From an uncultured Desulfatibacillum sp. (lineage in GTDB: Bacteria > Desulfobacterota > Desulfobacteria > Desulfobacterales > SpSt-501): DNA of 53,838 nt. Below are positions 1-53,838 of the stretch, piece by piece; positions within the stretch are counted from its first letter, which is position 1, and every line of letters starts with the position of its first letter. The position numbers were made by a program, and so were the translations under genes. The stretch spans positions 9,331 to 63,168 of the forward strand of contig CAZQUP010000008.1 in NCBI GenBank assembly GCA_964596545.1, written 5' to 3'. The notes under the pieces were generated by a model. That model saw only the letters and a list, made by a program, of their open reading frames with translations, was not told the DNA's origin and made no database searches.

Positions 1-1101
1 AGCCGATGCGATCATGATGATTCCAAAATGGGTCATGTTTATTCCCGCCTGCATGAGCAGCGGCTGCAAAAGAGGCGTTAGAATAAGAATGTTTGCCAAT
101 GCATCCATAAAAGTTCCCAAAATAAGGAGCATCACGATTATGGCGAAAAGGAGCAAATTCGGGTTGTTGGCCAAGCCCGACAATGCTTTTACCAAAGCGT
201 TGGGGATATTGTAGATCAACAATATCTGACCCAAGGCCGTGGCGGTAGCCACAACCAGAAATATCGTGGCATTGGTAATGGTGGTACCTCGCAGAATAAG
301 CCATATTTTATGTTTTGTCAGGTTCCTTAAGACCACGCCCTCGATAAGAAGAGCATAAGTGACAGCAATCGCTCCGGCTTCAGTCGGTGTGGTAATTCCT
401 CCGTATATGCCCCCAAGGACAATAATCGGAACCAGAAGAGAGTATTTTGCTTCATATAGCGCAGAAAGCGTCTCTTTCAATGTGGCCTTTTTGCTTCTGG
501 TTGCAAAACCATGATATTTTGACAGGAAGAAGCACACAATCATTAAGACGATCCCAATAAAGATTCCGGGAACGATTCCAGCGATAAACAAATCCCCCAC
601 CGAAACATTTGCGGTCGTCCCATAAATAATCAGCGGCACACTGGGCGGAATCATCACCCCTAAGCAACCGGCAGCAACATTTGTGGCCGTTGAAAATGAT
701 TTTGAAAACCCCTCTTTCTCCATCGAAGGGATCATGATGCCGCCTACGGCGGCGACGGTTGCAGGCGCCGATCCGCTCAGGGCCCCGTAAAACATACAGG
801 TCAAGACCGAAACGTGTGCCAGGCCTCCGGTAACATGCCCAATGAGGCAGCGAGAAACTTTCAGCAACGATTCGGCCATACTTCCTTTTTGCATAATTTC
901 ACCCGCCATGATAAAAAAAGGTACGGCGAGCAGAGGAAACGCATCCAAGGATAAAAACATTTTTTGCATCAGAAATTGAACGGGAAGCCCTGCCGCAATT
1001 ACCGCAAGAGCAACACTCAACCCGATTGCAACTCCTATCGGCACGCTTAAAATAAGCAATAATGGAAGAAAAATGAAAATGATCAGGATTGGCCAATCCA
1101 T
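1..1101 (-). CDS. dctM: TRAP transporter large permease (3' end runs off the window)
   Basis: Not in the ORF track. Manual translation from ATG at 1101 gives MDWPILIIFIFLPLLLILSVPIGVAIGLS; the same frame at the left edge reads PLLQPLLMQAGINMTHFGIIMIASA, typical of DctM. It follows dctP-dctQ. Confidence 0.9.
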   Translation of the reverse strand, partial: MDWPILIIFIFLPLLLILSVPIGVAIGLSVALAVIAAGLPVQFLMQKMFLSLDAFPLLAVPFFIMAGEIMQKGSMAESLLKVSRCLIGHVTGGLAHVSVLTCMFYGALSGSAPATVAAVGGIMIPSMEKEGFSKSFSTATNVAAGCLGVMIPPSVPLIIYGTTANVSVGDLFIAGIVPGIFIGIVLMIVCFFLSKYHGFATRSKKATLKETLSALYEAKYSLLVPIIVLGGIYGGITTPTEAGAIAVTYALLIEGVVLRNLTKHKIWLILRGTTITNATIFLVVATATALGQILLIYNIPNALVKALSGLANNPNLLLFAIIVMLLILGTFMDALANILILTPLLQPLLMQAGINMTHFGIIMIASA

Positions 1102-1260
1102 GGGTTATCCTCTGGCAAGGTCATTAATCTTCAATCTTCATCGTTATCCATCTTTTACAGTCGTAAAATTTTATTTTATTGCAAATCTTTTTAACATTAA
1201 AAACAGTAGTTTGCTTTGCTGTATTTTAACATCCTGCAATTGTTTTTAATCAGCAGCAAG

Positions 1261-1770
1261 TCATCTGCTAACTTTGTCGTCCGCACGATTCAAGCGTTTT
1301 AAATCTTGAGAAATCAACATTTTCACCACAATTATGTTGCGAATTGTCATAAGAAAAAAACCAAGCGGCAAACAAATATAAGCGATATACATCGGAAATT
1401 GAAGCGCCGGGGCAAGCTGGTTGGATTCCTTTACAAAACCAACCATCTTTGCTCCCCAAAAAAACATCAATCCACAAAAAACTATAGTTATCATGTATGC
1501 AATGATTGTGATCATAATGCTAATTTTGCCACGAAACATCGCTCGAAGGATTGTAACCTCAAGATGGCGCCTTTCCGCAGCGGCAAAACTTGCTCCGATA
1601 TACACGGAAAAGACGAAAAGATATCTTGCCAGCTCTTCAGGCCAGTCAAAAGAGTCTTGAAGAATATATCTTTGAAAAACCTGCAAAATGATAATTACGG
1701 CCATTCCAGAAAGGGCGATCGACGAAAAAACTTCCTCAAACTTATTCAGCCAATGATAGAATGGTTTCAT
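1261..1770 (-). CDS. dctQ: TRAP transporter small permease
   Basis: Four hydrophobic segments and WPEELARYLFV motif; lies between dctP and dctM. Start trimmed to MKPFYHW. Confidence 0.9.
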   Translation of the reverse strand: MKPFYHWLNKFEEVFSSIALSGMAVIIILQVFQRYILQDSFDWPEELARYLFVFSVYIGASFAAAERRHLEVTILRAMFRGKISIMITIIAYMITIVFCGLMFFWGAKMVGFVKESNQLAPALQFPMYIAYICLPLGFFLMTIRNIIVVKMLISQDLKRLNRADDKVSR

Positions 1771-1848
1771 ATTGTACCTTAAGAATGGAGCAGGCAATTC
1801 AGATAATTGCCTGCCCCTTATCGCCATTTAAACCTTATTTTCCTGATT

Positions 1849-2859
1849 TCATTTCTCGTTAACAGTTTTCCGCATCTCTTCGATCAGTTCAGGAGGGACT
1901 GCATAGGCAAAAGATGGCGCCACGTCTTCGGTGGCCTTGATCCACCGGGCACGTTCTTCTGACGACAATTCGATGACTTCTCCTCCTGTTTCTTTGATTT
2001 TTTGGATGATCATCGATTCGTTACTTCTGATTTTATTGCGCTCAAATTTTTGCATGACGGCGAAAGATTCATTAATCCACGTTCGCTCTTGCGGCTCGAG
2101 TTTCTCCCAGAAAGGCTTGGAAACTAAAACCAGATGACCGCTGTAAAAACTACGAGTCAGCGTAACATACTTTGTTATTTCTGGAAATTTGTTGAACCAT
2201 GCCAAATTCAAATCAATATCTATGGCATCCACCGTCTTTTGCTGCAAAGCGGTATAAACTTCACCCCAAGCGACCGGTGTTGGATTCATTCCAAGGGCTT
2301 TCAGAATCGCAATATGAGCTTTCGAATGGGTTGCGCGAATTTTAAGACCTTTAGCGTCTTCCAGCTTACGAATTGGGCGGCTAGAAAAAACCTGTCGAAA
2401 TCCGATATCGATGTAGCCCAATCCCAAAATCCCGTTTTTTTCAAGTGCGCTTGCCAGTTTCTTTCCGATAGGACCATCGGTAATCCGATCAGCAGCCTCG
2501 TAGCTTGGGATGATAAAAGGCATATCCAGGAACATCAATTGCGGGTTAAATACGGAAAAATTGTTGCAGGCATCCGAACCCATCTGCAAAACACCCATCT
2601 GAAGGCCCTGAACAACCGCATCAAAATTCCCGTATTTCGAGCTGTCATAAATATCTACTCGAAATACACCCCCCGATCGCTTCTCAAGATCAGCTTTAAA
2701 CAGCTCATAGCCTTCCCCCATCGGATGCTGAGGAACATTGGGATGGGCAAGTTTAATTACGATTTCTTTCGCCGCTACCGGCGAGTTCCATAGGCCCATC
2801 CCAAACAGGATGGCCAAAGAGATGAGGATGTGAATGATTTTCGGGCCCCGCTTTTTCAT
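1849..2859 (-). CDS. dctP: TRAP transporter substrate-binding protein
   Basis: Signal peptide, KGLKIR and WGEVYTALQQKTVDA motifs; AAGGAG RBS before ATG at 2859. Confidence 0.92.
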   Translation of the reverse strand: MKKRGPKIIHILISLAILFGMGLWNSPVAAKEIVIKLAHPNVPQHPMGEGYELFKADLEKRSGGVFRVDIYDSSKYGNFDAVVQGLQMGVLQMGSDACNNFSVFNPQLMFLDMPFIIPSYEAADRITDGPIGKKLASALEKNGILGLGYIDIGFRQVFSSRPIRKLEDAKGLKIRATHSKAHIAILKALGMNPTPVAWGEVYTALQQKTVDAIDIDLNLAWFNKFPEITKYVTLTRSFYSGHLVLVSKPFWEKLEPQERTWINESFAVMQKFERNKIRSNESMIIQKIKETGGEVIELSSEERARWIKATEDVAPSFAYAVPPELIEEMRKTVNEK

Positions 2860-2939
2860 CGTTTTCTCCTTCCTTAAACCATCAATTCTGTTCTTCTGGA
2901 TGCACGACTTCCACATTGAACCCAATGCGAACTTTCCCC

Positions 2940-3956
2940 CTACTCCGCGACCGACTCGAGGCCGAGGAGAGGCCGGATGTAGGCGTAGAGGCCGGGCGAG
3001 CCTCCGGTGTGGACGAAGAGCACTTTTTCGCCCTTGCGCAGTTGTCCCTCACGGCTCAAGCCGATCAGGCCGGCCATCGCTTTCCCGGTATAGACCGGGT
3101 CAAGAAGGATCCCCTCGGTGCGGGCGAGCAGCTGCACGGCCTCGACCATACGGCGGTTGGGAACCGAGTACTTCGGCTGCCAGTAGCCGCCGACACAACG
3201 GACCGCCTCCCGCGGGATGCCTCCACGCACCTGGAGGCGCTCCGCGGTCCGGCAGGCAAGATCGTAGACGAGCGGCTCCTGGTCCGCCGGCTCGCGGCTT
3301 ACCCCAACCCCCAGGACGGGGATGTCCAGGTTGCCGCCGACAAACCCCGTGACCAGTCCGGCGTGGGTCCCGGCGCTGCCCGAGGCGACGACGACGCGGT
3401 CGATCGCCAGTCCCATCGCGAAGAGCTGCTCCTGAATCTCCTGGGCGCAGGCGACGTAGCCGGTCGCCCCGATGGGGTTCGAGCCGCCGCCGGGGATGAT
3501 GTATCCTTTCCTCCCTTCCCGGCCGAGCTCCTCGGCGACTTTCTGCATGGCCGCCATCGTGTCGCTGCCGCCCGGGACGACCTCGATCTTCTCGACCCCG
3601 AGCAGGCGGAAGAGGAAATTGTTGCCCGAAGCCTCGGGGTTGTAGCTTCCCGGAACGCGCTCCTCGAGAACCAAGCGGCATTGGAGCCCTTCCTTCACCG
3701 CCGCAGCGAGCGTCAGCCGGCAATGGTTGGACTGCACCGCCCCGCAGGTGATCAAGGTGTCGGCCCCCTGGGCGAGCGCGTCGGCCACAAGAAACTCGAG
3801 CTTGCGGGTTTTGTTGCCCCCGGCCGTAAGACCGAGAAGGTCGTCGCGCTTGATGTAGATCTCGGGACCTCCGAGGGCTGCGGTAAATCGGGGCAAAAAC
3901 TCGATCGGCGTAGGGCTGGGCGTATAGCGACGACGGGGGAACCGGGCGAGATTCAT
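2940..3956 (-). CDS. dcyD: D-cysteine desulfhydrase family PLP enzyme (DcyD/CuyA/ACC-deaminase family)
   Basis: IKRDD..GGNKTRKLEFL (PLP lysine), QSNH, SGSAGT. DPVYTGK and HTGG are present instead of the ACC-deaminase DPVYEGK/HLGG. Confidence 0.85.
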   Translation of the reverse strand: MNLARFPRRRYTPSPTPIEFLPRFTAALGGPEIYIKRDDLLGLTAGGNKTRKLEFLVADALAQGADTLITCGAVQSNHCRLTLAAAVKEGLQCRLVLEERVPGSYNPEASGNNFLFRLLGVEKIEVVPGGSDTMAAMQKVAEELGREGRKGYIIPGGGSNPIGATGYVACAQEIQEQLFAMGLAIDRVVVASGSAGTHAGLVTGFVGGNLDIPVLGVGVSREPADQEPLVYDLACRTAERLQVRGGIPREAVRCVGGYWQPKYSVPNRRMVEAVQLLARTEGILLDPVYTGKAMAGLIGLSREGQLRKGEKVLFVHTGGSPGLYAYIRPLLGLESVAE

Positions 3957-4368
3957 GCAGGACCTCCTTCAGATCGGAGTTGGATGATGGCTTCGATTTC
4001 GATGTCCACTCCCTTGGGCAGAGCGGCCACTTGGACGGCGGAACGGGCGGGGCACATCCCGGGAAAATGACGGGCGTAAACGGCGTTTACTCGCGCGAAA
4101 AGCGAAAGATCGGTCAGAAAGACGGTCAGTTTGACTGCCCGCGAAAGGTCCGTCCCGGCCGCACGCGCGACGGCGGTCAAATTTCTCAGGCACTGGTCGA
4201 CCCGCGCTTTTCGATCTCGCCGGCGACCGGATTGCCGGTCACGGGATCAAGCGGGAGCTGGCCGGAGACGAACAGGAACCCCCCGGCGACTACCCCCTGG
4301 GAATAGGGACCGATCGCGGCGGGGGCGTCGGCTGTTGCAACCTGTCGAGGGGAAGAAGCGGTGTGCAT
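3953..4368 (-). pseudogene. ridA: RidA/YjgF enamine-imine deaminase, frameshifted near 4200-4210
   Basis: N-half APAAIGPYSQG..SGQLPLDP (4368-4186) and C-half DQCLRNL..PARSAVQVAALPKGVDIEIEAI (to 3953) are in different frames. This may be a sequencing error. Confidence 0.85.
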
Positions 4369-4400
4369 CGTCTTTCCTTTCTGCAGAACGCCCTGGGAAC

Positions 4401-5063
4401 TCAGAGCTGTGGCAGCTCCTGCTCCAGGCGGATTTTCTTCAGATAGCCGTATACCGTGTACTTGGAGATCCCCATCCGCAGGGCCACCTGGTCGACCGCG
4501 CCCTTGATCTGGAAGACGCCGTTTTCTTCGAGCGCGCGCAGAAGCTCCAGCCTCTCGGTGGACGACATGAAGGCGGGCTGCTTTCCGATCCGGGCGACCG
4601 TTTGCTCGAAGAGCGCCTCGATCGTCTCGGTGATCGAGGTGGCGAAGGTTTCGGTTTTCTCCTCGCCGTTGAAACTCTCCGCCACGGTCGTGAAAACCTC
4701 GAGAGCCTGGGCGGCGTTGCGATAATCGGTCGTGTCGAAGTTGACGCAGAAGGCGGCGACGACTTCTCCTTGGCGGTTGCGGACGAAAACCGTGCTCGAC
4801 TTGAGCACGCGGCCGTCGCGGGTGGTGGTCCGATAGTTGTAACGGTCGCCGATTTCTCGACCCTCGCGCCGGAGGGCCCGCACGACGAGATCGGTCAACG
4901 GACCACCGACCTTGCGGTGGGTCACCTCGCCGGCGATGTGGCAGATGGAGTGGCGTGGATCGGAGAGATCGTGGACGACGACTTCGAGATTGCGCGGGAA
5001 GGTGCGGGCGAGCGCATCGGCGATCCGAGCCAAGGTCCGGAGAATCCACTCCCGCTCGTCCAT
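4401..5063 (-). CDS. YheO/DauR-like PAS + HTH transcriptional regulator
   Basis: EVVVHDL, HRKVGGPLTDL, GRVLKSST, GVFQIKGAV..VALRMGISKYTVYGYL. Confidence 0.9.
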   Translation of the reverse strand: MDEREWILRTLARIADALARTFPRNLEVVVHDLSDPRHSICHIAGEVTHRKVGGPLTDLVVRALRREGREIGDRYNYRTTTRDGRVLKSSTVFVRNRQGEVVAAFCVNFDTTDYRNAAQALEVFTTVAESFNGEEKTETFATSITETIEALFEQTVARIGKQPAFMSSTERLELLRALEENGVFQIKGAVDQVALRMGISKYTVYGYLKKIRLEQELPQL

Positions 5064-5102
5064 CGAACCTCCCGTAAGGGAACAACTGCCGCTGACCCCG
5101 CC

Positions 5103-5137
5103 TATTATCGAACAAATTATTTGATGTCAAACAAATT
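5103..5137 (-). promoter_or_regulatory. Putative promoter/operator of the yheO-ridA-dcyD operon
   Basis: AT-rich patch with TTGACA on the minus strand (5130-5125), an imperfectly spaced GATAAT, and a direct repeat AACAAATT at 5111 and 5130. Confidence 0.4.
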
Positions 5138-5328
5138 TTTAATGTTCCGTGCCGGCGACAAAGGAAAAGAGGCGACGTTCGAAACTGCGGTTTGCGCCTG
5201 ATGCGGCGGCGTCTTCTTTGACAGTGAACCGTGAGCGTGTTATGCAGCGGCCCTTTTCGTGGCCGGCGCTTGAAAAGATGCGCACCGGGAAAGTTGGCCG
5301 GAATCTCCGGAATTTAAGGATCGCTTCG

Positions 5329-6999
5329 ATGAAACCGGCTCGATATTCGCTCTCCCTTCTACGCGGAGATCTCTTCGGAGGTCTCACCGCAGGGGTCGTC
5401 GCACTGCCGCTTGCGCTCGCCTTCGGCGCAGCGAGCGGCGCCGGGCCGATCGCCGGCCTTTACGGCGCGATCGGCCTCGGCTTCTTCGCCGCCCTGTTGG
5501 GCGGTACCCCCTGTCAGGTTTCCGGCCCGACCGGCCCCATGACCGTAGTCTTCGCCGCCTCCGTGGCCGCCTTTCCCGGTGATCTCGCCATGGTGTTCTC
5601 GGTCGTGATGCTCGCCGGGGCGCTGCAGATCGTCTTCGGCGGAATCCGGATCGGCGGTTTCGTACGCTACATTCCCTACCCGGTGATTTCGGGGTTCATG
5701 AGCGGAATCGGGGTGATCATTCTCCTGCTGCAGATCCATCCTCTCCTCGGCCTGGAAAGTGTGGCCTCCCCCTTGCTTGCGCTCATCAGCCTGCCCCGGG
5801 CCGTTGCCGGGGTGCAACTCGAAAGCCTGCTCCTCGGGGGGGTCACGCTGCTGATCGTGTTTCTCACACCCGCGCGCATCACGCGGGTCGTCCCTTCGCC
5901 GCTCATCGCGCTTCTCATCGTCAGCCTGCTCGCGGCGGGTCTCGCCCTTCCCGTGAAAACCATCGGCGAGATCCCCGCCGGGCTGCCGGAAATCCGGCTT
6001 CCGGCGCTGTCGGCGGAGCACCTGCCCCGGATCCTCGCCATGGCGATCGCGCTCGCGGCCCTGGGGAGCATCGACACCCTGCTTACCTCGCTTGTGGCCG
6101 ACTCGATGACACGCGAACGCCACGACTCCAACCGCGAACTCATCGGCCAGGGGATCGGCAACTTGACCGCCGGCCTGCTCGGCGGACTCCCCGGAGCGGG
6201 GGCAACCATGCGCACCGTGGTCAACATCAAGGCCGGCGGCCGGACCCGCGTCTCCGGGATGACCCACGCGCTGTTCCTGCTCGCCGTCCTGCTGGGACTC
6301 GGCAAAGCGACGGCCCACATTCCCATGGCGGCTCTCGCCGGAATTTTGATCAAGGTCGGCGTCGACATTCTCGACTACCGCATGCTCAAGCTCCTGAAAC
6401 GAGCCCCCCGGCCGGATCTCGTGGTCATGGCGGTCGTGTTCGCCGTCACGGTGTTTGTCGACCTGATCGTCGCCGTCACCCTCGGCATCGCGCTCGCCGC
6501 CCTGATGCTCACCTGGCAGATGGCCCGGCAGACCCAGGTCAACGTGTTCGAGGTGGCTCCGGCCGACTGGGAACGCAACCTGGGCAAGCAACTTCAGGAG
6601 GAGAGCGATTACGGGATCCGCGTGATCGCCGTCCGCGGCGCCTTTTTCTTCGGAATGATCGCCCAGATGCAGGACAAGATCAACCGGCTCCTCGGGGCGC
6701 AGGTCGTCATCATCAACTGCTATCATGTCCCCTTCATGGACACCTCCGCCGCATTCGCCCTGGTCGAGATGGTGGAAAAGCTGAAAGCTGAGGGAATCCG
6801 CCCCATCCTCGTGGTGAACGAGGGGGTCGGGCTGGACCGCATCCTCAAAGACCTGAACTGCGCCGGGGTCTTCGGCGAAGAGGGCATCCAGACCGACTAC
6901 CGCCGGGCCGTGGAACTCGCCCGCCGGCACTTGAAGACCGGTCCCGCCGGCGATCTGCCGCCCGATTCACGGCTGCCCGGCTCACCTCAAACGGAGTAG
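5329..6999 (+). CDS. SulP/SLC26 family anion transporter with C-terminal STAS domain (BicA-like)
   Basis: GDLFGGLTAGVVALPLALAFG, SGPTGPM, NRELIGQGIGN, GAGATMRT; STAS-like FMDTSA. Start trimmed to MKPARY. Confidence 0.92.
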   Translation: MKPARYSLSLLRGDLFGGLTAGVVALPLALAFGAASGAGPIAGLYGAIGLGFFAALLGGTPCQVSGPTGPMTVVFAASVAAFPGDLAMVFSVVMLAGALQIVFGGIRIGGFVRYIPYPVISGFMSGIGVIILLLQIHPLLGLESVASPLLALISLPRAVAGVQLESLLLGGVTLLIVFLTPARITRVVPSPLIALLIVSLLAAGLALPVKTIGEIPAGLPEIRLPALSAEHLPRILAMAIALAALGSIDTLLTSLVADSMTRERHDSNRELIGQGIGNLTAGLLGGLPGAGATMRTVVNIKAGGRTRVSGMTHALFLLAVLLGLGKATAHIPMAALAGILIKVGVDILDYRMLKLLKRAPRPDLVVMAVVFAVTVFVDLIVAVTLGIALAALMLTWQMARQTQVNVFEVAPADWERNLGKQLQEESDYGIRVIAVRGAFFFGMIAQMQDKINRLLGAQVVIINCYHVPFMDTSAAFALVEMVEKLKAEGIRPILVVNEGVGLDRILKDLNCAGVFGEEGIQTDYRRAVELARRHLKTGPAGDLPPDSRLPGSPQTE

Positions 7000-7134
7000 T
7001 CCTCGCCAGAACCGTCGCGTTCGTTGGACAACCCCCTCTCTCTACAGCGATAGTTTTCAACGGCGCGAGACTCGAGGACGAGGCAGGAGAGCGAAAACCC
7101 GGTCCTCTTTCAAGACGGCAAGAGGGGAGAAGGC

Positions 7135-7623
7135 ATGAAAATCTCGGCACTTCTACTTTTCTGGGTGATTCTCGGAGGCGGTGTCGCCGCGGGCGGGGAA
7201 AGCGACATCGAGCGACATCCGGCATGCCCGCTTTGCGGCATGGATCGCGGGCAGTTCAGCCACAGCCGCATGTTGATTGTGTTTGACGACGGAAGCGAAA
7301 CGGGGACCTGCAGCCTTCGCTGCACGGCGGTCGAGCTCGTCAGCCGTCTCGATCAAAGGCCGGTTTCCTTGGCCGTGGGCGATTACCGCACCCGAAAGCT
7401 GATCGACGCCGAAAAGGCCTTCTGGGTCCTCGGCGGCGACCGACCGGGAGTCATGAGCGCCCGCGCCAAATGGGCCTTTGCAGAGCGCGAAGAGGCGGAG
7501 CGTTTCGTCCAAGCCCACGGGGGGACCATCGTGGGTTTCGAGGAAGCCCTTCAAGCCGCGTTCCTGGATCTCTACCAGGACACAAAGATGATCCGCGAGC
7601 GACGCAAAGCCAAAAAAAATTGA
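7135..7623 (+). CDS. NosL-family periplasmic metal-binding protein
   Basis: Signal peptide, CPLCGM, CSLRC, LIDAEKAFWV.GG..PGVM, AF...EEAERF..AHGG. Confidence 0.8.
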   Translation: MKISALLLFWVILGGGVAAGGESDIERHPACPLCGMDRGQFSHSRMLIVFDDGSETGTCSLRCTAVELVSRLDQRPVSLAVGDYRTRKLIDAEKAFWVLGGDRPGVMSARAKWAFAEREEAERFVQAHGGTIVGFEEALQAAFLDLYQDTKMIRERRKAKKN

Positions 7624-7749
7624 GGGGACGTCCATTCATATATTGATATGTCTCAGCTGCCCCCGTCTGCTCGGCCTTTCCGCTCGCAAACAACCGAGCT
7701 ATGGAAAGAGGGTGCGGCATATCAAGTAATATAACAATGGACGTCCCCT
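7623..7749. repeat. 127-bp element with perfect 14-bp terminal inverted repeats (MITE/REP-like)
   Basis: AGGGGACGTCCATT (7623-7636) is the exact reverse complement of AATGGACGTCCCCT (7736-7749); the interior is more AT-rich than the flanks. Confidence 0.75.
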
Positions 7750-7759
7750 AGACCTACCT

Positions 7760-8092
7760 TCAGCCGCGGATCATGACGAGCATCATCTTGAAGCGCTCGG
7801 CCGCCTGCAGGGCGTGGGGCACGTTTGCGGGCATGATCAGCATCTCTCCTGCGGTTACTTCTTTCGCGTTGCCCCCGATCGTCACCGACGCCCGGCCCTC
7901 CAGCAGGTAAACCAGAGCATCGAAGGGCGCGGTGTGCTCGCTCAGGCCCTGCCCGGCGTCGAAGGCGAAAAGGGTGACGTTTCCGGTTTCCCGCTTGACG
8001 ATCGTCCGGCTCACGATCGAGCCTTCGGCATACTCGACCAACCGGCCGGCGACAAGCGGCACGCCCCGCGGTTCCGTGGAGTGCTGGGTCAT
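7760..8092 (-). CDS. Cupin domain protein
   Basis: TLFAFDAGQGLSEHTAPFDA..LEG..MPANVPHAL. Confidence 0.88.
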   Translation of the reverse strand: MTQHSTEPRGVPLVAGRLVEYAEGSIVSRTIVKRETGNVTLFAFDAGQGLSEHTAPFDALVYLLEGRASVTIGGNAKEVTAGEMLIMPANVPHALQAAERFKMMLVMIRG

Positions 8093-8148
8093 ACTCCTCT
8101 TCTCCTTGAGGGAGGTTTTTCCCCTCTTGAGCTGAAAAAGTCAGCCTC

Positions 8149-8310
8149 TTAAACCATTTTTTCGAACTGGTCCTTGCCCACGCCGCAAATCGGGCACACC
8201 CATCCTTCGGGCAAATCCTCAAATGCCGTCCCCGTCGGAATTCCCCCCTCGGCATCGCCTTCCGCCGGATCATACACATAGCCGCAGGGGATGCACTGCC
8301 ACTTCTCCAC
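8149..8310 (-). CDS. Rubredoxin
   Basis: 53 aa from GTG at 8310 after AAAGGAG RBS; [26 protein letters not shown]. Confidence 0.95.
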
Positions 8311-8417
8311 GATGAGGTCTCCTTTAGCAGGTTCAGAATCAAGCCGAAGCAAATGAATTCCCGTACACGGTTTTTGAGTCGCGGGCAACCCGTAGGCGCC
8401 TATTCCCCGGAGAGCGG

Positions 8418-9713
8418 TCAATTCGGAATTTCCGGTCCGCCCCGTCGAAGACGGTAGAAGAAAAGAAGTGCGATGAGACTGAGCGCGGGAAAAATCCAAA
8501 AGCCCGCCCCGTAGCCGGCCGGCCCGGCCGCCCGGACGATCCCCCCCATGACGGGCGGCAAGATGAAGCCCCCGAGAGCGCCCAGACCTCCGATGATGCC
8601 GGCGGCGCCGCCGACCGCGGCGGGAGCGTAGCGGGGGGCCAGTTTGAAAACAGCCGCATTGCCGAACCCCATGCCGAGCGCCAGCATTCCTTGAACCAAA
8701 ACCGACGCGGCGAAGGAATGCTGCGCGAGGGCCATCGCCGCCCCGCCGAGCCCCACCGCGGCGAGTGAGGCGGCGACGAGGGGCTCACCGCCCAGGCGAT
8801 CAGCGACGATCCCGCCGAAAACCCGCAAGAGGCTTGCGGAAAGGGAAAAAAGGGCGGTCAGCATTCCCGCGCAAACCAGCGAAATCTCGAACCGCTCCAC
8901 CCAGAAGCTGGGAAACCAAACCGTCAGGGCGATGAAACCGCCGAAGGTGATAAAGTAGAAATAGGTCAGCACCCAAGTCCGCCAGTCGCGGCCCGCCCTC
9001 CGGATGGAGGACAGCGTTTTCCCCTCCGGGATCAGTTCCTCGCCGCAGGCGCGGCGGAGGTCCTGGGGATCCACCGCAAGACCCATCGCGCGGTATTGAA
9101 AATAGGGGGCGTCCTTCATCCACAACCCAACGGCCAGCGTGGCCGCCAGCAGCCCGGCCAGCCAGAGGATGTAGGCCGGGGTGAATCCGAGATGGGTCAC
9201 CAGAACGGGGAGAAGCACGGCAAAGAGGCCCGGGGCGAGATTCCCCAGTCCGCCGTAAAGGGCGAGCGCCGTCCCCTGGCGCCGCTGCGGGTACCAGTAG
9301 GAGACAGCCGGCACCCCGACCGAGAAGACGGCGATTCCGCAGCCGCAGAGCAGGGCAAAACCCAGGAGAAGCGGAAGATGTTCCGCCCGCGGTGACCCCG
9401 CGAGGCCGAAGAGGACGGTGATCCCCGCAATGCCGGCGGCGGCGAGCAGCAACAGGAAAAGGATCGGCTTCTTGCCTCCGTAGCGGTCGACGAGGGCGCC
9501 GCAGGGGATACGCAGCAGGGAGCCGGTCAAGGCCGGCGAAGCGGCCAACAGCCCCAGCCAGAACGGCCCCGCATCGAGAGTCTCGCGCAGCCGGGGAAGT
9601 ATGGGCCCGAAGGCCGAGACGCCGGCAAAGCCGATGAAAAAGGCAAGCGTCGTCCAACCCAAAGCGGCGCGCGGCGATGAAGTCGCCAGGCAGACGGCCG
9701 GCTTTTCGCCCAT
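8418..9713 (-). CDS. narK: MFS nitrate/nitrite transporter
   Basis: About 12 TM segments; [32 protein letters not shown] motifs; directly downstream of narI. Confidence 0.85.
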
Positions 9714-9740
9714 GCTCTTCCTTTCTTCCGCCGCCCGCCT

Positions 9741-10412
9741 TCAGACGGCGGGCTGCCGCCGAAAGACAAGCGGCTTCCGCAGCAGATAGGCGATCGGCAC
9801 ACTCCAGATGTGCACCAGACGGCAGAACGGGGAATAGGCAAGCAGGGTGAAGGCGGCGAGCACGTGCAGCCGGTAGCGCAGCGGGATCTCCGCCATGAGG
9901 GAAGGATCGGGTTGGAAAACAAGAAGGCTCCGGATCCAAGGGGCGATCGTGTGCAGCACGTCGAAGCCGCCGACAAAGACGCTGTAGGTGCCGATCCCCG
10001 TGACCAGGGCCAGCCCGAGCAGGGTCACGAAATCGCTCGGGCGGCTCATGCGCCGAACCCGCGGGATGAACGTCCGGCGAGCCAGCAAAAACAATGTGCC
10101 GAGGAAAGCGGCGCTTCCGACCACGCGGCCGACGGCATGGGCGATCGCCGTGTGGGCGGCGCTGTCAATCCCTACGGCATCGTAGAGGCTCTGAGGGACG
10201 AGCAGGCCTACGGCGTGACCGGCGAGGGTTCCGAGCATCCCGAAATGGAAAAGAATCGTCCCGGGAAAGAGCCAGCGCTTCTCGAGCAGCTCGCTCGAAT
10301 GCGCGTTCCAGCCGTAGCGGTCGGTGACATAGCGGAAAGCGTGACCGAGGACGAACACGGCGAGGCAGAGGTAAGGATAGGCGACGAAGAGCGCCGTTTC
10401 GGTCGCATTCAT
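9741..10412 (-). CDS. narI: Respiratory nitrate reductase gamma subunit (cytochrome b)
   Basis: SSELLE; four heme-b histidines with spacing H-x9-H (FHFGMLGTLAGH) and H-x17-H (LHV...RLVHIW). Confidence 0.95.
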   Translation of the reverse strand: MNATETALFVAYPYLCLAVFVLGHAFRYVTDRYGWNAHSSELLEKRWLFPGTILFHFGMLGTLAGHAVGLLVPQSLYDAVGIDSAAHTAIAHAVGRVVGSAAFLGTLFLLARRTFIPRVRRMSRPSDFVTLLGLALVTGIGTYSVFVGGFDVLHTIAPWIRSLLVFQPDPSLMAEIPLRYRLHVLAAFTLLAYSPFCRLVHIWSVPIAYLLRKPLVFRRQPAV

Positions 10413-10963
10413 GGCGTTTTCCTTTCCCGGCTTGCCTTCCCCCCGGCCGGCGCAGGAGATGTCGGGAACACCTCGTGCAGAATCTCCAGGGGCACGGCAT
10501 AGGGAGAGCCCCGCTTGCGCAAGGCGGCCTGCAAGTCGGCGACGGCGCCGCCGAGAGCGACGATCTCGCGGCTTGACGCAGCCTCCGGGACGAGCGACAG
10601 AAACTCGAGCAGCAGCGGCAAAAAATCGGGGAGCTCACCGCACGCCGGCTCCCAACCGCAGCTGCGGTAAAGGGCGAGCAGAGCGCAGAGGGCCAGACCG
10701 CGTTCCTCTCCACGCCGACTCCCGTGGGCGGTCAGATTCAGACAACAGGAGGGGGAAAGATCAAAGGTTGCGGTGTACCGCTCCTGCCGCACGAGAAGCG
10801 GCTCCTCGGCCAGTCCCCGCACGAATTCGGACAGGCGTCGGCGTACCGACTCCTCGCCGATCGCCGCAACAGCCTCCCCCAGCGCGGCCTGCGTTTCCGG
10901 CTCGGGGTAGCTCAAGCAGGCGGAGAGGACTCGGAAAATCCACCCTGGCGCATTCGGGTTCAT
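10409..10963 (-). CDS. narJ: Nitrate reductase molybdenum cofactor assembly chaperone
   Basis: LSYP, QERYTATFDL, ERGLAL, ELPDFLPLLLEF. ATG at 10963 overlaps the narH stop; the upstream extension in the ORF track is spurious. Confidence 0.92.
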   Translation of the reverse strand: MNPNAPGWIFRVLSACLSYPEPETQAALGEAVAAIGEESVRRRLSEFVRGLAEEPLLVRQERYTATFDLSPSCCLNLTAHGSRRGEERGLALCALLALYRSCGWEPACGELPDFLPLLLEFLSLVPEAASSREIVALGGAVADLQAALRKRGSPYAVPLEILHEVFPTSPAPAGGKASRERKTP

Positions 10964-12372
10964 GGGAACCCCGCACTTCCCTGTGCCCGAGCCGCCCGGC
11001 GCTCCGGGCCGGGCGGACGCGGGGGAATCACGAAACGCTCCTCCAGAGGAGCGAGAGCCAGCAGGCGGTAGATCGCCCGCAGCCTCTGCGGATCCAGCCC
11101 GGCGCGGGCAAGGCGTCCGCCGTCCAAGGTCTCCCCCAACCGTTCCGCGCGCATGAACGCCCGCAGCAGGATCATCCGTTCCAGGACCTCGCGCACCGGC
11201 TCCTCGTCGCCCGCCGCCAGGAGATTGGCGAGATAGCGCAAAGGAATCCTCATCCCTTCCGGATCCTCCGCGGCCCCCCCGTCGTCGAGGCTTCGTCCGG
11301 GGCTGAGGGGCGGGATGTACCACAACATCGGCAGGGTGCGATATTCGGGATGTAGGGGCAGGGCCAGCCGCCATTTCCGGATCAGCCGATCCACGGGCGA
11401 ACGGCGCGCGGCTTCCAACCACGGCGCGGGCAGGCCCTGGCGGACCGCTTGGGCGGCGACCCGGGGATCCTCCGGATCAAGCAAGAGGTCGCGTTGTGCA
11501 CCGAGAAGACTCCGCGGGTCTTCGACTGCGGCGGCCTCGCGGATGCGCTCGGCGTCATAGAGCAGCACACCCACGTAGCGGATTCTCCCCACGCAACTGT
11601 GCGCACAGAGGGGAGGCTGCCCGGTTTCGACCCGGGGATAACAGAAAAGGCATTTCTCGGCCCGCCCCGCATCCCAGTTGAAGTACGTCTTCTTGTAAGG
11701 GCACCCCGAGACACAGAACCGCCATCCGCGGCAGCGCTCCGCATCCACGAGGACGATGCCGTCTTCCTCCCGCTTGTAGAGGGCGCCGGAGGGGCAGGAG
11801 GCGACACAGGCCGGGTTAAGGCAGTGCTCACAGAGCCGGGGCAGATAAAAAAGAAAGACCTTGCGGAAGTGAAGGAAGGCCGCCGCATCGAGTCCTGCGA
11901 AATTCACGTCCTCCTTGCCCGTCTCGTGTACGCCGGCAAGATCGTCCTCCCAGTTCGGTCCCCAGCGGATGTCCATGGCCGCCCCGTCGAGCAGCGAGCG
12001 GGGACGCAGGGCGGGCTGATGCCGGCCCGCTGGGGAGCAGATCAGGGTTTCGTAATCGTAGCTCCAGGGTTCGTAATAGTCGTCGATCCCGGGAAGATGG
12101 GGATTGTGGAAGATGCCAACCAGCCGCGCGAGCTTGGCCCCGGACCGCAGCCCGAGTCCCCATTCCCGCCGGACCCACCCTCCCCGGCCGATTTCCTGGT
12201 TTTCCCAACGCTTGGGGTAGCCGATGCCGGGCTTGGTCTCCACGTTGTTGAACCACATGTATTCCGAGCCCCGGCGCTGGGTCCAGACGTTCTTGCACGG
12301 CAGGCTGCAGGTATGGCATCCTAAGCATTTATCGAGATTCAGCACCATCGCCAACTGCGCCCTAATCCTCAT
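10960..12372 (-). CDS. narH: Respiratory nitrate reductase beta subunit
   Basis: MVLNLDKCLGCHTCS..CKNVW, CEHCLNPACVASCPSG, CRGWRFCVSGCPY, CLFCYPR. Confidence 0.97.
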   Translation of the reverse strand: MRIRAQLAMVLNLDKCLGCHTCSLPCKNVWTQRRGSEYMWFNNVETKPGIGYPKRWENQEIGRGGWVRREWGLGLRSGAKLARLVGIFHNPHLPGIDDYYEPWSYDYETLICSPAGRHQPALRPRSLLDGAAMDIRWGPNWEDDLAGVHETGKEDVNFAGLDAAAFLHFRKVFLFYLPRLCEHCLNPACVASCPSGALYKREEDGIVLVDAERCRGWRFCVSGCPYKKTYFNWDAGRAEKCLFCYPRVETGQPPLCAHSCVGRIRYVGVLLYDAERIREAAAVEDPRSLLGAQRDLLLDPEDPRVAAQAVRQGLPAPWLEAARRSPVDRLIRKWRLALPLHPEYRTLPMLWYIPPLSPGRSLDDGGAAEDPEGMRIPLRYLANLLAAGDEEPVREVLERMILLRAFMRAERLGETLDGGRLARAGLDPQRLRAIYRLLALAPLEERFVIPPRPPGPERRAARAQGSAGFP

Positions 12373-15300
12373 CCCAGCTCACCTCCTCCGCCTTGCGCAC
12401 GAGGATCCACTCGTCGCGCTGCGAACCGACCGGCCCGTAATAGTTGAACCCGTAGCTCATCTGGGCGTAACCCCCGATCATGTGGGTCGGCTTGACGACA
12501 ATGCGGGTGACGCTGTTGTGGGTGCCGCCGCGACGGCCGGAAAGGGGCGCAAGCGGGGTATGGATGAGACGTTCCTGCGCATGGTACATGAACGCCTTGC
12601 CCCGGGGAATGCGGGGGCTGACGACCGCCCGCGCCATCACCACCCCGTTCACGTTGAAGCACTCGAGCCAGTCCGCATCGCGCACCCCCAAGGCGGATGC
12701 GTCCTCGTCGTTGATCCAGATCGCCTCCCCGCCGCGGAACAGGGTCAGCATGGGAAGGGTGTCCGCATAGGTGCTGTGAATGGACCACTTGGAGTGCGGC
12801 GTCAGGTAATTGAGCAGGAGCTCCCGGCGCTCCCGGCGATCCAGCCGGATCGAGCCCAACGCCGCCGCATCCAGGGCGGGTCGGTAGAGGGGCAGTCCCT
12901 CGCCGAAGGCCAGGATCCAGGGGTGGTCCAGATAGCAGTGAGCGCGACCCGTCAACGTCCGAAAAGGTACCCCGTGTTCGATTTGGATCACAAACGGCGC
13001 GTAGCGTCGCCCCTCGCTTTCAATGCCGCTCCATACGGGGCTGGTGATGATCTTGCGCGGTTGGGCGACGAGATCCTCGAAGCGGAAACTCTCGCCGCGG
13101 CGGGCGGCGCTCAGGTGGGCGAGAGAGAGGCCGGTGCGTTTTTCGAGCGGCGCCCAGGACTTCACGGCGACCGCGCCGTGGGTCTCCGGAGAAAGGGCAA
13201 GGATCGCCTCCGCCACCTGCCGGCCCTCCGCCAGCGACGGCAAACCCCGGGCGATGCCGTCCTCGCCGACGGTGCCCAAGCGCTCCTTGAGAAGCTCGAT
13301 CTCTTCGCGCACCGGCCAGGCGAGCCCTTTCGCTCCGACTCCGGCCTCGGCCGCAAGCGGACCCAGAGCGGTCATCATCCGGAACGTATCGGCCCAGCGG
13401 CGTTCGACCAGGGCGAGCTGCGGCAGGGTTTTGCCGGGAAGCGGTTCGCACTCGCCCCGCCGCCAGTCGCGGACTTCGGGCTGGGCGATCTCGCCGGGGG
13501 TATCGTGAAAGAGCGGGGTCGCCACCAGGTCGCGGCCGGCTTTCAGGTGTACGTCGGCGAGCCGGGAGAAGGCCGCGGCGATGGTCTTGAACTGATCCCA
13601 GTTCGTGCGCGCCTCCCAGGGGGGATCGATCGCCGGCGTGAACGGATGAACGAAGGGATGCATGTCGGTCGTGTTGATGTCATGCATCTCATACCAGCCA
13701 GCCGCCGGGAGGGCGATGTCCGCGTAAAGGGCGCTCGTGGACATGCGGATCTCCAGGGTCACCAGCAGGTCCAGCTTGCCCTCCGGAGCGGGCTCCCGCC
13801 AGAGCACCTCTGTCGGCCGCAGGGGGCTTTCGCGGTTCATCACGGCGTTTTCGGCACCCAACAAATGCTTAAGAAAGTATTCGTGCCCCTTGGAGCTCGC
13901 CCCAAGCAGATTCGCGCGCCAAAGGAAAAGGACACGCGGGAAATTCGCCGGATCATCCGGGTCCTCCACGGCGAAGCGGATTTCCCCCGTGCGCAGCCGC
14001 TCAACGACCCGGGCGATGATCTCCTCATCGCTGCGCGCCCCCTGCGCTTCGGCCTCGCGCACAAGGTCGAGGGGATTGCGGTTGAACTGCGGGTAGAACG
14101 GCAGCCAGCCGAGGCGGACGGCGGTCACGTTGTAGTCGGCCGGATGGCGCGGCAACCCGGAAGGAGCCACCGGGGAGAGCAGGGCATGCGCGTCGAGGGT
14201 GTCGTAGCGGAACTGATCGGTGGCGAAGTACCAGAGGGAGGTTCCGTTCTGCAACCGCGGCGGCCGCCGCCAGTCGAGGGCGAAGGCCAGCTGGGACCAC
14301 CCGGCCTGGGTCCTCACCTTTTCCTGCCCGACATAATGCGCCCAGCCGCCGCCGTTTACACCCTGGCAGCCGCACAAGGTGGTGAGCAGGAGGATGCTGC
14401 GGTAGATCGTGTCGCTGTGAAACCAGTGGTTGGTGCCCGCGCCGAGAAAGATCATCGATTTCCCGCCCGTCCTCGCCGCGTTCTCGGCGAATTCGCGCGC
14501 CACCCGCGCCACCTGCGCGGCCGGAACCCCGGTGATCGCCTCCTGCCACTCGGGCGTGTAGGGCCGTTCGGCGCCCTCCGCCGGATTCCCCGCCACAACC
14601 TTTCCCGTACGCCCGTCGCGGGCGAGTCCCAGATGGGAAGCGAGCAGATCGAAGACGGTGGTGACCGTCAGCTTCCCGGCGGGACCGTGCGCGAATCGAA
14701 CCGGGGTCCTTCCGCGCTGCAGGACGGCTTTTTGCGGAACGCCGAAGAAAGGCGAGAGCACCTCCACCCAGCCTTCGGCCCCTCGGGCGAAGCTGAGCTG
14801 CGGGTCGAGGGGCTCCCCACGGAGGGCATCTTCCGGCTTGAGGTTCCAGCGGCCTTCTTCGGTCCAGCGAAAGCCCAGGCTCCCGTTGGGCACGGCCCAG
14901 CGGTCGGCGGTTGCGTCCCGGACGACCGTTTTCCAGCGCGCCTGGGGAATGTCGATCCCCAGATCGGAGGCCCGCAGGAAACGAGCCGGCACAAAGGCAT
15001 CGCCCCGGGGCTCGAGCAGCACGGCAAAGGGAAGATCGGTGAAGCGTTTGGCATAGGCGATAAATTCGGGGGTTTCCTTTTCGAGGTAGAACTCGCGGAG
15101 AATCACATGCGCCATCGCCAACGCCAGGGCGGCATCCGTCCCGGCCCGTGCGGGAAGCCAGGTGTCGGCGAATTTCACGTACTCGGCGTAATCGGGAGCC
15201 ACGGCGACCACCCGCGCCCCCCGGTAGCGTGCTTCGGTGAAAAAATGAGCATCCGGGGTGCGCGTCATGGGCAGGTTGGTCCCCCAGACGATCATGTAGG

Positions 15301-16063
15301 TCGACTCGTACCAGTCTGCGCTCTCGGGGACGTCGGTCTGTTCGCCCCAGACCTGCGGCGAGGCGGGCGGCAGATCGCAATACCAGTCGTAAAAACTGCA
15401 GAGCACGCCGCCGATCAAGGAAAGGAACCGGGCCCCCGAGGCGTAGCACACCATCGACATCGCCGGAATGGGGGTGAATCCGTAAATGCGGTCCGGGCCG
15501 TGTTTTTGAATCGTGTGCACGAGGGCCGCGGCGATCAGATCGGAAGCCTCCTCCCAGGAGACCCGGACAAAGCCGCCCTTGCCGCGCTCCTGCTGGTAAG
15601 CCCGGCGCTGGGCCGGATCCGAGACGATGCTTTTCCAGGCGGCGACGGGATCCCCCTCCCGGTCAAGCGCCTCGCGCCAGCGCTCGAGGAGAGCGGAGCG
15701 AATCAGGGGATGCTTGAGACGCACGGGGCTGTAGGTGTACCAGGAGCAGCTTGCGCCCCGCGGGCAACCCCGCGGCTCATGATCCGGAAAACCCTCCCCG
15801 CAGCGGGGGTAGTCCGTCCGCTGGACCTCCCAGGCGATGATGCCGTCCTTGACGAAGACATCCCAGGAACAGGAGCCGGTGCAGTTCACCCCGTGAGTGG
15901 AGCGCACCTTCTTGTCATACTGCCAGCGGCGGCGGTAAAGGTCTTCCCATTCCCGCTGCCCGCAGCGCGACTCGGCATGGCCTTGGGAAAAGGTCTCCCG
16001 GCGGCAGGTTCGGCTGAAGGGCCGGAGGAAGCGGAGGCGGGAGAGAAAGCCCGTTTCGTTCAT
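12362..16063 (-). CDS. narG: Respiratory nitrate reductase alpha subunit
   Basis: RSTHGVNCTGSC, EPRGCPRG, SFYDWYCDLPPASPQ.WGEQTDVPESADWY, HYVGQEK. Start trimmed to MNETGF (GGGAGG RBS). Confidence 0.97.
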   Translation of the reverse strand: MNETGFLSRLRFLRPFSRTCRRETFSQGHAESRCGQREWEDLYRRRWQYDKKVRSTHGVNCTGSCSWDVFVKDGIIAWEVQRTDYPRCGEGFPDHEPRGCPRGASCSWYTYSPVRLKHPLIRSALLERWREALDREGDPVAAWKSIVSDPAQRRAYQQERGKGGFVRVSWEEASDLIAAALVHTIQKHGPDRIYGFTPIPAMSMVCYASGARFLSLIGGVLCSFYDWYCDLPPASPQVWGEQTDVPESADWYESTYMIVWGTNLPMTRTPDAHFFTEARYRGARVVAVAPDYAEYVKFADTWLPARAGTDAALALAMAHVILREFYLEKETPEFIAYAKRFTDLPFAVLLEPRGDAFVPARFLRASDLGIDIPQARWKTVVRDATADRWAVPNGSLGFRWTEEGRWNLKPEDALRGEPLDPQLSFARGAEGWVEVLSPFFGVPQKAVLQRGRTPVRFAHGPAGKLTVTTVFDLLASHLGLARDGRTGKVVAGNPAEGAERPYTPEWQEAITGVPAAQVARVAREFAENAARTGGKSMIFLGAGTNHWFHSDTIYRSILLLTTLCGCQGVNGGGWAHYVGQEKVRTQAGWSQLAFALDWRRPPRLQNGTSLWYFATDQFRYDTLDAHALLSPVAPSGLPRHPADYNVTAVRLGWLPFYPQFNRNPLDLVREAEAQGARSDEEIIARVVERLRTGEIRFAVEDPDDPANFPRVLFLWRANLLGASSKGHEYFLKHLLGAENAVMNRESPLRPTEVLWREPAPEGKLDLLVTLEIRMSTSALYADIALPAAGWYEMHDINTTDMHPFVHPFTPAIDPPWEARTNWDQFKTIAAAFSRLADVHLKAGRDLVATPLFHDTPGEIAQPEVRDWRRGECEPLPGKTLPQLALVERRWADTFRMMTALGPLAAEAGVGAKGLAWPVREEIELLKERLGTVGEDGIARGLPSLAEGRQVAEAILALSPETHGAVAVKSWAPLEKRTGLSLAHLSAARRGESFRFEDLVAQPRKIITSPVWSGIESEGRRYAPFVIQIEHGVPFRTLTGRAHCYLDHPWILAFGEGLPLYRPALDAAALGSIRLDRRERRELLLNYLTPHSKWSIHSTYADTLPMLTLFRGGEAIWINDEDASALGVRDADWLECFNVNGVVMARAVVSPRIPRGKAFMYHAQERLIHTPLAPLSGRRGGTHNSVTRIVVKPTHMIGGYAQMSYGFNYYGPVGSQRDEWILVRKAEEVSWDED

Positions 16064-16196
16064 GGCATATGCCTCCCGGGGATCCAGGGAAACGGAAACG
16101 GAGGCCCGCCTTCGGCGGAAGCTCAAGTCTTGCGAAAAGGAGATGTCGGACGGCGAGCGATTTGAGGTTTTGTACTCCGCAGGAGATCGTCTCGCC

Positions 16197-16210
16197 TTGA
16201 CTTAGGTCAA
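16197..16210. promoter_or_regulatory. FNR/CRP-family-like palindrome upstream of narG
   Basis: TTGAC-TTAG-GTCAA, about 135 bp upstream of the narG start; matches the TTGA-N6-TCAA geometry of FNR boxes. Confidence 0.6.
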
Positions 16211-16286
16211 AAAAAGACGGCCCAGGCATCGGGAAGAGGGGATCCCCCCGGACGTTCGGTCGGCCGGCCCGGGGGGGCAAGAGGCG

Positions 16287-16523
16287 TCACTTGAGCTCAT
16301 CGAGACTCGCCCCGAAGTTGATGTGGAAGACCCCGCCCTCGAGGACGAGGGCGGGGACGGATTTCACCCCCCGCTTTTCCGCCTCGGCGATGCGCGTCGG
16401 ATCGCTGCCGAGATGTACGATCTCGACATCGAAACGGCTGCGGTCGAGAACGCCGATCAAGGCGCTCTCGGCGCTGCGGCAGACCGGGCAGCCCGCGTGA
16501 TAGAAGACGGCTTTCGACTTCAT
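16287..16523 (-). CDS. Small thioredoxin/glutaredoxin-like protein
   Basis: 78 aa; FYHAGCPVC and GVKSVPALV (cis-Pro loop); AGGAGG RBS. Confidence 0.85.
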   Translation of the reverse strand: MKSKAVFYHAGCPVCRSAESALIGVLDRSRFDVEIVHLGSDPTRIAEAEKRGVKSVPALVLEGGVFHINFGASLDELK

Positions 16524-16648
16524 CGCTTCAACCCTCCTGATGGGGATGGGATCGCCGTGACCCGCACGGCAGCCCAAACGTGCGGCCTTGCCCGGGCTTC
16601 GTAAAGAACGTACTTTTCGGTAACCCTCTTTTTGCTGGGGGATCGGCC

Positions 16649-17008
16649 ATGAGCGTGGAAAAGGGGAAAGCCCTGCGGTCTGCGGATATCTCCGTCGCCC
16701 GCAGAATCGAGGATGTCGTCGGTTGCAAGTGGTCCTTGGGCCTGCTGGAGCTTTCCGCCGCCGGGGTCACCCGGCCGGCCGAGATGCAGCGGGCTTGCCC
16801 GGGGCTTTCGGCCAAGGTGATGAACGAGCGACTGAAGAAGATGGTGCGCTTCGGGATCCTGGAACGCGTCGCCCGCGGGGAAAAGCCGCCGCTCGAGGTC
16901 CACTACCGGCTGACGACCTTCGGAGAACACTTTCGCAGGCTCTTGGGCGAAGTGCGCCGCCTTCAAGAGGAAGTCGACCGCGGCTCCTTCTCCAAGCCAT
17001 CCCCTTGA
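16649..17008 (+). CDS. HxlR-family winged-helix regulator
   Basis: VVGCKWSL, GLSAKVMNERLK, PLEVHYRLTTFG; divergent from the thioredoxin-like gene. Confidence 0.88.
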   Translation: MSVEKGKALRSADISVARRIEDVVGCKWSLGLLELSAAGVTRPAEMQRACPGLSAKVMNERLKKMVRFGILERVARGEKPPLEVHYRLTTFGEHFRRLLGEVRRLQEEVDRGSFSKPSP

Positions 17009-17048
17009 AGTCCTCCCCCACCGCCCGGTTGCCGAAAAAGGCGGAGCC

Positions 17049-17747
17049 TCAGAGAATCGTCGCCGCAAGCGCCTGCAGGAGCTGCCAGACAAGCGGCACG
17101 AAGACCGCAGGGAGCATGTTGCCGACCTTGAGCTTGCGCAGCTCGAGGAGGTTGATGCCGATCGCCACGATCAGCAGCCCCCCCACGGCGGACATCTGCG
17201 CGACCACCTCCGGCCGCAGGAAGGGCTGGATCGAAGCGGCGCTGACCGTGATCAGCCCCTGGTAGACGAAAACAGACACGGCCGAGAAGAGAACCCCCAT
17301 TCCCAGGGTCGAGGCGAAGAGGATCGAGCCCACCCCGTCGAGAATCGATTTGGCGTAGAGCGTCTGGTGGTTTCCGGCAAGGCCGCTTTCCAGCGACCCC
17401 ACGATCGCCATCGCCCCGACACAGTAAAGCAAACTCGTGAAGACGAAACCGCGGGCGATGCCCCCCTCATCGCCGCGGGAAACCTTCCTTCCCACCCAGC
17501 GGCCGAGCTTCTCCAGCCGATCCTCGATCCGCAGCCCCTCGCCGAGTGCGCTTCCCGCGGCCAGGCTCAAGATCACGAGCAAAAGAGCCTCGGAGGCGAG
17601 CGCCGATTTGATGCCGATCAGGAGCACCGCCAGGCCGATCGCGTGCATGACGGTCCGGGTGTAAGCCTCGGGGATGCCGCCGCGGAAGAAAAGCCCGATC
17701 AGGCTTCCGACGACGATGGCTAACGTGTTGACGACGGTTCCCAGCAA
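17049..17747 (-). CDS. DUF554 family membrane protein
   Basis: MLGTVVN, SLLYCVGAMAIVGSL, LYAKSILDG, VGNMLPA. Confidence 0.88.
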   Translation of the reverse strand: MLGTVVNTLAIVVGSLIGLFFRGGIPEAYTRTVMHAIGLAVLLIGIKSALASEALLLVILSLAAGSALGEGLRIEDRLEKLGRWVGRKVSRGDEGGIARGFVFTSLLYCVGAMAIVGSLESGLAGNHQTLYAKSILDGVGSILFASTLGMGVLFSAVSVFVYQGLITVSAASIQPFLRPEVVAQMSAVGGLLIVAIGINLLELRKLKVGNMLPAVFVPLVWQLLQALAATIL

Positions 17748-17855
17748 AGGCCTTCCTCCTTTCCGCTCCCGGGGCGGAGGCGGGAGCGCATGCTATACGG
17801 GAAAAGAGAGGGCGGTGCAAACGGCCGCAGGAACGCCGCGCCGGGCCGAACCTTT

Positions 17856-18905
17856 TCAGGAAGCGAACAGGGCCGCCCAATCGACGGCCGCCACCCCGGG
17901 AATTTCGACCCCTTGCCAGGCAAGAAAGGCCTCGATGCGCGATGCGGCCTCGGCGGGAAGGGCGCCCTCGAGAGTCTCCGCCAGCCGCTCGATCGCGTCC
18001 GGCGGGTAACAGAAAAAATCCCCCGAGAGCGAAACCTCGTGCAGCTTTCCCTCGAGCAGCGCGAAGTCGGCCCGGAGCAAGCCCCCCTTCGCCTTGTGCA
18101 CGCGGTGGAGAAGATGCAAACCGGAGCGGATGCGGATTTCGCGTCCACGCCCTCGGCCGCGCCGCTCGAGCAGCCAGACCTCGCTTACGAATACGGAGCG
18201 CAGCGCTTCCACCTTGGCGCGGAGCGCGGAATCGACCTCCCGGCGGACGAGCGGTCCCACGAGGCGGGCGAACTCCTCGGCCAGCAGGCCGCGCACGCGC
18301 TCCGGCGTCCAGGCGGCGGCCCGCTCCGCGCCCAGCTCACGGCCGACCGTGGAGAGGTTCTCCGCGAGGGTCTTGAAGACCTTGTCGCGGAACTTCTCGT
18401 CGGGAACGTTCAGCACCCGGGACATCGTCTCGTAGTCGAAGTCGAGGATCACGTTGCCCACAAAGACGAGACCCTCCCCGATTTCTCCGACCCCGGATCC
18501 GCTCACTTTGCGCGCCCCGGCGACAATGTCGTTCAGCGGCTTGTATTCGGCCGCGATCCCCATGCGGCGGTAGACGCGCACGACCGGCTCGAGGAAGCGG
18601 CGGTAGAAGGCGTCCCGCGACGGCGGGATGCGCGGGTCGTCCCGCCGCAGGACGAGCTGGAAGAAGACCTGCCCGCCGTCGAGATAGACCGCCCCCCCGC
18701 CCACCTCGCGACGATAGACCGGAATGCCCCGTTCGCGGCAGAAGGCGAGATCGACCTCGCGCGCGGCGTCCTGGTGGTAGCCGACGCAGACATAGGGGGT
18801 CGCGGGGGAGAGAAGAAAGAGCCCCTCACGCCCCAGATCGGCCAGGGCATGGTAGAGCAGCTGGGAATCCAGCGCGGGAACACGTCCGAGATCGTAGAGA
18901 TCCAT
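17856..18905 (-). CDS. Lipoate-protein ligase with fused accessory domain (LplAB/sLpl(AB)-like)
   Basis: VCVGYHQ, RREVGGGAVYLD, KVSGSG, GNVILDFDY..VPDEKFRDK; C-terminal KAKGGLLR..SGDFFCYP. Start trimmed to MDLYDLG (GGAGG RBS). Confidence 0.9.
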   Translation of the reverse strand: MDLYDLGRVPALDSQLLYHALADLGREGLFLLSPATPYVCVGYHQDAAREVDLAFCRERGIPVYRREVGGGAVYLDGGQVFFQLVLRRDDPRIPPSRDAFYRRFLEPVVRVYRRMGIAAEYKPLNDIVAGARKVSGSGVGEIGEGLVFVGNVILDFDYETMSRVLNVPDEKFRDKVFKTLAENLSTVGRELGAERAAAWTPERVRGLLAEEFARLVGPLVRREVDSALRAKVEALRSVFVSEVWLLERRGRGRGREIRIRSGLHLLHRVHKAKGGLLRADFALLEGKLHEVSLSGDFFCYPPDAIERLAETLEGALPAEAASRIEAFLAWQGVEIPGVAAVDWAALFAS

Positions 18906-18952
18906 CGACTCCTCCGACGAGGGAAACGCCTCCGTGAGAAGTTCCGCGCGGG

Positions 18953-20158
18953 TCAACCCGGCGGGCGCTTCGGCTCGGCGAGCGCCCGCCGCAGGAGCTG
19001 GACGATGTCCAGCACCTCGAGCGGCACGCGGTTGCGGCGTACGTGGCTCGTCATCACCCGCACGCACTGCGGACAGGCGGTGACGACCGCCCGGGCGCCG
19101 GTGGCGAGCACCTCCTCGATCTTCGCCGCGGCGATCCGCGCCGCAAGCTCCGGATCGACCATCTCGAGGTTCCCGCCGCCCCCGCAGCAGAGGCAATCTT
19201 CGCCGTGGCGGGCGAGTTCGACGAGCCGGAGCCCGGGGATCGCGCGCAGGAGTTCCCGCGGAGCCTCGTAGATTCCGGCCCCGCGTCCGAGATCGCAGGG
19301 GTCGTGGTAGGTGACGGGGAGGCGAAGCTCCTGAAGACGCAGCCGCCCCGCGCGCAAAAGAGAAAGCAGCATTTCGGGGGCGGAAAGAAGCTCGATCTCC
19401 GCCCCGTAGTGCTCCTGCCACATGCGGCGGCAGGAGGGGCAAGCGAAGACGACCTTTTTCGCCCCGCGGCCCTTCACGGCGGCGAGATTGTGTTCGCGAA
19501 AGGCAGCGAACATCTCCATCAGGCCGGCCCCGAGCATGGGAAAGCCGCAGCACCACTCTTCTTCGCCCAGCAGCGTGAAGTCCGCCCCGGCCGCTTCCAG
19601 GATCTCGGCCAAGGCGACCGGAATCTTCTGCGCCAGGGGGAAAAAGGACGAGACACACCCGGTGAAGTAAACGACCTCAGCTCGTCCTTTGCAAAAGCCG
19701 TCCGCAGGAGGCCGACGCATCTCCTCCACCCACTCGGCCCGTTCGGCGTTGTCTTCGCCGAAGACGTTTCGGGTCTCGCCGAGGTTGCGGCGGATGGCAT
19801 CGATTTTCGCCGGGAAGCGTTTTCGCCGGACAAGTTCGCCGCGAAGAGCCGTCCAGAGCTCCTTCAGGCGGATCCCGAGGGGGCAGACTGTTTCGCAGCG
19901 TCCGCAGAGCGTGCAACGGAAGGAGTCTTCGGCGAAACGATCGAGCCTCTCCGGATCGGGCGGCCGGCGGCGCAGCAGCCGGGAAAGCAGCCTGCGGTCG
20001 CGGAGAAGAAGCGTCTCCACCCCGCGCAGCCGCGTTAGGGGGGCCAGTCCCCCGCTCGCGGCGGCCGAGGCCGCCGGGCAGACCTCGGCGCACAGCCGGC
20101 AGCGCGTACAGGCGCCGGCCTCGAGCATCTGGCGCAGGCGGAAGCCGGTTCGGCTCAT
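18953..20158 (-). CDS. HdrD/GlpC-like Fe-S oxidoreductase (2x[4Fe-4S] plus two CCG domains)
   Basis: CTRCRLCAEVCP, CTLCGRCETVCP; YFTGC..WCCG..CPSC and YHDPC..CCGGGG..CPQC. Confidence 0.9.
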   Translation of the reverse strand: MSRTGFRLRQMLEAGACTRCRLCAEVCPAASAAASGGLAPLTRLRGVETLLLRDRRLLSRLLRRRPPDPERLDRFAEDSFRCTLCGRCETVCPLGIRLKELWTALRGELVRRKRFPAKIDAIRRNLGETRNVFGEDNAERAEWVEEMRRPPADGFCKGRAEVVYFTGCVSSFFPLAQKIPVALAEILEAAGADFTLLGEEEWCCGFPMLGAGLMEMFAAFREHNLAAVKGRGAKKVVFACPSCRRMWQEHYGAEIELLSAPEMLLSLLRAGRLRLQELRLPVTYHDPCDLGRGAGIYEAPRELLRAIPGLRLVELARHGEDCLCCGGGGNLEMVDPELAARIAAAKIEEVLATGARAVVTACPQCVRVMTSHVRRNRVPLEVLDIVQLLRRALAEPKRPPG

Positions 20159-20577
20159 GGCTTGGCGAACTTTGCAATGTCGGCTGTGAGCCAGGCGCGC
20201 ACGGCCTCGGGCCCGTGGATGAGGCGGGCGAGCTCGGCCTTGTCGTCGGGCCGGATGCGGTACATCCAGCCTTTGCCGTAGCAGTCCTCATTGACGAGAC
20301 CGGGGTTCTCCTCGAGCTCCTCGTTCACCGCCGCGAGCTCTCCGCTCACCGGGGCGTTGATCTTGCCCAGCCACTTGCCGGATTCGACCTTGGCGAAGCG
20401 CTTGCCGGCCTCGAGGCGCTTTCCCGGCTCGGGGAGCTGGACGAAGACGATCTTGCCGGCAAGCTTCTGGGCGAAATCGTCCATGCCCATGACGAGAAGC
20501 TCCCCCTCGTCGCGCACCCAGTAGTGGTCCTTTTCGTAGTAGAGCTCATCGGGCATGAGATAGCCTTCGATCTCCAT
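20155..20577 (-). CDS. GcvH-fold lipoyl carrier protein (LbpA-like)
   Basis: LYY..DHYWV, GMDDFAQ, lipoyl Lys in VESGKW (canonical GcvH has ESVKA), PVSG..VNE, YGKGW. Confidence 0.88.
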   Translation of the reverse strand: MEIEGYLMPDELYYEKDHYWVRDEGELLVMGMDDFAQKLAGKIVFVQLPEPGKRLEAGKRFAKVESGKWLGKINAPVSGELAAVNEELEENPGLVNEDCYGKGWMYRIRPDDKAELARLIHGPEAVRAWLTADIAKFAKP

Positions 20578-22378
20578 GGTCCCCTCCTTCCCCGGAGCGA
20601 TTCCCCGGACGCATGCTCCCCGCGGCCGGCGGCGTCCTCCGCTCGGGGGCCAGAACGCCGGTCTCCTCGCTTCCGAGTGCGATCAGCACCGGTGCGAGCA
20701 GGATGTGAAACATCGGCCCGAAGGGGATCCAGGCGACGAAGATCCCCGTGAGCACCGCATGCAGGTACCAGACCGGCACATAGAGCTCATCCAAGCCCGG
20801 CCGGCCGTGAAAGATTCGCGCCAGCCCGTCCCCCACGAAGGCGAAGGCCGCGCCGGGCGGGTGCCCCGACATCGCGATCCGCATCCCCTCGAGCAGAAAA
20901 CCCGCGGCGGCGATCGCGGCAAGCAGCGCCGAGCCCGCCCAGGCCCCGCCGGGAAGGCCGGGAAGGCCTTTTCCGTCCTCGAAGCACCGCCGCAGCAGGG
21001 CGCAGGCGGCGCCGACAAGGAGCGCAAGCCCGGTCAGCTCGAAGAAAAGCGCGAAAAGCGTGGCCCGGCAATCGAAGAGAACCCAGGGCCAAGCGCTCGC
21101 TTTCGCCCAAAGCGAGCCGGCAAGAGCGACCAGCCCCCACAGGCAACGCAGGCCGATCGGCCAGGCGATCAGCGCATGGATCAGCCAGCGGCCGCGGTCA
21201 CATTGGAAAAGCCTCTGCTGGAACAGGCCCTCCAGCACGAAACGCGTAAGCCTGCGGCGTAGCGCGTGCCGCCGCTCTCGGCCGAGCCGCGGAGCGCCCT
21301 CCGTCGCCCCGGCGCTCAAGGAGAAGATTCTCCCCCCTCCCGTCGCCCCGAACCAGAAATAAAGGCTGCCGACGATCCCCCCTCCAAAAATGAACAACGC
21401 CACGGAAGTCACGGGATCGGCCGAAGAGAGGGTCCCGGGATGGCAGGGCAGGCAAAGCACCCCCTTGGGCGGAAGCGCCACGGCGGCCGCTCCGACCGGG
21501 TTTCTTATGTGGTGGCAGCGGCGGCAGCCATCCCTGTCGGAGGCGGCGGTCATGTCGTGGCCGATCGCCGCCGCGGGGGGCCGTACCGCCGTCACCCGAC
21601 CGGTTGTCGGATCGCGGCGAGCTGTGACCCCCTTTAGATGGCAGGCGGTGCAAGAAACCGCCAAGTGGGGGTCGTGGGCGACCGTCGCGTCGTGGCGGGT
21701 GTGGCAGGCCAGGCAATCGACCCGGGCTTGGCCCGCATGGGCGTAACGGGCGGCCTCGCGGTGGCAGGAAAGACAGGAAAAATTTCCATGCGGGCGAAAC
21801 GAGGTCTCTTCCGTCGCCAGAAGGGGTGCCGCCGCGAAAGGCCCTGCCGCATCGGCGGCCGCCTGCTCGCCGTGGCAGGAGAAGCAAAGCCGCCGGCCGC
21901 CCTCGGCCGCCTCGGGGCTCAGAGGATCCCGGAGCCGGTGGCAGACCATGCAGGCCTCTTCGGCCGGGGGGAGAGGGGGCGGCGCTTTTCGCTCTTCGTG
22001 GCAGCGGGCGCAGGAAACCGGTTCCTCCAGGGCCCCGGCGGCGGGTGCGTGCGGGTCGTGGCAGGCGACGCAGCGTCCGTAGTCCATCCCCGCCGCGAGG
22101 GTCTTGCCGGCATGGCGCTCCACTTTCAGCTCCTCGAGGACCTCGGCGTGGCACTCGGCGCATCGGCCGGGGTCGAAGGCTCCCCCGGCGAAATTTTTCG
22201 GCTCGGGGTGACGGGGCCGCCGGTCGATGTCGGCATGGCAGTCGCGACAGAGCATACGCCCATGGCCGGAGGCATGCCAGCGTGCTTCGTCCACCAGCCA
22301 GCCGCCTTCCGCTCCCCCCGGCGGGAGGAGGAGGCCGAGGAAGAGCAGCCCGAACAGAACTCGTGAGCCCGCACGCAC
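20546..22378 (-). CDS. Multiheme cytochrome c (11 CxxCH) fused to a NarI/HdrE-like membrane domain
   Basis: Signal peptide; CRDCH, CAECH, CVACH, CARCH, CMVCH, CFSCH, CLSCH, CLACH, CTACH, CRRCH, CLPCH; then about five TM helices with RWLIH and WYLH-x17-H. GTG start at 22378 is inferred. Confidence 0.85.
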   Translation of the reverse strand: MRAGSRVLFGLLFLGLLLPPGGAEGGWLVDEARWHASGHGRMLCRDCHADIDRRPRHPEPKNFAGGAFDPGRCAECHAEVLEELKVERHAGKTLAAGMDYGRCVACHDPHAPAAGALEEPVSCARCHEERKAPPPLPPAEEACMVCHRLRDPLSPEAAEGGRRLCFSCHGEQAAADAAGPFAAAPLLATEETSFRPHGNFSCLSCHREAARYAHAGQARVDCLACHTRHDATVAHDPHLAVSCTACHLKGVTARRDPTTGRVTAVRPPAAAIGHDMTAASDRDGCRRCHHIRNPVGAAAVALPPKGVLCLPCHPGTLSSADPVTSVALFIFGGGIVGSLYFWFGATGGGRIFSLSAGATEGAPRLGRERRHALRRRLTRFVLEGLFQQRLFQCDRGRWLIHALIAWPIGLRCLWGLVALAGSLWAKASAWPWVLFDCRATLFALFFELTGLALLVGAACALLRRCFEDGKGLPGLPGGAWAGSALLAAIAAAGFLLEGMRIAMSGHPPGAAFAFVGDGLARIFHGRPGLDELYVPVWYLHAVLTGIFVAWIPFGPMFHILLAPVLIALGSEETGVLAPERRTPPAAGSMRPGNRSGEGGDHGDRRLSHAR

Positions 22379-22385
22379 CGTCTTC

Positions 22386-23756
22386 TCAAGGGAGATAGAT
22401 GGCCCAGCCGAGCGCCTCGCGCGCCGCTTCGGATAAGGACTCGGCGATCGTGGGGTGCGGCAGCGCCGCGCGGGCGAGCTCCTCGAGGGTGGCCTCCATC
22501 TGCAGGGCGAGCGCCCCCGCGCCGATGATCTCGGTGGCAAACGGGGCGAGCACATGGACCCCCAGAAGCTCGCCGTAGCGTTTGTCGCCCACGACCTTGA
22601 CCACCCCGTGGGCCGCCCCCTGGATCATGGCCATCGGCGTCGCCGCGACCGCCGCCGTTCCCGTGACGACATCATATCCCGCCTCCTCGGCCTCCTCTTC
22701 GCCGAGACCCACAGAGGCCGCCTGCGGGCTGGTGAAGGCGATCCGGGGAACCATGCGCGGGTCATAGGTCCGGGCCGCCCCCAGGGCGTTTTCGGCGGCG
22801 AGGATCCCCATGGCCGTCGATCCGTGGGAAAGGTCGGGAAAGCAACCGGTCGCATCGCCCACGGCGAAGATGCCGGGAACGGCGGTTTGCAGCTGTTCGT
22901 TCACCCGCAGGTCCTTCAGCCCGACCGATTCGAGGCCGAGATCCTCAAGGGCGGGGCGGCGCTCGAAATGGATCACCCGCTCGAAGGGCCGCGTCTCCTC
23001 GCGGTCTTTCACGGAAAGCGCGACCGCAAGGCCCCCTTCGGGATTCCTGGCCGCCCGGATCACGCGGCATCCGGCAAGAAAGGCCAGCGGGTCGTTTTTC
23101 CAGGCGGCGCGCAGCCGCTGGCCGATTTCGGGGTCGAAACCCGGAAGCAGCCCGCGCTCGCGCGCCGCCACGGTGACGCGGCAGCCGCAGGCGGAGAGAA
23201 ACTGGGCCCACTCGAGCGCCCAGGGGCCCGCGCCGAGCAGGAGGGCCGAGGCGGGAATCTTCGCCTCCTCGAGCAACCGCGCGGGGTGGACCACGGCCTC
23301 GAGATCGGCGCCCGGAAAATCCGGACGGACCCAGGCGGCGCCGACGGCGAGAATGACGACTTTCGCCTCATAGGGGGATTCGCCCACGACCACGCGGCCG
23401 GGTCCGGCAAGACGCCCGCGGCCGGCCAACAGCGACACCTTCTTCGCCTTGAGCAGCCCCTCCGTCCCCATGGCGAAATAGGAGACGAGCTCGTCTTTCA
23501 AGCCGAAGAGGGCCCCGGGGTCGATTTCGCCGGCCACATCCCGCAGTCCCAAACGCGCCGCCGCCGCCAGCCCCCGGCGGCGCTCCACCGCGGCCGCGAA
23601 GAGTTTGGTCGGTACACAGGCGCGGTTCAGGCAGAACCCTCCCCAGTGCACGGCCTCCACAAGGGCGGTCTTCGCCCCGAGCTGGCTTGCCCGGACGGCG
23701 GCCGCCACCCCGCCCGGACCGGCGCCGATCACGATCACATCATAGGACTCCGCCAC
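22386..23756 (-). CDS. lpdA: Dihydrolipoamide dehydrogenase (E3)-like flavoprotein with atypical pyridine-nucleotide site
   Basis: GAGPGG FAD motif, GGFCLNRACVPTK redox disulfide, HPTIAE. The second Rossmann motif reads GAGPWALE. Confidence 0.82.
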   Translation of the reverse strand: MAESYDVIVIGAGPGGVAAAVRASQLGAKTALVEAVHWGGFCLNRACVPTKLFAAAVERRRGLAAAARLGLRDVAGEIDPGALFGLKDELVSYFAMGTEGLLKAKKVSLLAGRGRLAGPGRVVVGESPYEAKVVILAVGAAWVRPDFPGADLEAVVHPARLLEEAKIPASALLLGAGPWALEWAQFLSACGCRVTVAARERGLLPGFDPEIGQRLRAAWKNDPLAFLAGCRVIRAARNPEGGLAVALSVKDREETRPFERVIHFERRPALEDLGLESVGLKDLRVNEQLQTAVPGIFAVGDATGCFPDLSHGSTAMGILAAENALGAARTYDPRMVPRIAFTSPQAASVGLGEEEAEEAGYDVVTGTAAVAATPMAMIQGAAHGVVKVVGDKRYGELLGVHVLAPFATEIIGAGALALQMEATLEELARAALPHPTIAESLSEAAREALGWAIYLP

Positions 23757-23789
23757 GGTTTCCTCGCCTCCCGGGATCGTTTCCGAGTC

Positions 23790-24998
23790 TCACAGCATGA
23801 GCGCCGGTTCTTCGACGAAGCGGCTGACGGTCTGGAGAAAAGCCGCGCCGGCCGCCCCGTCGATGATGCGGTGGTCGAAGGTGAGGGAGAGCGCGATCCG
23901 CGCCTCGAGGCGCACCTCGCCGGCAACGGCGACCGGTTTTTCTTCGATGCGGCCGATCCCTAAAATCGCGCTCTCGGGGGGGTTCACGATCGGCGTAAAG
24001 CGATCGACCCCCCAGGCCCCCAGATTGGTGAGGGTGAAGGTCCCCAGATTCAGCTCATCCAAGGTGAGCCGCCCGGCCCGGCCCGCCGCGGCGAGACGCT
24101 GCAAGTCGGCCTCGATCTCCTCAAGCGTTTTCGCGTCCGCGTGGCGCACCTTGGGGACGAAGAGCCCGTTTCCGAAGTCCATCGCCACCCCTACGTGGAT
24201 TTCCCGCCAGACGCGGATCACCTCCCCCTCGACGGAGGCGTTCATCCGGGGATGACGGCGCAGAGCCCGGGAGATCGCTTGAACGAAGAAGGCGTTATAG
24301 GAGACGGGCGCACCGGCCTCTTTTCTTTTCCGTCGTAACCGCAGCAACGCTTCGGCCGAGGCCTCGGTGTGCATCGTGATCTGGGCCTGGGAGGCGAGGC
24401 TGGTGTGCATGTTGCGGAAGATCGCCCGCCGCACGCCGATGATCGGGATCTCCTCGAGCACGGTCAGCGCGCTTTCCCCGGCGGCGCCAATCGGGGGGGC
24501 TTTCGGAGCGGGGCGGGGTTCTTCGAGCGCGCGCAACACGTCCGCCCGCACGATGCGCCCCGCGGGGCCGGAGCCCGTAAGGGCGGCAAGGTCGACCCCG
24601 TGGGCCCGCGCGATCGCCCGCGCGGCCGGCGAGGCCTTGATGCGGGCGGAGGGGGGTGCGGGCGCAACCGCGGCGGAAGGACGAGCGGAGGCGGCCACCT
24701 CGGGAGTCACGGCCGCGGCGGGCTTTTCCGCGGCAAGTCGCGCGAGTTCGGCCGCATCGGCGGCGAGATAGCCCACGACTTCGCCCACCGCGATCCGGCT
24801 GCAGGTCCAAAGCGGTGCGCACCTCGTCGCTAAGATCAGTGAGCGCGGCGACATGGCGGCGAAGGTGACCTTGTCGGTTTCCAGAACGAGAACGATCTCC
24901 TCCTTGCGGACCCGCGCGCCGGGGGCCGCCTTCCAGGCGACAAGCACCGCCTCTTCCATGGTTAGTCCGAGCTTGGGGACCGCGATTTCGATCGCCAT
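23790..24998 (-). CDS. acoC: Dihydrolipoamide acyltransferase (E2)
   Basis: PKLGLTMEEA..ETDK lipoyl site, ASPAAR..GSGPAGRI binding domain, FDHRIIDG catalytic motif. The aco symbol is from context. Confidence 0.8.
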   Translation of the reverse strand: MAIEIAVPKLGLTMEEAVLVAWKAAPGARVRKEEIVLVLETDKVTFAAMSPRSLILATRCAPLWTCSRIAVGEVVGYLAADAAELARLAAEKPAAAVTPEVAASARPSAAVAPAPPSARIKASPAARAIARAHGVDLAALTGSGPAGRIVRADVLRALEEPRPAPKAPPIGAAGESALTVLEEIPIIGVRRAIFRNMHTSLASQAQITMHTEASAEALLRLRRKRKEAGAPVSYNAFFVQAISRALRRHPRMNASVEGEVIRVWREIHVGVAMDFGNGLFVPKVRHADAKTLEEIEADLQRLAAAGRAGRLTLDELNLGTFTLTNLGAWGVDRFTPIVNPPESAILGIGRIEEKPVAVAGEVRLEARIALSLTFDHRIIDGAAGAAFLQTVSRFVEEPALML

Positions 24999-25013
24999 AC
25001 GCTTTCGCCTTTC

Positions 25014-25997
25014 TCAGCGGTTGCAGACGCTGCGGGCGGCCGCGACGACGTCGGCCGCCCGGGGCAAAACGAAGTCCTCCAGCGGGGGCGAAAAGGGAAT
25101 CGGCACGTCCTTCGCCGCGACCCGCAAAACCGGGGCGTCGAGGAAATCGAAGAGCTCGGCCTGGATGCGCGCGGCGAGCTCCGCACCGAAGCCCCCCGTC
25201 AGACAGGCCTCGTGCACGATGACCGCCCGGAAGGTCTTGCGCAGCGAGGCGGCGACGGTATCGAAATCAAGCGGCTTGAGCGTCCGCAGATCCACGATCT
25301 CGGCCTCGATCCCTCCGCGGGCGAGCTCCTCTGCGGCCTCCCGGCACAGGAAGTACCCCGAGCCGTAGGTGAAAAGGGTGAGGTCCCGCCCCTCGCGCTT
25401 GACCGCCGCCCGGCCGAGGGGGATGAGGAACTCGGGGTCCTCGGGCACCGGGCCCTCGCGACGGAAGAGACGCTTGTGCTGGAAGAACATGACCGGATTG
25501 TCGTCGCGGATCGAGGCCTTCATCAGCCCCTTCACATCGGCCGGCTCGGAGGGGACGACCACCTTGAGCCCCGGGGTGTGGACGAACCAGGCCTCAAGCG
25601 ACTGGCTGTGCTGGGCCGCGGCGCGCAGGCCGGCGCCGTCCGGGCACCAGACGACGAGCGGCAGTTTCACCTGGCCGCCGAACATGTAACGGATCTTCGC
25701 CGCCTGGTTGCAGAGCTCGTCCATGCCGCAGGTCACGAAGTCCGAAAAATGGAAATCGACGATCGGCCGCATGCCGGTCAGCGCAGCCCCCACGCCGCAG
25801 CCGGCGATGCAGGTCTCGCTGATCGGGGTGTCGAGGATGCGGTCCGGGAACTTCTCGGGAATGCCCTTGAACTGTCCGAAAATCCCGGCATGGGCGGTCA
25901 GGTCTTCGCCGAGGATGAAGATCCGCTCGTCGCGGGTCATCTCCTCGATCAGGGCCTCGGCCAGCGCGGCCGAGGCGCTCAACAGGCGATCGCTCAT
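25014..25997 (-). CDS. acoB: TPP-dependent dehydrogenase E1 beta subunit (acetoin dehydrogenase-like)
   Basis: ILGED, DTPISE, NQAAKIRYMFGG, AAAQHSQSLE, DLRTLKPLD. Confidence 0.8.
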   Translation of the reverse strand: MSDRLLSASAALAEALIEEMTRDERIFILGEDLTAHAGIFGQFKGIPEKFPDRILDTPISETCIAGCGVGAALTGMRPIVDFHFSDFVTCGMDELCNQAAKIRYMFGGQVKLPLVVWCPDGAGLRAAAQHSQSLEAWFVHTPGLKVVVPSEPADVKGLMKASIRDDNPVMFFQHKRLFRREGPVPEDPEFLIPLGRAAVKREGRDLTLFTYGSGYFLCREAAEELARGGIEAEIVDLRTLKPLDFDTVAASLRKTFRAVIVHEACLTGGFGAELAARIQAELFDFLDAPVLRVAAKDVPIPFSPPLEDFVLPRAADVVAAARSVCNR

Positions 25998-26061
25998 CTC
26001 CTCCCTCCTTTTCGCCGCGGGGGCCGTCCCGGCGGCCGGATCCGCTGCAGCCGCGCGATTC

Positions 26062-27054
26062 TCAGGCGAAGAGGTCTTCGAGCGCCTCCTCCGGACGCGG
26101 GAAGGGGCTTTCCTTCGCGAAGGCGACCGCGGCGTCGAGCTCGGCGCGGACCTCCTCCTCGATGCGCCGGATCTTCCTGGCGGTCAGCACCCCGCGCCGG
26201 CGCAGATATTCTTCAAAGCGGCGGATCGGATCGTTTTCCGCCTGCCAGCGCTGCACCTCGGAGGGATCGCGGTACTTCTGGGGATCGCCCTCGAAGTGGC
26301 CGCGCACGCGGTAGGTCTTGTTTTCGATCAAGCTCGGTCCCTCGCCGGCCCGTGCCGCGGCCACGGCCTTGCGCGTCGCCTCGCGCACGGCGAGCACATC
26401 GTTGCCGTCGACTCCGTAGCCCGGCATGTTGTAAGCCGCCGCCCGCAGGCAGAGATCCCCGACGGCGCAGGCGTAGCTCTGCGGGGTCGTCGAGGCGTAG
26501 CGGTTGTTCTCGATGACGAAGAGGACCGGAAGCCTCCAGATCGAGGCGAGATTCATCGCCTCGTGCACCGGCCCGCGGTTGGCGGCTCCGTCGCCGAAGA
26601 AGACGACCGCCACCTGGTCGGTCCGGCGCAATTTGATCGAAAGCCCCGCCCCCACGATCAGGGGGAGGCCCCCGGCGACGACACCGTTTGCCCCCAGGAT
26701 GCCGATCGAGAAATCGGCGATGTGCATGGAGCCGCCCTTGCCCTTGCAGTAGCCCGTCGCCTTGCCGAAAAGCTCGGCCGTCATGCGCCGGACATCGGCG
26801 CCCTTGGCGATCATGTGGCCGTGGCCCCGGTGGGTGGTCGCCACGTAGTCGTCGGGCCGCAGGCAGGAGCAGACCCCCACGCTGGAGCCTTCCTGCCCGA
26901 TCGAGAGATGGATGAAGCCGGGGATCTGACCGGCCGCGAAGTACTCCCCGGCCATGGTTTCGAAGAGCCGGATCTTCACCATCGTCCGGTACATCGTCCG
27001 CCAGGCCGTCTTTTCGACCGGGCGATCGTCCTTGCGCTCCTTCTCTTTGGCCAT
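26062..27054 (-). CDS. acoA: TPP-dependent dehydrogenase E1 alpha subunit (acetoin dehydrogenase-like)
   Basis: IPGFIHLSIGQE, THRGHGH, GKGGSMH, GDGA...ENN TPP motif, GHFEGD. Confidence 0.8.
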   Translation of the reverse strand: MAKEKERKDDRPVEKTAWRTMYRTMVKIRLFETMAGEYFAAGQIPGFIHLSIGQEGSSVGVCSCLRPDDYVATTHRGHGHMIAKGADVRRMTAELFGKATGYCKGKGGSMHIADFSIGILGANGVVAGGLPLIVGAGLSIKLRRTDQVAVVFFGDGAANRGPVHEAMNLASIWRLPVLFVIENNRYASTTPQSYACAVGDLCLRAAAYNMPGYGVDGNDVLAVREATRKAVAAARAGEGPSLIENKTYRVRGHFEGDPQKYRDPSEVQRWQAENDPIRRFEEYLRRRGVLTARKIRRIEEEVRAELDAAVAFAKESPFPRPEEALEDLFA

Positions 27055-27088
27055 AAGCCTCCTTTCCCGGCGGCGGCGACCGGCCGCC

Positions 27089-27574
27089 TCAGGACGCGGG
27101 GTCTTCGCTTTCGCGGAAGCCGAGGACCTTCATTTCCACCGCGGGATCGAAGCGCCGCAGGGCCTCGATCCCGGCGAGTACGCCCAGAGTCACCTCGCAG
27201 GTGATGAGCACCGGGGCGGAGCCCGCGATCAGATGCCCGCCGTGGCAGCGGGCGGATCCGTCGCTCACGAGGGCATGCACGTGCAGGTAACGCCCGCCGT
27301 CCTCTTCCAAGCCGATGGTCCCCTGGGTACCGACGAGTTCGAGAGGTCCCTCGATCGCGATCGGCTCGCCGTAGCCTCCCCCCGCCTTGTTGGGAAGCGG
27401 GACCGCGGTGAAAAGCGAGGCGCGCCGGAGGCTTCCGATCGCCGCGAGCACGACGGCGCAGGAAATCCCCCGCTCGCGGCAGACCTGCTCGATCCCCGCA
27501 AGCACATCGCAGCCCGGCTCAAGGCGGAAGGAGACGACCGTTCGGATTCCGCCCGCGGCATGCCCAATGTTCAT
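27089..27574 (-). CDS. DUF296/PPC domain protein
   Basis: FRLEPGCD, AIGSL, HVHALVSD..GGHL..TCEV. Start trimmed to MNIGHA. Confidence 0.85.
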   Translation of the reverse strand: MNIGHAAGGIRTVVSFRLEPGCDVLAGIEQVCRERGISCAVVLAAIGSLRRASLFTAVPLPNKAGGGYGEPIAIEGPLELVGTQGTIGLEEDGGRYLHVHALVSDGSARCHGGHLIAGSAPVLITCEVTLGVLAGIEALRRFDPAVEMKVLGFRESEDPAS

Positions 27575-27600
27575 CGTTTCTTCCCCTTCCTCCGACTTCG

Positions 27601-28368
27601 CTAAACCATCAGCGAGCCGCCGTTGGCGTCGATGCAGGCTCCGGTGATGTTGGCCGCGGCATCGCTCAGCAGAAAGCCGATGACCCAGGCCTGCTCCTCG
27701 GGATCCGCCCAGCGGCCGCGCGGAATGGAAGCCGCCACGCGCTCGATTTCCTCGGGCGTCGTGGTGGAGAGCGTCATCGGGGTAAGGGTCGCCCCGGGAC
27801 AAAAGGCGTTGACGCGGATCCCCCGCCGCCCGTACTCGCGGGCGAGATGTCGGGACAAGCCGACCAGGCCGTGTTTGGCGGCCGTGTAGTGCGCCCCACC
27901 GAGGATGCTGCAGCTGCGGCCGGCGAGCGAGGCGACGTTCACGATCGCCCCCTTTCCCCGCCCCACCAGATGCGGGATCACCTCGCGGCAGAAGAGAAAG
28001 CAGCCCCGCAGGTTGACCGCCAGGACGAGATCCCACTCCGCGCTCTCGATCCCCTCGAAGGCCGTGCGGCGCAGGATGCCGTGCCCGTTCACGAGGAAGT
28101 CGAGCGCGCCGAAGGCGGAAAGGGCGACCGCGACCGCGGCGCGGACCTCGGTTTCTCGGGCGGCATCGGTGCGGGCGGCCGCGACGCGTCGCTCCGGGAA
28201 CGTCCGCCGGATTTCGGATACGGTCTCCTCCAAGCGCCCCACGTCCAGATCCACAAGCAGGAGATCGGCCCCCATCGCGGCGATGTGCCGGGCGGCCGCG
28301 CGGCCGATGCCGCTTGCCGCCCCGGTGACGATCCCGGATTGCCCCTCGAGCGATATCTTCCAGACCAT
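27601..28368 (-). CDS. SDR family NAD(P)-dependent oxidoreductase
   Basis: TGAASGIG, NVAS, YTAAK; Asp after beta-2 (VDLD) suggests NAD. Confidence 0.92.
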   Translation of the reverse strand: MVWKISLEGQSGIVTGAASGIGRAAARHIAAMGADLLLVDLDVGRLEETVSEIRRTFPERRVAAARTDAARETEVRAAVAVALSAFGALDFLVNGHGILRRTAFEGIESAEWDLVLAVNLRGCFLFCREVIPHLVGRGKGAIVNVASLAGRSCSILGGAHYTAAKHGLVGLSRHLAREYGRRGIRVNAFCPGATLTPMTLSTTTPEEIERVAASIPRGRWADPEEQAWVIGFLLSDAAANITGACIDANGGSLMV

Positions 28369-28399
28369 GGGCCTCCCCTTCGGTCCGACGTTCTCCCTC

Positions 28400-29725
28400 T
28401 CAGCCGCCGAGCGTCACCCGGGGCAGCCAGAGGACGATCTCGGGGAAGATCATGCAGATCGCCAGCCCCGCAAGCTGCAGGACGACAAAGGGGACGACCC
28501 CCTTATAGATGTCGGTCGTCTTGATCTCGGGCGGCGAGGCCCCCTTTACGAAGAAAATGGCGTAAGCGAAGGGCGGGGTCAGAAACGACATCTGCAGATT
28601 CACGCAGACCAGGATCGCAAACCAGAGGGGATCGAACTGCAGGGCCGAGGAGATCGGCAGAAAGATCGGAACGACGATGTAGAGCAGGCCCTGCCAGGAG
28701 ATGAAAAACCCCCCGATGAAGAGCGTGAACATCATCACGCCGAGGATGAACCAGCGCCCGAAGGGAAGCCCGAGGAGCATGCTTTTGACGAGTTCGCCCC
28801 CGCCCAGGAAGAGAAAGACGGAGTTGAAGACGCCGGCGCCGATGATGATGAAGAAAACCATCGCGGTCACCAAAAGCGTCGTCTGCGCGGCCGCGCGGAG
28901 CGCAGCCAAGGTGAGCTTGCGGTAGCAGGCGGCGAGCACCAGGGCACAAAAGGCCCCCACCCCCGAGGCCTCGGTCGGGGAGGCGATCCCCTCGATGATC
29001 GAGCCCAGCACGGCCACGATCAAAAGCACCGTCGGGGCCATCTGCCAGATGGCCCGGAGCCAGAAGCGCCGGTCGCGCCGGGGCATCTCCTCGCGCGCGA
29101 TGGCCGGGGCGAGCTTCGGGTTCAGCCAGGCGCCGAGGCCGATGTAGAGGAGGTAAAGCCCGGAGAGGAGCAGGCCGGGGAAGAGGGCCGCGGCGAAGAG
29201 CTTGGCGACCGAGAGGTTCGCCATGGGTCCGTACATGACGAGCATGACGCTCGGCGGAATCAGGATCCCCAGGCTGCCGCCGGCGCAGACGACGCCGGTG
29301 GCGAGCCCTTTGTTGTAACGGCGCTTGAGCATCGCCGGCACCGCGAGCAGGGTCATCGTGGTCACGGTCGCCGCGATCACCCCCGTGCAGGCGGCGAAGA
29401 CCGTGCAGGTGAGGATGGTCGCGAAGGCAAGCCCCCCGCGCACCGGGCCGAAGAGCTCGTAGAGCGTCTGGTAGACGTTCTCGGCGACCTCGGTCTTCTC
29501 GAGGACCGTTCCCATGAAGACGAACAGGGGCACGGCGATCAGCTCTTCGCTTTCCATGGTGCCGAAAAAGGAGAGCATCGACATCTGGAAGATCATCGGC
29601 CCCATGTAGGCGAGTCCGAAGACGACGGCGAGCAGCAGAAGCGCGAAGGCGAGGTGCACCCCCCCGATCACGAAGACCAGGAGCAACCCCATCATGATCA
29701 CGGCCGCGGCCTGGTCGGGGATCAT
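28400..29725 (-). CDS. dctM: TRAP transporter large permease
   Basis: LIAVPLFVFMG, GSLGILIPPS, NLQMSFLTPPF. Confidence 0.92.
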   Translation of the reverse strand: MIPDQAAAVIMMGLLLVFVIGGVHLAFALLLLAVVFGLAYMGPMIFQMSMLSFFGTMESEELIAVPLFVFMGTVLEKTEVAENVYQTLYELFGPVRGGLAFATILTCTVFAACTGVIAATVTTMTLLAVPAMLKRRYNKGLATGVVCAGGSLGILIPPSVMLVMYGPMANLSVAKLFAAALFPGLLLSGLYLLYIGLGAWLNPKLAPAIAREEMPRRDRRFWLRAIWQMAPTVLLIVAVLGSIIEGIASPTEASGVGAFCALVLAACYRKLTLAALRAAAQTTLLVTAMVFFIIIGAGVFNSVFLFLGGGELVKSMLLGLPFGRWFILGVMMFTLFIGGFFISWQGLLYIVVPIFLPISSALQFDPLWFAILVCVNLQMSFLTPPFAYAIFFVKGASPPEIKTTDIYKGVVPFVVLQLAGLAICMIFPEIVLWLPRVTLGG

Positions 29726-30225
29726 GCGGACCTCCCCGCGCGCAAGGTCCGGATGCAGCGCGCGATCTCGGAGACGGCCTGGAGGCCGAGCAGGAAAAAC
29801 CCGAGGGGGATGAGGCTCTTCGGGGGCCCGGCGGGGAAAAACCAGTTCGTCGTGGAGAGCTTTTCGTTCGCGGCGAAGGCCTCGGCCGCAAAGCGATAAC
29901 CCGCCCAGGTGAAGAGGACCGCCGGCACGAGGAAAAAGAACGTGTAGATGATCAGGTCGTAGACCGTCTTCGCCCGTTCGGAGAGGAGGTTGTAGACGAT
30001 GTCGATGCGGATGTGGTTTTTCTGCAGCAGCGTGTAAGCCCCGCCGATCAGAAACTGGGCCGAGAAGAGCATCCAGCTCGTGTCGTAACCCCAGCCCGTG
30101 GGCGCGTTGAAGACGTGGCGCGCCGTCACCTCGTGAACGACGACGAAGAGCAAGGGGATCACGAGCCAGGCGGCGAGGTTGCCCGTGAGGCGGCTTAGGC
30201 CGTCGATGATCTTGAACAGGAGCAT
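29722..30225 (-). CDS. dctQ: TRAP transporter small permease
   Basis: EVTARHVFNAPT.W, HIRIDI; four TM segments. Confidence 0.9.
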   Translation of the reverse strand: MLLFKIIDGLSRLTGNLAAWLVIPLLFVVVHEVTARHVFNAPTGWGYDTSWMLFSAQFLIGGAYTLLQKNHIRIDIVYNLLSERAKTVYDLIIYTFFFLVPAVLFTWAGYRFAAEAFAANEKLSTTNWFFPAGPPKSLIPLGFFLLGLQAVSEIARCIRTLRAGRSA

Positions 30226-30243
30226 CTCTTGCGGTCTCCGCGG

Positions 30244-30283
30244 CGGCCGCCGGGAAAGCCTGGGCTTGCTTCCCCGGCGGCCG
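30244..30283. terminator. GC-rich hairpin between dctP and dctQ (attenuator or mRNA-stabilising stem)
   Basis: CGGCCGCCGGG (30244-30254) pairs with CCCGGCGGCCG (30273-30283). Confidence 0.5.
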
Positions 30284-30310
30284 GGTTTCCGGAGGGGACT
30301 TCGCCCGCCG

Positions 30311-31357
30311 TCAATCGAACTTGGTGAAGTCGTAGTAAGGCCGGAACTCCTGGATGAACTTCTTCTGCGACTCCCAGACCTTCTTGAAGAAGGGGTCCTT
30401 GGCCGATTTCTCGTCGAGGATCTGCATCGTGATCTCGCGCGTCTTGGCCTGATCCTCTTTCGAGAGCTTGGTCGTGATCGTGCCGTAGGCCTCGAGCTTT
30501 TTGTTGGCGGCGATCGTGTCCTGCCAGAAATCGGCGTAGCCCTGGATCGTGGCCGCCAGGGCCGCCTTCTCGACGATCCCCTGGAGGTCGGCGGGAAGCT
30601 CCTTCCAGGATTTCGTCTTGATGATGAGCTGGAAGATGTTGTTCGACATGTGCACCGGCGGCCCGAAGCGGTACTTGCAGACCTCGTGCAGGCCGAGGCT
30701 CATGTCGTAGGAGGGCTCGAGCATTTCGGCGGCGTCGATCAGCCCGCGCTGCAGACCGGGGACGACCTCACCGCCCGCGAGCAGGACGACGGAGGCCCCG
30801 AGCTTTTCCCAGAGATCCATGCTCAGACCGGCGGCGCGGATTTTGAGGCCCTTGATGTCGGCAAGGGTCTTGACCGGCTTTTTGGTCCACACCTGCTCGG
30901 GGGGGGTGAGGCCCAAGGGGAAGACGATCAGCTCCTCGCCGTACATCTCCTGGGCGAGTTGCTTGCCTCCCGCGCCGTACATCCAGACGATCAGGTCGTT
31001 CATCTCGAGAACCCCGCCCGGCAACGTGTAGAAGAGGTCGCCCGCCGGGTATTTGCCTTTCTGCCAGGCCGGGGTATTCAGCCCGAAGTCGAGCATGCCG
31101 TCGCGCACGGCGTCGTAAATTTTGGTCGGCGGGACGATCTCGCCCGCATCGTGCAGGGTGAGCTGCAGCCTGCCCCCGCTCATTTCCTCGGCATACTTTT
31201 TCCAGAGAACGATCGTGTGCTTGCCAAGCGGCGAGGCGATCCCGAAGCAGGACTCCCCTTTCCACTTGACGACCTTGTCCGCCGCCTGCAACGACCCCGC
31301 CGCCAAGGCGAGCGAAAGCAGGCACACCCACCCGATGATGAGAACCCGTTTCTTCAT
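30311..31357 (-). CDS. dctP: TRAP substrate-binding protein (TakP-like, 2-oxo/monocarboxylate clade)
   Basis: Signal peptide; MSGGRL..AGEIVP..DAVRDG, KGLKIR, LQRGLIDAAE; AAAGGAGG RBS before 31357. Confidence 0.88.
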   Translation of the reverse strand: MKKRVLIIGWVCLLSLALAAGSLQAADKVVKWKGESCFGIASPLGKHTIVLWKKYAEEMSGGRLQLTLHDAGEIVPPTKIYDAVRDGMLDFGLNTPAWQKGKYPAGDLFYTLPGGVLEMNDLIVWMYGAGGKQLAQEMYGEELIVFPLGLTPPEQVWTKKPVKTLADIKGLKIRAAGLSMDLWEKLGASVVLLAGGEVVPGLQRGLIDAAEMLEPSYDMSLGLHEVCKYRFGPPVHMSNNIFQLIIKTKSWKELPADLQGIVEKAALAATIQGYADFWQDTIAANKKLEAYGTITTKLSKEDQAKTREITMQILDEKSAKDPFFKKVWESQKKFIQEFRPYYDFTKFD

Positions 31358-31392
31358 GCTTCCTCCTTTCCGTTGGGACGCACGGCGGTGCA

Positions 31393-32502
31393 TCACCGCC
31401 GGCTCCCGCGTTGCGCCGTGGGGGTTTCCGCCTCGAAGACGACCGCAGCCTTGATGAAGCCTGCGGGCGGATGCTCGGTGGCGGCAAGCGCCTTGTCGAG
31501 ATCGTCCAGCCGAAAGATCGTGTTGTTGATCTTCTCGAAAGAGAAGCGCCGGGAGTCGATCAGGCGCACGGCGTCGGCGACGTTTCCGGCCTGCCCCTTG
31601 CCGCAGACGACCCTCACATCCCTCCAGACGAGGTCGTCGAAGGCGACCGGCGTCTCGCGGCCGCCCGAGAGCCCGATGCACACCACCCGGCCCGAGGGGC
31701 GGACCAGCGCCAAGGCCGTGCGAATGGCTGCGGGCGCCCCCGAGGTCTCGATCACCACATCGGGCGGCCCCCTCAAAAGATCGGGCACGGCCTCGAGCGG
31801 GTCCGTGCGGTCGACGGCGACGATGTGCTCGGCGCCGAACTCGCGGGCGAGGGCGAAGCGGCTTTCGTCCGCGGAGAGTCCGAGAAGCACGATCGGCCCG
31901 ACCCCGCAGGCGATCGCCGCCGCAAGCGTGCACAGCCCCTGCGCGCCAGCCCCGCTGATCACGAGCCGGGTTCCGAACCCGGCCTCCCCCAAGGTCTTCA
32001 CCCAGCGAAAGCCGTTGCCCACGACCGAGGAGAGACAGGCCGCGAGATCCGGGGGCTGCGGGGCGACCCGGTGGAGGAGGCTGCCCTCGACCAAGATCAC
32101 GTATTCCCCGTATCCGCCGCCGAGATGCGGCGGCCGGTCGCAGGGGATCGAGATCCCGTAGAGCCGCACGTCGGGGCAGTTGTGGTAATGATGCTCGGTG
32201 CGGCACCAGGCGCAACGGCCGCAGGGGATGTAGGGCTCGGGGGTCACCCGGTCGCCTTCCTTCCAGCCGTGGCGCGCCGCCGCCTCCCGGCCTGCAATCA
32301 CGACCTCGCCCACGAACTCATGGCCCATGATCAGGGGAAAGCGCGCGCGGCCGACCTGACCGTGGAAGACCTTGACGTCGGTCGCGCAGACCGAGGTCGC
32401 CCGGGTGCGCACCAGGACCTCTCCGGAGGCGGGCTCTCCGACCGGGAAGCTCCGGGACTCCAGGCGACCCGGCGCCGTCACGACCATGGCTTTCGCCTGC
32501 AT
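31393..32502 (-). CDS. Zinc-dependent medium-chain alcohol/polyol dehydrogenase
   Basis: CATD, GHE, CGRCAWC-x7-C structural Zn site, GAGAQG. Start trimmed to MQAKAM. Confidence 0.9.
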   Translation of the reverse strand: MQAKAMVVTAPGRLESRSFPVGEPASGEVLVRTRATSVCATDVKVFHGQVGRARFPLIMGHEFVGEVVIAGREAAARHGWKEGDRVTPEPYIPCGRCAWCRTEHHYHNCPDVRLYGISIPCDRPPHLGGGYGEYVILVEGSLLHRVAPQPPDLAACLSSVVGNGFRWVKTLGEAGFGTRLVISGAGAQGLCTLAAAIACGVGPIVLLGLSADESRFALAREFGAEHIVAVDRTDPLEAVPDLLRGPPDVVIETSGAPAAIRTALALVRPSGRVVCIGLSGGRETPVAFDDLVWRDVRVVCGKGQAGNVADAVRLIDSRRFSFEKINNTIFRLDDLDKALAATEHPPAGFIKAAVVFEAETPTAQRGSRR

Positions 32503-32515
32503 AGGCCGTTTCCTT

Positions 32516-33277
32516 TTAGAGACCCGCCGCGCAAGATCCTCGACACGAAGCCCTTCGCCGCGGAAGTTTTTCCAGGCCGAGACCGGAAACGCGGCCGTCC
32601 TCGAAGCCGAGCAGGATGTGGGAGAGCAGATCGCCCTTGCGTCGCAGCCGCGAGAGCACGAACTGACGGGCGAAGGCGAGGTGCCGCCGCATCCGGATCT
32701 CCGCCCGGCGCGCCTCGCCTCCCTCGATCGCCCGAAAGATATCGACATGCTGGGGATGGGCCTGGTGAAGATGGTCGGTCGTCATGAGGTTCACGTTCTG
32801 GATCATCCAGATCCGGCCGAGGATCGTCCGGCCCATTTCGGCGAGCGGCCGGTTGCGGCTCGCTTCGAAAATCAAGATGTGGAAATCCTGCTCGAGATCG
32901 AGGATGCGCGGCTTATCGCCAAGTTCGATGCATCGTTCGACCTCGGTGAGAAGCCGGGAAAGCCGGCGGTGATCGGGAGGGGATAAGCGCTTGGCCGCCT
33001 GGCGCGCGGCGAGCGCCTCGAGAGCGATCCGGAGGTCGTAGAGATCGGCCACGCCGTCGAGGTCGAGGGCGCTCACGCGGAAGCCCCGCCGGGGTTCACG
33101 CGCGATCAACTGCTCCTTTTCGAGCATGCTGAGCGCTTCGCGCACGGGGGTCGGACTCATCTGGAGCGCCCGGGCGAGATCCCCCACGCGGAGCCGGGCA
33201 CCGGGTTTGAGACGGTGGTGCACCACCCAGTCCTTGAGGTGCGCATAAGCCTGATCGGCGAGCGAAAGCCTGGACAC
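32516..33277 (-). CDS. GntR-family (FCD) transcriptional regulator
   Basis: SLADQAY, MSPTPVREAL, DFH..I..ASRN. Confidence 0.92.
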   Translation of the reverse strand: MSRLSLADQAYAHLKDWVVHHRLKPGARLRVGDLARALQMSPTPVREALSMLEKEQLIAREPRRGFRVSALDLDGVADLYDLRIALEALAARQAAKRLSPPDHRRLSRLLTEVERCIELGDKPRILDLEQDFHILIFEASRNRPLAEMGRTILGRIWMIQNVNLMTTDHLHQAHPQHVDIFRAIEGGEARRAEIRMRRHLAFARQFVLSRLRRKGDLLSHILLGFEDGRVSGLGLEKLPRRRASCRGSCAAGL

Positions 33278-33323
33278 AGGGCGGCTCCCGGAAAAAGGGG
33301 GCGACGCAGAGGAATGCGTGTTG

Positions 33324-33402
33324 CGGATAGCAGGCGGGTTGAGGGGCTGTCAAGAAAAATATGAAATAAAATATTTTTGAATTTTATTCATAAGATGAAT
33401 AA
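33324..33402 (-). promoter_or_regulatory. Putative sigma70-type promoter and palindromic operators upstream of gntR
   Basis: TTGACA (33353-33348), 18 nt, then TATCCG preceded by TGC. Palindromes AAAAATAT-N8-ATATTTTT (33355-33378) and TTATTCAT-AAG-ATGAATAA (33384-33402) lie in an AT-rich patch. Confidence 0.55.
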
Positions 33403-33483
33403 TGTTTTTATCTTTCGAGGGTGTGATCGGGAGCGAATCCCGAAGGGGGAAATGAAGGAAGGGGGGCCGGCGCGAGGGCCGGT

Positions 33484-34551
33484 TCAGGGCATGCGGTAGA
33501 TCATCGAGTTGACGTTCATCCCCGCCCCGACCGAGGCGAAGACGACGATATCCCCGGAGTGCAGGCGATGTCCCTCCAGCCGGCCGCGCAGAATGAGGTC
33601 GAGCAGGGTGGGCAGGGTGGCGACCGAGCTGTTCCCCGTCCAGGAAATGATCATCGGCATGATGCCCTCGGGGACCTCGCGCACGCGGTAGAGGTCGAAG
33701 AGCCTCCGGATGATCGCCGCATCGAGCTTTTCGTTCGCCTGGTGAACGAGGATCTTCTTCACCTCGTGGAGGCCGATTCCCGAGGACTCCAAATTTTGCT
33801 TGACCACGAGGGGAACGGTCTTGACGGCGTACTTGTAGATCTCGTGGCCGTTCATCTTGATGTAGAGCTCGCCGCCGTTTTTCTCCGGGTTGTAGGAGCC
33901 GCCCATGTGCAGGAGATAGGCATGGTCGACAGCGTCGGTGCGCGCCAGATGCGAGATTATCCCCCCCTCCCCGGTTTTCGCCTCGAGCAGCGTCGCCCCC
34001 GCGCCGTCGGAGTAAATCATGCTGTCCACGTCATGCGGATCGGCGATCCGGCCCAGCGTCTCCGTCCCGATGACGAGGATGCGGCGGGCCATGCCGGCAC
34101 GGATGAAGCCGTCGGCGGTGATCATGCCCTGCAGCCATCCGGGGCAGCCGAAGGGCAAGTCGAAGGCGACGGTGTAGGGGTTGCGGATGCCGAGGCGGTG
34201 CTTCACGCGGGAGGCGAGGGTGGGGACGGTATCGCAGCGGAGGTTGCCGTTTTTCACATCCCCGAAGTTGTGGGCGACGATGATGTAATCGAGGCTTTCG
34301 CGATCGAGCCCCTCGAGGGCGGCCTCGGCCGCGGCGGCGGCCATGTCCGAGGCGCAAAGATCCGACGGCGCGTAGCGGCGCTCCTCGATCCCCGTAATCT
34401 CGTGAAGTTTGCGGATGATCTCGGGGTTGCTCTTCTCGAGGCGCCCGCCCCGGGCGTCGAAAAAGGTGTTTTCGAGGAAACGTGCGTTGGGAATCCTCAG
34501 CGGGGGGATGTAGCTGCCTGTCGCGGTGATGGTCGATCGCCCTGCGGCCAT
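33484..34551 (-). CDS. fabH: 3-oxoacyl-ACP synthase III family protein
   Basis: TGSYIP, TGIEERR; catalytic Cys in FGCPGW, His in HQAN, Asn in GNSSVA. Start trimmed to MAAGRS. Confidence 0.88.
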   Translation of the reverse strand: MAAGRSTITATGSYIPPLRIPNARFLENTFFDARGGRLEKSNPEIIRKLHEITGIEERRYAPSDLCASDMAAAAAEAALEGLDRESLDYIIVAHNFGDVKNGNLRCDTVPTLASRVKHRLGIRNPYTVAFDLPFGCPGWLQGMITADGFIRAGMARRILVIGTETLGRIADPHDVDSMIYSDGAGATLLEAKTGEGGIISHLARTDAVDHAYLLHMGGSYNPEKNGGELYIKMNGHEIYKYAVKTVPLVVKQNLESSGIGLHEVKKILVHQANEKLDAAIIRRLFDLYRVREVPEGIMPMIISWTGNSSVATLPTLLDLILRGRLEGHRLHSGDIVVFASVGAGMNVNSMIYRMP

Positions 34552-34778
34552 GATGCTTGCACGCCGCCTCCGGAAATGATGAATCCGGTTAAAATAGCTT
34601 TTTTCGGGAAAGCGATCAAGAAAAAGAAAACCAAGGATAGTTTCCACAGACCGCAGCATGGGAATCAAGCGGGAAATGATGCCGCCTCCCGCCGGCTCTG
34701 GCCATGGCGGCGCCGCCGTGCTACTGAACGCTTTTGCAAACAAGCCGAGCGGTCACTCTGGCGGCGGGCGGCGAAGGC

Positions 34779-35912
34779 ATGAAAATCGAAATTCTGGATG
34801 TGCAGCGGCCGGGGGATCTCGAGGAGTGGATTCGATTTCCCCTGGCGCACTATCGGGGGGATGCCCGCTTCGTCCCGCCGCTGCTGCGTGACGAGCGGGA
34901 GTTCTTTTCGCGCAAGAAAAACCCCGCCTTCCGGATCGCCGAGGTCCGCCTGCTTTTGGCGAAACGGGAAGGCCGGGCGGTCGGCCGCGTCTGCGGGGTC
35001 CTCCACCGCCCGGAGGCCGAAAAGCTGGGATATCGCCGCGGGCGATTCGGCTGGTTCGAAAGCACCGAGGACCCCGCGGTCGCCCGGGCGCTTCTCGCCG
35101 AGCTCGAAGGCTGGTTTCGTAAGAGCGGCTGCCGGGAGATGACCGGGCCGCACGGTTTTTCCGATCTCGACCCCGAGGGACTCCTCGTCGAGGGCTTCGA
35201 GGCCCTGCCGACCATCGCCGGAAGTTACAACAAAATCTATTACCCGCGCCTGCTCGAGGACTTCGGCCTGCAAAAGGAGGCCGACTACCTGGAAACCCGC
35301 TTTCGCCTTCCCCAGGAAACCCCGGCGCTGATCCGGCGGATGGAAGAGCGGGCGCTCCCCGCCGCGCGGGAGGCCGGACTGCAACTTGTCGCGGGATTGA
35401 CGAAAAAGGGCATCCGCCAATGGGCCGGGCAGTTCTGGGAGGTCCTCGAGGAGGCCTTCGCCCCCCTCTACGGGGTCACCCCCCTCAGTGCGGAGCAGCG
35501 GCGCTTCTACGAGCGAAAATATTTTCCCTTTCTCGACCCCCGCTTCGTCCAGCTCGTCGCCGACCGTGAAGGACGTCTTCAGGGCTTCTTCCTGGGCCTG
35601 CCCTCGCTCAGCCGCGCGTTCCAGAAAGCACGAGGGCGCCTGCTGCCCTTCGGCTGGTATGCCATCCTGCGCGCTTTCCGGCGCTTCGACACGGTCGATT
35701 TCTATTTCGCCGGCGTGCGCCCAGGGGTCAATCCACGAAAGGTGCTCCCGCTTCTGGTGCTCGGCATGTGGCGAAACCTGCGCGCGGCCGGCGTCTCTTT
35801 CATCGAAACCAACCGCGAGCTCGAAACCAACACGATGATCGTGGGCATCTGGTCGCGCTTCGAAGTGATCAACCGCCGCCGCACCCGAATCTATCGCAAG
35901 AATCTCTGCTGA
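34779..35912 (+). CDS. GNAT-fold protein, YghO/bacterial ceramide synthase-like family
   Basis: FVPPL..KNPAF, AVGRV, RFGWFE, GPHGFSDLDPEGLLVEGFE, YN..YY, ELETN. Confidence 0.7.
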   Translation: MKIEILDVQRPGDLEEWIRFPLAHYRGDARFVPPLLRDEREFFSRKKNPAFRIAEVRLLLAKREGRAVGRVCGVLHRPEAEKLGYRRGRFGWFESTEDPAVARALLAELEGWFRKSGCREMTGPHGFSDLDPEGLLVEGFEALPTIAGSYNKIYYPRLLEDFGLQKEADYLETRFRLPQETPALIRRMEERALPAAREAGLQLVAGLTKKGIRQWAGQFWEVLEEAFAPLYGVTPLSAEQRRFYERKYFPFLDPRFVQLVADREGRLQGFFLGLPSLSRAFQKARGRLLPFGWYAILRAFRRFDTVDFYFAGVRPGVNPRKVLPLLVLGMWRNLRAAGVSFIETNRELETNTMIVGIWSRFEVINRRRTRIYRKNLC

Positions 35913-36213
35913 ACTTCGGCCTGGCGGTCGTGCCATCCGTCTTCCCTCTGTTTCCATTCGGCAGCAAATGTCCAGGAAAAGAAGACAGTCACCTGCCGCC
36001 GCGGCTTCACCGCAATCGGATGGAGGCTCTTTGTATTTAATGGAATATCCGCGGGTTGATTGTGAAGTCCGCCTGCCCGGGTCAGGATGGCATGTTTCTT
36101 GATAGACTGCTTTCGGGTCCCTGCGGAGGAAGTGTCGGTGCTCCGCGGCAGGCCCGCAGCCTGCCGAAGCGGTGGGAGGAAGGCGGAAAATTGGAGGAAA
36201 GGAGCGAAAAAAG

Positions 36214-37011
36214 ATGATCGACTTGGGCGCTTGGGGCAGCATCGAGTTTTCGTGGAGCTTTCTGCTCGCCATCGGCAGCATTGTGCTGATCGATCTGGTC
36301 CTCGCCGGCGACAACGCGGTCGTCATCGCCATGGCCGTGAAGCATCTTGAAGGCCGCAAGCGCACTTTGGCGATCGCCTGCGGCGCCGGCGCGGCGGTTC
36401 TGGTACGCGTGTCCTGCACCTTTGCGGTCGCACGTCTCCTCGCGCTGCCCTGGATCAAGCTGATCGGCGGCGCGGTAATCGTCTGGATCGCCATCAAGCT
36501 GCTCACTTCCGGCTCCGAAGAGCACGACGTGAAGGAGGGCCATGGCCTCTTGCAGGCCCTGTGGATCATCGTCGTCGCCGACCTCAGCATGGGCATCGAC
36601 AACATGCTCGCCGTCGGGGCGGCAAGTCATGGGAACCTCTTTCTTTTGCTTTTCGGGCTCGTGCTCTCCATTCCCTTCGTGGTCTTCATGAGCACCCTGC
36701 TTGCCCGCCTCATGGACCGCTTTCCGATCATCCTCTGGCTGGGAGCGGCGATCCTCGGCAAGGTGGGCGGCGAAATGATGGCGACCGACCCCTTCGTCCA
36801 GACGCGCCTGCATCTTCCCCATGGGGTCGAGTACGGCGCTATGGTTTTCTTCATCTTGTTTGTTCTTCTTGCGAGCCGCTGGATTCTGCTCAACCGCAAG
36901 CAGGGCATTGCGGCGTATTCGCAGTGGGCTTGGGGGCCGGTCCCCTTGTGGCCCTCCCCTCTCCCTTACATCCGTAATTCCCTGGGGCCGACCACCTACC
37001 CTTATTGCTGA
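36214..37011 (+). CDS. TerC/YjbE family membrane protein
   Basis: IDLVLAGDNAVVIAMA and ADLSMGIDNMLAV motifs. Confidence 0.9.
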   Translation: MIDLGAWGSIEFSWSFLLAIGSIVLIDLVLAGDNAVVIAMAVKHLEGRKRTLAIACGAGAAVLVRVSCTFAVARLLALPWIKLIGGAVIVWIAIKLLTSGSEEHDVKEGHGLLQALWIIVVADLSMGIDNMLAVGAASHGNLFLLLFGLVLSIPFVVFMSTLLARLMDRFPIILWLGAAILGKVGGEMMATDPFVQTRLHLPHGVEYGAMVFFILFVLLASRWILLNRKQGIAAYSQWAWGPVPLWPSPLPYIRNSLGPTTYPYC

Positions 37012-37230
37012 ACGCGTACGGCTTTTTCCGTGCTCCTCTTGAACCCCCCGCGGGTCGATGGTAGAGGGACACTTGCCGTCAGTGTGGGCATCAGGGATCG
37101 TAAGCGCCTTTCGCAGGGAGATGACCGCCGGCGACTCGATGCGCACGGGTCCGGCCGTCAAACCGGCGAGAGGCCTTCTCGTTTCAAGCCCCCCGAGGCC
37201 CAAGGTTGTCTTTCCGAGGAGGATCGCCCC

Positions 37231-38559
37231 ATGGGTTTTGCCGAAACCGCCGCTTTGATCATTTTCCTCGTGACCATCACCTTCGTGATCGCCGGATGGA
37301 TCGACAGTGTTTTGGCGGCGTTGATCGGGGTTGCGGCCATGATCCTCTGCGGCCTCATGACCGATCTCGAAGCCTTTCAGACCGTCGACTGGAACCTGAT
37401 CGTCATCCTGCTGTCGATCTGGATCATCTCCGGTTTCTTCGGCAAATCCGGCGTGCCGGAATACCTCTCCGCGGTCGTGCTGCAGGCCTCGAGCGGCAAT
37501 GTCGCCCTCTTCGTGGTCGGGGTGGGGGCGCTCGCCGGATTCGTCTCCATGCTGATCGACAATGTGGTCGTGGTGCTCATGTTCGCACCGGTCATTTTCC
37601 ACGCCTGTCGGCGATTCCGGTTCCCCGCCTTCGAGCCCGTGCTCTTTATGGGCATGTGCGCCAATTTCATGGGCACCGCGCTTCTTCTGGGCGATCTGCC
37701 TCCCCAGATGCTCCACAGCGTTTCCAAGATCGAGTTCTGGGGCTTCATCTGGCACATGGGCCGCCCCTCTTCGTTCTTTGTCCTGCTGATCGCCTACCTG
37801 CTCACCTGTGGCTATTTCTACTGGCGTTTTCGGCGGCGGTATCGCGGCCTCTGCATGGACATCTCCTGCATGGCGGGGGAGAAACCTCTCGACCACATCC
37901 GCGACAAGCCCTTCGCCATCATCACTTGCGCCATCTTTCTGTTGACCATCCTCGCCATGGCGTTGCGCGAATTCTTGGGTTTTCACCTGGGCTTCATCGC
38001 CATGTGGGGGGCGCTGACCACCATCCTCTTCTTCACGCTGTTTCGGAAGCGGTTCACCGTCGAAATCCCCGACGTCGAGGAGGTTCTCAAAGAGCTCGAC
38101 TGGCGCGCGGTTTTCTTCTATATCGCCCTCTTCGCCCTGGTGGGGGGGCTCGAGCATTCCGGGGTGATCAAGATCCTCGTCGCCCACATCACCCCGCTCA
38201 TGCGCGACAGCCTTGTCGCCGGCGCGACGGTCCTCTACTGGGTGACCGCACCGATCGTCGGTATCGTCGAACACGACGCCTACATTCTCACTCTGCTCTA
38301 CGTCATCCGCGACCTCGGCGCCGAGGGGGTCAATCCCTGGCCGCTCTATTGGATGGTCCTCTGGGCCGGTACCTTGGGCAGCAACCTCACGGTCGCGGGA
38401 GCCCCGGCGCTCTTCGTCGCCAAGAGCCTCGCCGAAAAGGAGGACGGCCGGGAGAGCACGGTGCGCCAATTTCTCTCCATGTCCGTACCCTACGTCCTCG
38501 TTTCGCTCCTTTCTTGCTACGTTCCGGCCATGCTGATCTGGGTTTTGCCTTTCGCCTGA
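37231..38559 (+). CDS. ArsB/NhaD/SLC13-superfamily permease
   Basis: More than 10 TM segments; SMLIDNV, ANFMGTALLLGD.P, GTLGSNLTVAGAPA. Confidence 0.82.
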   Translation: MGFAETAALIIFLVTITFVIAGWIDSVLAALIGVAAMILCGLMTDLEAFQTVDWNLIVILLSIWIISGFFGKSGVPEYLSAVVLQASSGNVALFVVGVGALAGFVSMLIDNVVVVLMFAPVIFHACRRFRFPAFEPVLFMGMCANFMGTALLLGDLPPQMLHSVSKIEFWGFIWHMGRPSSFFVLLIAYLLTCGYFYWRFRRRYRGLCMDISCMAGEKPLDHIRDKPFAIITCAIFLLTILAMALREFLGFHLGFIAMWGALTTILFFTLFRKRFTVEIPDVEEVLKELDWRAVFFYIALFALVGGLEHSGVIKILVAHITPLMRDSLVAGATVLYWVTAPIVGIVEHDAYILTLLYVIRDLGAEGVNPWPLYWMVLWAGTLGSNLTVAGAPALFVAKSLAEKEDGRESTVRQFLSMSVPYVLVSLLSCYVPAMLIWVLPFA

Positions 38560-38665
38560 GGCCGCCTTGCGGCTTCCCGGCTAAAGGTTTCCGCCGTATC
38601 GTCCGATACTCCGCGTTGAAACCTCGACGATTCGGTGGAACCTTTCGGGGAGTTTCCACTTGCCC

Positions 38666-39583
38666 ATGCTGCCGGTTGAGCCCACCAATCTCGGCCAGAC
38701 GATCGTGATCGAGGGCGAAACCCCCTCGACGGCCGGTTCCTATCACCCCTACCTCACGATCTTTTCCGGACCCCACAGCGGGCGGCGTTTCCGTCTGAAC
38801 TGCGGCCTCACGACGATCGGCCGCTCCCCGAAGGCCGATCTCGTCGTCAACGACAACCGCGTCTCGCGCATCCACTGCACCCTGGAATGGCTCGGCGAGC
38901 AGATCGTGATCGAGGACAAGGGCTCGACAAACGGCACCTTCGTCGACGGCTGCCGCATCGCCCGGGCCGCGCTGACACCGGGGGTCGCCCTGCAGATCGG
39001 GCTTTCCATGATGCGGCTCGAGTTCAAGACCGAGGCCGAAATCCGCATGGAAGAGAGCCTCGTCCACTGCGCCACCTTCGACAGCCTGACCGGGGTCTTC
39101 AACCGCGCCCACTTCCTGCGACTTGCCGCAATGGAGGCGGCCTGGGCCCAGCGCCACGGCCAACCGCTCGGCGTCGTCCTCGCCGACCTCGATCACTTCA
39201 AAGCGGTGAACGATCGCTACGGCCACCTCTGGGGGGATTTCGTTCTGACGAAATTCGCGGGGATTCTCGCGCAGAGCAAGCGCTCGGAAGACTTGCTCGG
39301 CCGCTACGGGGGGGACGAATTCATCCTGCTGCCGCGCGGCGGGATCAGCGCCGAAGATCTCTTTTCCTACTGCGAACGGCTGCGCCGTCGCGTCGAGACC
39401 TGCCCGGTGAGCTTCGACACGGTGACACTCGTGCTCTCGGTTTCGCTCGGCTTCCACCTCGAGCCGATCGGGGAACGATCTCCCGAGGAAGCCCTCTCCG
39501 GGCTGATCGAGCGCGCCGACCGTGCGCTCTATCTCGCCAAAGAGAGGGGCCGCAACCGCACCGAAGGGCGGCCCGCCGCCTGA
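38666..39583 (+). CDS. FHA-domain diguanylate cyclase
   Basis: IGRS..VSRIH..STNGT (FHA); DLDHFK.VND.YGH, RSED I-site, RYGGDEF. Confidence 0.92.
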   Translation: MLPVEPTNLGQTIVIEGETPSTAGSYHPYLTIFSGPHSGRRFRLNCGLTTIGRSPKADLVVNDNRVSRIHCTLEWLGEQIVIEDKGSTNGTFVDGCRIARAALTPGVALQIGLSMMRLEFKTEAEIRMEESLVHCATFDSLTGVFNRAHFLRLAAMEAAWAQRHGQPLGVVLADLDHFKAVNDRYGHLWGDFVLTKFAGILAQSKRSEDLLGRYGGDEFILLPRGGISAEDLFSYCERLRRRVETCPVSFDTVTLVLSVSLGFHLEPIGERSPEEALSGLIERADRALYLAKERGRNRTEGRPAA

Positions 39584-39619
39584 GACCACCGGCCCCCACG
39601 TTCCCGCCCCGGCTTTTCT

Positions 39620-41632
39620 TCAGGCATCGGAGACGGTCGCGCGGCTGACGATCCCCTTGCGCTTCTTGTAGCGCTGATAGACCAACAGCCCCGCCAGCAC
39701 GACGAGGCCGAGCAGATCGGTGCGGAGATCGGGGTGGATCAGGGTGAGCCCCCCCGCGAAGAAGAGAATCCGCTCCGCCCAGTTCATCGGCGCCCAGAAA
39801 AAGCCGATCATGGAGGCCCCGATCGCCGTCATTCCTCCGCAGGCGGTGAGCAGCGTGTGGATCATCTCGTACCAGGTCGTGTCCACCCAGAGCATCGCAT
39901 TGTTGTAAACGAAGATATAGGGGGTGATGAAAGCCCCGATCGCGAGTTTGGTCGAGGTGACGCCGGTTTTGAAGGGATTGGATTTGGCGATTCCGGAGCC
40001 CGCATAGGCCGCGAGTGCGACCGGCGGAGTGATGTCGGCCACGATCCCGAAGTAGAACACGAACATGTGCGCGGCAAGCGGGTGCACACCGAGTTGGGTG
40101 AGGGCCGGGGCGGCGATGGTCGAGGTGATGATGTAGTTCGCCGTCGTCGGCACGCCCATTCCGAGAATGATCGAGGTGATCATGGTGAAGACGAGCGTGA
40201 GGGGGAGGCTCCCACCGGCCAGCTCGACCAGGCCGTTGCCGAGCTTGAGGCCGATCCCGGTCAAGGTGACCGCGCCGATGATGATGCCGGCCGAGGCGCA
40301 GGCGAGGGCGACCCCGATCGCGCCGCGGGCTCCCGCGGCGAGCACATCGAGGATGTCCCGCGGGCTCATGCGGGTCGCCTTCTTGATCAGGCCTGCGATC
40401 ACGGCCGTGATCAGACCCAGCAGGGCGGCGTAGATGGGCGTGAAGCCCGAGGTGAGAAAGTAGATGATCACGAAAAGCGGCGCGATGAGATGCCCGCGAT
40501 CCTTCACGACCCGCCAGAAGCGGGGCAACTCGTCACGGTTCAATCCCCGCAGGTTGCAGCGCTTGGCCTCGAAATGGACCTCCATAAAGACGCCGAAGAA
40601 GTAGAGGCAGGCGGGGATGGCGGCCGCCTTGGCGATCTGGATGTAGGGGATGTTCAGGAACTCGGCCATGATGAAGGCTGCCGCGCCCATGATGGGCGGC
40701 ATGATCTGGCCCCCGGTCGAGGAGGAGGCTTCGACGGCGGCGGCGAACTCGGGGCGGTAGCCCAGGCGTTTCATCATCGGGATCGTGAGGCTGCCCGACT
40801 GCACCGTGTTCGCCACCGAGCTGCCCGAAACCGTGCCCTCGAGGGCGCTCGTCACGATCGCCATCTTCGCCGGGCCGCCCGAAGCCCAGCCCGCCACGGC
40901 GTTGGCGATGTCGATGAACAGCTGACCCAGACCGGACTTTTCGGCGAACGCCCCGAAGAGGATGAAGAGAAAGATGAAGGTCGCCGAGACCCCGAGCGGG
41001 ATGCCGATGATCCCCTCGGTGGTGAGGTACATGTGCGAGGCGATGCGCTCGATCGAGTAGCCGCGGTGGGCGAGAAAACCCGGGAAGTAATTGCCGAAGT
41101 AGGTATACAGGATGAAGAAGGAGGCGAGGCAGACGATCGGCAACCCCACCACCCGCCGCGCGGCCTCAAGCGTCAAGAGCACGCCGAGAACTCCGGCGGT
41201 ATAATCCAGGCGCGTGTAGTCCCCGCCGGCCATCATGATCCGCATGTAGTTCAGGGCCATGTAGAGACCGATGTAGCCGGCGAGCGCCGTGAACGCCCAG
41301 TGGTGCCAGCGCAGGCGGCCGTCTCCCCCCTCCCGGCGGGCCGGATAGAGGAGATAGGTCAGGGTCAGCGCGAAGGCGAGGTGGATCGAGCGCTGCAGCT
41401 GCGCCGGGAGCAGACCGAAGGCGGCGGTGTAAATTTGAAAGATCGACCAGCAGACGGCGATCCCATAGACGAGCCACTTCGAAAAACCGGAAAGATCGCG
41501 CACGGCCGATTCGCGGTCGACCTTTTTCAGGATGCGCTCGATTTCCTCCTGAGAGACGACTTCCTCCGCCTCGGGCACTGTGCCGGCGACCGGTACCGCC
41601 TGCGGGCCCTTTTCTCTTTCTTTCGCACTCAC
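39620..41632 (-). CDS. TAXI-type TRAP fused 4TM/12TM permease
   Basis: GGPAK, SGSSVAN, SSTGGQIMPPIMGAAAF, DITPPVALA. GTG start overlaps the upstream stop. Confidence 0.92.
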   Translation of the reverse strand: MSAKEREKGPQAVPVAGTVPEAEEVVSQEEIERILKKVDRESAVRDLSGFSKWLVYGIAVCWSIFQIYTAAFGLLPAQLQRSIHLAFALTLTYLLYPARREGGDGRLRWHHWAFTALAGYIGLYMALNYMRIMMAGGDYTRLDYTAGVLGVLLTLEAARRVVGLPIVCLASFFILYTYFGNYFPGFLAHRGYSIERIASHMYLTTEGIIGIPLGVSATFIFLFILFGAFAEKSGLGQLFIDIANAVAGWASGGPAKMAIVTSALEGTVSGSSVANTVQSGSLTIPMMKRLGYRPEFAAAVEASSSTGGQIMPPIMGAAAFIMAEFLNIPYIQIAKAAAIPACLYFFGVFMEVHFEAKRCNLRGLNRDELPRFWRVVKDRGHLIAPLFVIIYFLTSGFTPIYAALLGLITAVIAGLIKKATRMSPRDILDVLAAGARGAIGVALACASAGIIIGAVTLTGIGLKLGNGLVELAGGSLPLTLVFTMITSIILGMGVPTTANYIITSTIAAPALTQLGVHPLAAHMFVFYFGIVADITPPVALAAYAGSGIAKSNPFKTGVTSTKLAIGAFITPYIFVYNNAMLWVDTTWYEMIHTLLTACGGMTAIGASMIGFFWAPMNWAERILFFAGGLTLIHPDLRTDLLGLVVLAGLLVYQRYKKRKGIVSRATVSDA

Positions 41633-42126
41633 GGGGGACACCTGCCTTTCCAGAACAAATCGGAAACCACCGCCTTCCCGGGACGCAGGGTCAGCGCCGT
41701 TCCGGGAGGAGCCAGGCGATCCAGGAAAACCGCTTCTTCCCGGAAGAGGAGCCGGTGGCCGGCCACCCGCCCCACTCGCAGGGTGACCTCGTCGACCGGC
41801 CGATGGACCGTCCATTCGAGAATCCCGCCGGCGAGCACCCGGAGCGTTCCTTCCTCCGTCGATCCGTCCGGCATGCCCGCGCCGAAGGCGTCAAAGCGGG
41901 ACTTCACGATCACCAGTTGCCCCTCTTCGATCCGCAGCGTGTCGTAGACGGGCCTGCGGTTCACCGAGTGCACGTAGGCGAGAACCACTTCCTCGCCGGG
42001 CTGCAGCCTGCGGCAGAAGACCCGCACCCCTTCCGGTTCCCGAACGACCTCGAGAACCCCTCCTGCGGCGCAGGCGGAGAGGAACACGGCCGCCATGGCC
42101 GCGGCAAGCGGAAACAGCCGTTTCAA
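41629..42126 (-). CDS. DUF1850 family protein (possible lipoprotein)
   Basis: YVHSVNRRPV, FGAGMP; typical position between the TAXI binding protein and permease; LSAC lipobox-like motif. TTG start inferred. Confidence 0.78.
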   Translation of the reverse strand: MKRLFPLAAAMAAVFLSACAAGGVLEVVREPEGVRVFCRRLQPGEEVVLAYVHSVNRRPVYDTLRIEEGQLVIVKSRFDAFGAGMPDGSTEEGTLRVLAGGILEWTVHRPVDEVTLRVGRVAGHRLLFREEAVFLDRLAPPGTALTLRPGKAVVSDLFWKGRCPP

Positions 42127-42181
42127 TGCGCCGCGCCCTTCCCCGCCGGAAGTTTCACGGCACCGGCGGCGAAACGGAAAC

Positions 42182-42242
42182 AAAAAGGCCGAAGGGGCGG
42201 CTTTCGCGACGGAATCGGCTCATGCCCGCTTCGGCCCTTTTT
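42182..42242. terminator. Inverted repeat downstream of the TAXI binding-protein gene
   Basis: AAAAAGGCCGAAG ... CTTCGGCCCTTTTT, with T-tracts on both strands. Confidence 0.45.
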
Positions 42243-42266
42243 CGGGTTCGCCGGAGACAGCGCGAC

Positions 42267-43214
42267 TTACTTCATCGCGCCTTTTTCCTTGTAGTACTTC
42301 ACGGCGCCGGGGTGGAAGGGGATCGAAACGCCCTTGACCGCCTTGTTCAGGTCAAGCTCCTTGCCCTTGGCATGGGCCCCGGCCAGCTCGACCTGGTTTT
42401 CGAAGAGCGCCTTGGTCAAGTTGTAGACCACGTCTTCTTTCAGGTGATTGCCGGCGATCAACACCGCATTCACCGCCACCGTGTTCACTTCGGCGTCCTG
42501 CCCCTTGTAGGTGCCGGCCGGGACCTTCGCCGGAGCGAGGAAGGGATATTTGGCGACGAGTTTTTCGGCTTCGGGCCCCTTGATGTCGAGGATGCGGATC
42601 GCATGCTGGGTGGAGACGTCCATGATGCCGGCATTGGGAATGCCCGCCGTCACGATGAAGGCGTCGATGTGTTTGTCCTTGAAGGCGTCGGCGCTCTCGG
42701 CGAAGGAGAGATACTGCGGGTTCACGTCCTCCTTTTTGAGACCGTAAATGTCCATGAGCTGCCGGAAGTTCGCCTCGGTGCCGCTGCCCGGCGCTCCCAC
42801 GCCCACCTTTTTCCCTTTGAGGTCGCCGAAGCTCTTGATCGGGCTGTCGGCGCGGACGACGACCTGGATGATCTCGGGATAAAGCACGGCGATCGCACTC
42901 ATGCCCTTGAGGGGCTCCTTGAAGGCCTCTTTGGCGTTAAAGGCGAAATCAAGCGTGTCGCTCTGGACCAGCGCGAGCTCCACCTCCTTTTTGTTGATCA
43001 GCCGCACGTTCTCCGCCGAGGCGCCGCTGGTTTGCGCGGTTACGCTCATGTCCTTGATCTTCGCACTCCAGATCTTGGCCATCGCGCCGCCGAAGGGATA
43101 GTAGGTGCCCGCCGTTCCGCCGGTCGCCAGAACCAGCTTTTCGGCGGCCTGCGCCGCCGCCACCGTTCCGACCAGCGCCAGAACCAGAAGACCGATTGCA
43201 AACCGTCGCGACAT
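42267..43214 (-). CDS. TAXI family TRAP solute-binding protein
   Basis: ATGGTAGTYYPFG, SAEN, GAPGSGTE, IPFHPGA.KYY. Start trimmed to MSRRFA. Confidence 0.93.
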   Translation of the reverse strand: MSRRFAIGLLVLALVGTVAAAQAAEKLVLATGGTAGTYYPFGGAMAKIWSAKIKDMSVTAQTSGASAENVRLINKKEVELALVQSDTLDFAFNAKEAFKEPLKGMSAIAVLYPEIIQVVVRADSPIKSFGDLKGKKVGVGAPGSGTEANFRQLMDIYGLKKEDVNPQYLSFAESADAFKDKHIDAFIVTAGIPNAGIMDVSTQHAIRILDIKGPEAEKLVAKYPFLAPAKVPAGTYKGQDAEVNTVAVNAVLIAGNHLKEDVVYNLTKALFENQVELAGAHAKGKELDLNKAVKGVSIPFHPGAVKYYKEKGAMK

Positions 43215-43296
43215 GAAGCACCTCCTTTTTGGGGGTTGGGTTGGCGGAGGTCCGAGTAGCCTTCGGACCGCTGGGTGATAGATTTGAGGAAAAGCC

Positions 43297-43388
43297 ATAT
43301 TAGACGGCGAGAAGGCGAGGTGTCAAGGCAAACCGCCGCGGATCGCCGCCGAGCGCGGAATTGACTTCGGCCGCCCGCAGGTTATCAT
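43297..43388. promoter_or_regulatory. Back-to-back sigma70-like promoters
   Basis: Minus strand: TTGACA(43326-43321)-N18-TAATAT. Plus strand: TTGACT(43361)-N16-TATCAT(43383). Confidence 0.5.
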
Positions 43389-43431
43389 CCGCAGGTCACG
43401 ATTTTGATTCGGGAAAAACGGGAATACGAGA

Positions 43432-44688
43432 ATGCCGGCCGCGGGATCGATCGTGCTCATGGGATCGGGGGAGCTCACCGCCACCATGGTGGAGGTGCAC
43501 AAGGAGAGGCTTTCCCGCCTGGGGCCTCAAGCCAAAGCGGTGTTCCTCGACACGCCGGCCGGCTTCCAGCTGAACGCCGACCAGATCGCCGACCGCGCGC
43601 GGCAGTACTTCCGCCGCCGGGTCGGCTGCGAGCTCACGACCGTCTCCTGGAAGACGCGTGCGCTCCTTTCTTCCCCGCAAGGGGGGCAGGCGCTCGCCGC
43701 GCTGCGCGGGGCCGACTATATCCTGATCGGGCCGGGCAGCCCGACCTATGCCCTGCGCCACTGGCGCGACACCCCCGTTCCCGAAATTCTCGCCCGCCGA
43801 ATCGAGGCCGGCGCCTGCCTCGTCGCGGCGAGCGCGGCGGCCCTCACCGTGGGCCGCTTCACGCTTCCCGTCTACGAGATCTACAAGGTCGGGGAGGATC
43901 CGCGCTGGGAGCCGGGGCTCGATCTTCTTGGCCGCTTCGCACTTCCGCTCGTCGTCGTGCCACACTGGAACAACGCCGAGGGCGGAACCCACGACACGCG
44001 ATTTTGTTTCCTGGGCGAGCCTCGCTTCCGCGTCCTCGAGGCAATGCTCCCGGCTTCGTGCGCCGTGCTGGGCCTGGACGAGCACACGGCCTGCATCCTC
44101 GATCTCGCCGCCGGCGAGGCCCGCGTCCGGGGTACGGGAGGAATCACGCTGCGGCGAAGAGGAAGCGAGCTCCGCCTGGGAAGCGGCGAGCGAATCCCGC
44201 TTACCGTCTTGGGGGAGGATCCCCCCGGCGAACCTCCCCGCTCCCCCTCGCCCCCGCAGCCCCCTGCAGAACGGGAACCCGCGACGGAGGCGTTCTGGTC
44301 CCGCGTTCACGGCCTTGCCGCCTCCTTCCAACGCGGGCAGGACGCAACCGACCCCGCCGCCATGGCGGCGGCGGTGCTTGAGCTCGACGCTTTGCTCTGG
44401 TCCGCCTTCCAGGACATCGAAAACCCCGAGACGCTCGCCCAGGGCCGTGAGCTTCTGCGGGAATGGATCGCCCTTCTCGGGGCCGCCTGCAACGCCTGCC
44501 CCCGCATCCGGCCGGGGGCGATCGCACCGCTGGTGGAGCGGACGCTTCAGTTGCGCGAGGAGATGCGCCGCAACCGCCGGTGGGCCGAAGCCGATCTCCT
44601 GCGGGAGCTGCTCGGCCTTCAAGGCCTCGTGGTCGAAGACACCCCGGCGGGACCGCGGTGGCACCCCGCCGAGGGAGAAGGCCGGTGA
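43432..44688 (+). CDS. Peptidase S51/cyanophycinase-like domain fused to a CysS/YqeB-like C-terminal domain
   Basis: LMGSGE, GPGSP, AASAAA (Ser), VPHW (His), LGLDEHTA (Glu). C-terminus REEMRRNRRWAEADLLRELL..GLVVEDTPAGPRW resembles the cysteinyl-tRNA synthetase tail. Confidence 0.72.
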   Translation: MPAAGSIVLMGSGELTATMVEVHKERLSRLGPQAKAVFLDTPAGFQLNADQIADRARQYFRRRVGCELTTVSWKTRALLSSPQGGQALAALRGADYILIGPGSPTYALRHWRDTPVPEILARRIEAGACLVAASAAALTVGRFTLPVYEIYKVGEDPRWEPGLDLLGRFALPLVVVPHWNNAEGGTHDTRFCFLGEPRFRVLEAMLPASCAVLGLDEHTACILDLAAGEARVRGTGGITLRRRGSELRLGSGERIPLTVLGEDPPGEPPRSPSPPQPPAEREPATEAFWSRVHGLAASFQRGQDATDPAAMAAAVLELDALLWSAFQDIENPETLAQGRELLREWIALLGAACNACPRIRPGAIAPLVERTLQLREEMRRNRRWAEADLLRELLGLQGLVVEDTPAGPRWHPAEGEGR

Positions 44689-45641
44689 TCCCCCACGCCC
44701 GCGCCGAGAGCCTGGAAGGGCTCTCCCGACTTGCCCTCCCCTTCCCCTCTCCGTTTACGCTTCCGGCATGGGTGGAGAGCTGGCGCGAGGCCTTTTCCCC
44801 GAAAGACGATCTCTGGGTGCGCTCCTTTTACGCCGGCAAGGAGCTTCTCGGTGCCGCGGCCCTCCGGATCGAAGGGAGCCGGGGCCTTCTGGCGGGTGAC
44901 CCGGAGCTCTGCGACCACCTCGACCTGCTGCCCGTCCCCGGCCGCGAGCGGCTCTTCGCCCGGGCCGTTCTCGAAACGCTGGCGGCCGAGGGGATCGCGG
45001 GCCTCGATCTCTTCGCGCTGCGGCCCGACGCCGCGGTGCTCACCGCACTCGCCCCTGCGGCCGAAGAGACGGGCCTCGAGGTGGAGATCCGCCAGCGCGG
45101 CCTGCTCTTCGCCCTGGACCTCCCCGCCCGCTGGGAGGACTACCTCGCGCAACTCTCCCCCAAAGAGCGCCACGAGGTTCGCCGCAAGCTCCGGCGCTGG
45201 GAAGAGCGCGGCTTCGCCCCCTTCGAACTGCACGCGGGAAAAGAAGAAGCCGCGGCCGCCGTCGCGATTTTCTTCCGCCTCTTCCGCCGCGGTCGCCCGG
45301 AAAAGGCCGCCTTCCTCACCGAGAGGACGATGACGTTCTTTCGGCTGCTCGCGCACCGGCTGCCGGAGTTCCGGCTGGGGATGGTCCGCGTTGACGGGAC
45401 TCCGGCGGCCGCGGTATTTTGTTTCGATTTCCGGGGGACCCGCTACCTCTACAACAGCGCCTGCGATGCAGCGTTCGCCCCCCTGGGCGCGGGAATGGCG
45501 TGCAAGATCCTGAGCATCCGCGATGCCCTCGCCCGCGGGCTTTGCCGCTACGATTTTCTGAAGGGGGAGGAACCCTACAAGCGCCGGCTGGGCGGAAAGC
45601 CCCTGCCTCTTTTCGGTTGCCGCATCGAACTCGGAGCCTGA
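44685..45641 (+). CDS. GNAT acyltransferase (Acetyltransf_6, CelD/BcsL/Fem-like)
   Basis: LCDHLD, LPARWEDYLAQLS.KERHEVRRK.RR, YDFLKGEEPYKRRLG. GTG start overlaps the upstream stop. Confidence 0.8.
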   Translation: MIPHARAESLEGLSRLALPFPSPFTLPAWVESWREAFSPKDDLWVRSFYAGKELLGAAALRIEGSRGLLAGDPELCDHLDLLPVPGRERLFARAVLETLAAEGIAGLDLFALRPDAAVLTALAPAAEETGLEVEIRQRGLLFALDLPARWEDYLAQLSPKERHEVRRKLRRWEERGFAPFELHAGKEEAAAAVAIFFRLFRRGRPEKAAFLTERTMTFFRLLAHRLPEFRLGMVRVDGTPAAAVFCFDFRGTRYLYNSACDAAFAPLGAGMACKILSIRDALARGLCRYDFLKGEEPYKRRLGGKPLPLFGCRIELGA

Positions 45642-45644
45642 GAA

Positions 45645-46943
45645 ATGAATCCGCCCGCGCCCTCCGCAGCCCTTTCGATCGCGATGATCTCGCTCCACTC
45701 CGGTCCCCTCGGACCCCTCGGGGCGAGCCGTACCGGGGGGTTGAGCGTCTGCCTGCGCGCGCTCGCGCGCGAGTTGGGTCGGGCCGGTCATCGCGTGGAT
45801 CTCTTCGCCCCCCCGCCCGGGGATGCCCACGGGGAGGAGCCGATCCCCCTGGGGCCGAACGTCCGTCTCTTCCCCGTGGCCGCCGGAATTTCCCGCTCCC
45901 CCCACGACCTCCACCGAGGGGCGGAGGGGATCCTGGAAGCCATCGAGCGCCTTCGGGGGCGGGCGGCCGCCCGATACGACCTCGTCCACAGCCACTACTG
46001 GGCCTCGGGACGCACGGCCGAGCTCGCCTGCCGCGCCTGGGGCGTCCCGCATGTCCTGACCTTGCACACGCTCGCCGCCGCCAAACGGCGCTTGCGGGGA
46101 GGCGGGCAGGAGCGGTTCTTCCGCCTTGAGGCCGAGCGCCGTCTCGCCGCCGCCTGCGACGCGCTGATCGTGCCTTCGCCGCAGGAAAAGGAAATCTTGC
46201 TGCGGTTCTGCCCGGCGGCGGCCGACCGCACGGCCGTCGTCCCTTGGGGTGTTGACTTCGAGGGCTTCCGGCCGGTCCCACGGCGGGAGGCGAGATGGCG
46301 GCTCGGCATCCCTCAAGCTTCCGAAGTCGTACTCTACGTAGGAAGAGTCGTCCCGGAAAAAGGCTTGAAACGTCTGTTTTCGGCCCTCGCCCATCTCCGG
46401 GACCGCAAGCGACTTCGCCTTCTCGTCGTGGGCGGCGACGGCGCAGAGGACCCACGGCTGCGCCTGCTCGCCGCTCAAGCCCGGATCCACGGCCTCGAAA
46501 ACCGGGTCACCTTCTGCGGTCGGGCCGAGACGGAAGCCCTTCCCCTCTTTTACAGCGCGGCCGATCTCCTGGCCCTGCCCTCCTCCTACGAGAGCTTCGG
46601 CCTCGTGGTCCTCGAAGCACTCGCCTGCGGCACGCCGGTCGCCGCCACCCCGGTCGGCGCCGCGGAGTTTCTCCTCCGCGACGGGAAACGGGGCCGGCTC
46701 GCCTCCGGCTTCGCCCCCGCCGACCTCGCCCGGGCGATCGCCGATCTTCTCGATACCCACTTGCCCTCGCCGTTCATGGCGGAAGCGCTGCGCCGCTCCA
46801 TTGCAGGTCTCGACTGGAAGCGGACGGCCGCGGGGGTGCTTGCGGTCTACCGGGCGCTGCTCTCCGGCCGAGGGATCAACGCGACTGCCGAGGCCGGGAA
46901 AAGCCTCTGCTGCGGCTGCGGCCTCGGCTGGGGCCACCGCTGA
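45645..46943 (+). CDS. GT4 glycosyltransferase, MshA-like
   Basis: IAMISLHSGPL...GG, YDLVHSHYWASG, HTLAAAK, PSSYESFGLVVLEALACGTPV; these follow MshA signature motifs. Confidence 0.8.
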   Translation: MNPPAPSAALSIAMISLHSGPLGPLGASRTGGLSVCLRALARELGRAGHRVDLFAPPPGDAHGEEPIPLGPNVRLFPVAAGISRSPHDLHRGAEGILEAIERLRGRAAARYDLVHSHYWASGRTAELACRAWGVPHVLTLHTLAAAKRRLRGGGQERFFRLEAERRLAAACDALIVPSPQEKEILLRFCPAAADRTAVVPWGVDFEGFRPVPRREARWRLGIPQASEVVLYVGRVVPEKGLKRLFSALAHLRDRKRLRLLVVGGDGAEDPRLRLLAAQARIHGLENRVTFCGRAETEALPLFYSAADLLALPSSYESFGLVVLEALACGTPVAATPVGAAEFLLRDGKRGRLASGFAPADLARAIADLLDTHLPSPFMAEALRRSIAGLDWKRTAAGVLAVYRALLSGRGINATAEAGKSLCCGCGLGWGHR

Positions 46944-46954
46944 AGGATCTCCCC

Positions 46955-47650
46955 GTGAGCGCCCCCGCCGACGTCCTGGCCATCGCCGCCCACCCGGACG
47001 ACTGCGAGTTCGGAGCCGCCGGCACGATCGCCCGTTGGATCCGCGAGGGGAAATCCGTGGTCTACGTGCTCTGCACGAGCGGCGAGAAGGGAACGAGCGA
47101 CCCGGGGCTTGCGCCCGAGGCCCTGGCCGCGATCCGCGAGGAGGAACAGCGCGCGGCCTGCGCCCTCCTCGGTGTGCGCGAGGCGGTTTTCCTGCGCCTT
47201 CCGGACCAGGGTCTGGAGGACTGCGCCGATTTTCGGCGGCTGCTCGTGCGCCAGATCCGCCGCTATCGCCCCCGCGTCGTTCTCACCTCGGACCCCTACC
47301 GCCGCTACCTCTGGCACCGTGACCACCGCATCGTCGGCCAGGTCGTCCTGGACGCCGTCTTCCCCTGCGCCCGCGACCGGCTGTCCTTCCCGGAGCTCCT
47401 GGCCGAGGGGCTCGCTCCGCACAAGGTGCGCGAGGTCTATTGCTGGGGGGCCGAGGAGATCAACTGCCGGGTCGACATCACGGAGACCTTCGATCTCAAG
47501 ATCGCCGCCCTGCGCTGCCACGGCAGCCAGCTCCGCGATTTCCCCCGCGGCGACCCCGCAGTCTGGCTGCGCGAGCGCTGCCGGGAGATGGCGGCCGGCG
47601 AGTCTTTCGGGTTGGCCGAGGGGTTTCACCGCGTGGAGGCCCCGCCCTGA
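46955..47650 (+). CDS. PIG-L family N-acetylglucosaminyl deacetylase (MshB/BshB-like)
   Basis: AHPDDCEF, TSGEKG, REEEQRAA, HRDH. GTG start at 46955. Confidence 0.88.
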   Translation: MSAPADVLAIAAHPDDCEFGAAGTIARWIREGKSVVYVLCTSGEKGTSDPGLAPEALAAIREEEQRAACALLGVREAVFLRLPDQGLEDCADFRRLLVRQIRRYRPRVVLTSDPYRRYLWHRDHRIVGQVVLDAVFPCARDRLSFPELLAEGLAPHKVREVYCWGAEEINCRVDITETFDLKIAALRCHGSQLRDFPRGDPAVWLRERCREMAAGESFGLAEGFHRVEAPP

Positions 47651-47674
47651 GGCCCTTGCCGCGCTCGTCGGGGA

Positions 47675-48322
47675 TCAGGGTCGCTCTCCGAGAAAGGCGA
47701 TCTGCGAAACCCGCGGCGGACCGACTGCCGGAAGGATCAGGCGCACGACCGATCCGGTCGCAGGGTAGCCGCCCGCGCCGGGGAGACGAAGGCGGGTCTT
47801 GTTTTGCGGGCGAAGCTCCTCCCCCATCGCCCAGAGCAGGGTGAAAACGATCACATCCCCGTGGGTGACGGCGGCCACCGCTCCTCCTTCGTGCCGCCGC
47901 CGCAGGCGCCCGAGGAAACGCACCATGCGCCGCACGATATCCTGCGGCTGTTCGTAAGGCGGGCCCTCGCCGGTATAAAAATCGTCGCGGCGCGCGCCGA
48001 GGATCTCCAGCGGCTCGCCCTCGAAACGCGTGTAGACCTCATCGATCAGGCGCGAGGTGCGCACGGCAAGGCCCGCCTGCAGAGCGGCGATCGCCTGCGC
48101 CGTCTGCCGCGCCCTCAGACGCGGGCTCGCGTAGAGGGCCCGCAGAGGGATCGGGGCCAGCAGCCGCGCCGCCCGGAGCGCCTCCTCCCGGCCGCGGGCG
48201 CTCAAAGAAAATCGCGGCAACCGTCCGTAGAGGATACGTCCCGGATTGTGCACATGCCCGTGGCGCACAAGAAAGACGGTGGTGCCTGCCGCCGGCCGGC
48301 GGCCGAATCCTTCGCCGCTCAT
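47675..48322 (-). CDS. Histidine phosphatase family protein
   Basis: LVRHG, SPRLRARQTA, VTHGD. Confidence 0.88.
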   Translation of the reverse strand: MSGEGFGRRPAAGTTVFLVRHGHVHNPGRILYGRLPRFSLSARGREEALRAARLLAPIPLRALYASPRLRARQTAQAIAALQAGLAVRTSRLIDEVYTRFEGEPLEILGARRDDFYTGEGPPYEQPQDIVRRMVRFLGRLRRRHEGGAVAAVTHGDVIVFTLLWAMGEELRPQNKTRLRLPGAGGYPATGSVVRLILPAVGPPRVSQIAFLGERP

Positions 48323-49161
48323 GGATCGCTCGCGCCTTCCCGCGGAGGACCTCCCCCCCTCAGGAGGCCTTCCTCCCGGAGGAAACTTTCGACGTCCCGA
48401 AAAAACCGTTCCCCCTCGGGCGGGCAGTCGTTGTGGCCCGCATCGTAGGCAATAAGTCTTGCGCGGCGGGAGACGTTTCGAAGCTTTTCGGCATGGCCGA
48501 ACGGCACGATTTCGTCGTGTCTTCCGTGCAGGAGGAGCACCGGCCCGGGATAGCGCTCGAGCGCGGCGAGGTTGTCGAAGGGGTCGCGGATGAGAAAAGG
48601 CGGGGCGAGATAGCGCGCGGCGAAGGCCTTCACGCTCGTGAAACTGGAGAGCAGGATGAGCCCCGCGGCGGGACGTCGCCGCGTGAGGTCGCAGACCGCC
48701 CCGCCGCCGAGCGAGCGGCCCAGGAAAACGATGCGGGCGCGGTCAACCTCGGGCCGGGAGGCGAGCCGGTCGTAGGCGAGATCGAAGGCCTCGGCGATCC
48801 GTCGCTGCGAGGGGGAGCCCTCCGAGCGACCGTAGCCGGGGTACTCGACGAGCAGAAGCCCAAGGCCGAGCTCCCGGAATCGGCCCAACGTTTCGGGCCA
48901 GAAGTCGATCAACTCGCCGTTTCCGTGGGCGAAAAGGATTGTCGGCGACGGCTCCGGGTTCTCCGGCGGGGGAAGGTACCAGGCCTCGACACGGCCGAAG
49001 GAGGCGGCAAGCCACCAGCGTTCGATTTTCCGATCTTCAAGCGCAGGCTCCGCGGGAGCGGGGATCATCCAGCAGGGGAAGAGCACGTGGCGCTGCAGCA
49101 CAAAGAGAAGGAAGCACCAGCCCAGGTAAAGGAGCAGCAGGATTTTCAGGGCCGAAAGCAT
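48319..49161 (-). CDS. Membrane-anchored alpha/beta hydrolase
   Basis: HGNGE, EYPGYG, GRSLGG, HGRHDE, GHND. Confidence 0.88.
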   Translation of the reverse strand: MLSALKILLLLYLGWCFLLFVLQRHVLFPCWMIPAPAEPALEDRKIERWWLAASFGRVEAWYLPPPENPEPSPTILFAHGNGELIDFWPETLGRFRELGLGLLLVEYPGYGRSEGSPSQRRIAEAFDLAYDRLASRPEVDRARIVFLGRSLGGGAVCDLTRRRPAAGLILLSSFTSVKAFAARYLAPPFLIRDPFDNLAALERYPGPVLLLHGRHDEIVPFGHAEKLRNVSRRARLIAYDAGHNDCPPEGERFFRDVESFLREEGLLRGGGPPREGASDP

Positions 49162-49410
49162 GAAGCCGAACTCGCCGCGAGAGCAAAAGGGTTCGCGCCG
49201 CCGTATTCCCGGGCACGGGGCCTTGGCTGATTTCGGCCCTTGAAGGAAACTTCGCAGGAAGGGGAAAAGGTGTCAACCACGAAACCTTCGTCAAGCGCCC
49301 AACCGATTCCGAACTCTCCGCTGACGCCGCGCTAACCGGAAACGGCGAGACTTTTCCCCGTCCGGGCGGGAAAGTGTTCGGCAAGCCCCCCGCCCGCCGG
49401 AGGCCTTTTC

Positions 49411-49845
49411 ATGGGTTCCCTGCGACGCATCGGGCTCGTCGCCCACGACGAGCGCAAGAAAGACTTGTTGGACTGGGTGCGCTTCAACCGCGAGACCCTC
49501 TCGCGCCATGCGCTCTGGGCGACGGGCACGACGGGGAGGATCCTGACCGAAGCCTGCGATCTCGAGATTCGGCTGCTGAAAAGCGGACCCCTCGGCGGCG
49601 ACCAGCAGCTCGGGGCGATGATCGCCGGCGGCGAGCTCGACATCCTCATCTTCTTTTGGGACCCGATGACCGCCCACCCGCACGACGTGGACGTGAAGGC
49701 CCTCTTGCGCATGGCGGTTCTCTACAACGTCGCGATCGCCTGCAACCGCGCGACCGCCGACTACCTCATCTCGAGCGATCTTTTTCATCGCGACTATCGC
49801 CCGACCGCGGGCGATGCCGAGGCCGCCATGCGCGTGACGGGTTAG
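49411..49845 (+). CDS. mgsA: Methylglyoxal synthase
   Basis: LVAHDERK, ATGTTG, SGPLGGDQQLG, PHDVDVKALLR. Confidence 0.96.
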   Translation: MGSLRRIGLVAHDERKKDLLDWVRFNRETLSRHALWATGTTGRILTEACDLEIRLLKSGPLGGDQQLGAMIAGGELDILIFFWDPMTAHPHDVDVKALLRMAVLYNVAIACNRATADYLISSDLFHRDYRPTAGDAEAAMRVTG

Positions 49846-49916
49846 GCGGGGGGATCTTGCCCCGCGCTTTCCGGTGCTTACGATGAGCAAAAACCCTTGG
49901 AACCGGAGGGATCCCC

Positions 49917-50099
49917 ATGAAAGCAATCTGCGCGTTTTCTGCGATCGGAATTTTGGCGGCGTTCACGGCGGTCAACCTCTTCATCCCCTATGCGCTTCTC
50001 GTGCTGGCGTTGGGAGCTGCCGCCGCCCGGGCCTTCGGCATTCCTTGCGGGATTTTTTCCGGGAAAAAGGGATCTTCCTGCCGCCTCGGCACCTGCTGA
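49917..50099 (+). CDS. Small hypothetical membrane protein with Cys-containing tail
   Basis: GGAGG RBS; two hydrophobic stretches; ends GSSCRLGTC. Confidence 0.45.
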   Translation: MKAICAFSAIGILAAFTAVNLFIPYALLVLALGAAAARAFGIPCGIFSGKKGSSCRLGTC

Positions 50100-50196
50100 T
50101 TTCCAAAGCCCGGCGGATCGAAAACCCTCAAGGAATTTCCCGGAAGGGCGATACACCGGATCGAAAAAGGTGCATCAACCCGCCCGGGAGGATCCC

Positions 50197-50409
50197 GTGA
50201 AGACCGCACGCGCCGTCGGCCCTCAATTCCTGAGGCTCACTCCGCAGCTTGAGGAAGACCCCCCGCCGCGCCAGGCGGGCTGCCCTTTCTACCGGGGCTG
50301 CCTCGGGGCCGCGGCGGCGGCGAACCTCGCCCTCGACTGTTCCCGCTGCCCCGAAGAGGGTCATCCCCCGGCCGCCGTGGCGGGAAGGGGGACAGCCGCC
50401 TGCGCCTGA
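50197..50409 (+). CDS. Small hypothetical four-Cys protein
   Basis: GGGAGG RBS before GTG; 70 aa with CPFYRGC and CSRC. Confidence 0.45.
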   Translation: MKTARAVGPQFLRLTPQLEEDPPPRQAGCPFYRGCLGAAAAANLALDCSRCPEEGHPPAAVAGRGTAACA

Positions 50410-50481
50410 TTCCGAAATCCTTCGTTTGACAGGGTTCGGGCTCTGGGCTATGGGGAAGTCCCGTTCGCTTCGGGCGACCCC

Positions 50482-52083
50482 ATGGCCACGATCCGCATCC
50501 TTCTCTTCCTCACCCCCTTCGCCTTCGGGGCCTCGGTCCTGGGACTCGGCCAGGACATTTCCTGGGATCTGCGGAACTACCATTATTACAACCCCTTCGC
50601 CTTTCTCTTCGACCGTCTGGACCATGACGTCGCCGTCGCCCACGTGGCCACCTACTACAACCCCCTGCTCTACATCCCCTTCTACCATGCCGTCACCCGT
50701 CTGCCGCCCAAAGCGGTCGGCTTTCTGCTGGGGTTCCTCCCCGGCCTGAACGCCTGGCTCCTCTACGCCATCACCCGGCGGGCGATCGACCCCGCGGATT
50801 CGTCGAAGGCCCGCTGGTTCTGCCTGGCGCTGACCGCGGGGGCGATGCTCGGCATGATCCACCTGGCCGAGATCGGAACGAGCTTCGGCGACACCGTCGT
50901 GAGCCTTCCGGTGCTCGGAGCGGTCTTTCTGCTCGTCAGGTTCCGGGAACGGCTCGGCGGTCCTCTCGGAGGCGGCGCTCCGGTTGCGCTCGCGGCCGGG
51001 GTGCTCGCCGGCTCGGCCTGCGGGGTGAAGCTCCCCTTCGCCATCTACGGCGTGGGCCTCTGTACGGCGCTCTTCGCCTTCCCTTTGCCCTTCCGAAGAC
51101 GCTTCACCCTCGCTTTCCTCTTCGGCGTGGGGGTCCTGCTCGGGATCGCGGCGACCGGAGGCTTCTGGCTGCTCACGATGTGGCGGCGGTTCGAAAACCC
51201 CGTCTTCCCCTACTTCAACGAGTGGTTCCGCTCCCCCTGGGGCGCGGAGGGCTCCTACCGCGACGAGCGCTTCATCCCGCGCGGCCCGGCGATGTGGCTG
51301 CTCTTCCCTTTCTGGTTCAACGTGGAGCCCACCCGCGTGGGCGAGGTGGGCTTTCGCGACCTGCGCTTTCCCCTGCTCTACGTGCTTCTGGTCGCCGCCC
51401 TGATCGTGGAAGGCCGTCGCCTGCTTCGCGGGGCGAAAACCGCCGCGGGCGAAGAGCTTGCCTCCTCCGGGCTCGCCGGGTTTTTCGTCACCTTTCTCGT
51501 CGTCTCCTTTCTCTTGTGGATGAAGCTCTTCTCCGTCTACCGCTACGCCGTCGTCTGCGAGTACCTGGCCCCGCTCACCATCTATTTCCTGCTTGCCCGG
51601 CTCCTCCGCCGCCCGCGGCGGCTCAAGGCCGCCGCGCTCGCCGCGGTCGCCTTCCTGGTTCTCACCCTCGAGCCCGGCCACTGGGGAAGAAGACCCTGGA
51701 CGGAGGACTATTTCGACATCGCGCTTCCCCCGCTTGCCGCCGAGCGGCAGGCGATCGTTCTCGTGACGGGACATGACCCGGTCGGCTACCTGATTCCTTC
51801 CTTTCCCCCGGAGGCGCGTTTTCTGCGCATTCAGGGCTTCGTGACCGGGCCCTCGACCCAGCTGAACGAAACCGACCGGCTGATGATGCGCGCGGTCGCG
51901 GAGCACGAGGGCCCGCTTTTCCTGCTCTACCGCATCTACGAGGAGTGGCACGCGTTGCATGCCCTCGAGTTCTACGGGCTCGCGTTGGTCCGTGACTCCT
52001 GCCAGGGCTTCGTCCCCGGCATCGAACCCCAGCCGGAGCACCCCTTCTTTCTCTGCCGGGTGACCCGGCGGGCGACCCCCTGA
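50482..52083 (+). CDS. Polytopic membrane protein, probable GT-C type glycosyltransferase
   Basis: First-loop acidic motif GQDISWDLRNYHYYN, many TM helices, FENPVFPYFN; adjacent to a GT2 gene. Confidence 0.6.
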   Translation: MATIRILLFLTPFAFGASVLGLGQDISWDLRNYHYYNPFAFLFDRLDHDVAVAHVATYYNPLLYIPFYHAVTRLPPKAVGFLLGFLPGLNAWLLYAITRRAIDPADSSKARWFCLALTAGAMLGMIHLAEIGTSFGDTVVSLPVLGAVFLLVRFRERLGGPLGGGAPVALAAGVLAGSACGVKLPFAIYGVGLCTALFAFPLPFRRRFTLAFLFGVGVLLGIAATGGFWLLTMWRRFENPVFPYFNEWFRSPWGAEGSYRDERFIPRGPAMWLLFPFWFNVEPTRVGEVGFRDLRFPLLYVLLVAALIVEGRRLLRGAKTAAGEELASSGLAGFFVTFLVVSFLLWMKLFSVYRYAVVCEYLAPLTIYFLLARLLRRPRRLKAAALAAVAFLVLTLEPGHWGRRPWTEDYFDIALPPLAAERQAIVLVTGHDPVGYLIPSFPPEARFLRIQGFVTGPSTQLNETDRLMMRAVAEHEGPLFLLYRIYEEWHALHALEFYGLALVRDSCQGFVPGIEPQPEHPFFLCRVTRRATP

Positions 52084-52096
52084 AGGGAGACCCTTC

Positions 52097-53053
52097 ATGG
52101 ATTGCGACAGCCTTCCGGCGCTGCGCACGGCCGTGATCCTTCCCTGCTACAACGAGGAGGCGGCGATCGCCCAGGTGGTGCACGACTTCCGCCGCGCCCT
52201 GCCCCAGGCCGCAATCTACGTCTACGACAACAATTCGACCGACCGCACGGCCGAGGTCGCGGCCGCGGCCGGCGCCGTCGTGCGCCGCGAAACCCGCCAG
52301 GGCAAGGGCCACGTCGTGCGCCGTATGTTCGCCGACGTCGAGGCCGACATCTATGTTCTCGCCGACGGGGACGGGACCTACGACGCGCAAAGCGCCCCGG
52401 CCATGATCGAAAAGCTCCTCGCGGAGCGGCTCGACATGGTCGTCGGATCCCGGCTCACCACCTACGAGGGGGCGGCCTTCCGGCCCGGCCACCGGTTGGG
52501 AAACGATCTCCTCACGGGCTTTCTCGGGCTCTGCTTCGGCCGCACCTTCAGCGACATCCTTTCCGGTTACCGGGTCTTCTCGCGGCGCTTCGTCAAATCC
52601 TTTCCTGCGCTCTCCACCGGCTTCGAGATCGAAACCGAGCTCTCCGTGCACGCCCTCGAGCTGCGCATGCCGACCGCCGAGGTCGCCACCCCCTATCGCG
52701 CGCGTCCCGCGGGCTCGTCAAGCAAGCTCCGCACTTACCGCGACGGCTTCCGCATCCTGATGATGATCCTCGACCTCTTCAAGGAAGAGCGGCCGCTCGC
52801 CTTCTTCTCGATCATCGCCGCCGTGCTCTCGCTCACCGCGATCGTCCTCGCCGTCCCGATCGTCGCCACCTATCTCGAAACGGGCCTCGTCCCCCGTTTT
52901 CCCACCGCGATCCTCTCGACGGGGCTCATGATCCTCGCCTTTTTGAGCCTCAGCTGCGGCTTCGTCCTCGACACCGTCACCCACGGCCGCCGGGAAATGA
53001 AACGTCTCATTTACCTCTCCATTCCGCCTACGGGAAAGATAACGGAGGTCTGA
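52097..53053 (+). CDS. GT2 polyprenol-phosphate glycosyltransferase (GtrB/DPM1-like)
   Basis: PCYNEE, DNNSTD, DGD motif, DILSGYR, two C-terminal TM helices. Confidence 0.9.
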   Translation: MDCDSLPALRTAVILPCYNEEAAIAQVVHDFRRALPQAAIYVYDNNSTDRTAEVAAAAGAVVRRETRQGKGHVVRRMFADVEADIYVLADGDGTYDAQSAPAMIEKLLAERLDMVVGSRLTTYEGAAFRPGHRLGNDLLTGFLGLCFGRTFSDILSGYRVFSRRFVKSFPALSTGFEIETELSVHALELRMPTAEVATPYRARPAGSSSKLRTYRDGFRILMMILDLFKEERPLAFFSIIAAVLSLTAIVLAVPIVATYLETGLVPRFPTAILSTGLMILAFLSLSCGFVLDTVTHGRREMKRLIYLSIPPTGKITEV

Positions 53054-53162
53054 GGCTCGGCTTCCCCGTTTCCCCACCGTGGATTTGACATCCACCCGCG
53101 CAGTATTAGGATCCAAAGTACATTCAAACCGGGCATCAAACCCTGCGGAAAGGCGGTGGACA

Positions 53163-53838
53163 ATGTCTTTGCAGGCATGGAGTGTCCTCTGCTTGGGGTT
53201 CGGCGCCGTCGGGGCGGTCTTCTCGGCGGCCGGCGCCGCCGGCCTCGAAATCGAGTCCCTTGTCCGCGAGGCGCTGGCCCGCAACCCGGAGATCCGCACC
53301 GCGCGCGAGCGGGAAAACGCCCTGCGGGAGCGGGTCCCGCAGGCCGGGGCGCTCGAGGACCCCGTCGTCGGCTTCGGGATCCTGAACGTGCCGCGGAACT
53401 TCGACCTGGACGAGGAGGACATGACCATCAAGGAGCTCTCCCTGGCGCAGAAATTTCCTTCTCCGGGAAAGCTCAAAGCCGCGGTGGATGCGGCGGAGCT
53501 CGAGGCCCAAGCCGCCCGAGCCGAGACCGAGGAGACGGCCAACCGCGTGGCGGCCGAGGTCAAGGAGGCCTTCTACGAGCTCTCTCACGCCCACCGCGCG
53601 CTCGAGGTGACGCGCCGGAACCGCGAGTTGCTCGAAGAGCTCGCCCGCATCGGCCGCGCCCGCTATGCCGTGGGTCGCGGGCAGCAGGAGGAGCTTCTGC
53701 GGACGGAGCTCGAGATCACGGCGATGGCCGATGAGCTGCTCCGCCTCGAGGAGCAGAAAACGGCGGCCGAGGCGCGGCTCGGCGAGCTTCTCGACCGCCC
53801 GGCGGGGGAAGTGGGGGAACGACCGGTCGACCCGGCCT
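53163..53838 (+). CDS. TolC-family outer membrane efflux protein (CusC/CzcC-like), partial
   Basis: Not in the ORF track. Manual translation gives MSLQAWSVLCLGFGAVG..LVREALARNPEI..QAGALEDP..LAQKFPSPGKL, apparently open to the window end. Confidence 0.82.
   Translation, partial: MSLQAWSVLCLGFGAVGAVFSAAGAAGLEIESLVREALARNPEIRTARERENALRERVPQAGALEDPVVGFGILNVPRNFDLDEEDMTIKELSLAQKFPSPGKLKAAVDAAELEAQAARAETEETANRVAAEVKEAFYELSHAHRALEVTRRNRELLEELARIGRARYAVGRGQQEELLRTELEITAMADELLRLEEQKTAAEARLGELLDRPAGEVGERPVDPA

Follow-up and report, generated by a model that had tools for sequence, protein, structure and literature searches.

A unit of three genes, encoding a fusion of multiheme cytochrome c with a membrane domain, a paralog of GcvH and an HdrD-like iron-sulfur protein, usually accompanied by a lipoate-protein ligase gene, is conserved across Desulfobacterota. 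In the DNA analysed here (the window, 53,838 nucleotides from an uncultured Desulfatibacillum sp.) it stands beside a 2-oxoacid dehydrogenase. At least two kinds of partner are interchangeable, the commoner one being a 2-hydroxyacid dehydrogenase of the GlcD/GlcF type. The original prediction had taken all eight genes of this locus as the system, of which only the four-gene membrane and carrier module proved to be the conserved part; its statements on linkage and motifs stood, and the CCG domains do not prove the disulfide chemistry that it assigned to them. It may well be, though we hold this only tentatively, that the membrane complex receives electrons from soluble dehydrogenases, two at a time, by way of the lipoylated GcvH.

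Layout of the eight-gene cluster

The predicted order, co-orientation and tight spacing of the eight minus-strand genes have been confirmed by open reading frames together with Pfam and NCBIfam matches (Table 1). Gaps of 64, 15, 33, 7 and 47 nt separate neighbours, while the cytochrome and GcvH genes overlap by 32 nt and the GcvH and HdrD genes by 4 nt, the GcvH gene thus lying between both genes of the membrane complex. No terminator-like sites were found between the cluster genes on the minus strand, and the cytochrome likely starts at the GTG at 22378, 7 nt past the E3 stop, rather than at the ATG at 22555. The full order is repeated in other species of the genus, and a single 28-kb contig from an independent metagenome run (X4) covers all eight genes; the arrangement is far beyond what chance would produce. 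As had been noted, gcvP and gcvT are absent from the window, the sole GDC-P match of the genome being on contig C19, beside another gcvH, and the sole GCV_T match on C168. A canonical gcvH-gcvPA-gcvPB-lipA cluster thus lies elsewhere in the genome, with gcvT at a distance.

Table 1. Genes of the cluster and of the region directly upstream (window coordinates)
Feature	Position	Strand	Product and basis
TRAP transporter DctP	about 30311-31399	-	translation reading and synteny
TRAP transporter DctQ	29722-30225	-	translation reading and synteny
TRAP transporter DctM	28400-29725	-	translation reading and synteny
SDR dehydrogenase	27601-28368	-	NCBIfam matches
PCC/DUF296 protein	27089-27559	-	Pfam match
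E1a	26062-27054	-	330 aa; PF00676 E1_dh 287.8 bits
E1b	25014-25997	-	327 aa; PF02779 Transket_pyr and PF02780 Transketolase_C
E2	23790-24998	-	402 aa; PF00364, PF02817 and PF00198
E3-like FAD disulfide oxidoreductase	22386-23756	-	456 aa; PF07992 Pyr_redox_2 and PF02852 Pyr_redox_dim
Cytochrome c/NarI-EtfD-like fusion	20546-22378	-	610 aa; cytochrome c3/c7 Pfam matches
GcvH paralog	20155-20577	-	140 aa; PF01597 GCV_H 132.1 bits
HdrD-like Fe-S protein	18953-20158	-	401 aa; PF02754 CCG twice and Fer4
Lipoate-protein ligase, LplA type	17856-18905	-	349 aa; PF21948 LplA-B_cat 128.4 bits

The E1a protein is of the pyruvate/acetoin type, with an NCBIfam score of 359.9 bits for TIGR03182 that lies under the 393.85 cut-off, and E1b reaches 356.9 bits for NF006667, over its cut-off of 321. 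E2 comprises one lipoyl, one E3-binding and one catalytic 2-oxoacid_dh acyltransferase domain. Some 59 nt of its gene, directly past the lipoyl-lysine codon (roughly 24801-24859), differ from all orthologs, and this segment is outside the coverage of near-identical contigs from runs X1 and X2. The five co-oriented upstream genes (27089-31399) probably belong to the same operon, and their order is the same in relatives L033-L039; the TRAP names come from translations and conserved synteny rather than from a family scan.

A conserved module and its dehydrogenase partners

The fusion cytochrome family comprises 315 tblastn-confirmed relatives in species-representative genomes, from the best 80 of which all locus counts given here are drawn. 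Where 5 kb or more was available downstream (51 loci), GcvH and the orthologous HdrD were each present at 48; where 7 kb or more was available (47 loci), a ligase was present at 28, and the other 19 had no ligase gene nearby. The co-occurrence that the original prediction proposed to look for, of a CCG protein, a NarI-like/multiheme cytochrome, GcvH and a ligase, has thus been found in many Desulfobacterota, with and without E1/E2. At the 31 loci whose flanks extend 8 kb or more upstream and 5 kb or more downstream, GlcD and GlcF occur together at 16, a complete E1, E2 and E3 set at 8, a partial E set at 2, GlcF only at 1 and neither partner at 4. A quick maximum-likelihood HdrD tree requires the partner to have changed at least 5-6 times over well-supported branches (for example, L085, with E1-E3, is sister to L090, with GlcD/GlcF, at a support of 99), which indicates that the module has switched its dehydrogenase partner several times. 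At its loci the GlcD/GlcF pair sits between the cytochrome and the GcvH/HdrD genes, a placement that makes the lipoyl carrier a candidate acceptor.

An ordinary acetoin/pyruvate-type dehydrogenase operon might simply be followed by an independent Tmc-like transmembrane complex of unassigned substrate, given that E1, E2 and E3 occur at only 16, 18 and 17 of the 80 cytochrome loci, so that most loci have the core module without them, and that two further E2-E3 pairs, both complete, exist in the genome. Such chance neighbourhood is improbable, however, considering the short and terminator-free E3/cytochrome junction, the altered NAD site found in the module-adjacent E3 and not in the housekeeping E3s, and the recurrence of the E1-E3 linkage in distant lineages (Dethiosulfatarculus, Desulfovibrio-labelled MAGs and a Desulfobacteraceae MAG), where E3 again adjoins the cytochrome gene.

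Redox sites of the encoded proteins

The cluster E3 scores 323.5 bits against TIGR01350, under the lipoamide dehydrogenase cut-off of 408.8. Alignment to solved E3s shows that it retains the FAD fingerprint, the redox disulfide and the His-Glu dyad, and its pyridine-nucleotide fingerprint reads GAGPWA...VTVAAR as against GGGYxG...VT(V/L)(I/V)E in the two other E3s of the genome, which are canonical and each adjoin another E2. Among module-linked E3s, counting for each motif only the loci whose alignment spanned it, the FAD fingerprint is intact in 12 of 12, CxxxxC in 16 of 16 and HPxxxE in 17 of 17, and the second fingerprint is without its canonical third glycine in all 16 aligned loci, its first or second glycine also being gone at L037, L039, L071, L079, L095 and L097. 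The NAD-ribose glutamate is missing from the module-linked E3 in the window's genus. The altered site fits the predicted route that "bypasses or complements NADH"; the Dethiosulfatarculus E3 (L085) retains an NAD-type glutamate, which counts against a lipoyl shuttle. E3, the L-protein, normally reacts with lipoyl-GcvH.

The predicted lipoyl carrier is supported by the lipoyl-lysine of GcvH, K68 within ESGKW, where E65, S66, G67, K68 and W69 are invariant in 68 of 68 sequences. The protein is 44% identical to the canonical GcvH of the same genome, against 58-99% to the module GcvHs of other genomes. The cluster ligase has a catalytic and an LplB-like C-terminal domain (TIGR00545, 119.7 bits, under the cut-off of 280), and the genome holds only one other gene of the LplA/LipB family. 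Module-linked lipoylation genes elsewhere are of the LplA type, a LipB-LipA fusion or LipA, or form another set, in which LplA-DUF116 is joined by a LipS1-like protein and a member of the geranylgeranyl-reductase family.

The same three types of parts, with a dedicated ligase serving a carrier of the GcvH fold beside a CCG protein, are genetically tied together in sHdr-LbpA clusters with sLpl(AB)/LipS1/LipS2/LipT, and LipS1-like and LipT-like genes occur at some module loci. A comparable role, in which the lipoyl carrier binds sulfane sulfur that the CCG protein oxidises or reduces, is nonetheless highly improbable. LbpA carriers are defined by two strictly conserved cysteines (PMC6067878), which are lacking here, the window protein having only Cys99, a subfamily-specific residue. 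Moreover, no sulfurtransferase genes were seen beside the module in the annotated loci, and its recurrent partners are organic-acid dehydrogenases. The sHdr system is soluble, includes HdrA and belongs to sulfur oxidisers; the module is membrane-bound and has c-hemes. A precedent for the lipoyl shuttle is the sHdr model, in which the CCG-type Hdr is proposed to reduce lipoyl-LbpA and E3 to re-oxidise it (PMC6067878).

Motifs and hydrophobic segments of the fusion protein indicate a signal/anchor segment, a periplasmic cytochrome c domain with exactly the 11 CxxCH motifs predicted, and, over residues about 320-575, a membrane domain of the NarI/HdrE/EtfD kind. In this domain His401, His540 and His558 are invariant, and a single histidine stands where NarI helix II has two, a difference that bears on heme number and on any quinone site. 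Its description as NarI-like must be qualified, since Pfam matches PF02665 in 12 of 15 family members but not in the window's own protein; fold and profile comparisons agree with the description. VIA-align placed the membrane domain nearest to EtfD (Z 13.1, rmsd 3.5, 238 aligned), compared with NarI (Z 10.0, rmsd 6.3, 188 aligned), and hhalign to the window's own NarI gave E 4.9e-4 at a probability of 32%.

The HdrD-like protein has two CxxCxxCxxxCP 4Fe-4S motifs and two complete CCG domains, and all ten CCG-motif cysteines are invariant in 54 of 54 sequences, so that the full set of catalytic heterodisulfide reductases is present. Among solved structures EtfD (9ojn_A) stands by far nearest to it, at E 9.3e-56, whereas HdrB reaches about 1e-10, and the nearest characterised relatives of the module are EtfD/EMO. 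According to the published accounts, the non-cubane clusters of EtfD and Syntrophus EMO only transfer electrons from a flavoprotein and perform no thiol chemistry; the ten cysteines are therefore no proof of the predicted disulfide chemistry, and HdrD could accept electrons directly from the FAD of E3 or GlcD. Its site is not that of EtfD, however, with Cys204 in place of Thr539 and Ser242 in place of His583, the cluster-capping residue of EtfD (PMC13083937). Modelling of the GcvH-HdrD complex, as the original prediction had suggested, weakly supports docking, at a score of 0.43 against 0.00 for the best of 3 controls, in a range (0.60 or less) that holds only 7 of 80 solved complexes and both passing mismatches. 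Of the solved complexes 58 of the 80 pass the mark itself, as do 2 of 110 mismatched pairs. The docking runs, made with custom-built alignments, share at least 88% of contacts, with a partner pLDDT of at least 89.

It is thus conceivable, if unlikely, that the complex is an EtfD/EMO-like wire, the HdrD-like subunit taking single electrons from the FAD of E3 or GlcD as EMO does from ETF, and that lipoate assembly is the only task of GcvH and the ligase, GcvH for instance relaying lipoyl groups to E2 as in the LipM/LipL route of Bacillus. The abundance of lipoate-assembly genes at module loci is in keeping with this, as is the kinship to EtfD. Nevertheless, GcvH is tied to HdrD and the cytochrome (48/51) far more than to any E2 (18/80), persists at GlcD/GlcF loci with no lipoyl enzyme in cis, and occurs in a genome that already has LipB/LipA beside its canonical gcvH. 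The substitutions that close the EtfD site are lacking, and GcvH is the most conserved module protein (its mean column identity is 75%, that of HdrD 69% and that of the cytochrome 44%), which fits constraint from several partners.

Lipoyl-GcvH as a possible electron shuttle

EtfD/EMO (ETF:menaquinone oxidoreductase; Mycobacterium smegmatis, 9ojn; Syntrophus aciditrophicus) shares with the module a NarI/HdrE-like heme-b domain as well as CCG domains and cubane 4Fe-4S clusters, two of each. As is proposed for the module, it oxidises a soluble, protein-borne redox carrier and delivers its electrons to the membrane. Here, in contrast, the parts are split over two genes, the membrane half has the additional 11-heme periplasmic domain, and the adjacent carrier gene encodes a lipoyl protein instead of ETF. 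A cytoplasmic HdrD-type subunit on a NarI-type cytochrome b is common to methanogen HdrDE and to DsrMK, TmcABC and HmcEF of sulfate reducers; Tmc and Hmc are also joined to a periplasmic multiheme cytochrome c, and the substrate of these systems is a disulfide borne by a small carrier (CoM-S-S-CoB, DsrC). The module differs in having cytochromes c and b in one polypeptide and GcvH with a ligase as linked carrier, and its NCBIfam scores are far under the cut-offs (TmcB 85.7/735, DsrK 69.7/400, HmcF 70.1/750, HdrB 33.5/345). With 2-oxoacid (pyruvate/acetoin) dehydrogenase complexes the cluster has the complete E1a, E1b, E2 and E3 domain sets in common, although E3 is below cut-off with an altered NAD site, and GcvH, as compared with glycine cleavage, has no P or T protein nearby. 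The commoner partner, in which a CCG Fe-S subunit accompanies a GlcD-like FAD oxidase, resembles the lactate dehydrogenases of LdhAB type in sulfate reducers, except that the pair is embedded within the module. The acceptor of such HdrD-like subunits is debated between menaquinone and a DsrC-type disulfide (10.1101/630186).

In the proposed shuttle, the last four genes would form a membrane redox module with lipoylated GcvH as soluble two-electron carrier, fed by the first four or, in many other genomes, by GlcD/GlcF. E1 would decarboxylate a 2-oxoacid, which the SDR may produce from a TRAP-imported substrate, and reductively acylate lipoyl-E2, which would release acyl-CoA. The E3-like protein would accept two electrons through its redox disulfide and FAD and, because its NAD site is altered, may pass them to the free GcvH lipoyl disulfide, at least partly instead of NAD+. 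Dihydrolipoyl-GcvH would then dock at the cytoplasmic HdrD-like subunit, where the two non-cubane clusters of the CCG domains would re-oxidise the dithiol in a reversal of heterodisulfide reduction, electrons continuing through two cubane clusters to heme b and on to the 11 c-hemes and/or menaquinone, while the ligase would maintain carrier lipoylation. We infer these transfer steps, as well as the flow direction, the quinone link, the dihydrolipoyl reaction and the final acceptor. Against the shuttle, a relay from one CCG protein through a lipoyl carrier to a second looks redundant at GlcD/GlcF loci, the reduction of lipoamide (-290 mV) by lactate-type donors (about -190 mV) is uphill, and moving electrons outward from the cytoplasm into the periplasm dissipates membrane potential, which leaves energy conservation less than obvious. 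The 19 loci that have no ligase gene nearby, the weak docking and the single histidine at the position of the NarI helix II pair also count against it.

Electrons could also run in reverse. Supplied by menaquinol, or in the periplasm by hydrogen or formate by way of c-type cytochromes, they would enter at the hemes, pass HdrD and reduce lipoyl-GcvH, for NAD(P)H formation by the E3-like protein or another reduction, much as Tmc, Hmc and DsrMK are thought to bring periplasmic electrons to a cytoplasmic disulfide. Inward flow is generally the energy-conserving direction for NarI-type redox loops, the module stands without any dehydrogenase partner at 4 of the 31 long loci, and a GxGxxA plus Arg pattern makes the window E3 resemble NADPH-dependent relatives. 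Reverse flow is quite unlikely all the same, since both recurrent partners are oxidative and yield reducing equivalents, the potential of lipoamide is too low for good acceptance from menaquinol, and the broken dinucleotide fingerprint of several module E3s makes NAD(P)H production unlikely in those genomes.

A literature search found no description of such a system. The shuttle, if it operates as proposed, would suggest a new route by which electrons from metabolism may reach the membrane of an anaerobic bacterium without NADH.

The gene cluster and its surroundings

All eight closely packed genes described in the original prediction are present as stated, with ORF calls providing their limits and Pfam and NCBIfam their identities (see the table below). 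The E1 alpha, E1 beta and E2 set of this 2-oxoacid dehydrogenase is complete, the E2 protein comprising lipoyl, E3-binding and catalytic domains, and no ETF gene has been detected by Pfam or NCBIfam inside the cluster. The cytochrome gene most likely starts 7 nt past the E3 stop and overlaps the GcvH gene by 32 nt, with the latter overlapping the HdrD gene by 4 nt. A promoter/terminator scan revealed no promoter-like site, and every terminator-like site falls within genes. Co-oriented TRAP transporter genes, an SDR gene and a PCC-domain gene lie upstream, while downstream a gene for a DUF554 membrane protein is followed by a complete narGHJI-narK set. A respiratory nitrate reductase neighbourhood of the module (cytochrome fusion, GcvH paralog, HdrD-like protein and lipoate ligase) is shared with one locus from another genome, L033. 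The window also has a low-GC end (0.435 versus about 0.65 across the remainder), which may be foreign or non-coding DNA.

Features of the window, with the evidence on which they were named
Feature	Position	Strand	Basis or remark
Eight-gene cluster	17856-27054	minus	ORF calls; Pfam/NCBIfam
E1 alpha		minus	Pfam/NCBIfam
E1 beta		minus	Pfam/NCBIfam
E2		minus	Pfam/NCBIfam
Divergent E2 segment	~24801-24859	minus	~59 nt
E3-type pyridine-nucleotide-disulfide oxidoreductase		minus	Pfam/NCBIfam
Multiheme cytochrome c	20546-22378	minus	Pfam/NCBIfam; most likely start GTG at 22378
GcvH-fold protein		minus	Pfam/NCBIfam
HdrD-like protein	18953-20158	minus	Pfam/NCBIfam
LplA-type lipoate ligase		minus	Pfam/NCBIfam
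Nitrate reductase set	8418-16126	minus	
NarG	12362-16126	minus	
NarH	10960-12372	minus	next gap fits NarJ
True NarI	9741-10412	minus	PF02665, 243 bits
MFS transporter	8418-9713	minus	part of nitrate reductase set
Low-GC segment	1-2000		GC 0.435

The cytochrome fusion and the HdrD-like protein

The cytochrome is a fusion protein that has a hydrophobic segment at its N terminus, contains 11 CxxCH motifs and ends in a stretch of 290 residues with five to six hydrophobic helices. Its description as NarI-like finds some support among its relatives and in its modelled fold, with PF02665 matching 12 of 15 aligned relatives (best E 1.3e-6), but the window's own protein gave no PF02665 match in the Pfam scan. 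The AF2 model of the 610-residue fusion is of low quality across the heme domain (mean pLDDT 55.8), with a pLDDT of 65-90 in the membrane part. When this model was compared with 48,161 solved chains, the best match was EtfD, the ETF:menaquinone oxidoreductase of M. smegmatis (Z 13.1, rmsd 3.5, 238 residues), with E. coli NarI (1q16_C) giving Z 10.0 and rmsd 6.3 over 188 residues; these values support a NarI/EtfD-like fold and are no proof of it, as helical bundles can score so by chance. An hhalign comparison with the window's own true NarI (E 4.9e-4, probability 32%) pairs the WYLHA...FHI stretch of the fusion with the NarI helix bearing two heme ligands. In NarI, two b hemes are held by four histidines, two on helix II and two on helix V. 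The window fusion departs from this pattern of NarI/HdrE-type cytochromes b, as its membrane domain has three invariant histidines only (H401, H540 and H558), of which H540 and H558 show the 18-residue spacing of NarI helix V, and Arg411 occupies the position expected for the second helix-II histidine. Shorter relatives, which match only from about residue 133-220 onward, occur in many Desulfobacterota (G255, G285, G129, G366 and other genomes) and have fewer hemes and an unchanged membrane domain.

The HdrD-like protein contains two CCG domains (PF02754 twice), each with the five-cysteine pattern Cx(n)CCGx(m)CxxC, as well as an N-terminal 4Fe-4S domain with a Fer4_8 match and two CxxCxxCxxxCP motifs, the cysteines of which (C17, C20, C23, C27 and C82, C85, C88, C92) are invariant. 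None of the ten CCG cysteines (C168, C203, C204, C240, C243, C288, C324, C325, C362 and C365) varies in any of the 54 sequences compared, and the protein thus retains the cysteine set of catalytic heterodisulfide reductases. Its NCBIfam scores fall far under the cut-offs for TmcB (85.7 versus 735), DsrK (69.7 versus 400), HmcF (70.1 versus 750) and likewise HdrB, which places it outside these families and rules out membership of Tmc, DsrMK or Hmc. A profile of the 54 orthologs matched EtfD residues 408-746 with an E value of 9.3e-56, compared with only about 1e-10 for HdrB chains, and the fusion cytochrome matches EtfD residues 2-385. Taken together, the two proteins are thus equivalent to a split EtfD/EMO/HdrDE-type enzyme with an added periplasmic 11-heme domain, encoded in the window by two genes, whereas EtfD and EMO are one polypeptide.

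This kinship favours one of the main rival explanations, in which the complex is an EtfD-like wire drawing electrons straight from flavoproteins and GcvH serves lipoate assembly only. The CCG clusters of EtfD and of Syntrophus EMO pass ETF electrons and perform no thiol chemistry (PMC13083937; 10.64898/2026.08.18.745454). An HdrD-type fold alone is therefore, by analogy with these enzymes, no proof of thiol/disulfide catalysis, and the lack of thiol chemistry in the nearest characterised enzymes argues against a lipoyl shuttle. On the opposite side stand two residues: EtfD, whose distal cluster site is closed and non-catalytic, has Thr539 in place of the second cysteine of the first CCG motif and His583 capping the other cluster (PMC13083937), whereas the window protein has Cys204 and Ser242 at these positions.

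The GcvH carrier, its lipoylation and the dehydrogenase

Within the module, conservation is highest for GcvH, with a mean column identity of 75% over 68 sequences, in all of which the lipoyl-lysine K68 lies within an invariant E-S-G-K-W motif. It scores above the cut-off of a subfamily model (NF002270, 137 bits, cut-off 117) and below that of the equivalog model (TIGR00527, 112.5 bits, cut-off 115.85), and its solved relatives are ordinary H-proteins. The other GcvH of the same genome (153.8 bits), to which it is 44% identical, belongs to a gcvH-gcvPA-gcvPB-lipA cluster on contig C19. The original prediction had remarked that the window contains neither gcvP nor gcvT, and the genome agrees, its sole gcvP lying on C19 beside the other gcvH and its gcvT on contig C168. 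A canonical role in glycine cleavage has accordingly been rejected for the module GcvH, since P and T are encoded elsewhere with another H protein. The module subfamily also has KWLGK from the lipoyl-lysine onward, in contrast to KAVSE in the genome's canonical GcvH, and a nearly invariant C99 (NEDCYGKGW) where the latter has a proline (RSPYGEGW). A search for longer proteins with the module GcvH inside them gave a single match, P0082 (248 residues, one contig), which was judged a gene-calling artefact instead of a fusion, because its sequence reads as GcvH and the start of HdrD joined via frameshifted stretches.

Two LplA/LipB-family genes occur in the genome, namely the window ligase and one just upstream of the glycine-cleavage lipA match. 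At other loci, the lipoylation genes consist of a LipB-LipA fusion, LipA or an LplA-DUF116 set. Many module loci, among them L042, L045, L051, L058, L094, L097 and L112, have an LplA fused to DUF116 with a gene for a geranylgeranyl-reductase-family flavoprotein next in line; at L047:16336-20996 this pair precedes a LipS1-like radical SAM protein, which scores 213.7 bits against a cut-off of 230. This trio resembles the sLpl(AB)/LipT/LipS1 set described for sHdr clusters (PMC10332631) and the sLpl(AB)-LipT-LipS1/S2 route of lipoate assembly, here outside sulfur oxidisers. Such likeness fits a sulfur-carrier role, another of the rivals but an unlikely one. A conserved lipoyl-lysine is shared by GcvH and LbpA, the lipoate-binding carrier of the sHdr system. 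LbpA is defined by two strictly conserved cysteines, one near each terminus (PMC6067878); the window GcvH has a single cysteine, at position 99, and its conserved columns show no N- or C-terminal one. Membership of LbpA was rejected, as both defining cysteines are missing.

Other lipoyl-carrier-like proteins were encountered. On C19, two adjacent minus-strand ORFs of about 345-356 residues (L124:6327-7397 and L124:7279-8316) each end in a domain resembling GcvH (55 and 24.9 bits), which follows an unassigned N-terminal half. A tandem GcvH-HdrD-GcvH-HdrD arrangement occurs at L028 (G031:C213:1-4491), in another family of the same order, with no cytochrome gene on the short contig, and could represent the GcvH-HdrD pair in a version that lacks the cytochrome.

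The window E3 scores 323.5 bits against TIGR01350 (cut-off 408.8), versus 490 and 456 for the genome's two other E3s, each of which adjoins another E2. Solved E3s have GxGxxG and VT(L/V)(I/V)E (VTLIE, VTVVE), and the genome's other E3s are canonical at both sites (VTVIE and VTLVE), whereas the window E3 has GAGPWA and VTVAAR, thus differing from NAD+-linked dihydrolipoyl dehydrogenase in both equivalog score and NAD fingerprint. The canonical third glycine is missing in all 16 module-linked E3s aligned across the NAD region, with the first or second also lost in six (L037, L039, L071, L079, L095 and L097), and the acidic NAD residue is missing in E3s of the window's genus and kept in L085 and L100. 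The FAD fingerprint, CxxxxC and HPxxxE are kept in every module-linked E3 whose alignment covered them. Since these are kept and the NAD fingerprint is altered, the module E3 appears to retain dithiol/flavin chemistry with a changed nicotinamide site, which in some lineages has probably been lost.

Directly past the lipoyl-lysine codon, the window E2 gene has a segment unlike all orthologs and 9 nt longer, which replaces a conserved ...EMPSPGEGLLHPLV... stretch without interrupting the reading frame. Either a fault of assembly or a true lesion of the lipoyl domain could account for it; the contigs of two near-identical metagenome runs (X1 and X2) come in pieces and leave this segment uncovered. 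Acetoin stays one candidate substrate of the dehydrogenase, with acetoin-type models scoring under their cut-offs (AcoC-type NF011457, 45.7 versus 307; BudC-like for the SDR, 185.3 versus 270).

Conservation, exchange of partners and proposed electron path

A search of 24 further genomes from the window's genus turned up the HdrD ortholog (E at most 1e-100) in 16. Among the 16 stretches around these matches, five contain all eight genes in the same order and several more are colinear until the contig end; the G013 stretch gave no GcvH match, and that of G001 has GcvH, cytochrome, HdrD and ligase without E1-E3. Beyond the genus, the cytochrome fusion family comprises 81 clusters in the protein collection, and an even phylum draw gave matches (E at most 1e-40) in 39 of 401 genomes, the window's own included, with near full-length matches in at least 14 other genomes among the matches listed. 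In species-representative genomes, 315 relatives were confirmed. The best 80 of these 315 loci were screened by tblastn with the window proteins, four from L047 and two from L085; many end at contig ends, about seven belong to members of the genus represented in the window, and loci of related genomes cannot be counted as independent. Nearly all belong to Desulfobacterota MAGs, and one to the cultured Dethiosulfatarculus sandiegensis, whose strain SPR (L085) has the full E1-E3 and module arrangement.

Across these best 80 of 315 loci, GcvH was detected in 69 and the HdrD ortholog in 67, ligases of the LplA type in 27 and of the LplA-DUF116 type in 12, GlcD-like and GlcF-like proteins in 37 and 39, and E1, E2 and E3 in 16, 18 and 17. 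GcvH and HdrD were each found in 48 of the 51 loci with at least 5 kb downstream. The co-occurrence of CCG protein, multiheme/NarI-like protein, GcvH and ligase has thus been found both with and without E1/E2. A partner census of the 31 loci among the best 80 whose flanks reach 8 kb or more upstream and 5 kb or more downstream showed a GlcD-like FAD oxidase paired with another CCG protein in 16, usually between the cytochrome and GcvH and sometimes interleaved with them (Pfam and NCBIfam confirming the GlcD/GlcF identities at L047); the remainder have E1, E2 and E3 (8), part of the E set (2), GlcF only (1) or neither (4). In a quick maximum-likelihood HdrD tree the partner label changes at least 5-6 times across well-supported branches, and Dethiosulfatarculus, with E1-E3, is the sister of a GlcD/GlcF locus (support 99). 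This repeated exchange indicates that the cytochrome-GcvH-HdrD-ligase core is the conserved unit, into which dehydrogenases are plugged. The proposal of eight genes as one system therefore stands for the widely recurring linkage of the core, with E1-E3 being interchangeable with GlcD/GlcF. Two unrelated systems as mere neighbours constitute a further main rival; the presence of the core without E1-E3 at most loci fits it, and the recurrence of the eight-gene order within the genus speaks for a connection.

We consider it possible, at somewhat less than an even chance, that lipoyl-GcvH carries electrons from the dehydrogenases to the HdrD/cytochrome membrane complex, and we infer each transfer step, the direction and the acceptor. 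In this scheme the lipoyl group of free GcvH would receive two electrons from the dehydrogenases, by way of the E3-like protein in the window and of the GlcD/GlcF enzyme's CCG subunit in other genomes. Re-oxidation of the GcvH dithiol would take place at the non-cubane clusters of the HdrD-like subunit, with electrons then passing to two cubane clusters, heme b, and periplasmic c-hemes and/or menaquinone. The fuller version is slightly more tentative: the lipoylated GcvH paralog would be a diffusible dithiol/disulfide carrier that plays, with its lipoyl group, the part of DsrC or CoM-S-S-CoB, joining several soluble dehydrogenases to a dedicated HdrDE/EtfD-like transmembrane complex with an 11-heme outlet, the window E3 having given up NAD+ and GlcD/GlcF-type dehydrogenases acting as the other feeders.

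Modelling of GcvH against HdrD, as suggested in the original prediction, yielded a predicted contact with a score of 0.43 (best of three controls 0.00), a value within the range up to 0.60, where support is weak: of 80 solved complexes 58 pass the docking mark, as do 2 of 110 mismatched pairs, and only 7 of the 80 but both passing mismatches lie in that range. At least 88% of contacts recur between runs, with a partner pLDDT of at least 89. The lipoyl-shuttle reading is opposed by the apparent redundancy of a CCG-carrier-CCG relay, by the uphill reduction of lipoamide that lactate-level donors would entail and by the dissipation of membrane potential through outward electron flow. A main rival has identical parts with electrons running inward.

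The layout had been presented as having no characterised equivalent, and a literature search, with most subscription journals and supplements outside its scope, likewise found no GcvH or lipoyl carrier tied to an HdrD/NarI/multiheme complex except in sHdr. The soluble sHdr-LbpA system of sulfur oxidisers is the sole precedent for a CCG-lipoyl partnership in the searched literature (PMC6067878), and clusters of this kind might be tabulated in the supplements to PMC10332631 and to the EMO preprint. The module would then be a membrane complex of the HdrDE/EMO/Tmc type whose partner, a lipoyl protein, is new; it is made of familiar parts and is widely conserved.

If the lipoyl-shuttle reading is true, it would name the long-sought thiol partner for the HdrD-like subunits of sulfate-reducer lactate dehydrogenases. 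The electron path of the CCG subunits in lactate/glycolate-type dehydrogenases of these organisms is still debated (10.1101/630186), and the lipoyl carrier is a concrete candidate acceptor. It would also add a third, lipoyl-protein-linked functional branch to the HdrDE/EMO family, whose evolution from catalysis to pure electron transfer is currently studied (10.64898/2026.08.18.745454). As the cultured strain SPR bears the full E1-E3 and module arrangement, the idea is open to bench work. Lipoic acid is familiar as the swinging arm of multi-enzyme complexes, to which a part in sulfur oxidation has lately been added. Were a lipoyl protein to move freely and bring electrons to a membrane complex, this cofactor would gain a new role and anaerobes a new respiratory entry point, and strict anaerobes could run 2-oxoacid dehydrogenases that depend on lipoamide while sparing the NADH pool.

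Follow-up and report, generated by a model that had tools for sequence, protein, structure and literature searches.

What does an operon make that places a hydrolase with a cysteinyl-tRNA synthetase (CysRS)-like tail in front of a Fem-like tandem GNAT, a glycosyltransferase and a sugar deacetylase, and which of its enzymes would move the amino acid? Here we analyzed the window, a 53,838-nucleotide stretch of DNA from an uncultured Desulfatibacillum sp., in which genes A, B, C and D form an operon at 43432-47650 on the + strand. Domain folds, residue conservation, gene order and phyletic patterns were observed directly. From these, we give a probability of about one half to a reading in which the operon, together with a phosphatase encoded nearby and an inositol-phosphate synthase from elsewhere in the genome, makes a mycothiol-type aminoacyl-glucosamine-inositol, with gene B as the ligase and gene A as an accessory. 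The product is probably a mycothiol-like protective thiol, made via a FemX-like tRNA-dependent enzyme in place of the usual cysteine ligase. The features are as follows.

43361-43388, + strand: sigma-70-like promoter match, TTGACT-16-TATCAT, 44 nt 5' of gene A, with 10 of 12 consensus matches
43432-44688, + strand: gene A, whole ORF, ATG start, 418 amino acids
43432-44211, + strand: gene A residues 1-260, S51 (class I glutamine-amidotransferase-like) serine hydrolase domain with Ser134-His178-Glu217 (Pfam, Foldseek, VIA)
44212-44280, + strand: gene A residues 261-283, Pro-rich low-confidence linker (sequence and pLDDT)
44281-44688, + strand: gene A residues 284-418 plus stop, CysRS-type helical bundle and anticodon-binding domain, without the catalytic core (family profile, VIA)
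44685-45641, + strand: gene B, tandem-GNAT, FemX/Sbb17-like putative aminoacyl-tRNA-dependent transferase, 318 amino acids (Pfam, AF2, VIA)
45645-46943, + strand: gene C, GT4 glycosyltransferase, MshA-like (Pfam, NCBIfam)
46956-47650, + strand: gene D, PIG-L / LmbE-type de-N-acetylase, GTG start taken from the sequence (Pfam PIG-L, NCBIfam)
47675-48322, - strand: convergent histidine-phosphatase gene (His_Phos_1, E 1.1e-26), candidate sugar-inositol-phosphate phosphatase by inferred role
48319-49161, - strand: alpha/beta hydrolase gene (Hydrolase_4 and Abhydrolase_1), with a 4-nt overlap with the phosphatase gene

The sequence-only reading of this locus had described a hydrolase triad, a linker, a CysRS-like tail and a GTGA overlap, and as a whole this description is confirmed. 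All of the strings it quoted are found in gene A (AASAAA at residues 131-136, VPHW at 176-179, LDEHT at 215-219 and the tail RRNRRWAEADLLRELLGLQGLVVEDTPAGPRW), and the Pro-rich linker was located at about residues 262-283. The GTG start of gene B, at 44685, overlaps the TGA stop of gene A by 4 nt as GTGA. The region holds three sigma-70-like sites, where shuffled sequences would give 0.3, a count of consensus matches only.

Like the S51 peptidases PepE (aspartyl dipeptidase), cyanophycinase and 6nqc, gene A has an S51 fold with Ser, His and Glu at homologous positions. Its family comprises 462 clusters at 50% identity (E 1e-30 or better). Pfam Peptidase_S51 is a marginal pass on gene A, at 24.2 bits against a cut-off of 23.9, and an 87-sequence family profile matches 6nqc at E 3e-14. 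The AF2 model has a pLDDT of 91.9. In Foldseek the first match is 6nqc (E 1e-13), and PepE, dipeptidase E and cyanophycinase come next with E of 2e-12 to 3e-10; VIA aligned 234 of 244 residues with a Z of 27.8 and an rmsd of 2.4. S134, H178 and E217 align with the Ser, His and Glu of PepE that we take to be its catalytic triad; they are near-invariant among the 87 representatives (Ser in 86, His in 87, Glu in 85) and kept in 66/66 locus copies, which bears out the putative triad. GSGE 11-14, H187, D188, T189 and C192 are also near-invariant. A zinc or thiolate site made of H187, C192 and H218 was considered and dropped, as the rare losses of these residues are independent rather than joint. 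The linker has a pLDDT of 58 and 54 in the residue blocks of 261-280, falling below 50 at 266-272. Beyond it gene A differs from the S51 peptidases in bearing a CysRS-derived C-terminal module of about 135 residues, and we know of no characterized S51 member that has one.

A Pfam search with gene A alone, of the kind proposed in the sequence-only reading, leaves CysS_C below its cut-off (21.8 bits against 23), and here the family profile is decisive. The 87-sequence profile matches CysRS chains at E 3.5e-15, 1e-12, 1.8e-12 and 3.6e-11, with positions 290-414 aligning to E. coli CysRS 331-460 only. VIA aligned the tail to chain 1u0b_B over 117 residues (model 289-413, chain 332-461; Z 8.5, rmsd 13.6 Å), a structural match with a large rmsd and a middling Z. 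Among 24 odd-length relatives of gene A, CysS_C is matched in 17, with eight above the cut-off and scores of up to 36.4 bits. Relatives with a different synthetase tail were also sought and this idea was rejected, as none of the 24 shows another aaRS domain. Unlike class I CysRS, gene A has no Rossmann core for catalysis, and HIGH, KMSKS and the zinc site are missing too. The match to TIGR00435 is confined to positions 421-464 of the 466-position model and scores 14.2 bits, where the cut-off is 340. This agrees with the earlier reading of no HIGH/KMSKS synthetase core, and gene A cannot charge tRNA. Like CysRS, it does keep the residues of anticodon contact. In two papers, CysRS residues R423, R427, W432 and D436 are reported to contact G34, and R439 belongs to a set of four residues of the anticodon domain chosen for mutagenesis (PMC12684709, PMC13449415). 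Gene A residues R375, R379, W384, D388 and R391 align with these five, respectively. R375, D388 and R391 are each present in 87/87 representatives and R379 in 85/87, and position 384 is aromatic in 85/87. Both the profile homology and the kept G34-contact residues place the source of the tail in the anticodon-recognition region of CysRS, as had been suggested.

Gene B was previously read as a Fem-like GNAT, and its fold agrees. Pfam assigns it to Acetyltransf_6 (E 7e-26, 91.5 bits), with FemAB_like below its cut-off (22.9 bits against 27). The double-GNAT fold of the AF2 model (pLDDT 94.6) is nearest to FemABX, Sbb17-Sba18 (Orf11-type) and MprF. The best Foldseek and VIA matches are Sbb17/Sba18, FemX, FemA and MprF, and VIA ranks 1-21 and 23 are all aminoacyl-tRNA-dependent transferases, with Z of 16.9-21.4 and rmsd of 3.1-3.9. 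Acetyl-CoA tandem GNATs reach a Z of at most 15.0 with rmsd of 5-7, and MshD gives Z of 13.9 and 12.9. The model thus supports gene B being closest in fold to aminoacyl-tRNA-dependent Fem-type transferases rather than to MshD. Unlike the Fem enzymes, gene B has no sequence-level match to a solved Fem protein. Because its profile matched none of the Fem proteins in the PDB by sequence and FemAB_like is below cut-off, the Fem link is one of fold and not of sequence. Sbb17/Sba18 is an aminoacyl-tRNA-dependent peptide synthase, seen bound to an amino sugar; like Orf11, it takes the aminoacyl group from aminoacyl-tRNA and puts it on the amine of an amino sugar. In gene B, K299 is invariant, as are R162, R166, R167, K168 and R170 of a basic helix at 159-175. 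The comparison sought was with the catalytic lysine of FemX, K305, and a basic tRNA-binding helix, and it gave no residue-level alignment. To our knowledge, no Fem system has a partner with an aaRS anticodon module. When genes A and B were predicted as a complex, the score was 0.00, which counts neither for nor against binding.

The rest of the operon resembles the actinobacterial mycothiol pathway (Ino1, MshA, MshA2, MshB, MshC, MshD). Gene C contains Pfam Glycos_transf_1 and Glyco_transf_4, and its best NCBIfam match is MshA TIGR03449, which covers the full length at 253.3 bits, below the cut-off of 462.5 (BshA scores 75.7 bits). Gene D matches PIG-L at E 1.3e-32, with BshB1 at 110.6 bits against 182.5 and MshB at 53.5 bits against 224, both below their cut-offs. 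Ino1 is present in the genome of the window (PF01658, 112.3 bits, at G000:C1), and the phosphatase gene adjoins the operon. Relatives of this phosphatase (at least 100 bits) lie downstream in six of 49 related loci (L009, L010, L029, L034, L043 and L055), and Pfam also detects a phosphatase in L033 and L034. Unlike the mycothiol pathway, all operon matches are below equivalog cut-offs, and a putative Fem-type tandem GNAT stands at the ligase step. Searches of the window's genome, which is 95.6% complete, found no MshC, BshC, MshD or GshA (PF04262, the sole GshA family searched). The best MshC scores belong to CysRS (202.5 bits) and a degenerate paralog (114 bits) against a cut-off of 485, and the best MshD score is 29.8 against 163.

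The logic that the two systems would share is that a sugar amine is unmasked and then acylated by an amino acid. The chemical steps of this route are all inferred, and so are the binding of tRNA, the identity of the transferred amino acid as cysteine and the thiol nature of the product. Gene C would place GlcNAc on inositol phosphate, the phosphatase would take off the phosphate, and gene D would remove the acetyl group to free the sugar amine. Gene B would then transfer an amino acid from aminoacyl-tRNA to this amine, replacing the ATP-dependent ligase MshC. A sugar amine freed by deacetylation makes sense as the acceptor, given the MshA-like GT4 and the PIG-L deacetylase encoded further along the operon. 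That the amino acid is cysteine is suggested by gene A alone.

Phyletic patterns bear on the choice of ligase. In the window's own phylum, the GNAT is present in 34/38 genomes with gene A versus 20/263 without it. The GNAT, and with it the candidate route, is carried by 54/301 own-phylum genomes and 74/201 sampled Chloroflexota genomes. In the Chloroflexota sample, an MshC-like gene (taken as a TIGR03447 match of E 1e-105 or better, with every match below the curated cut-off) occurs in 8/74 genomes with the GNAT versus 84/127 without it, although these counts, like those for the own phylum, overstate independence because the sampled genomes are related. GNAT and MshC-like ligases are therefore nearly mutually exclusive in this sample. 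A few of the MshC-like matches have CysRS-like lengths. In addition, five single-contig Chloroflexota genomes carry the GNAT without MshC or gene A, and each has one CysRS-family gene only. This near-exclusion, along with GNAT clusters that have neither gene A nor MshC, leans the choice toward the GNAT, and gene B, not gene A, is likely the ligase. The sequence-only reading had proposed that either gene A or the GNAT moves cysteine onto the sugar amine. This proposal is partly supported: the GNAT is favored as the mover and the acceptor is plausible, whereas gene A is disfavored as the ligase, its distribution being that of an accessory.

It is unlikely that the cluster's product is instead a glycoconjugate without a thiol, for example a solute or envelope component, with gene B using acyl-CoA or another amino acid and the gene A tail binding something besides tRNA-Cys. 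The sub-threshold best matches behind every pathway assignment would allow such a product, and relatives of gene B are named [quoted passage not shown] in their sources. Clusters of relatives often carry two GFO/IDH/MocA oxidoreductases, so the product may differ from mycothiol. Gene A is also absent from 42/74 GNAT-carrying Chloroflexota genomes, and for those cysteine is not inferable. However, the kept G34-contacting residues are hard to explain without a GCA anticodon, and a non-thiol product does not sit well with the near-exclusion of GNAT and MshC-like genes, with the glyoxalase-II-like MBL genes in five of five clusters checked, or with the Ino1 and phosphatase genes that lie near the cluster in relatives.

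A transferase role for gene A itself appears quite unlikely. Here Ser134 would take Cys from Cys-tRNA-Cys as an acyl-enzyme, aminolysis by the GlcN-inositol amine would follow, and gene B would cap the Cys amine with a second amino acid or acyl group as an analog of MshD. S51 enzymes are exopeptidases that form a serine acyl-enzyme and act on substrates whose alpha-amine is free, chemistry that would suit this role, as would the near-invariant triad and anticodon residues, the translational coupling of gene A to gene B, the GNAT that accompanies gene A in most own-phylum carriers and the lack of an MshD match in the window's genome. Yet the five single-contig Chloroflexota genomes above would then have no ligase. 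Gene A would also be redundant in 17/18 Chloroflexota genomes that carry it without the GNAT and in 5/5 Actinomycetota genomes checked, where it occurs with MshC or an MshC-like gene, and gene B is far nearer Fem/Sbb17 (Z 21.4) than MshD (Z 13.9).

With gene B preferred as the ligase, the part played by gene A can be approached from its company in other genomes. Among 49 nearer gene A loci, the GNAT lies inside the locus in 35, with a GT4 as well in 31 of those, and in 33 of the 35 gene A is upstream of the GNAT on the same strand. In all 31 more distant loci gene A sits in unrelated neighborhoods, and it co-occurs with true MshC in two genomes (666 and 667 bits), so its link to the Fem-type route is not general. 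Key residues are identical in the 35 GNAT-linked and 31 unlinked copies, which differ at only seven conservative group-specific positions. This identity argues for one gene A activity that is independent of gene B. As gene A occurs in genomes with MshC and without the GNAT with its key residues unchanged, it reads as an accessory that has its own activity, and not as a ligase.

An accessory of this kind need not be biosynthetic. It is possible, if rather less than probable, that gene A is a tRNA-Cys-gated amidase freeing cysteine from Cys-GlcN-inositol, as intermediate or product with a free amine, with the thiol pool as a cysteine store, or an editing deacylase that strips wrong or damaged aminoacyl groups off tRNA-Cys, and that it accompanies MshC-type and Fem-type pathways alike. 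All characterized S51 members that we know of hydrolyze amide bonds next to a free amine. One or other ligase type (GNAT or MshC-like) is found in 49/50 genomes with gene A versus 109/151 without it, and the gene is patchy in Actinomycetota (13/201 genomes), as would be expected of an optional accessory; the shared key residues of linked and unlinked copies also fit. Against this, gene A keeps company with the GNAT in the nearer loci, same strand and upstream, and it is the first gene of the operon, translationally coupled to the ligase candidate, an arrangement not usual for an enzyme of degradation. Reading the anticodon would also not by itself tell whether the tRNA is charged. For an editing deacylase, no candidate wrong substrate was identified: a SepRS-type indirect Cys-tRNA pathway was considered as its source and rejected, as SepRS was not found in the window's genome (28 bits).

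Under the preferred reading, in which gene B is the ligase and gene A an accessory, candidate reactions for gene A are hand-over of Cys-tRNA-Cys, hydrolysis of Cys-tRNA-Cys, or tRNA-gated amide cleavage. Between the hydrolase domain and the CysRS helical bundle with its anticodon-binding domain, the Pro-rich linker of about 23 residues would act as a tether. The tail could hold the protein to the GCA anticodon of tRNA-Cys while the hydrolase domain reaches the aminoacyl end. Most likely, gene A would form a Cys-acyl-enzyme from Cys-tRNA-Cys and then hand the cysteine on or hydrolyze it, coupling translation to thiol synthesis. The phyletic patterns predict that gene B is the ligase, and that gene A is dispensable for synthesis and tied to organisms making Cys-GlcN-type thiols.

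Mycothiol-type thiols are treated as an actinobacterial specialty made by an ATP-dependent ligase. A tRNA-dependent route, if true, would be a new way of building a redox cofactor and would name the missing thiol of many glutathione-free anaerobes. We know of no earlier case of a hydrolase-type enzyme directed to a single tRNA by the anticodon module of a synthetase, as gene A would be. A full-text literature search, covering main texts and mostly journals outside subscription, found no paper on an S51-CysRS-tail fusion or a tRNA-dependent mycothiol-like pathway. A wider and more doubtful proposal is that an undescribed low-molecular-weight thiol, with its cysteine taken from Cys-tRNA-Cys, is made by many anaerobes and soil bacteria (Desulfobacterota-type, Nitrospirota, Chloroflexota and others). 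Gene A would then represent a new class, a serine acyl-transfer domain docked on a tRNA anticodon via a borrowed synthetase module. It would carry cysteine back and forth between the thiol pool and tRNA-Cys and couple a redox buffer directly to translation.

Two further observations concern neighboring genes. The alpha/beta hydrolase gene also adjoins the cluster in L009, L010 and L055, the three closest loci, though it is uncertain whether it belongs to the system. A conserved partner of gene A was also sought in the more distant loci and rejected, as the neighbors vary and form no pattern: QueG is divergently adjacent in two Dormibacterota-type loci, and redoxins, ClpS, GGDEF-EAL proteins and others are found elsewhere.

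Genes A to D form an operon on the plus strand. All motifs that the sequence-only reading had reported for gene A, an S51 hydrolase with a CysRS-type tail, were found in its translation, and the claimed overlap of the next gene with its stop codon is present. Our best explanation, to which we assign a probability of about one half, is that the operon builds a mycothiol-type compound, with gene B as the ligase and gene A as an accessory.

The operon and its surroundings
Upstream of the operon, minus strand: TAXI-type TRAP transporter
43361–43388, plus strand: sigma-70-like promoter match TTGACT-16-TATCAT (consensus match only)
43432–44688, plus strand: gene A, ATG to TGA, 418 aa
From 44685, plus strand: gene B, tandem GNAT, GTG start overlapping the gene A stop as GTGA
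45645–46943, plus strand: gene C, MshA-like GT4, after a 3-nt gap
46956–47650, plus strand: gene D, PIG-L deacetylase, GTG start
47675–48322, minus strand: histidine-phosphatase gene, convergent with the operon
48319–49161, minus strand: alpha/beta-hydrolase gene, convergent with the operon

Elsewhere in the window, a narGHJI respiratory nitrate reductase operon (Pfam identifies its alpha, beta, delta, and gamma subunits) occupies 9741–16126 on the minus strand, and a plus-strand gene at 38660–39583 joins an FHA domain to a GGDEF diguanylate cyclase domain. Positions 1–2000, which carry the TRAP transporter genes DctM and DctQ, have a GC content of 43.5% versus about 65% across the remaining window and may be of foreign origin or mark an assembly join.

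The best family of gene C is MshA (253 bits over the full length, under the 462.5 cut-off), with a BshA score of just 75.7 bits, and gene D is closest to BshB1 and MshB, each under cut-off. The genome (95.6% complete) encodes inositol-phosphate synthase. We found in it no MshC, the ATP-dependent cysteine ligase of the mycothiol pathway, over cut-off, no BshC, no MshD, and no GshA of PF04262, the sole gamma-glutamylcysteine ligase family searched. In related clusters the PIG-L gene follows the GT4, Ino1 lies nearby at five loci (L011, L015, L019, L034, L054), and His_Phos- or HAD-type phosphatases are found. Small metallo-beta-lactamase-fold (MBL) genes recur in clusters L013, L014, L033, L100, and L101; the best NCBIfam for all five checked is glyoxalase II (GloB, hydroxyacylglutathione hydrolase), at 80–100 bits and under cut-off. 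Such GloB-like genes would suit a thiol product, and could be a glyoxalase II acting for the thiol. Many relatives also carry two GFO/IDH/MocA oxidoreductase genes that separate the gene A homologue from the GNAT (L011, L013, L016, L018, L019, L038, L054), one with a ThuA-like N-terminal part, and with IolG (inositol 2-dehydrogenase) among the best hits, under cut-off. The window's operon lacks this pair, so details of the products may vary.

The claim that gene B is a Fem-like GNAT stands by fold but not by Pfam, where the protein is assigned to Acetyltransf_6 (E 7e-26) and the FemAB_like match falls under cut-off. The predicted model is highly confident (pLDDT 94.6, pTM 0.91), and its best Foldseek matches are Sbb17/Sba18, followed by FemX, FemA, and MprF/aaPGS. 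Sbb17/Sba18 are annotated as aminoacyl-tRNA-dependent peptide synthases, with a structure solved with the amino sugar streptothrisamine; a passage of PMC12945691 describes Orf11 as a Gly-tRNA-dependent enzyme glycylating that compound. In VIA, ranks 1–21 and 23 are aminoacyl-tRNA-dependent enzymes (Z 16.9–21.4, rmsd 3.1–3.9), whereas acetyl-CoA tandem GNATs follow from Z 15.0 downward with rmsd 5–7, MshD scoring 13.9 and 12.9. An invariant K299 near the C-terminus and an invariant basic helix (159–175) are reminiscent of FemX K305 and its tRNA-binding helix, though by resemblance rather than residue alignment, because a sequence search of the PDB with the gene B profile matched no Fem protein.

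The distribution of ligases across genomes bears on which protein would transfer the amino acid. In the own-phylum sample, two of the four genomes with gene A only carry an MshC-like paralogue (372–377 bits) and two carry none.

Own-phylum genomes by gene A and GNAT
Gene A present: GNAT+ 34, GNAT− 4, total 38
Gene A absent: GNAT+ 20, GNAT− 243, total 263
All: GNAT+ 54, GNAT− 247, total 301

Chloroflexota genomes and those with an MshC-like gene (GNAT and gene A each at E 1e-30 or better; MshC-like at E 1e-105 or better on TIGR03447, our own threshold, with a few hits of CysRS-like length)
All: 201 genomes, 92 MshC-like
GNAT+: 74 genomes, 8 MshC-like
GNAT−: 127 genomes, 84 MshC-like
Gene A and GNAT: 32 genomes, 4 MshC-like
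Gene A only: 18 genomes, 17 MshC-like
GNAT only: 42 genomes, 4 MshC-like
Neither: 109 genomes, 67 MshC-like

Fisher tests on these counts overstate significance because the genomes are related; the counts include three genomes flagged as unpublished (G548, G655, and G683), without which each shifts by at most 1. In the Chloroflexota sample, a GNAT or MshC-like gene is present in 49/50 genomes with gene A versus 109/151 without it, and gene A occurs in just 1 of the 43 genomes lacking both ligase types. In five single-contig Chloroflexota genomes that carry the GNAT but lack gene A, the CysRS family is represented by a single gene (317–337 bits), and two genomes (G186, G077) have GNAT-GT4(-PIG-L)-MBL clusters and no gene A match. 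Gene A is found in 13/201 Actinomycetota genomes. Five Actinomycetota genomes with gene A and no GNAT better than 42.7 bits contain MshC (666 and 667 bits, over cut-off) or MshC-like genes (405–418 bits), a pattern shared by two Dormibacterota-type genomes and one Chloroflexota genome. Two further genomes (G309, G310) have gene A, the GNAT elsewhere, and a single CysRS-family gene. The GNAT thus behaves as an alternative to MshC that can work without gene A, and gene A is an optional accessory nearly confined to genomes with either kind of Cys-GlcN-type ligase. The sequence-only reading had left the transfer of cysteine to either protein; these patterns (MshC-like in 8/74 GNAT+ versus 84/127 GNAT− genomes) favor gene B as the transferase and make gene A unlikely as the ligase. 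We infer cysteine as the transferred amino acid solely from gene A. Neither gene was found in nine sampled genomes of the same order, and other families of the phylum carry them; this patchy distribution suggests horizontal acquisition of the cluster.

Gene A barely passes as Peptidase_S51 in Pfam (24.2 bits, cut-off 23.9). The confident AF2 model (pLDDT 91.9, pTM 0.76), built from 87 family representatives, matches S51 peptidases over residues 1–260: 6nqc ranks first (Foldseek E 1e-13; VIA Z 27.8, rmsd 2.4, 234 residues aligned), with dipeptidase E, PepE, and cyanophycinase next in Foldseek. In a phmmer alignment S134, H178, and E217 (86, 87, and 85 of 87 representatives) lie opposite the Ser, His, and Glu of PepE, which we take to be its catalytic triad. 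GSGE 11–14, GPGSP 100–104, H187, D188, T189, and C192 (80/87) are also near-invariant. A metal site formed by H187, C192, and H218 was unsupported, the rare losses of these residues not being joint.

A Pro-rich segment of low model confidence (261–283), probably an extended linker, leads to the tail. For the gene A protein itself, CysS_C falls slightly under cut-off (21.8 bits versus 23); it is matched in 17 of 24 odd-length relatives scanned, 8 of them over cut-off (maximum 36.4 bits). The family profile settles the CysRS homology at the sequence level, with E 3.5e-15 (8qhp), 1e-12 (E. coli 1li5/1u0b), 1.8e-12, and 3.6e-11; positions 290–414 align with E. coli CysRS 331–460, spanning the helical bundle and small anticodon-binding domain. 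The proposed anticodon-region tail was thereby borne out, as was the lack of a HIGH/KMSKS synthetase core. In VIA, model residues 289–413 superpose on 1u0b_B 332–461 with Z 8.5 over 117 residues at an rmsd of 13.6 Å, so the two sub-domains are probably arranged differently.

Passages of PMC12684709 and PMC13449415 describe G34 of tRNA-Cys as read by CysRS R427 and D436 (hydrogen bonds), W432 (stacking), and R423 (via water), and R439 as one of four mutagenesis targets in the anticodon domain.

E. coli CysRS residues and gene A equivalents (phmmer alignment)
R423: R375, kept in 87/87
R427: R379, kept in 85/87 (K in 2)
W432: position 384, aromatic in 85/87
D436: D388, kept in 87/87
R439: R391, kept in 87/87

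Of the arguments that the tail would still read the GCA anticodon, this conservation is the strongest, and a normal tRNA-Cys(GCA) is present in the genome (C41:19390-19462).

Gene A belongs to a large family: of 8000 candidates scored, 7974 reach E 0.001 or better, with 1631 clusters at 50% identity at that threshold and 462 at E 1e-30 or better. A species-genome scan confirmed at least 587 relatives among at least 600 matching stretches, giving at least 80 loci. Among the matches listed, the 49 nearer loci (L009–L057; Desulfobacterota-type, Nitrospirota, Nitrospinota, and others) have a GNAT in 35, a GT4 in 32, both in 31, and neither in 13, several of which are short. The 31 more distant loci listed (L058–L088; Chloroflexota, Dormibacterota-type, Actinomycetota) have varied neighbors and no GNAT or GT4. 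Key residues are identical in 35 GNAT-linked and 31 unlinked copies (S134, H178, E217, R375, D388, R391, D403, and W410 in 66/66), with just 7 group-specific positions, all conservative; gene A thus appears to carry out a single activity that does not depend on gene B. We considered delivery of Cys-tRNA-Cys to the pathway, its hydrolysis, tRNA-gated release of cysteine from a free-amine compound, and an editing role in which damaged or incorrect aminoacyl groups are removed from tRNA-Cys. An anticodon anchor, a long linker, and an exopeptidase-type active site favor a protein that would act on the aminoacyl ester. Full-text literature searches returned no paper on an S51-CysRS-tail fusion or a tRNA-dependent mycothiol-like route; passages of PMC2922099 treat MshC and Fem ligases, with S51 and cyanophycinase unmentioned in those passages.

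Two relatives (P0196, P0264) join a short S51 domain, a CysS_C tail, and a family-2 glycosyltransferase domain in a single reading frame, which is either a genuine fusion or an artefact of gene calling. In the same genome as the window, ARAGORN called a 95-nt tRNA-Cys(ACA) together with three long genes that resemble tRNA-Sec and carry UCA anticodons (C28:29866-29960, C1:57983-58080, C15:38233-38324, C45:5980-6063), all of which could be unusual long-arm tRNAs or false calls. Outside the window, this genome also has a second CysRS-like gene (G000:C121:5031-6776, minus strand; L003:1465-3210), preceded in a fusion by the C-terminal half of a CysM/CysK-type cysteine synthase whose N-terminus is cut by the contig end. 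It is 29% identical to true CysRS (TIGR00435 223 bits, cut-off 340) and has apparently lost HIGH, KMSKS, and the zinc cysteines while retaining the anticodon-binding tail; it would add to this genome a further tRNA-Cys-docked enzyme that is not a synthetase.

Follow-up and report, generated by a model that had tools for sequence, protein, structure and literature searches.

The window analysed here is a stretch of 53,838 nucleotides from an uncultured Desulfatibacillum sp. (GenBank assembly GCA_964596545.1, contig CAZQUP010000008.1); the genes considered and the features around them are listed in Table 1. The original prediction of an operon made up of g1–g4, with a convergent histidine phosphatase, is confirmed: the four genes lie on the same strand and overlap or are at most 11 bp apart, and g5 ends 24 bp from the end of g4. 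The g2 gene starts with a GTG codon and overlaps the stop of g1 by 4 bp (a longer ORF, from 44463, would run into g1), the gap between g2 and g3 is 3 bp, and g4, which also starts with GTG, begins 11 bp past g3 and is preceded by AAGGA. The sigma-70-like site, 44 bp ahead of g1, was recognised by its consensus match only; the region contains three such sites, where shuffled sequences would be expected to give 0.3. Two genes went unmentioned in the prediction, namely mgsA and g6, the latter being located upstream of g5 and overlapping it by 4 bp. A gene similar to g6 (59–80% identity) accompanies the cluster in 11 of 80 related loci, and whether g6 is part of the system is uncertain.

Table 1 Genes and features of the locus, with positions in the window.
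Feature	Position	Strand	Description
Sigma-70-like promoter site	43361..43388	+	TTGACT-16-TATCAT, 10/12 consensus matches
g1	43432-44688	+	418 aa; S51-type hydrolase domain and CysRS tail
g2	44685-45641	+	GNAT superfamily, Fem-like double-GNAT type (Acetyltransf_6)
g3	45645-46943	+	MshA-like retaining GT4 glycosyltransferase
g4	46955-47650	+	PIG-L family deacetylase (BshB/MshB-like)
g5	47675-48322	-	Histidine phosphatase (branch 1); convergent to g1-g4
g6	48319-49161	-	Alpha/beta hydrolase, hydrophobic N-terminus; Hydrolase_4 44.6 bits
mgsA	49411-49845	+	Methylglyoxal synthase; divergent from g6-g5

Synteny was compared among the 80 best related loci, related genomes not being independent of each other. 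The genes g1, g2 and g3 are colinear in 61 of these loci and are followed by g4 in 49, and the order is conserved down to approximately 35–50% identity. In the subset of 55 loci that reach 7 kb or more downstream of g1, all three genes are present in 39 and none in 5. The widest core consists of g2 and g3, which are also the most conserved members. A pair of IolG-like Gfo/Idh/MocA genes is found between g1 and g2 in 38 of the 80 loci. As an operon, the cluster is conserved in bacteria of the sulfate-reducer type (Desulfobacterota). Synteny across all five genes holds in part only: a g5-type histidine phosphatase is adjacent and convergent in only 15 of the 80 loci (it is also found in the complete genome G021), and distant g1 homologues (at most 47% identity) lie elsewhere, among unrelated neighbours and not beside g2–g4.

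The top NCBIfam match of g3 is MshA (TIGR03449), over the full length and with 253 bits against a cut-off of 462.5; the second-best family reaches 105 bits. GlcNAc-phosphatidylglycerol synthase is matched more weakly (82.8 bits, cut-off 480), and BshA over the C-terminal half only (75.7 bits, cut-off 273.7). The closest solved structure is MshA from C. glutamicum (195 bits), compared to 60 bits for PimA. The MshA substrate-site residues G23, H133, R231, K236, E316, F318, L320 and E324, the roles of which are described in an excerpt of PMC12182360, correspond to G32, H141, R234, K239, E316, F318, L320 and E324 of g3, so that 8 out of 8 are kept. The reaction proposed for g3 would be the transfer of GlcNAc from UDP-GlcNAc to inositol phosphate, giving GlcNAc-inositol-P. 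The g4 protein belongs to the PIG-L family (113 bits), with BshB1 as its best specific family (110.6 bits, cut-off 182.5) ahead of MshB (53.5 bits), and its translation contains AHPDD and HxDH motifs, which we take to be metal-binding; the proposed reaction is the deacetylation of GlcNAc-inositol to GlcN-inositol. Neither g3 nor g4 reaches the curated cut-off of any of the families MshA, MshB, BshA and BshB. The g5 protein (His_Phos_1, 94 bits, with RHG near the N-terminus) is a candidate GlcNAc-inositol-phosphate phosphatase, which would correspond to the “MshA2” step. In a related locus (L110), the equivalent place beside the GT4 is taken by a gene of the inositol-monophosphatase family.

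A search of the genome for ino1, as suggested with the original prediction, found the gene. It is present in 62 of 68 genomes with g2 and in 36 of 38 with g1, the two exceptions being 85% and 90% complete; ino1 (PF01658) is however found in 183 of the 301 sampled genomes of the phylum (61%), so this co-occurrence is weak evidence. In 9 genomes from two families (f38 and f59), ino1 is located 1.3–2.3 kb from g2, just past the GT4, and one of these nine genes is of the TIGR03450 type (“mycothiol_INO1”, 414.6 bits, below the cut-off of 638). Since ino1 adjoins g2 and g3 in these genomes, in addition to its occurrence in the g2 genomes, the scaffold made by the cluster is very probably GlcN-inositol. 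The MshA-like character of g3, the inositol-monophosphatase-family gene of L110 and the IolG-like genes inserted in 38 loci speak for the same scaffold.

This part of the cluster resembles the mycothiol pathway of Actinomycetota (Ino1, MshA, MshA2, MshB, MshC and MshD), with which it has in common an MshA-like GT4 with its substrate-site residues, a PIG-L deacetylase, a phosphatase candidate for the unassigned MshA2 step, and ino1, adjacent in some relatives. The mycothiol-like mapping first proposed keeps its counterparts for MshA, MshB and the phosphatase, but the cluster has no acetyltransferase of the MshD type. It also differs from mycothiol in its host (Desulfobacterota), in the scores of g3 and g4 relative to the MshA and MshB cut-offs, g4 being closer to BshB than to MshB, and in having an S51 hydrolase fused to a tRNA(Cys) anticodon-binding domain. 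Bacillithiol (Bacillota; BshA, BshB1/2 and BshC) follows the same logic of a GT4, a PIG-L deacetylase and the addition of cysteine, and has the family that g4 matches best, but here BshA is matched by half of g3 only and the indicated acceptor is inositol phosphate rather than malate. The cluster was predicted to lack both known ligases, and neither was found in the genome (196 contigs, 95.6% complete), with no match to BshC, and only full-length CysRS genes matched by the MshC model, below its cut-off of 485: the CysRS of the housekeeping type, with 203 bits, and another, paralogous CysRS, with 112–114 bits. Neither type of gshA was detected in this genome, which agrees with the thiol reading proposed below.

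The g1 protein starts with an S51-type (PepE/cyanophycinase-like) Ser-His-Glu hydrolase domain (residues 1–256; Peptidase_S51 24.2 bits, cut-off 23.9), which is followed by a Pro-rich linker and, at residues ~285–415, by the anticodon-binding region of CysRS, with its helical bundle and C-terminal domain (~120 aa). Pfam detects the latter as CysS_C at residues 368–407, below the cut-off (21.8 bits against 23). The profile of the g1 family matches the C-termini of CysRS structures (8qhp, 1.5e-8; 3tqo, 5e-8; 1li5, 4e-7) and the cyanophycinase-like 6nqc (3.6e-5). In the alignments, S134/H178/E217 correspond to the triad S120/H157/E192 of PepE, and R379/W384/D388/R391 to R427/W432/D436/R439 of E. 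coli CysRS, which are anticodon contacts according to an excerpt of PMC13449415. None of these seven residues varies among 31 sequences. The CysRS-like tail claimed for this protein is therefore real and larger than was claimed, comprising the whole region with its four contact residues, and for this reason a different ligation chemistry tied to tRNA-Cys is a serious reading. Lacking the Rossmann catalytic domain of CysRS, g1 is not a synthetase. No description of an S51 and CysRS-tail fusion was found in the literature searched, and we know of no S51 member with an RNA-binding domain; g1 is an undescribed enzyme, the tail of which would recognise tRNA-Cys.

The co-occurrence of g1 with other genes links it to the pathway: a g2 match is found in 35 of the 38 g1 genomes, and an MshC-like gene in two (G067 and G028), G067 retaining only a decayed remnant of g2. 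The g1 gene is intact where g2 has decayed, and families f33, f38 and f59 have g2 and g3 without any g1 (in 5 such genomes that were checked, the g1 profile picks up nothing beyond the tails of the resident CysRS genes), so g1 is neither needed by g2 nor dependent on it.

The g2 protein matches Acetyltransf_6 (90–91 bits). Out of 44 relatives, all match this family too, 40 match FemAB_like, 3 FemAB and 2 LPG_synthase_C. The FemAB_like score of g2 itself is below the cut-off (22.9 against 27) and no relative among solved structures is detectable by sequence or profile, so “Fem-like” here denotes Pfam family relations. Proteins with Acetyltransf_6 are mostly uncharacterised. The family has an invariant basic helix (R162, H163, E164, R167, K168 and R171) and the C-terminal motif YDFLKGxExYK. 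The Pfam neighbourhood, a basic helix that is conserved and a motif with Lys at the C-terminus are common to g2 and the Fem-type aminoacyl-tRNA transferases (FemX/A/B, MurM, Orf11 of the BD-12 pathway, PacB, VlmA and DhpH-C), of which Orf11 aminoacylates an amino sugar from aminoacyl-tRNA (PMC12945691, in part). Unlike these, g2 could not be matched by sequence to any solved Fem structure, its tRNA dependence is a prediction and its proposed substrate is a primary-metabolite glucosaminide; furthermore, the sections consulted of a review on Fem enzymes report none working with a separate anticodon-binding partner. The assignment of g2 as the counterpart of MshD was not upheld, as the protein falls in the Fem-like branch and matched no NCBIfam family, the MshD model included, at E-values up to 0.01. 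It may also be a CoA-dependent acyl transferase.

Family f37 is informative as to which protein occupies the ligase slot. Its gene order is a GloB-like metallo-beta-lactamase (MBL), a truncated CysRS core, g2 remnants and an MshA-like GT4. The remnants carry stop codons and a frameshift (pseudogene), while the truncated core (404–417 aa) spans only positions 1–375 of 466 of the cysS model and matches the MshC model end to end (371–377 bits). An MshC-like core in place of a decayed g2 points to g2, and not g1, as the ligase, and so do the families with g2 and g3 but no g1; the original prediction, which had placed the CysRS-tailed g1 in this slot, is in this respect revised. The displacement, which occurs in two genomes belonging to one genus, amounts to one evolutionary event, and its cause may instead be that an MshD-like step was lost. 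In a third genome (G147), g2 and the MshC-like gene are both present, which brings the MshC-like truncated CysRS in the cluster to 3 of 301 genomes. We regard g2 as a candidate aminoacyl(Cys)-tRNA:GlcN-inositol transferase, the use of tRNA being suggested by family, context and the MshC-like displacement.

Our tentative preference, held at somewhat less than even confidence, is for a thiol resembling mycothiol, Cys-GlcN-inositol, which a tRNA-dependent ligation would produce. Gene order and its conservation, domain identities, conserved residues and the association with ino1 are observed, whereas we infer the substrates, the use of tRNA, cysteine as the transferred residue and the thiol role. 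Inositol phosphate would be provided by the ino1 of the genome and receive GlcNAc from g3; its phosphate would be removed by a phosphatase, in this window probably g5, and g4 would then deacetylate the sugar. The free amine of GlcN-inositol would be acylated with cysteine by g2, from Cys-tRNA(Cys), rather than by an ATP-dependent MshC or BshC. The predicted product is Cys-GlcN-inositol (desacetyl-mycothiol, ~444 Da) or a close derivative, a low-molecular-weight thiol. For its part, g1 would bind the GCA anticodon of tRNA(Cys) through its CysRS-derived domain, and its intact Ser-His-Glu centre would act on a cysteinyl ester or amide: it could capture Cys-tRNA and hand it over, or tune the thiol pool as a cysteinyl transferase or amidase linked to tRNA(Cys). 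If this is true, the operon may account for the long-missing protective thiol of these anaerobes. The neighbouring genes are compatible with a thiol, as the cluster is flanked by GloB-like MBL genes in 15 of the 80 loci and in 9 of 43 further ones, an OsmC peroxiredoxin gene is beside one of the MshC-like genes, and mgsA is nearby in the window.

The product could also be an N-acylated or N-aminoacylated glucosaminyl-inositol with no redox role (compatible solute, signalling or storage), the CysRS-derived domain of g1 then serving regulation or unrelated tRNA/cysteine homeostasis. Some solutes are inositol derivatives, and of all parts of the pathway the GlcN-inositol scaffold has the strongest support while the residue moved by g2 is deduced; furthermore, g2 and g3 exist without g1, as g1 homologues do alone in unrelated contexts. 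We consider this rather unlikely given that 35 of the 38 g1 genomes have a g2 match and 2 have an MshC-like ligase, that it is the homologue of a cysteine-specific ligase that replaces g2 in situ, and that GloB-like, OsmC and mgsA neighbours indicate thiol chemistry.

Less probable still is the mapping first proposed, with g1 itself as the ligase, its serine taking cysteine from Cys-tRNA(Cys) as an acyl-enzyme and passing it to GlcN-inositol, with g2 in the MshD role, N-acylating the cysteine amine. This would explain the combination of a tRNA(Cys) anticodon-binding domain and an invariant triad in one protein, which heads the operon, is translationally coupled to g2 and persists in f37 despite the decay of g2; MshD is also a two-GNAT-domain protein. 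It would however leave f33, f38 and f59 without a ligase, including the 9 genomes with adjacent ino1, and f37 with an intact g1 beside a bona fide-looking ligase that occupies the g2 slot. To our knowledge, S51 enzymes are hydrolases of N-terminal aminoacyl amides and not transferases, and g2 lacks a match to MshD, as described above.

A membrane glycolipid of the GlcN-phosphatidylinositol type, made by the first two GPI-like steps (PIG-A-like GT4 and PIG-L) and acylated by g2, is very unlikely. Bacterial ino1 often feeds inositol lipids, the Pfam family of g4 is named after the GlcNAc-PI de-N-acetylase, and g3 has its weaker match to GlcNAc-phosphatidylglycerol synthase. Moreover, the model of PIG-A, which is also a GT4, most resembles MshA and has its substrate-site residues in common with it (PMC12182360, in part). 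The MshA score of g3 nevertheless exceeds those of the next family and PimA, no long hydrophobic stretch is seen by eye in the g1–g5 translations, and the cluster contains no CDP-alcohol phosphatidyltransferase or lipid genes. Transfer of GlcNAc to inositol or a cyclitol followed by de-N-acetylation is common to GPI and aminoglycoside paromamine formation (GT4 and PIG-L-type deacetylase), but membrane machinery, aminotransferase and cyclitol synthase genes are absent here, and a tRNA(Cys)-binding protein and a GloB-like hydrolase do not belong in such schemes, nor does a Fem-like protein; an MshC-like ligase would likewise be out of place in the glycolipid pathway. That the genes are mere neighbours, or degrade a glucosaminide, as the Gfo/Idh/MocA and ThuA-like genes (38/80 loci) resembling catabolic sugar or inositol oxidation genes and the hydrolytic nature of S51 and PIG-L enzymes might suggest, is scarcely credible in view of the tight gene junctions, the order kept in 49 loci, the conservation of the biosynthetic GT4 with g2, the anabolic ino1 adjacent in 9 genomes and the lack of a transporter conserved with the cluster beyond close relatives.

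Altogether, the interpretation first proposed is partly supported. As for mgsA, the gene is well above the cut-offs of its families (NF003559, 199.9 bits against 84; TIGR00160, 165.1 against 146.9) and its adjacency is kept in only one of the 80 loci (L007). A functional link to the thiol is possible: in B. subtilis, mgsA is found beside bshB1-bshA in one operon, the ypjD operon (PMC5372718, in part), comparable to its position here beside deacetylase and glycosyltransferase genes.

The five-gene region at positions 43432-48322 that the original prediction singled out is real, and all five genes are supported by their family matches as well as by codon-position GC. The GTG start of g2, coding for an apparently Fem-like protein, lies inside the stop codon of g1 (the S51/CysRS-tail fusion), the gaps from g2 to the GT4 gene g3 and from g3 to the PIG-L deacetylase gene g4 are 3 bp and 11 bp, respectively, and the GTG start of g4 is preceded by AAGGA. 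The histidine phosphatase gene g5 is convergent and has a 4-bp overlap with g6, an alpha/beta hydrolase gene, downstream of which a methylglyoxal synthase gene runs divergently from g6-g5. A sigma-70-like site, matched by consensus, is found 44 bp upstream of g1, and a TAXI-type TRAP binding protein gene lies upstream of the operon on the opposite strand.

Genes of the operon and its downstream neighbours, in window coordinates
Feature	Position	Strand	Matches
g1 (S51/CysRS-tail fusion)	43432-44688	+	418 aa; Peptidase_S51 24.2 bits (cut-off 23.9), CysS_C 21.8 bits (cut-off 23)
g2 (Fem-like protein)	44685-45641	+	Acetyltransf_6 about 91 bits; FemAB_like weak
g3 (GT4)	45645-46943	+	MshA top family, 253.3 bits full length (cut-off 462.5), next family 105
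g4 (PIG-L deacetylase)	46955-47650	+	PIG-L 113 bits; BshB1 110.6 bits (cut-off 182.5)
g5 (histidine phosphatase)	47675-48322	-	His_Phos_1 94 bits
g6 (alpha/beta hydrolase)	48319-49161		
methylglyoxal synthase gene	49411-49845	+	above both curated cut-offs

The cluster is also conserved. In the species-genome collection, 448 relatives of the g1 protein were confirmed, and 76 of the best 80 loci are titled Desulfobacterota or 'Deltaproteobacteria', the exceptions being two labelled Nitrospir, one labelled Pseudomonadota and one with an incomplete title. Among these 80 loci, g1, g2 and g3 are colinear in 61 and g1 to g4 in 49, while a convergent g5 is found in 15; where at least 7 kb of downstream sequence is available (55 of the 80), all three genes are present in 39 loci and none in 5. 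In the representative library the g1 family forms 462 clusters at 50% identity (E up to 1e-30), and those listed are mostly full length. A sample of 301 genomes from the phylum contains g1 in 38 cases and a match to the g2 profile in 68, with g2+g3-type clusters likewise in 68; g2+g3 is the pair conserved most widely, often accompanied by g4 and by a 200-aa MBL-fold gene. More distant g1 homologues (47% identity at most) occupy other genomic positions, where their neighbours vary, and we found no conserved partner gene among the neighbours of the solo homologues. In one family (f46), the solo homologue is directly followed by a PNP_UDP_1 phosphorylase-superfamily gene (L092:6036-6773, L094:10430-11227), and an FMN-reductase/flavodoxin-like gene is nearby in both genomes examined.

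In 38 of the best 80 loci, one of which holds just a fragment, g1 and g2 are separated by two additional genes, namely a ThuA-like/Gfo-Idh-MocA fusion gene and another Gfo/Idh/MocA oxidoreductase gene (e.g. L029:11302-14032, L071:11382-14172). IolG (inositol 2-dehydrogenase) ranks among the best families of each, though below cut-off, and the two enzymes may act on the inositol or sugar moiety by oxidation or epimerisation. This pair is absent from the window's own genome.

The first steps of the proposed pathway probably resemble those of mycothiol. The g3 protein leads to MshA (TIGR03449) by about 150 bits over the next family, though it scores below cut-off, and its closest solved structure is the MshA of C. 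glutamicum (195 bits). According to PMC12182360, R231, K236, E316, F318, L320 and E324 bind UDP in MshA, while G23 and H133 belong to the inositol-phosphate site; these roles were taken from two papers citing Vetting et al. 2008. All 8 of the 8 named site residues are kept in g3, and its GT4 relatives in other families reach 357-363 bits for the MshA model. Four more residues (K78, Y110, T134 and R154), which we presume to be inositol-phosphate ligands of MshA, were left out of the evidence. The g4 protein is nearer to BshB1 than to MshB, for which it scores 53.5 bits (TIGR03445, cut-off 224.35).

The gene for inositol-phosphate supply, ino1, was found in the own genome (G000:C1:42185-43405), where it exceeds the PF07994 cut-off with 347 bits and does not adjoin the operon. 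By PF01658, ino1 occurs in 183 of the 301 sampled genomes: 36 of the 38 with g1, 62 of the 68 with g2 and 121 of the remaining 233, counts which overstate independence as the sampled genomes are related. An earlier census (PF07994, 1e-20) had recovered the gene in 14 of the 38 g1 genomes and seemed to speak against inositol; it was discarded because that model misses short 'mycothiol_INO1'-type genes. Nine genomes (families f59 and f38) have ino1 immediately beyond the GT4 gene, at 1.3-2.3 kb from g2, and the one g2-adjacent copy that was scored is of the TIGR03450 type (414.6 bits, below the cut-off of 638). An inositol-monophosphatase-family gene flanks the GT4 gene in locus L110. Taken together, the scaffold is very probably GlcN-inositol. 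With regard to GPI-type GlcN-PI lipid synthesis, no long hydrophobic stretch is apparent by eye in the g1-g5 translations.

The g1 protein has two domains. A profile built from 31 members matches, over its positions 292-415, residues ~338-461 of three solved CysRS enzymes (E 1.5e-8 to 4e-7), which correspond to their C-terminal ~120 residues, comprising the helical bundle and the C-terminal domain. The CysRS-like tail that had been predicted is thus real, and it extends well past the 40 residues originally assigned to it. According to a 2026 paper (PMC13449415), Arg427, Trp432, Asp436 and Arg439 of E. coli CysRS contact the anticodon; they align to R379, W384, D388 and R391 of g1, which are invariant in 31 of 31 sequences. 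The N-terminal domain is S51-like, and no match to tRNA-synt_1e, the class I catalytic Rossmann domain, was found in g1. Pfam PF03575 (S51) is passed barely, and the profile matches the cyanophycinase-like 6nqc (E 3.6e-5) and PepE. S134, H178 and E217 of g1, also invariant in 31 of 31 sequences, align pairwise to S120, H157 and E192 of PepE, which we take to be its Ser-His-Glu catalytic triad. Given the CysRS-type profile match, the invariant anticodon-contact residues and the aligned triad, g1 is very probably a tRNA(Cys)-anticodon-binding protein in which an active-looking serine hydrolase domain has replaced the synthetase catalytic domain; that it binds tRNA(Cys) itself appears likely. The own genome has one tRNA-Cys(GCA) gene. 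No description of an S51/CysRS-tail fusion was found in the literature searched.

The g2 protein appears to be Fem-like. Out of 44 aligned relatives, all match Acetyltransf_6, 40 match FemAB_like (at E up to 0.01, the best being 5.6e-9), 3 match FemAB and 2 match LPG_synthase_C, a family using aminoacyl-tRNA. While g2 itself remains below the FemAB_like cut-off (22.3-22.9 against 27 bits), one relative (L115) passes both Fem families (FemAB_like 31.1 vs 27, FemAB 26.5 vs 24). Fem-like GNAT-fold enzymes have a tRNA-binding helix and a catalytic lysine, and one of them, Orf11, aminoacylates an amino sugar from Gly-tRNA, as described in a review (PMC12945691). Invariant in the g2 family are a basic helix (R162, H163, E164, R167, K168, R171) and a C-terminal YDFLKGxExYK motif, whose K299 is by position only a candidate for the catalytic lysine. 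The Fem-like assignment is made at family level only, since no solved relative, Fem structures included, could be detected by sequence or profile; apolipoprotein E and similar hits were chance matches (E 0.12 or weaker). No NCBIfam family, MshD included, was matched by g2 at E up to 0.01, and no fusions of g2 with other domains were found among longer proteins, which is weak evidence.

The absence of the known ligases from the own genome was confirmed: its best matches to the MshC model (TIGR03447, cut-off 485.1) are CysRS (203 bits) and a full-length paralogue (112-114 bits), and the BshC model gave no match. The ligase slot had been assigned to g1. However, three families (f33, f38 and f59) have g2 and g3 without g1, and in five such genomes nothing but the tails of the resident CysRS genes is matched by the g1 profile. 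In 3 of the 301 genomes (L130, G067:C119; L131, G028:C163; L132, G147:C145) there is a truncated CysRS, a core of 404-417 aa without anticodon-binding domain. The alignment of these cores to the cysS model ends at position 375 of 466, and they cover the full MshC model with 371-377 bits, short of its cut-off. In both genomes of family f37, the core lies between the MBL-fold gene and an MshA-like GT4 gene (357 bits), the place taken elsewhere by g2, and between the core and the GT4 gene a decayed g2 persists, interrupted by stops and a frameshift. The simplest reading would be that an ATP-dependent MshC-type ligase has displaced g2 in this family, which would make g2 the cysteine-adding enzyme; this is suggestive only, as it concerns a single evolutionary event and the third genome with an MshC-like gene retains g2 too.

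The g1 gene is intact in f37. It is accompanied by a g2 match in 35 of the 38 g1 genomes, one of which (G067) has a decayed remnant only; G067 and a second g1 genome (G028) carry the MshC-like gene. Since g1 is intact in f37 and other families lack it, it is linked to the pathway but is no simple helper of g2. For g1, one fitting but speculative role would be that of an S51-type amidase or transferase that works on the cysteinyl group under the control of tRNA(Cys). We consider it slightly favoured that the residue added is cysteine, and the chances that g2 is a tRNA-dependent ligase as evenly balanced.

Compensation for a missing g1 by an extra CysRS paralogue, which seemed to occur in 5 genomes, was set aside, the comparison being confounded because, across the 301 genomes, many families lacking the cluster commonly have two CysRS-like genes. 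In high-GC genomes, the long open frames seen around CysRS genes were no evidence of fusions. The own genome has a divergent second CysRS paralogue (G000:C121:5031-6776, minus strand; L087/L002; cysS 223 bits, cut-off 340) carrying DALR_2 and CysS_C. This paralogue is joined in one stop-free frame to the C-terminal portion of a CysM-type cysteine synthase, continues past the contig edge and is possibly a CysM-CysRS fusion.

Several neighbouring genes bear on a thiol product. The MBL-fold gene resembles GloB, scoring 91-102 bits against the hydroxyacylglutathione hydrolase model (cut-off 200.8), and adjoins the cluster in 15 of the best 80 loci and in 9 of 43 further loci, and one MshC-like gene adjoins an OsmC peroxiredoxin gene. 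The B. subtilis operon reads ypjD-dapB-mgsA-bshB1-bshA-cca-birA in PMC5372718; mgsA is thus beside the bacillithiol genes bshB1-bshA, and the window likewise has its methylglyoxal synthase gene by the operon, an arrangement kept in just 1 of the best 80 loci. Neither type of gshA was found in the own genome (95.6% complete), where the gshB domain is matched by weak ATP-grasp matches only. The protective low-molecular-weight thiols of glutathione-less anaerobic Desulfobacterota are a knowledge gap according to PMC9874932.

The cluster falls outside the curated mycothiol and bacillithiol families, as judged from its scores: MshA, MshB and BshA/B are all below cut-off (BshA 75.7 against 273.7, and BshB1 as tabulated), MshC and BshC are absent, and the cluster itself encodes no protein of the MshD type, the acetyltransferase present in the mycothiol pathway. 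It very probably works like these pathways up to GlcN-inositol, and the most fitting interpretation is a mycothiol-like pathway in which cysteine is ligated otherwise than by MshC or BshC. The full reading, with g2 ligating cysteine from Cys-tRNA(Cys) onto GlcN-inositol, we hold only tentatively, at a little under an even chance. In the literature searched, from which subscription journals were largely missing, no system of this kind was found described.

If the product is a thiol, mycothiol-type chemistry would reach beyond Actinomycetota, the MshA2 phosphatase step, never assigned so far, would gain a candidate, and both a primary-metabolic role for aminoacyl-tRNA and a new architecture of tRNA-binding enzyme would be added. 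A broader proposal, which we regard as rather unlikely, is that many Desulfobacterota make cysteinyl-glucosaminyl-inositol as their major thiol from Cys-tRNA(Cys) and not from ATP-activated cysteine, with g1 as a tRNA(Cys)-aimed serine acyl-transferase or amidase. If true, this would be the first redox cofactor synthesised in a tRNA-dependent manner, and g1 would be an enzyme of a new type, directed to tRNA(Cys) by an anticodon-binding domain borrowed from a synthetase and tying the thiol pool to how far tRNA(Cys) is charged. The five proteins are small and soluble, and directly amenable to in vitro work.

Other features of the genome were also recorded. ARAGORN called a 95-nt tRNA with anticodon ACA, a long variable arm and a weak D-arm, as well as three tRNA-SeC(TCA) genes, in the own genome at G000:C28 c[29866,29960], C1:57983-58080, C15 c[38233,38324] and C45 c[5980,6063]; these unusual tRNAs are possibly related to selenocysteine or cysteine recoding, or could be false calls. 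The left end of the window (1-2800) may be foreign or mobile DNA, with a G+C of 0.435 in the first 2 kb compared to 0.63-0.70 elsewhere and two ORFs (1306-1782 and 2134-2793) without Pfam match. What looks like an organosulfonate utilisation module follows at 2940-3956 (minus strand) and 5149-6999 (plus strand), consisting of a CuyA-type D-cysteate sulfo-lyase (523 bits, cut-off 450), a YheO-like regulator and a SulP-family permease. At 9741-16126 (minus strand) are NarG/NarH/NarI-like molybdopterin oxidoreductase genes (alpha of 1254 aa, beta and gamma), in a genome of the sulfate-reducer type.
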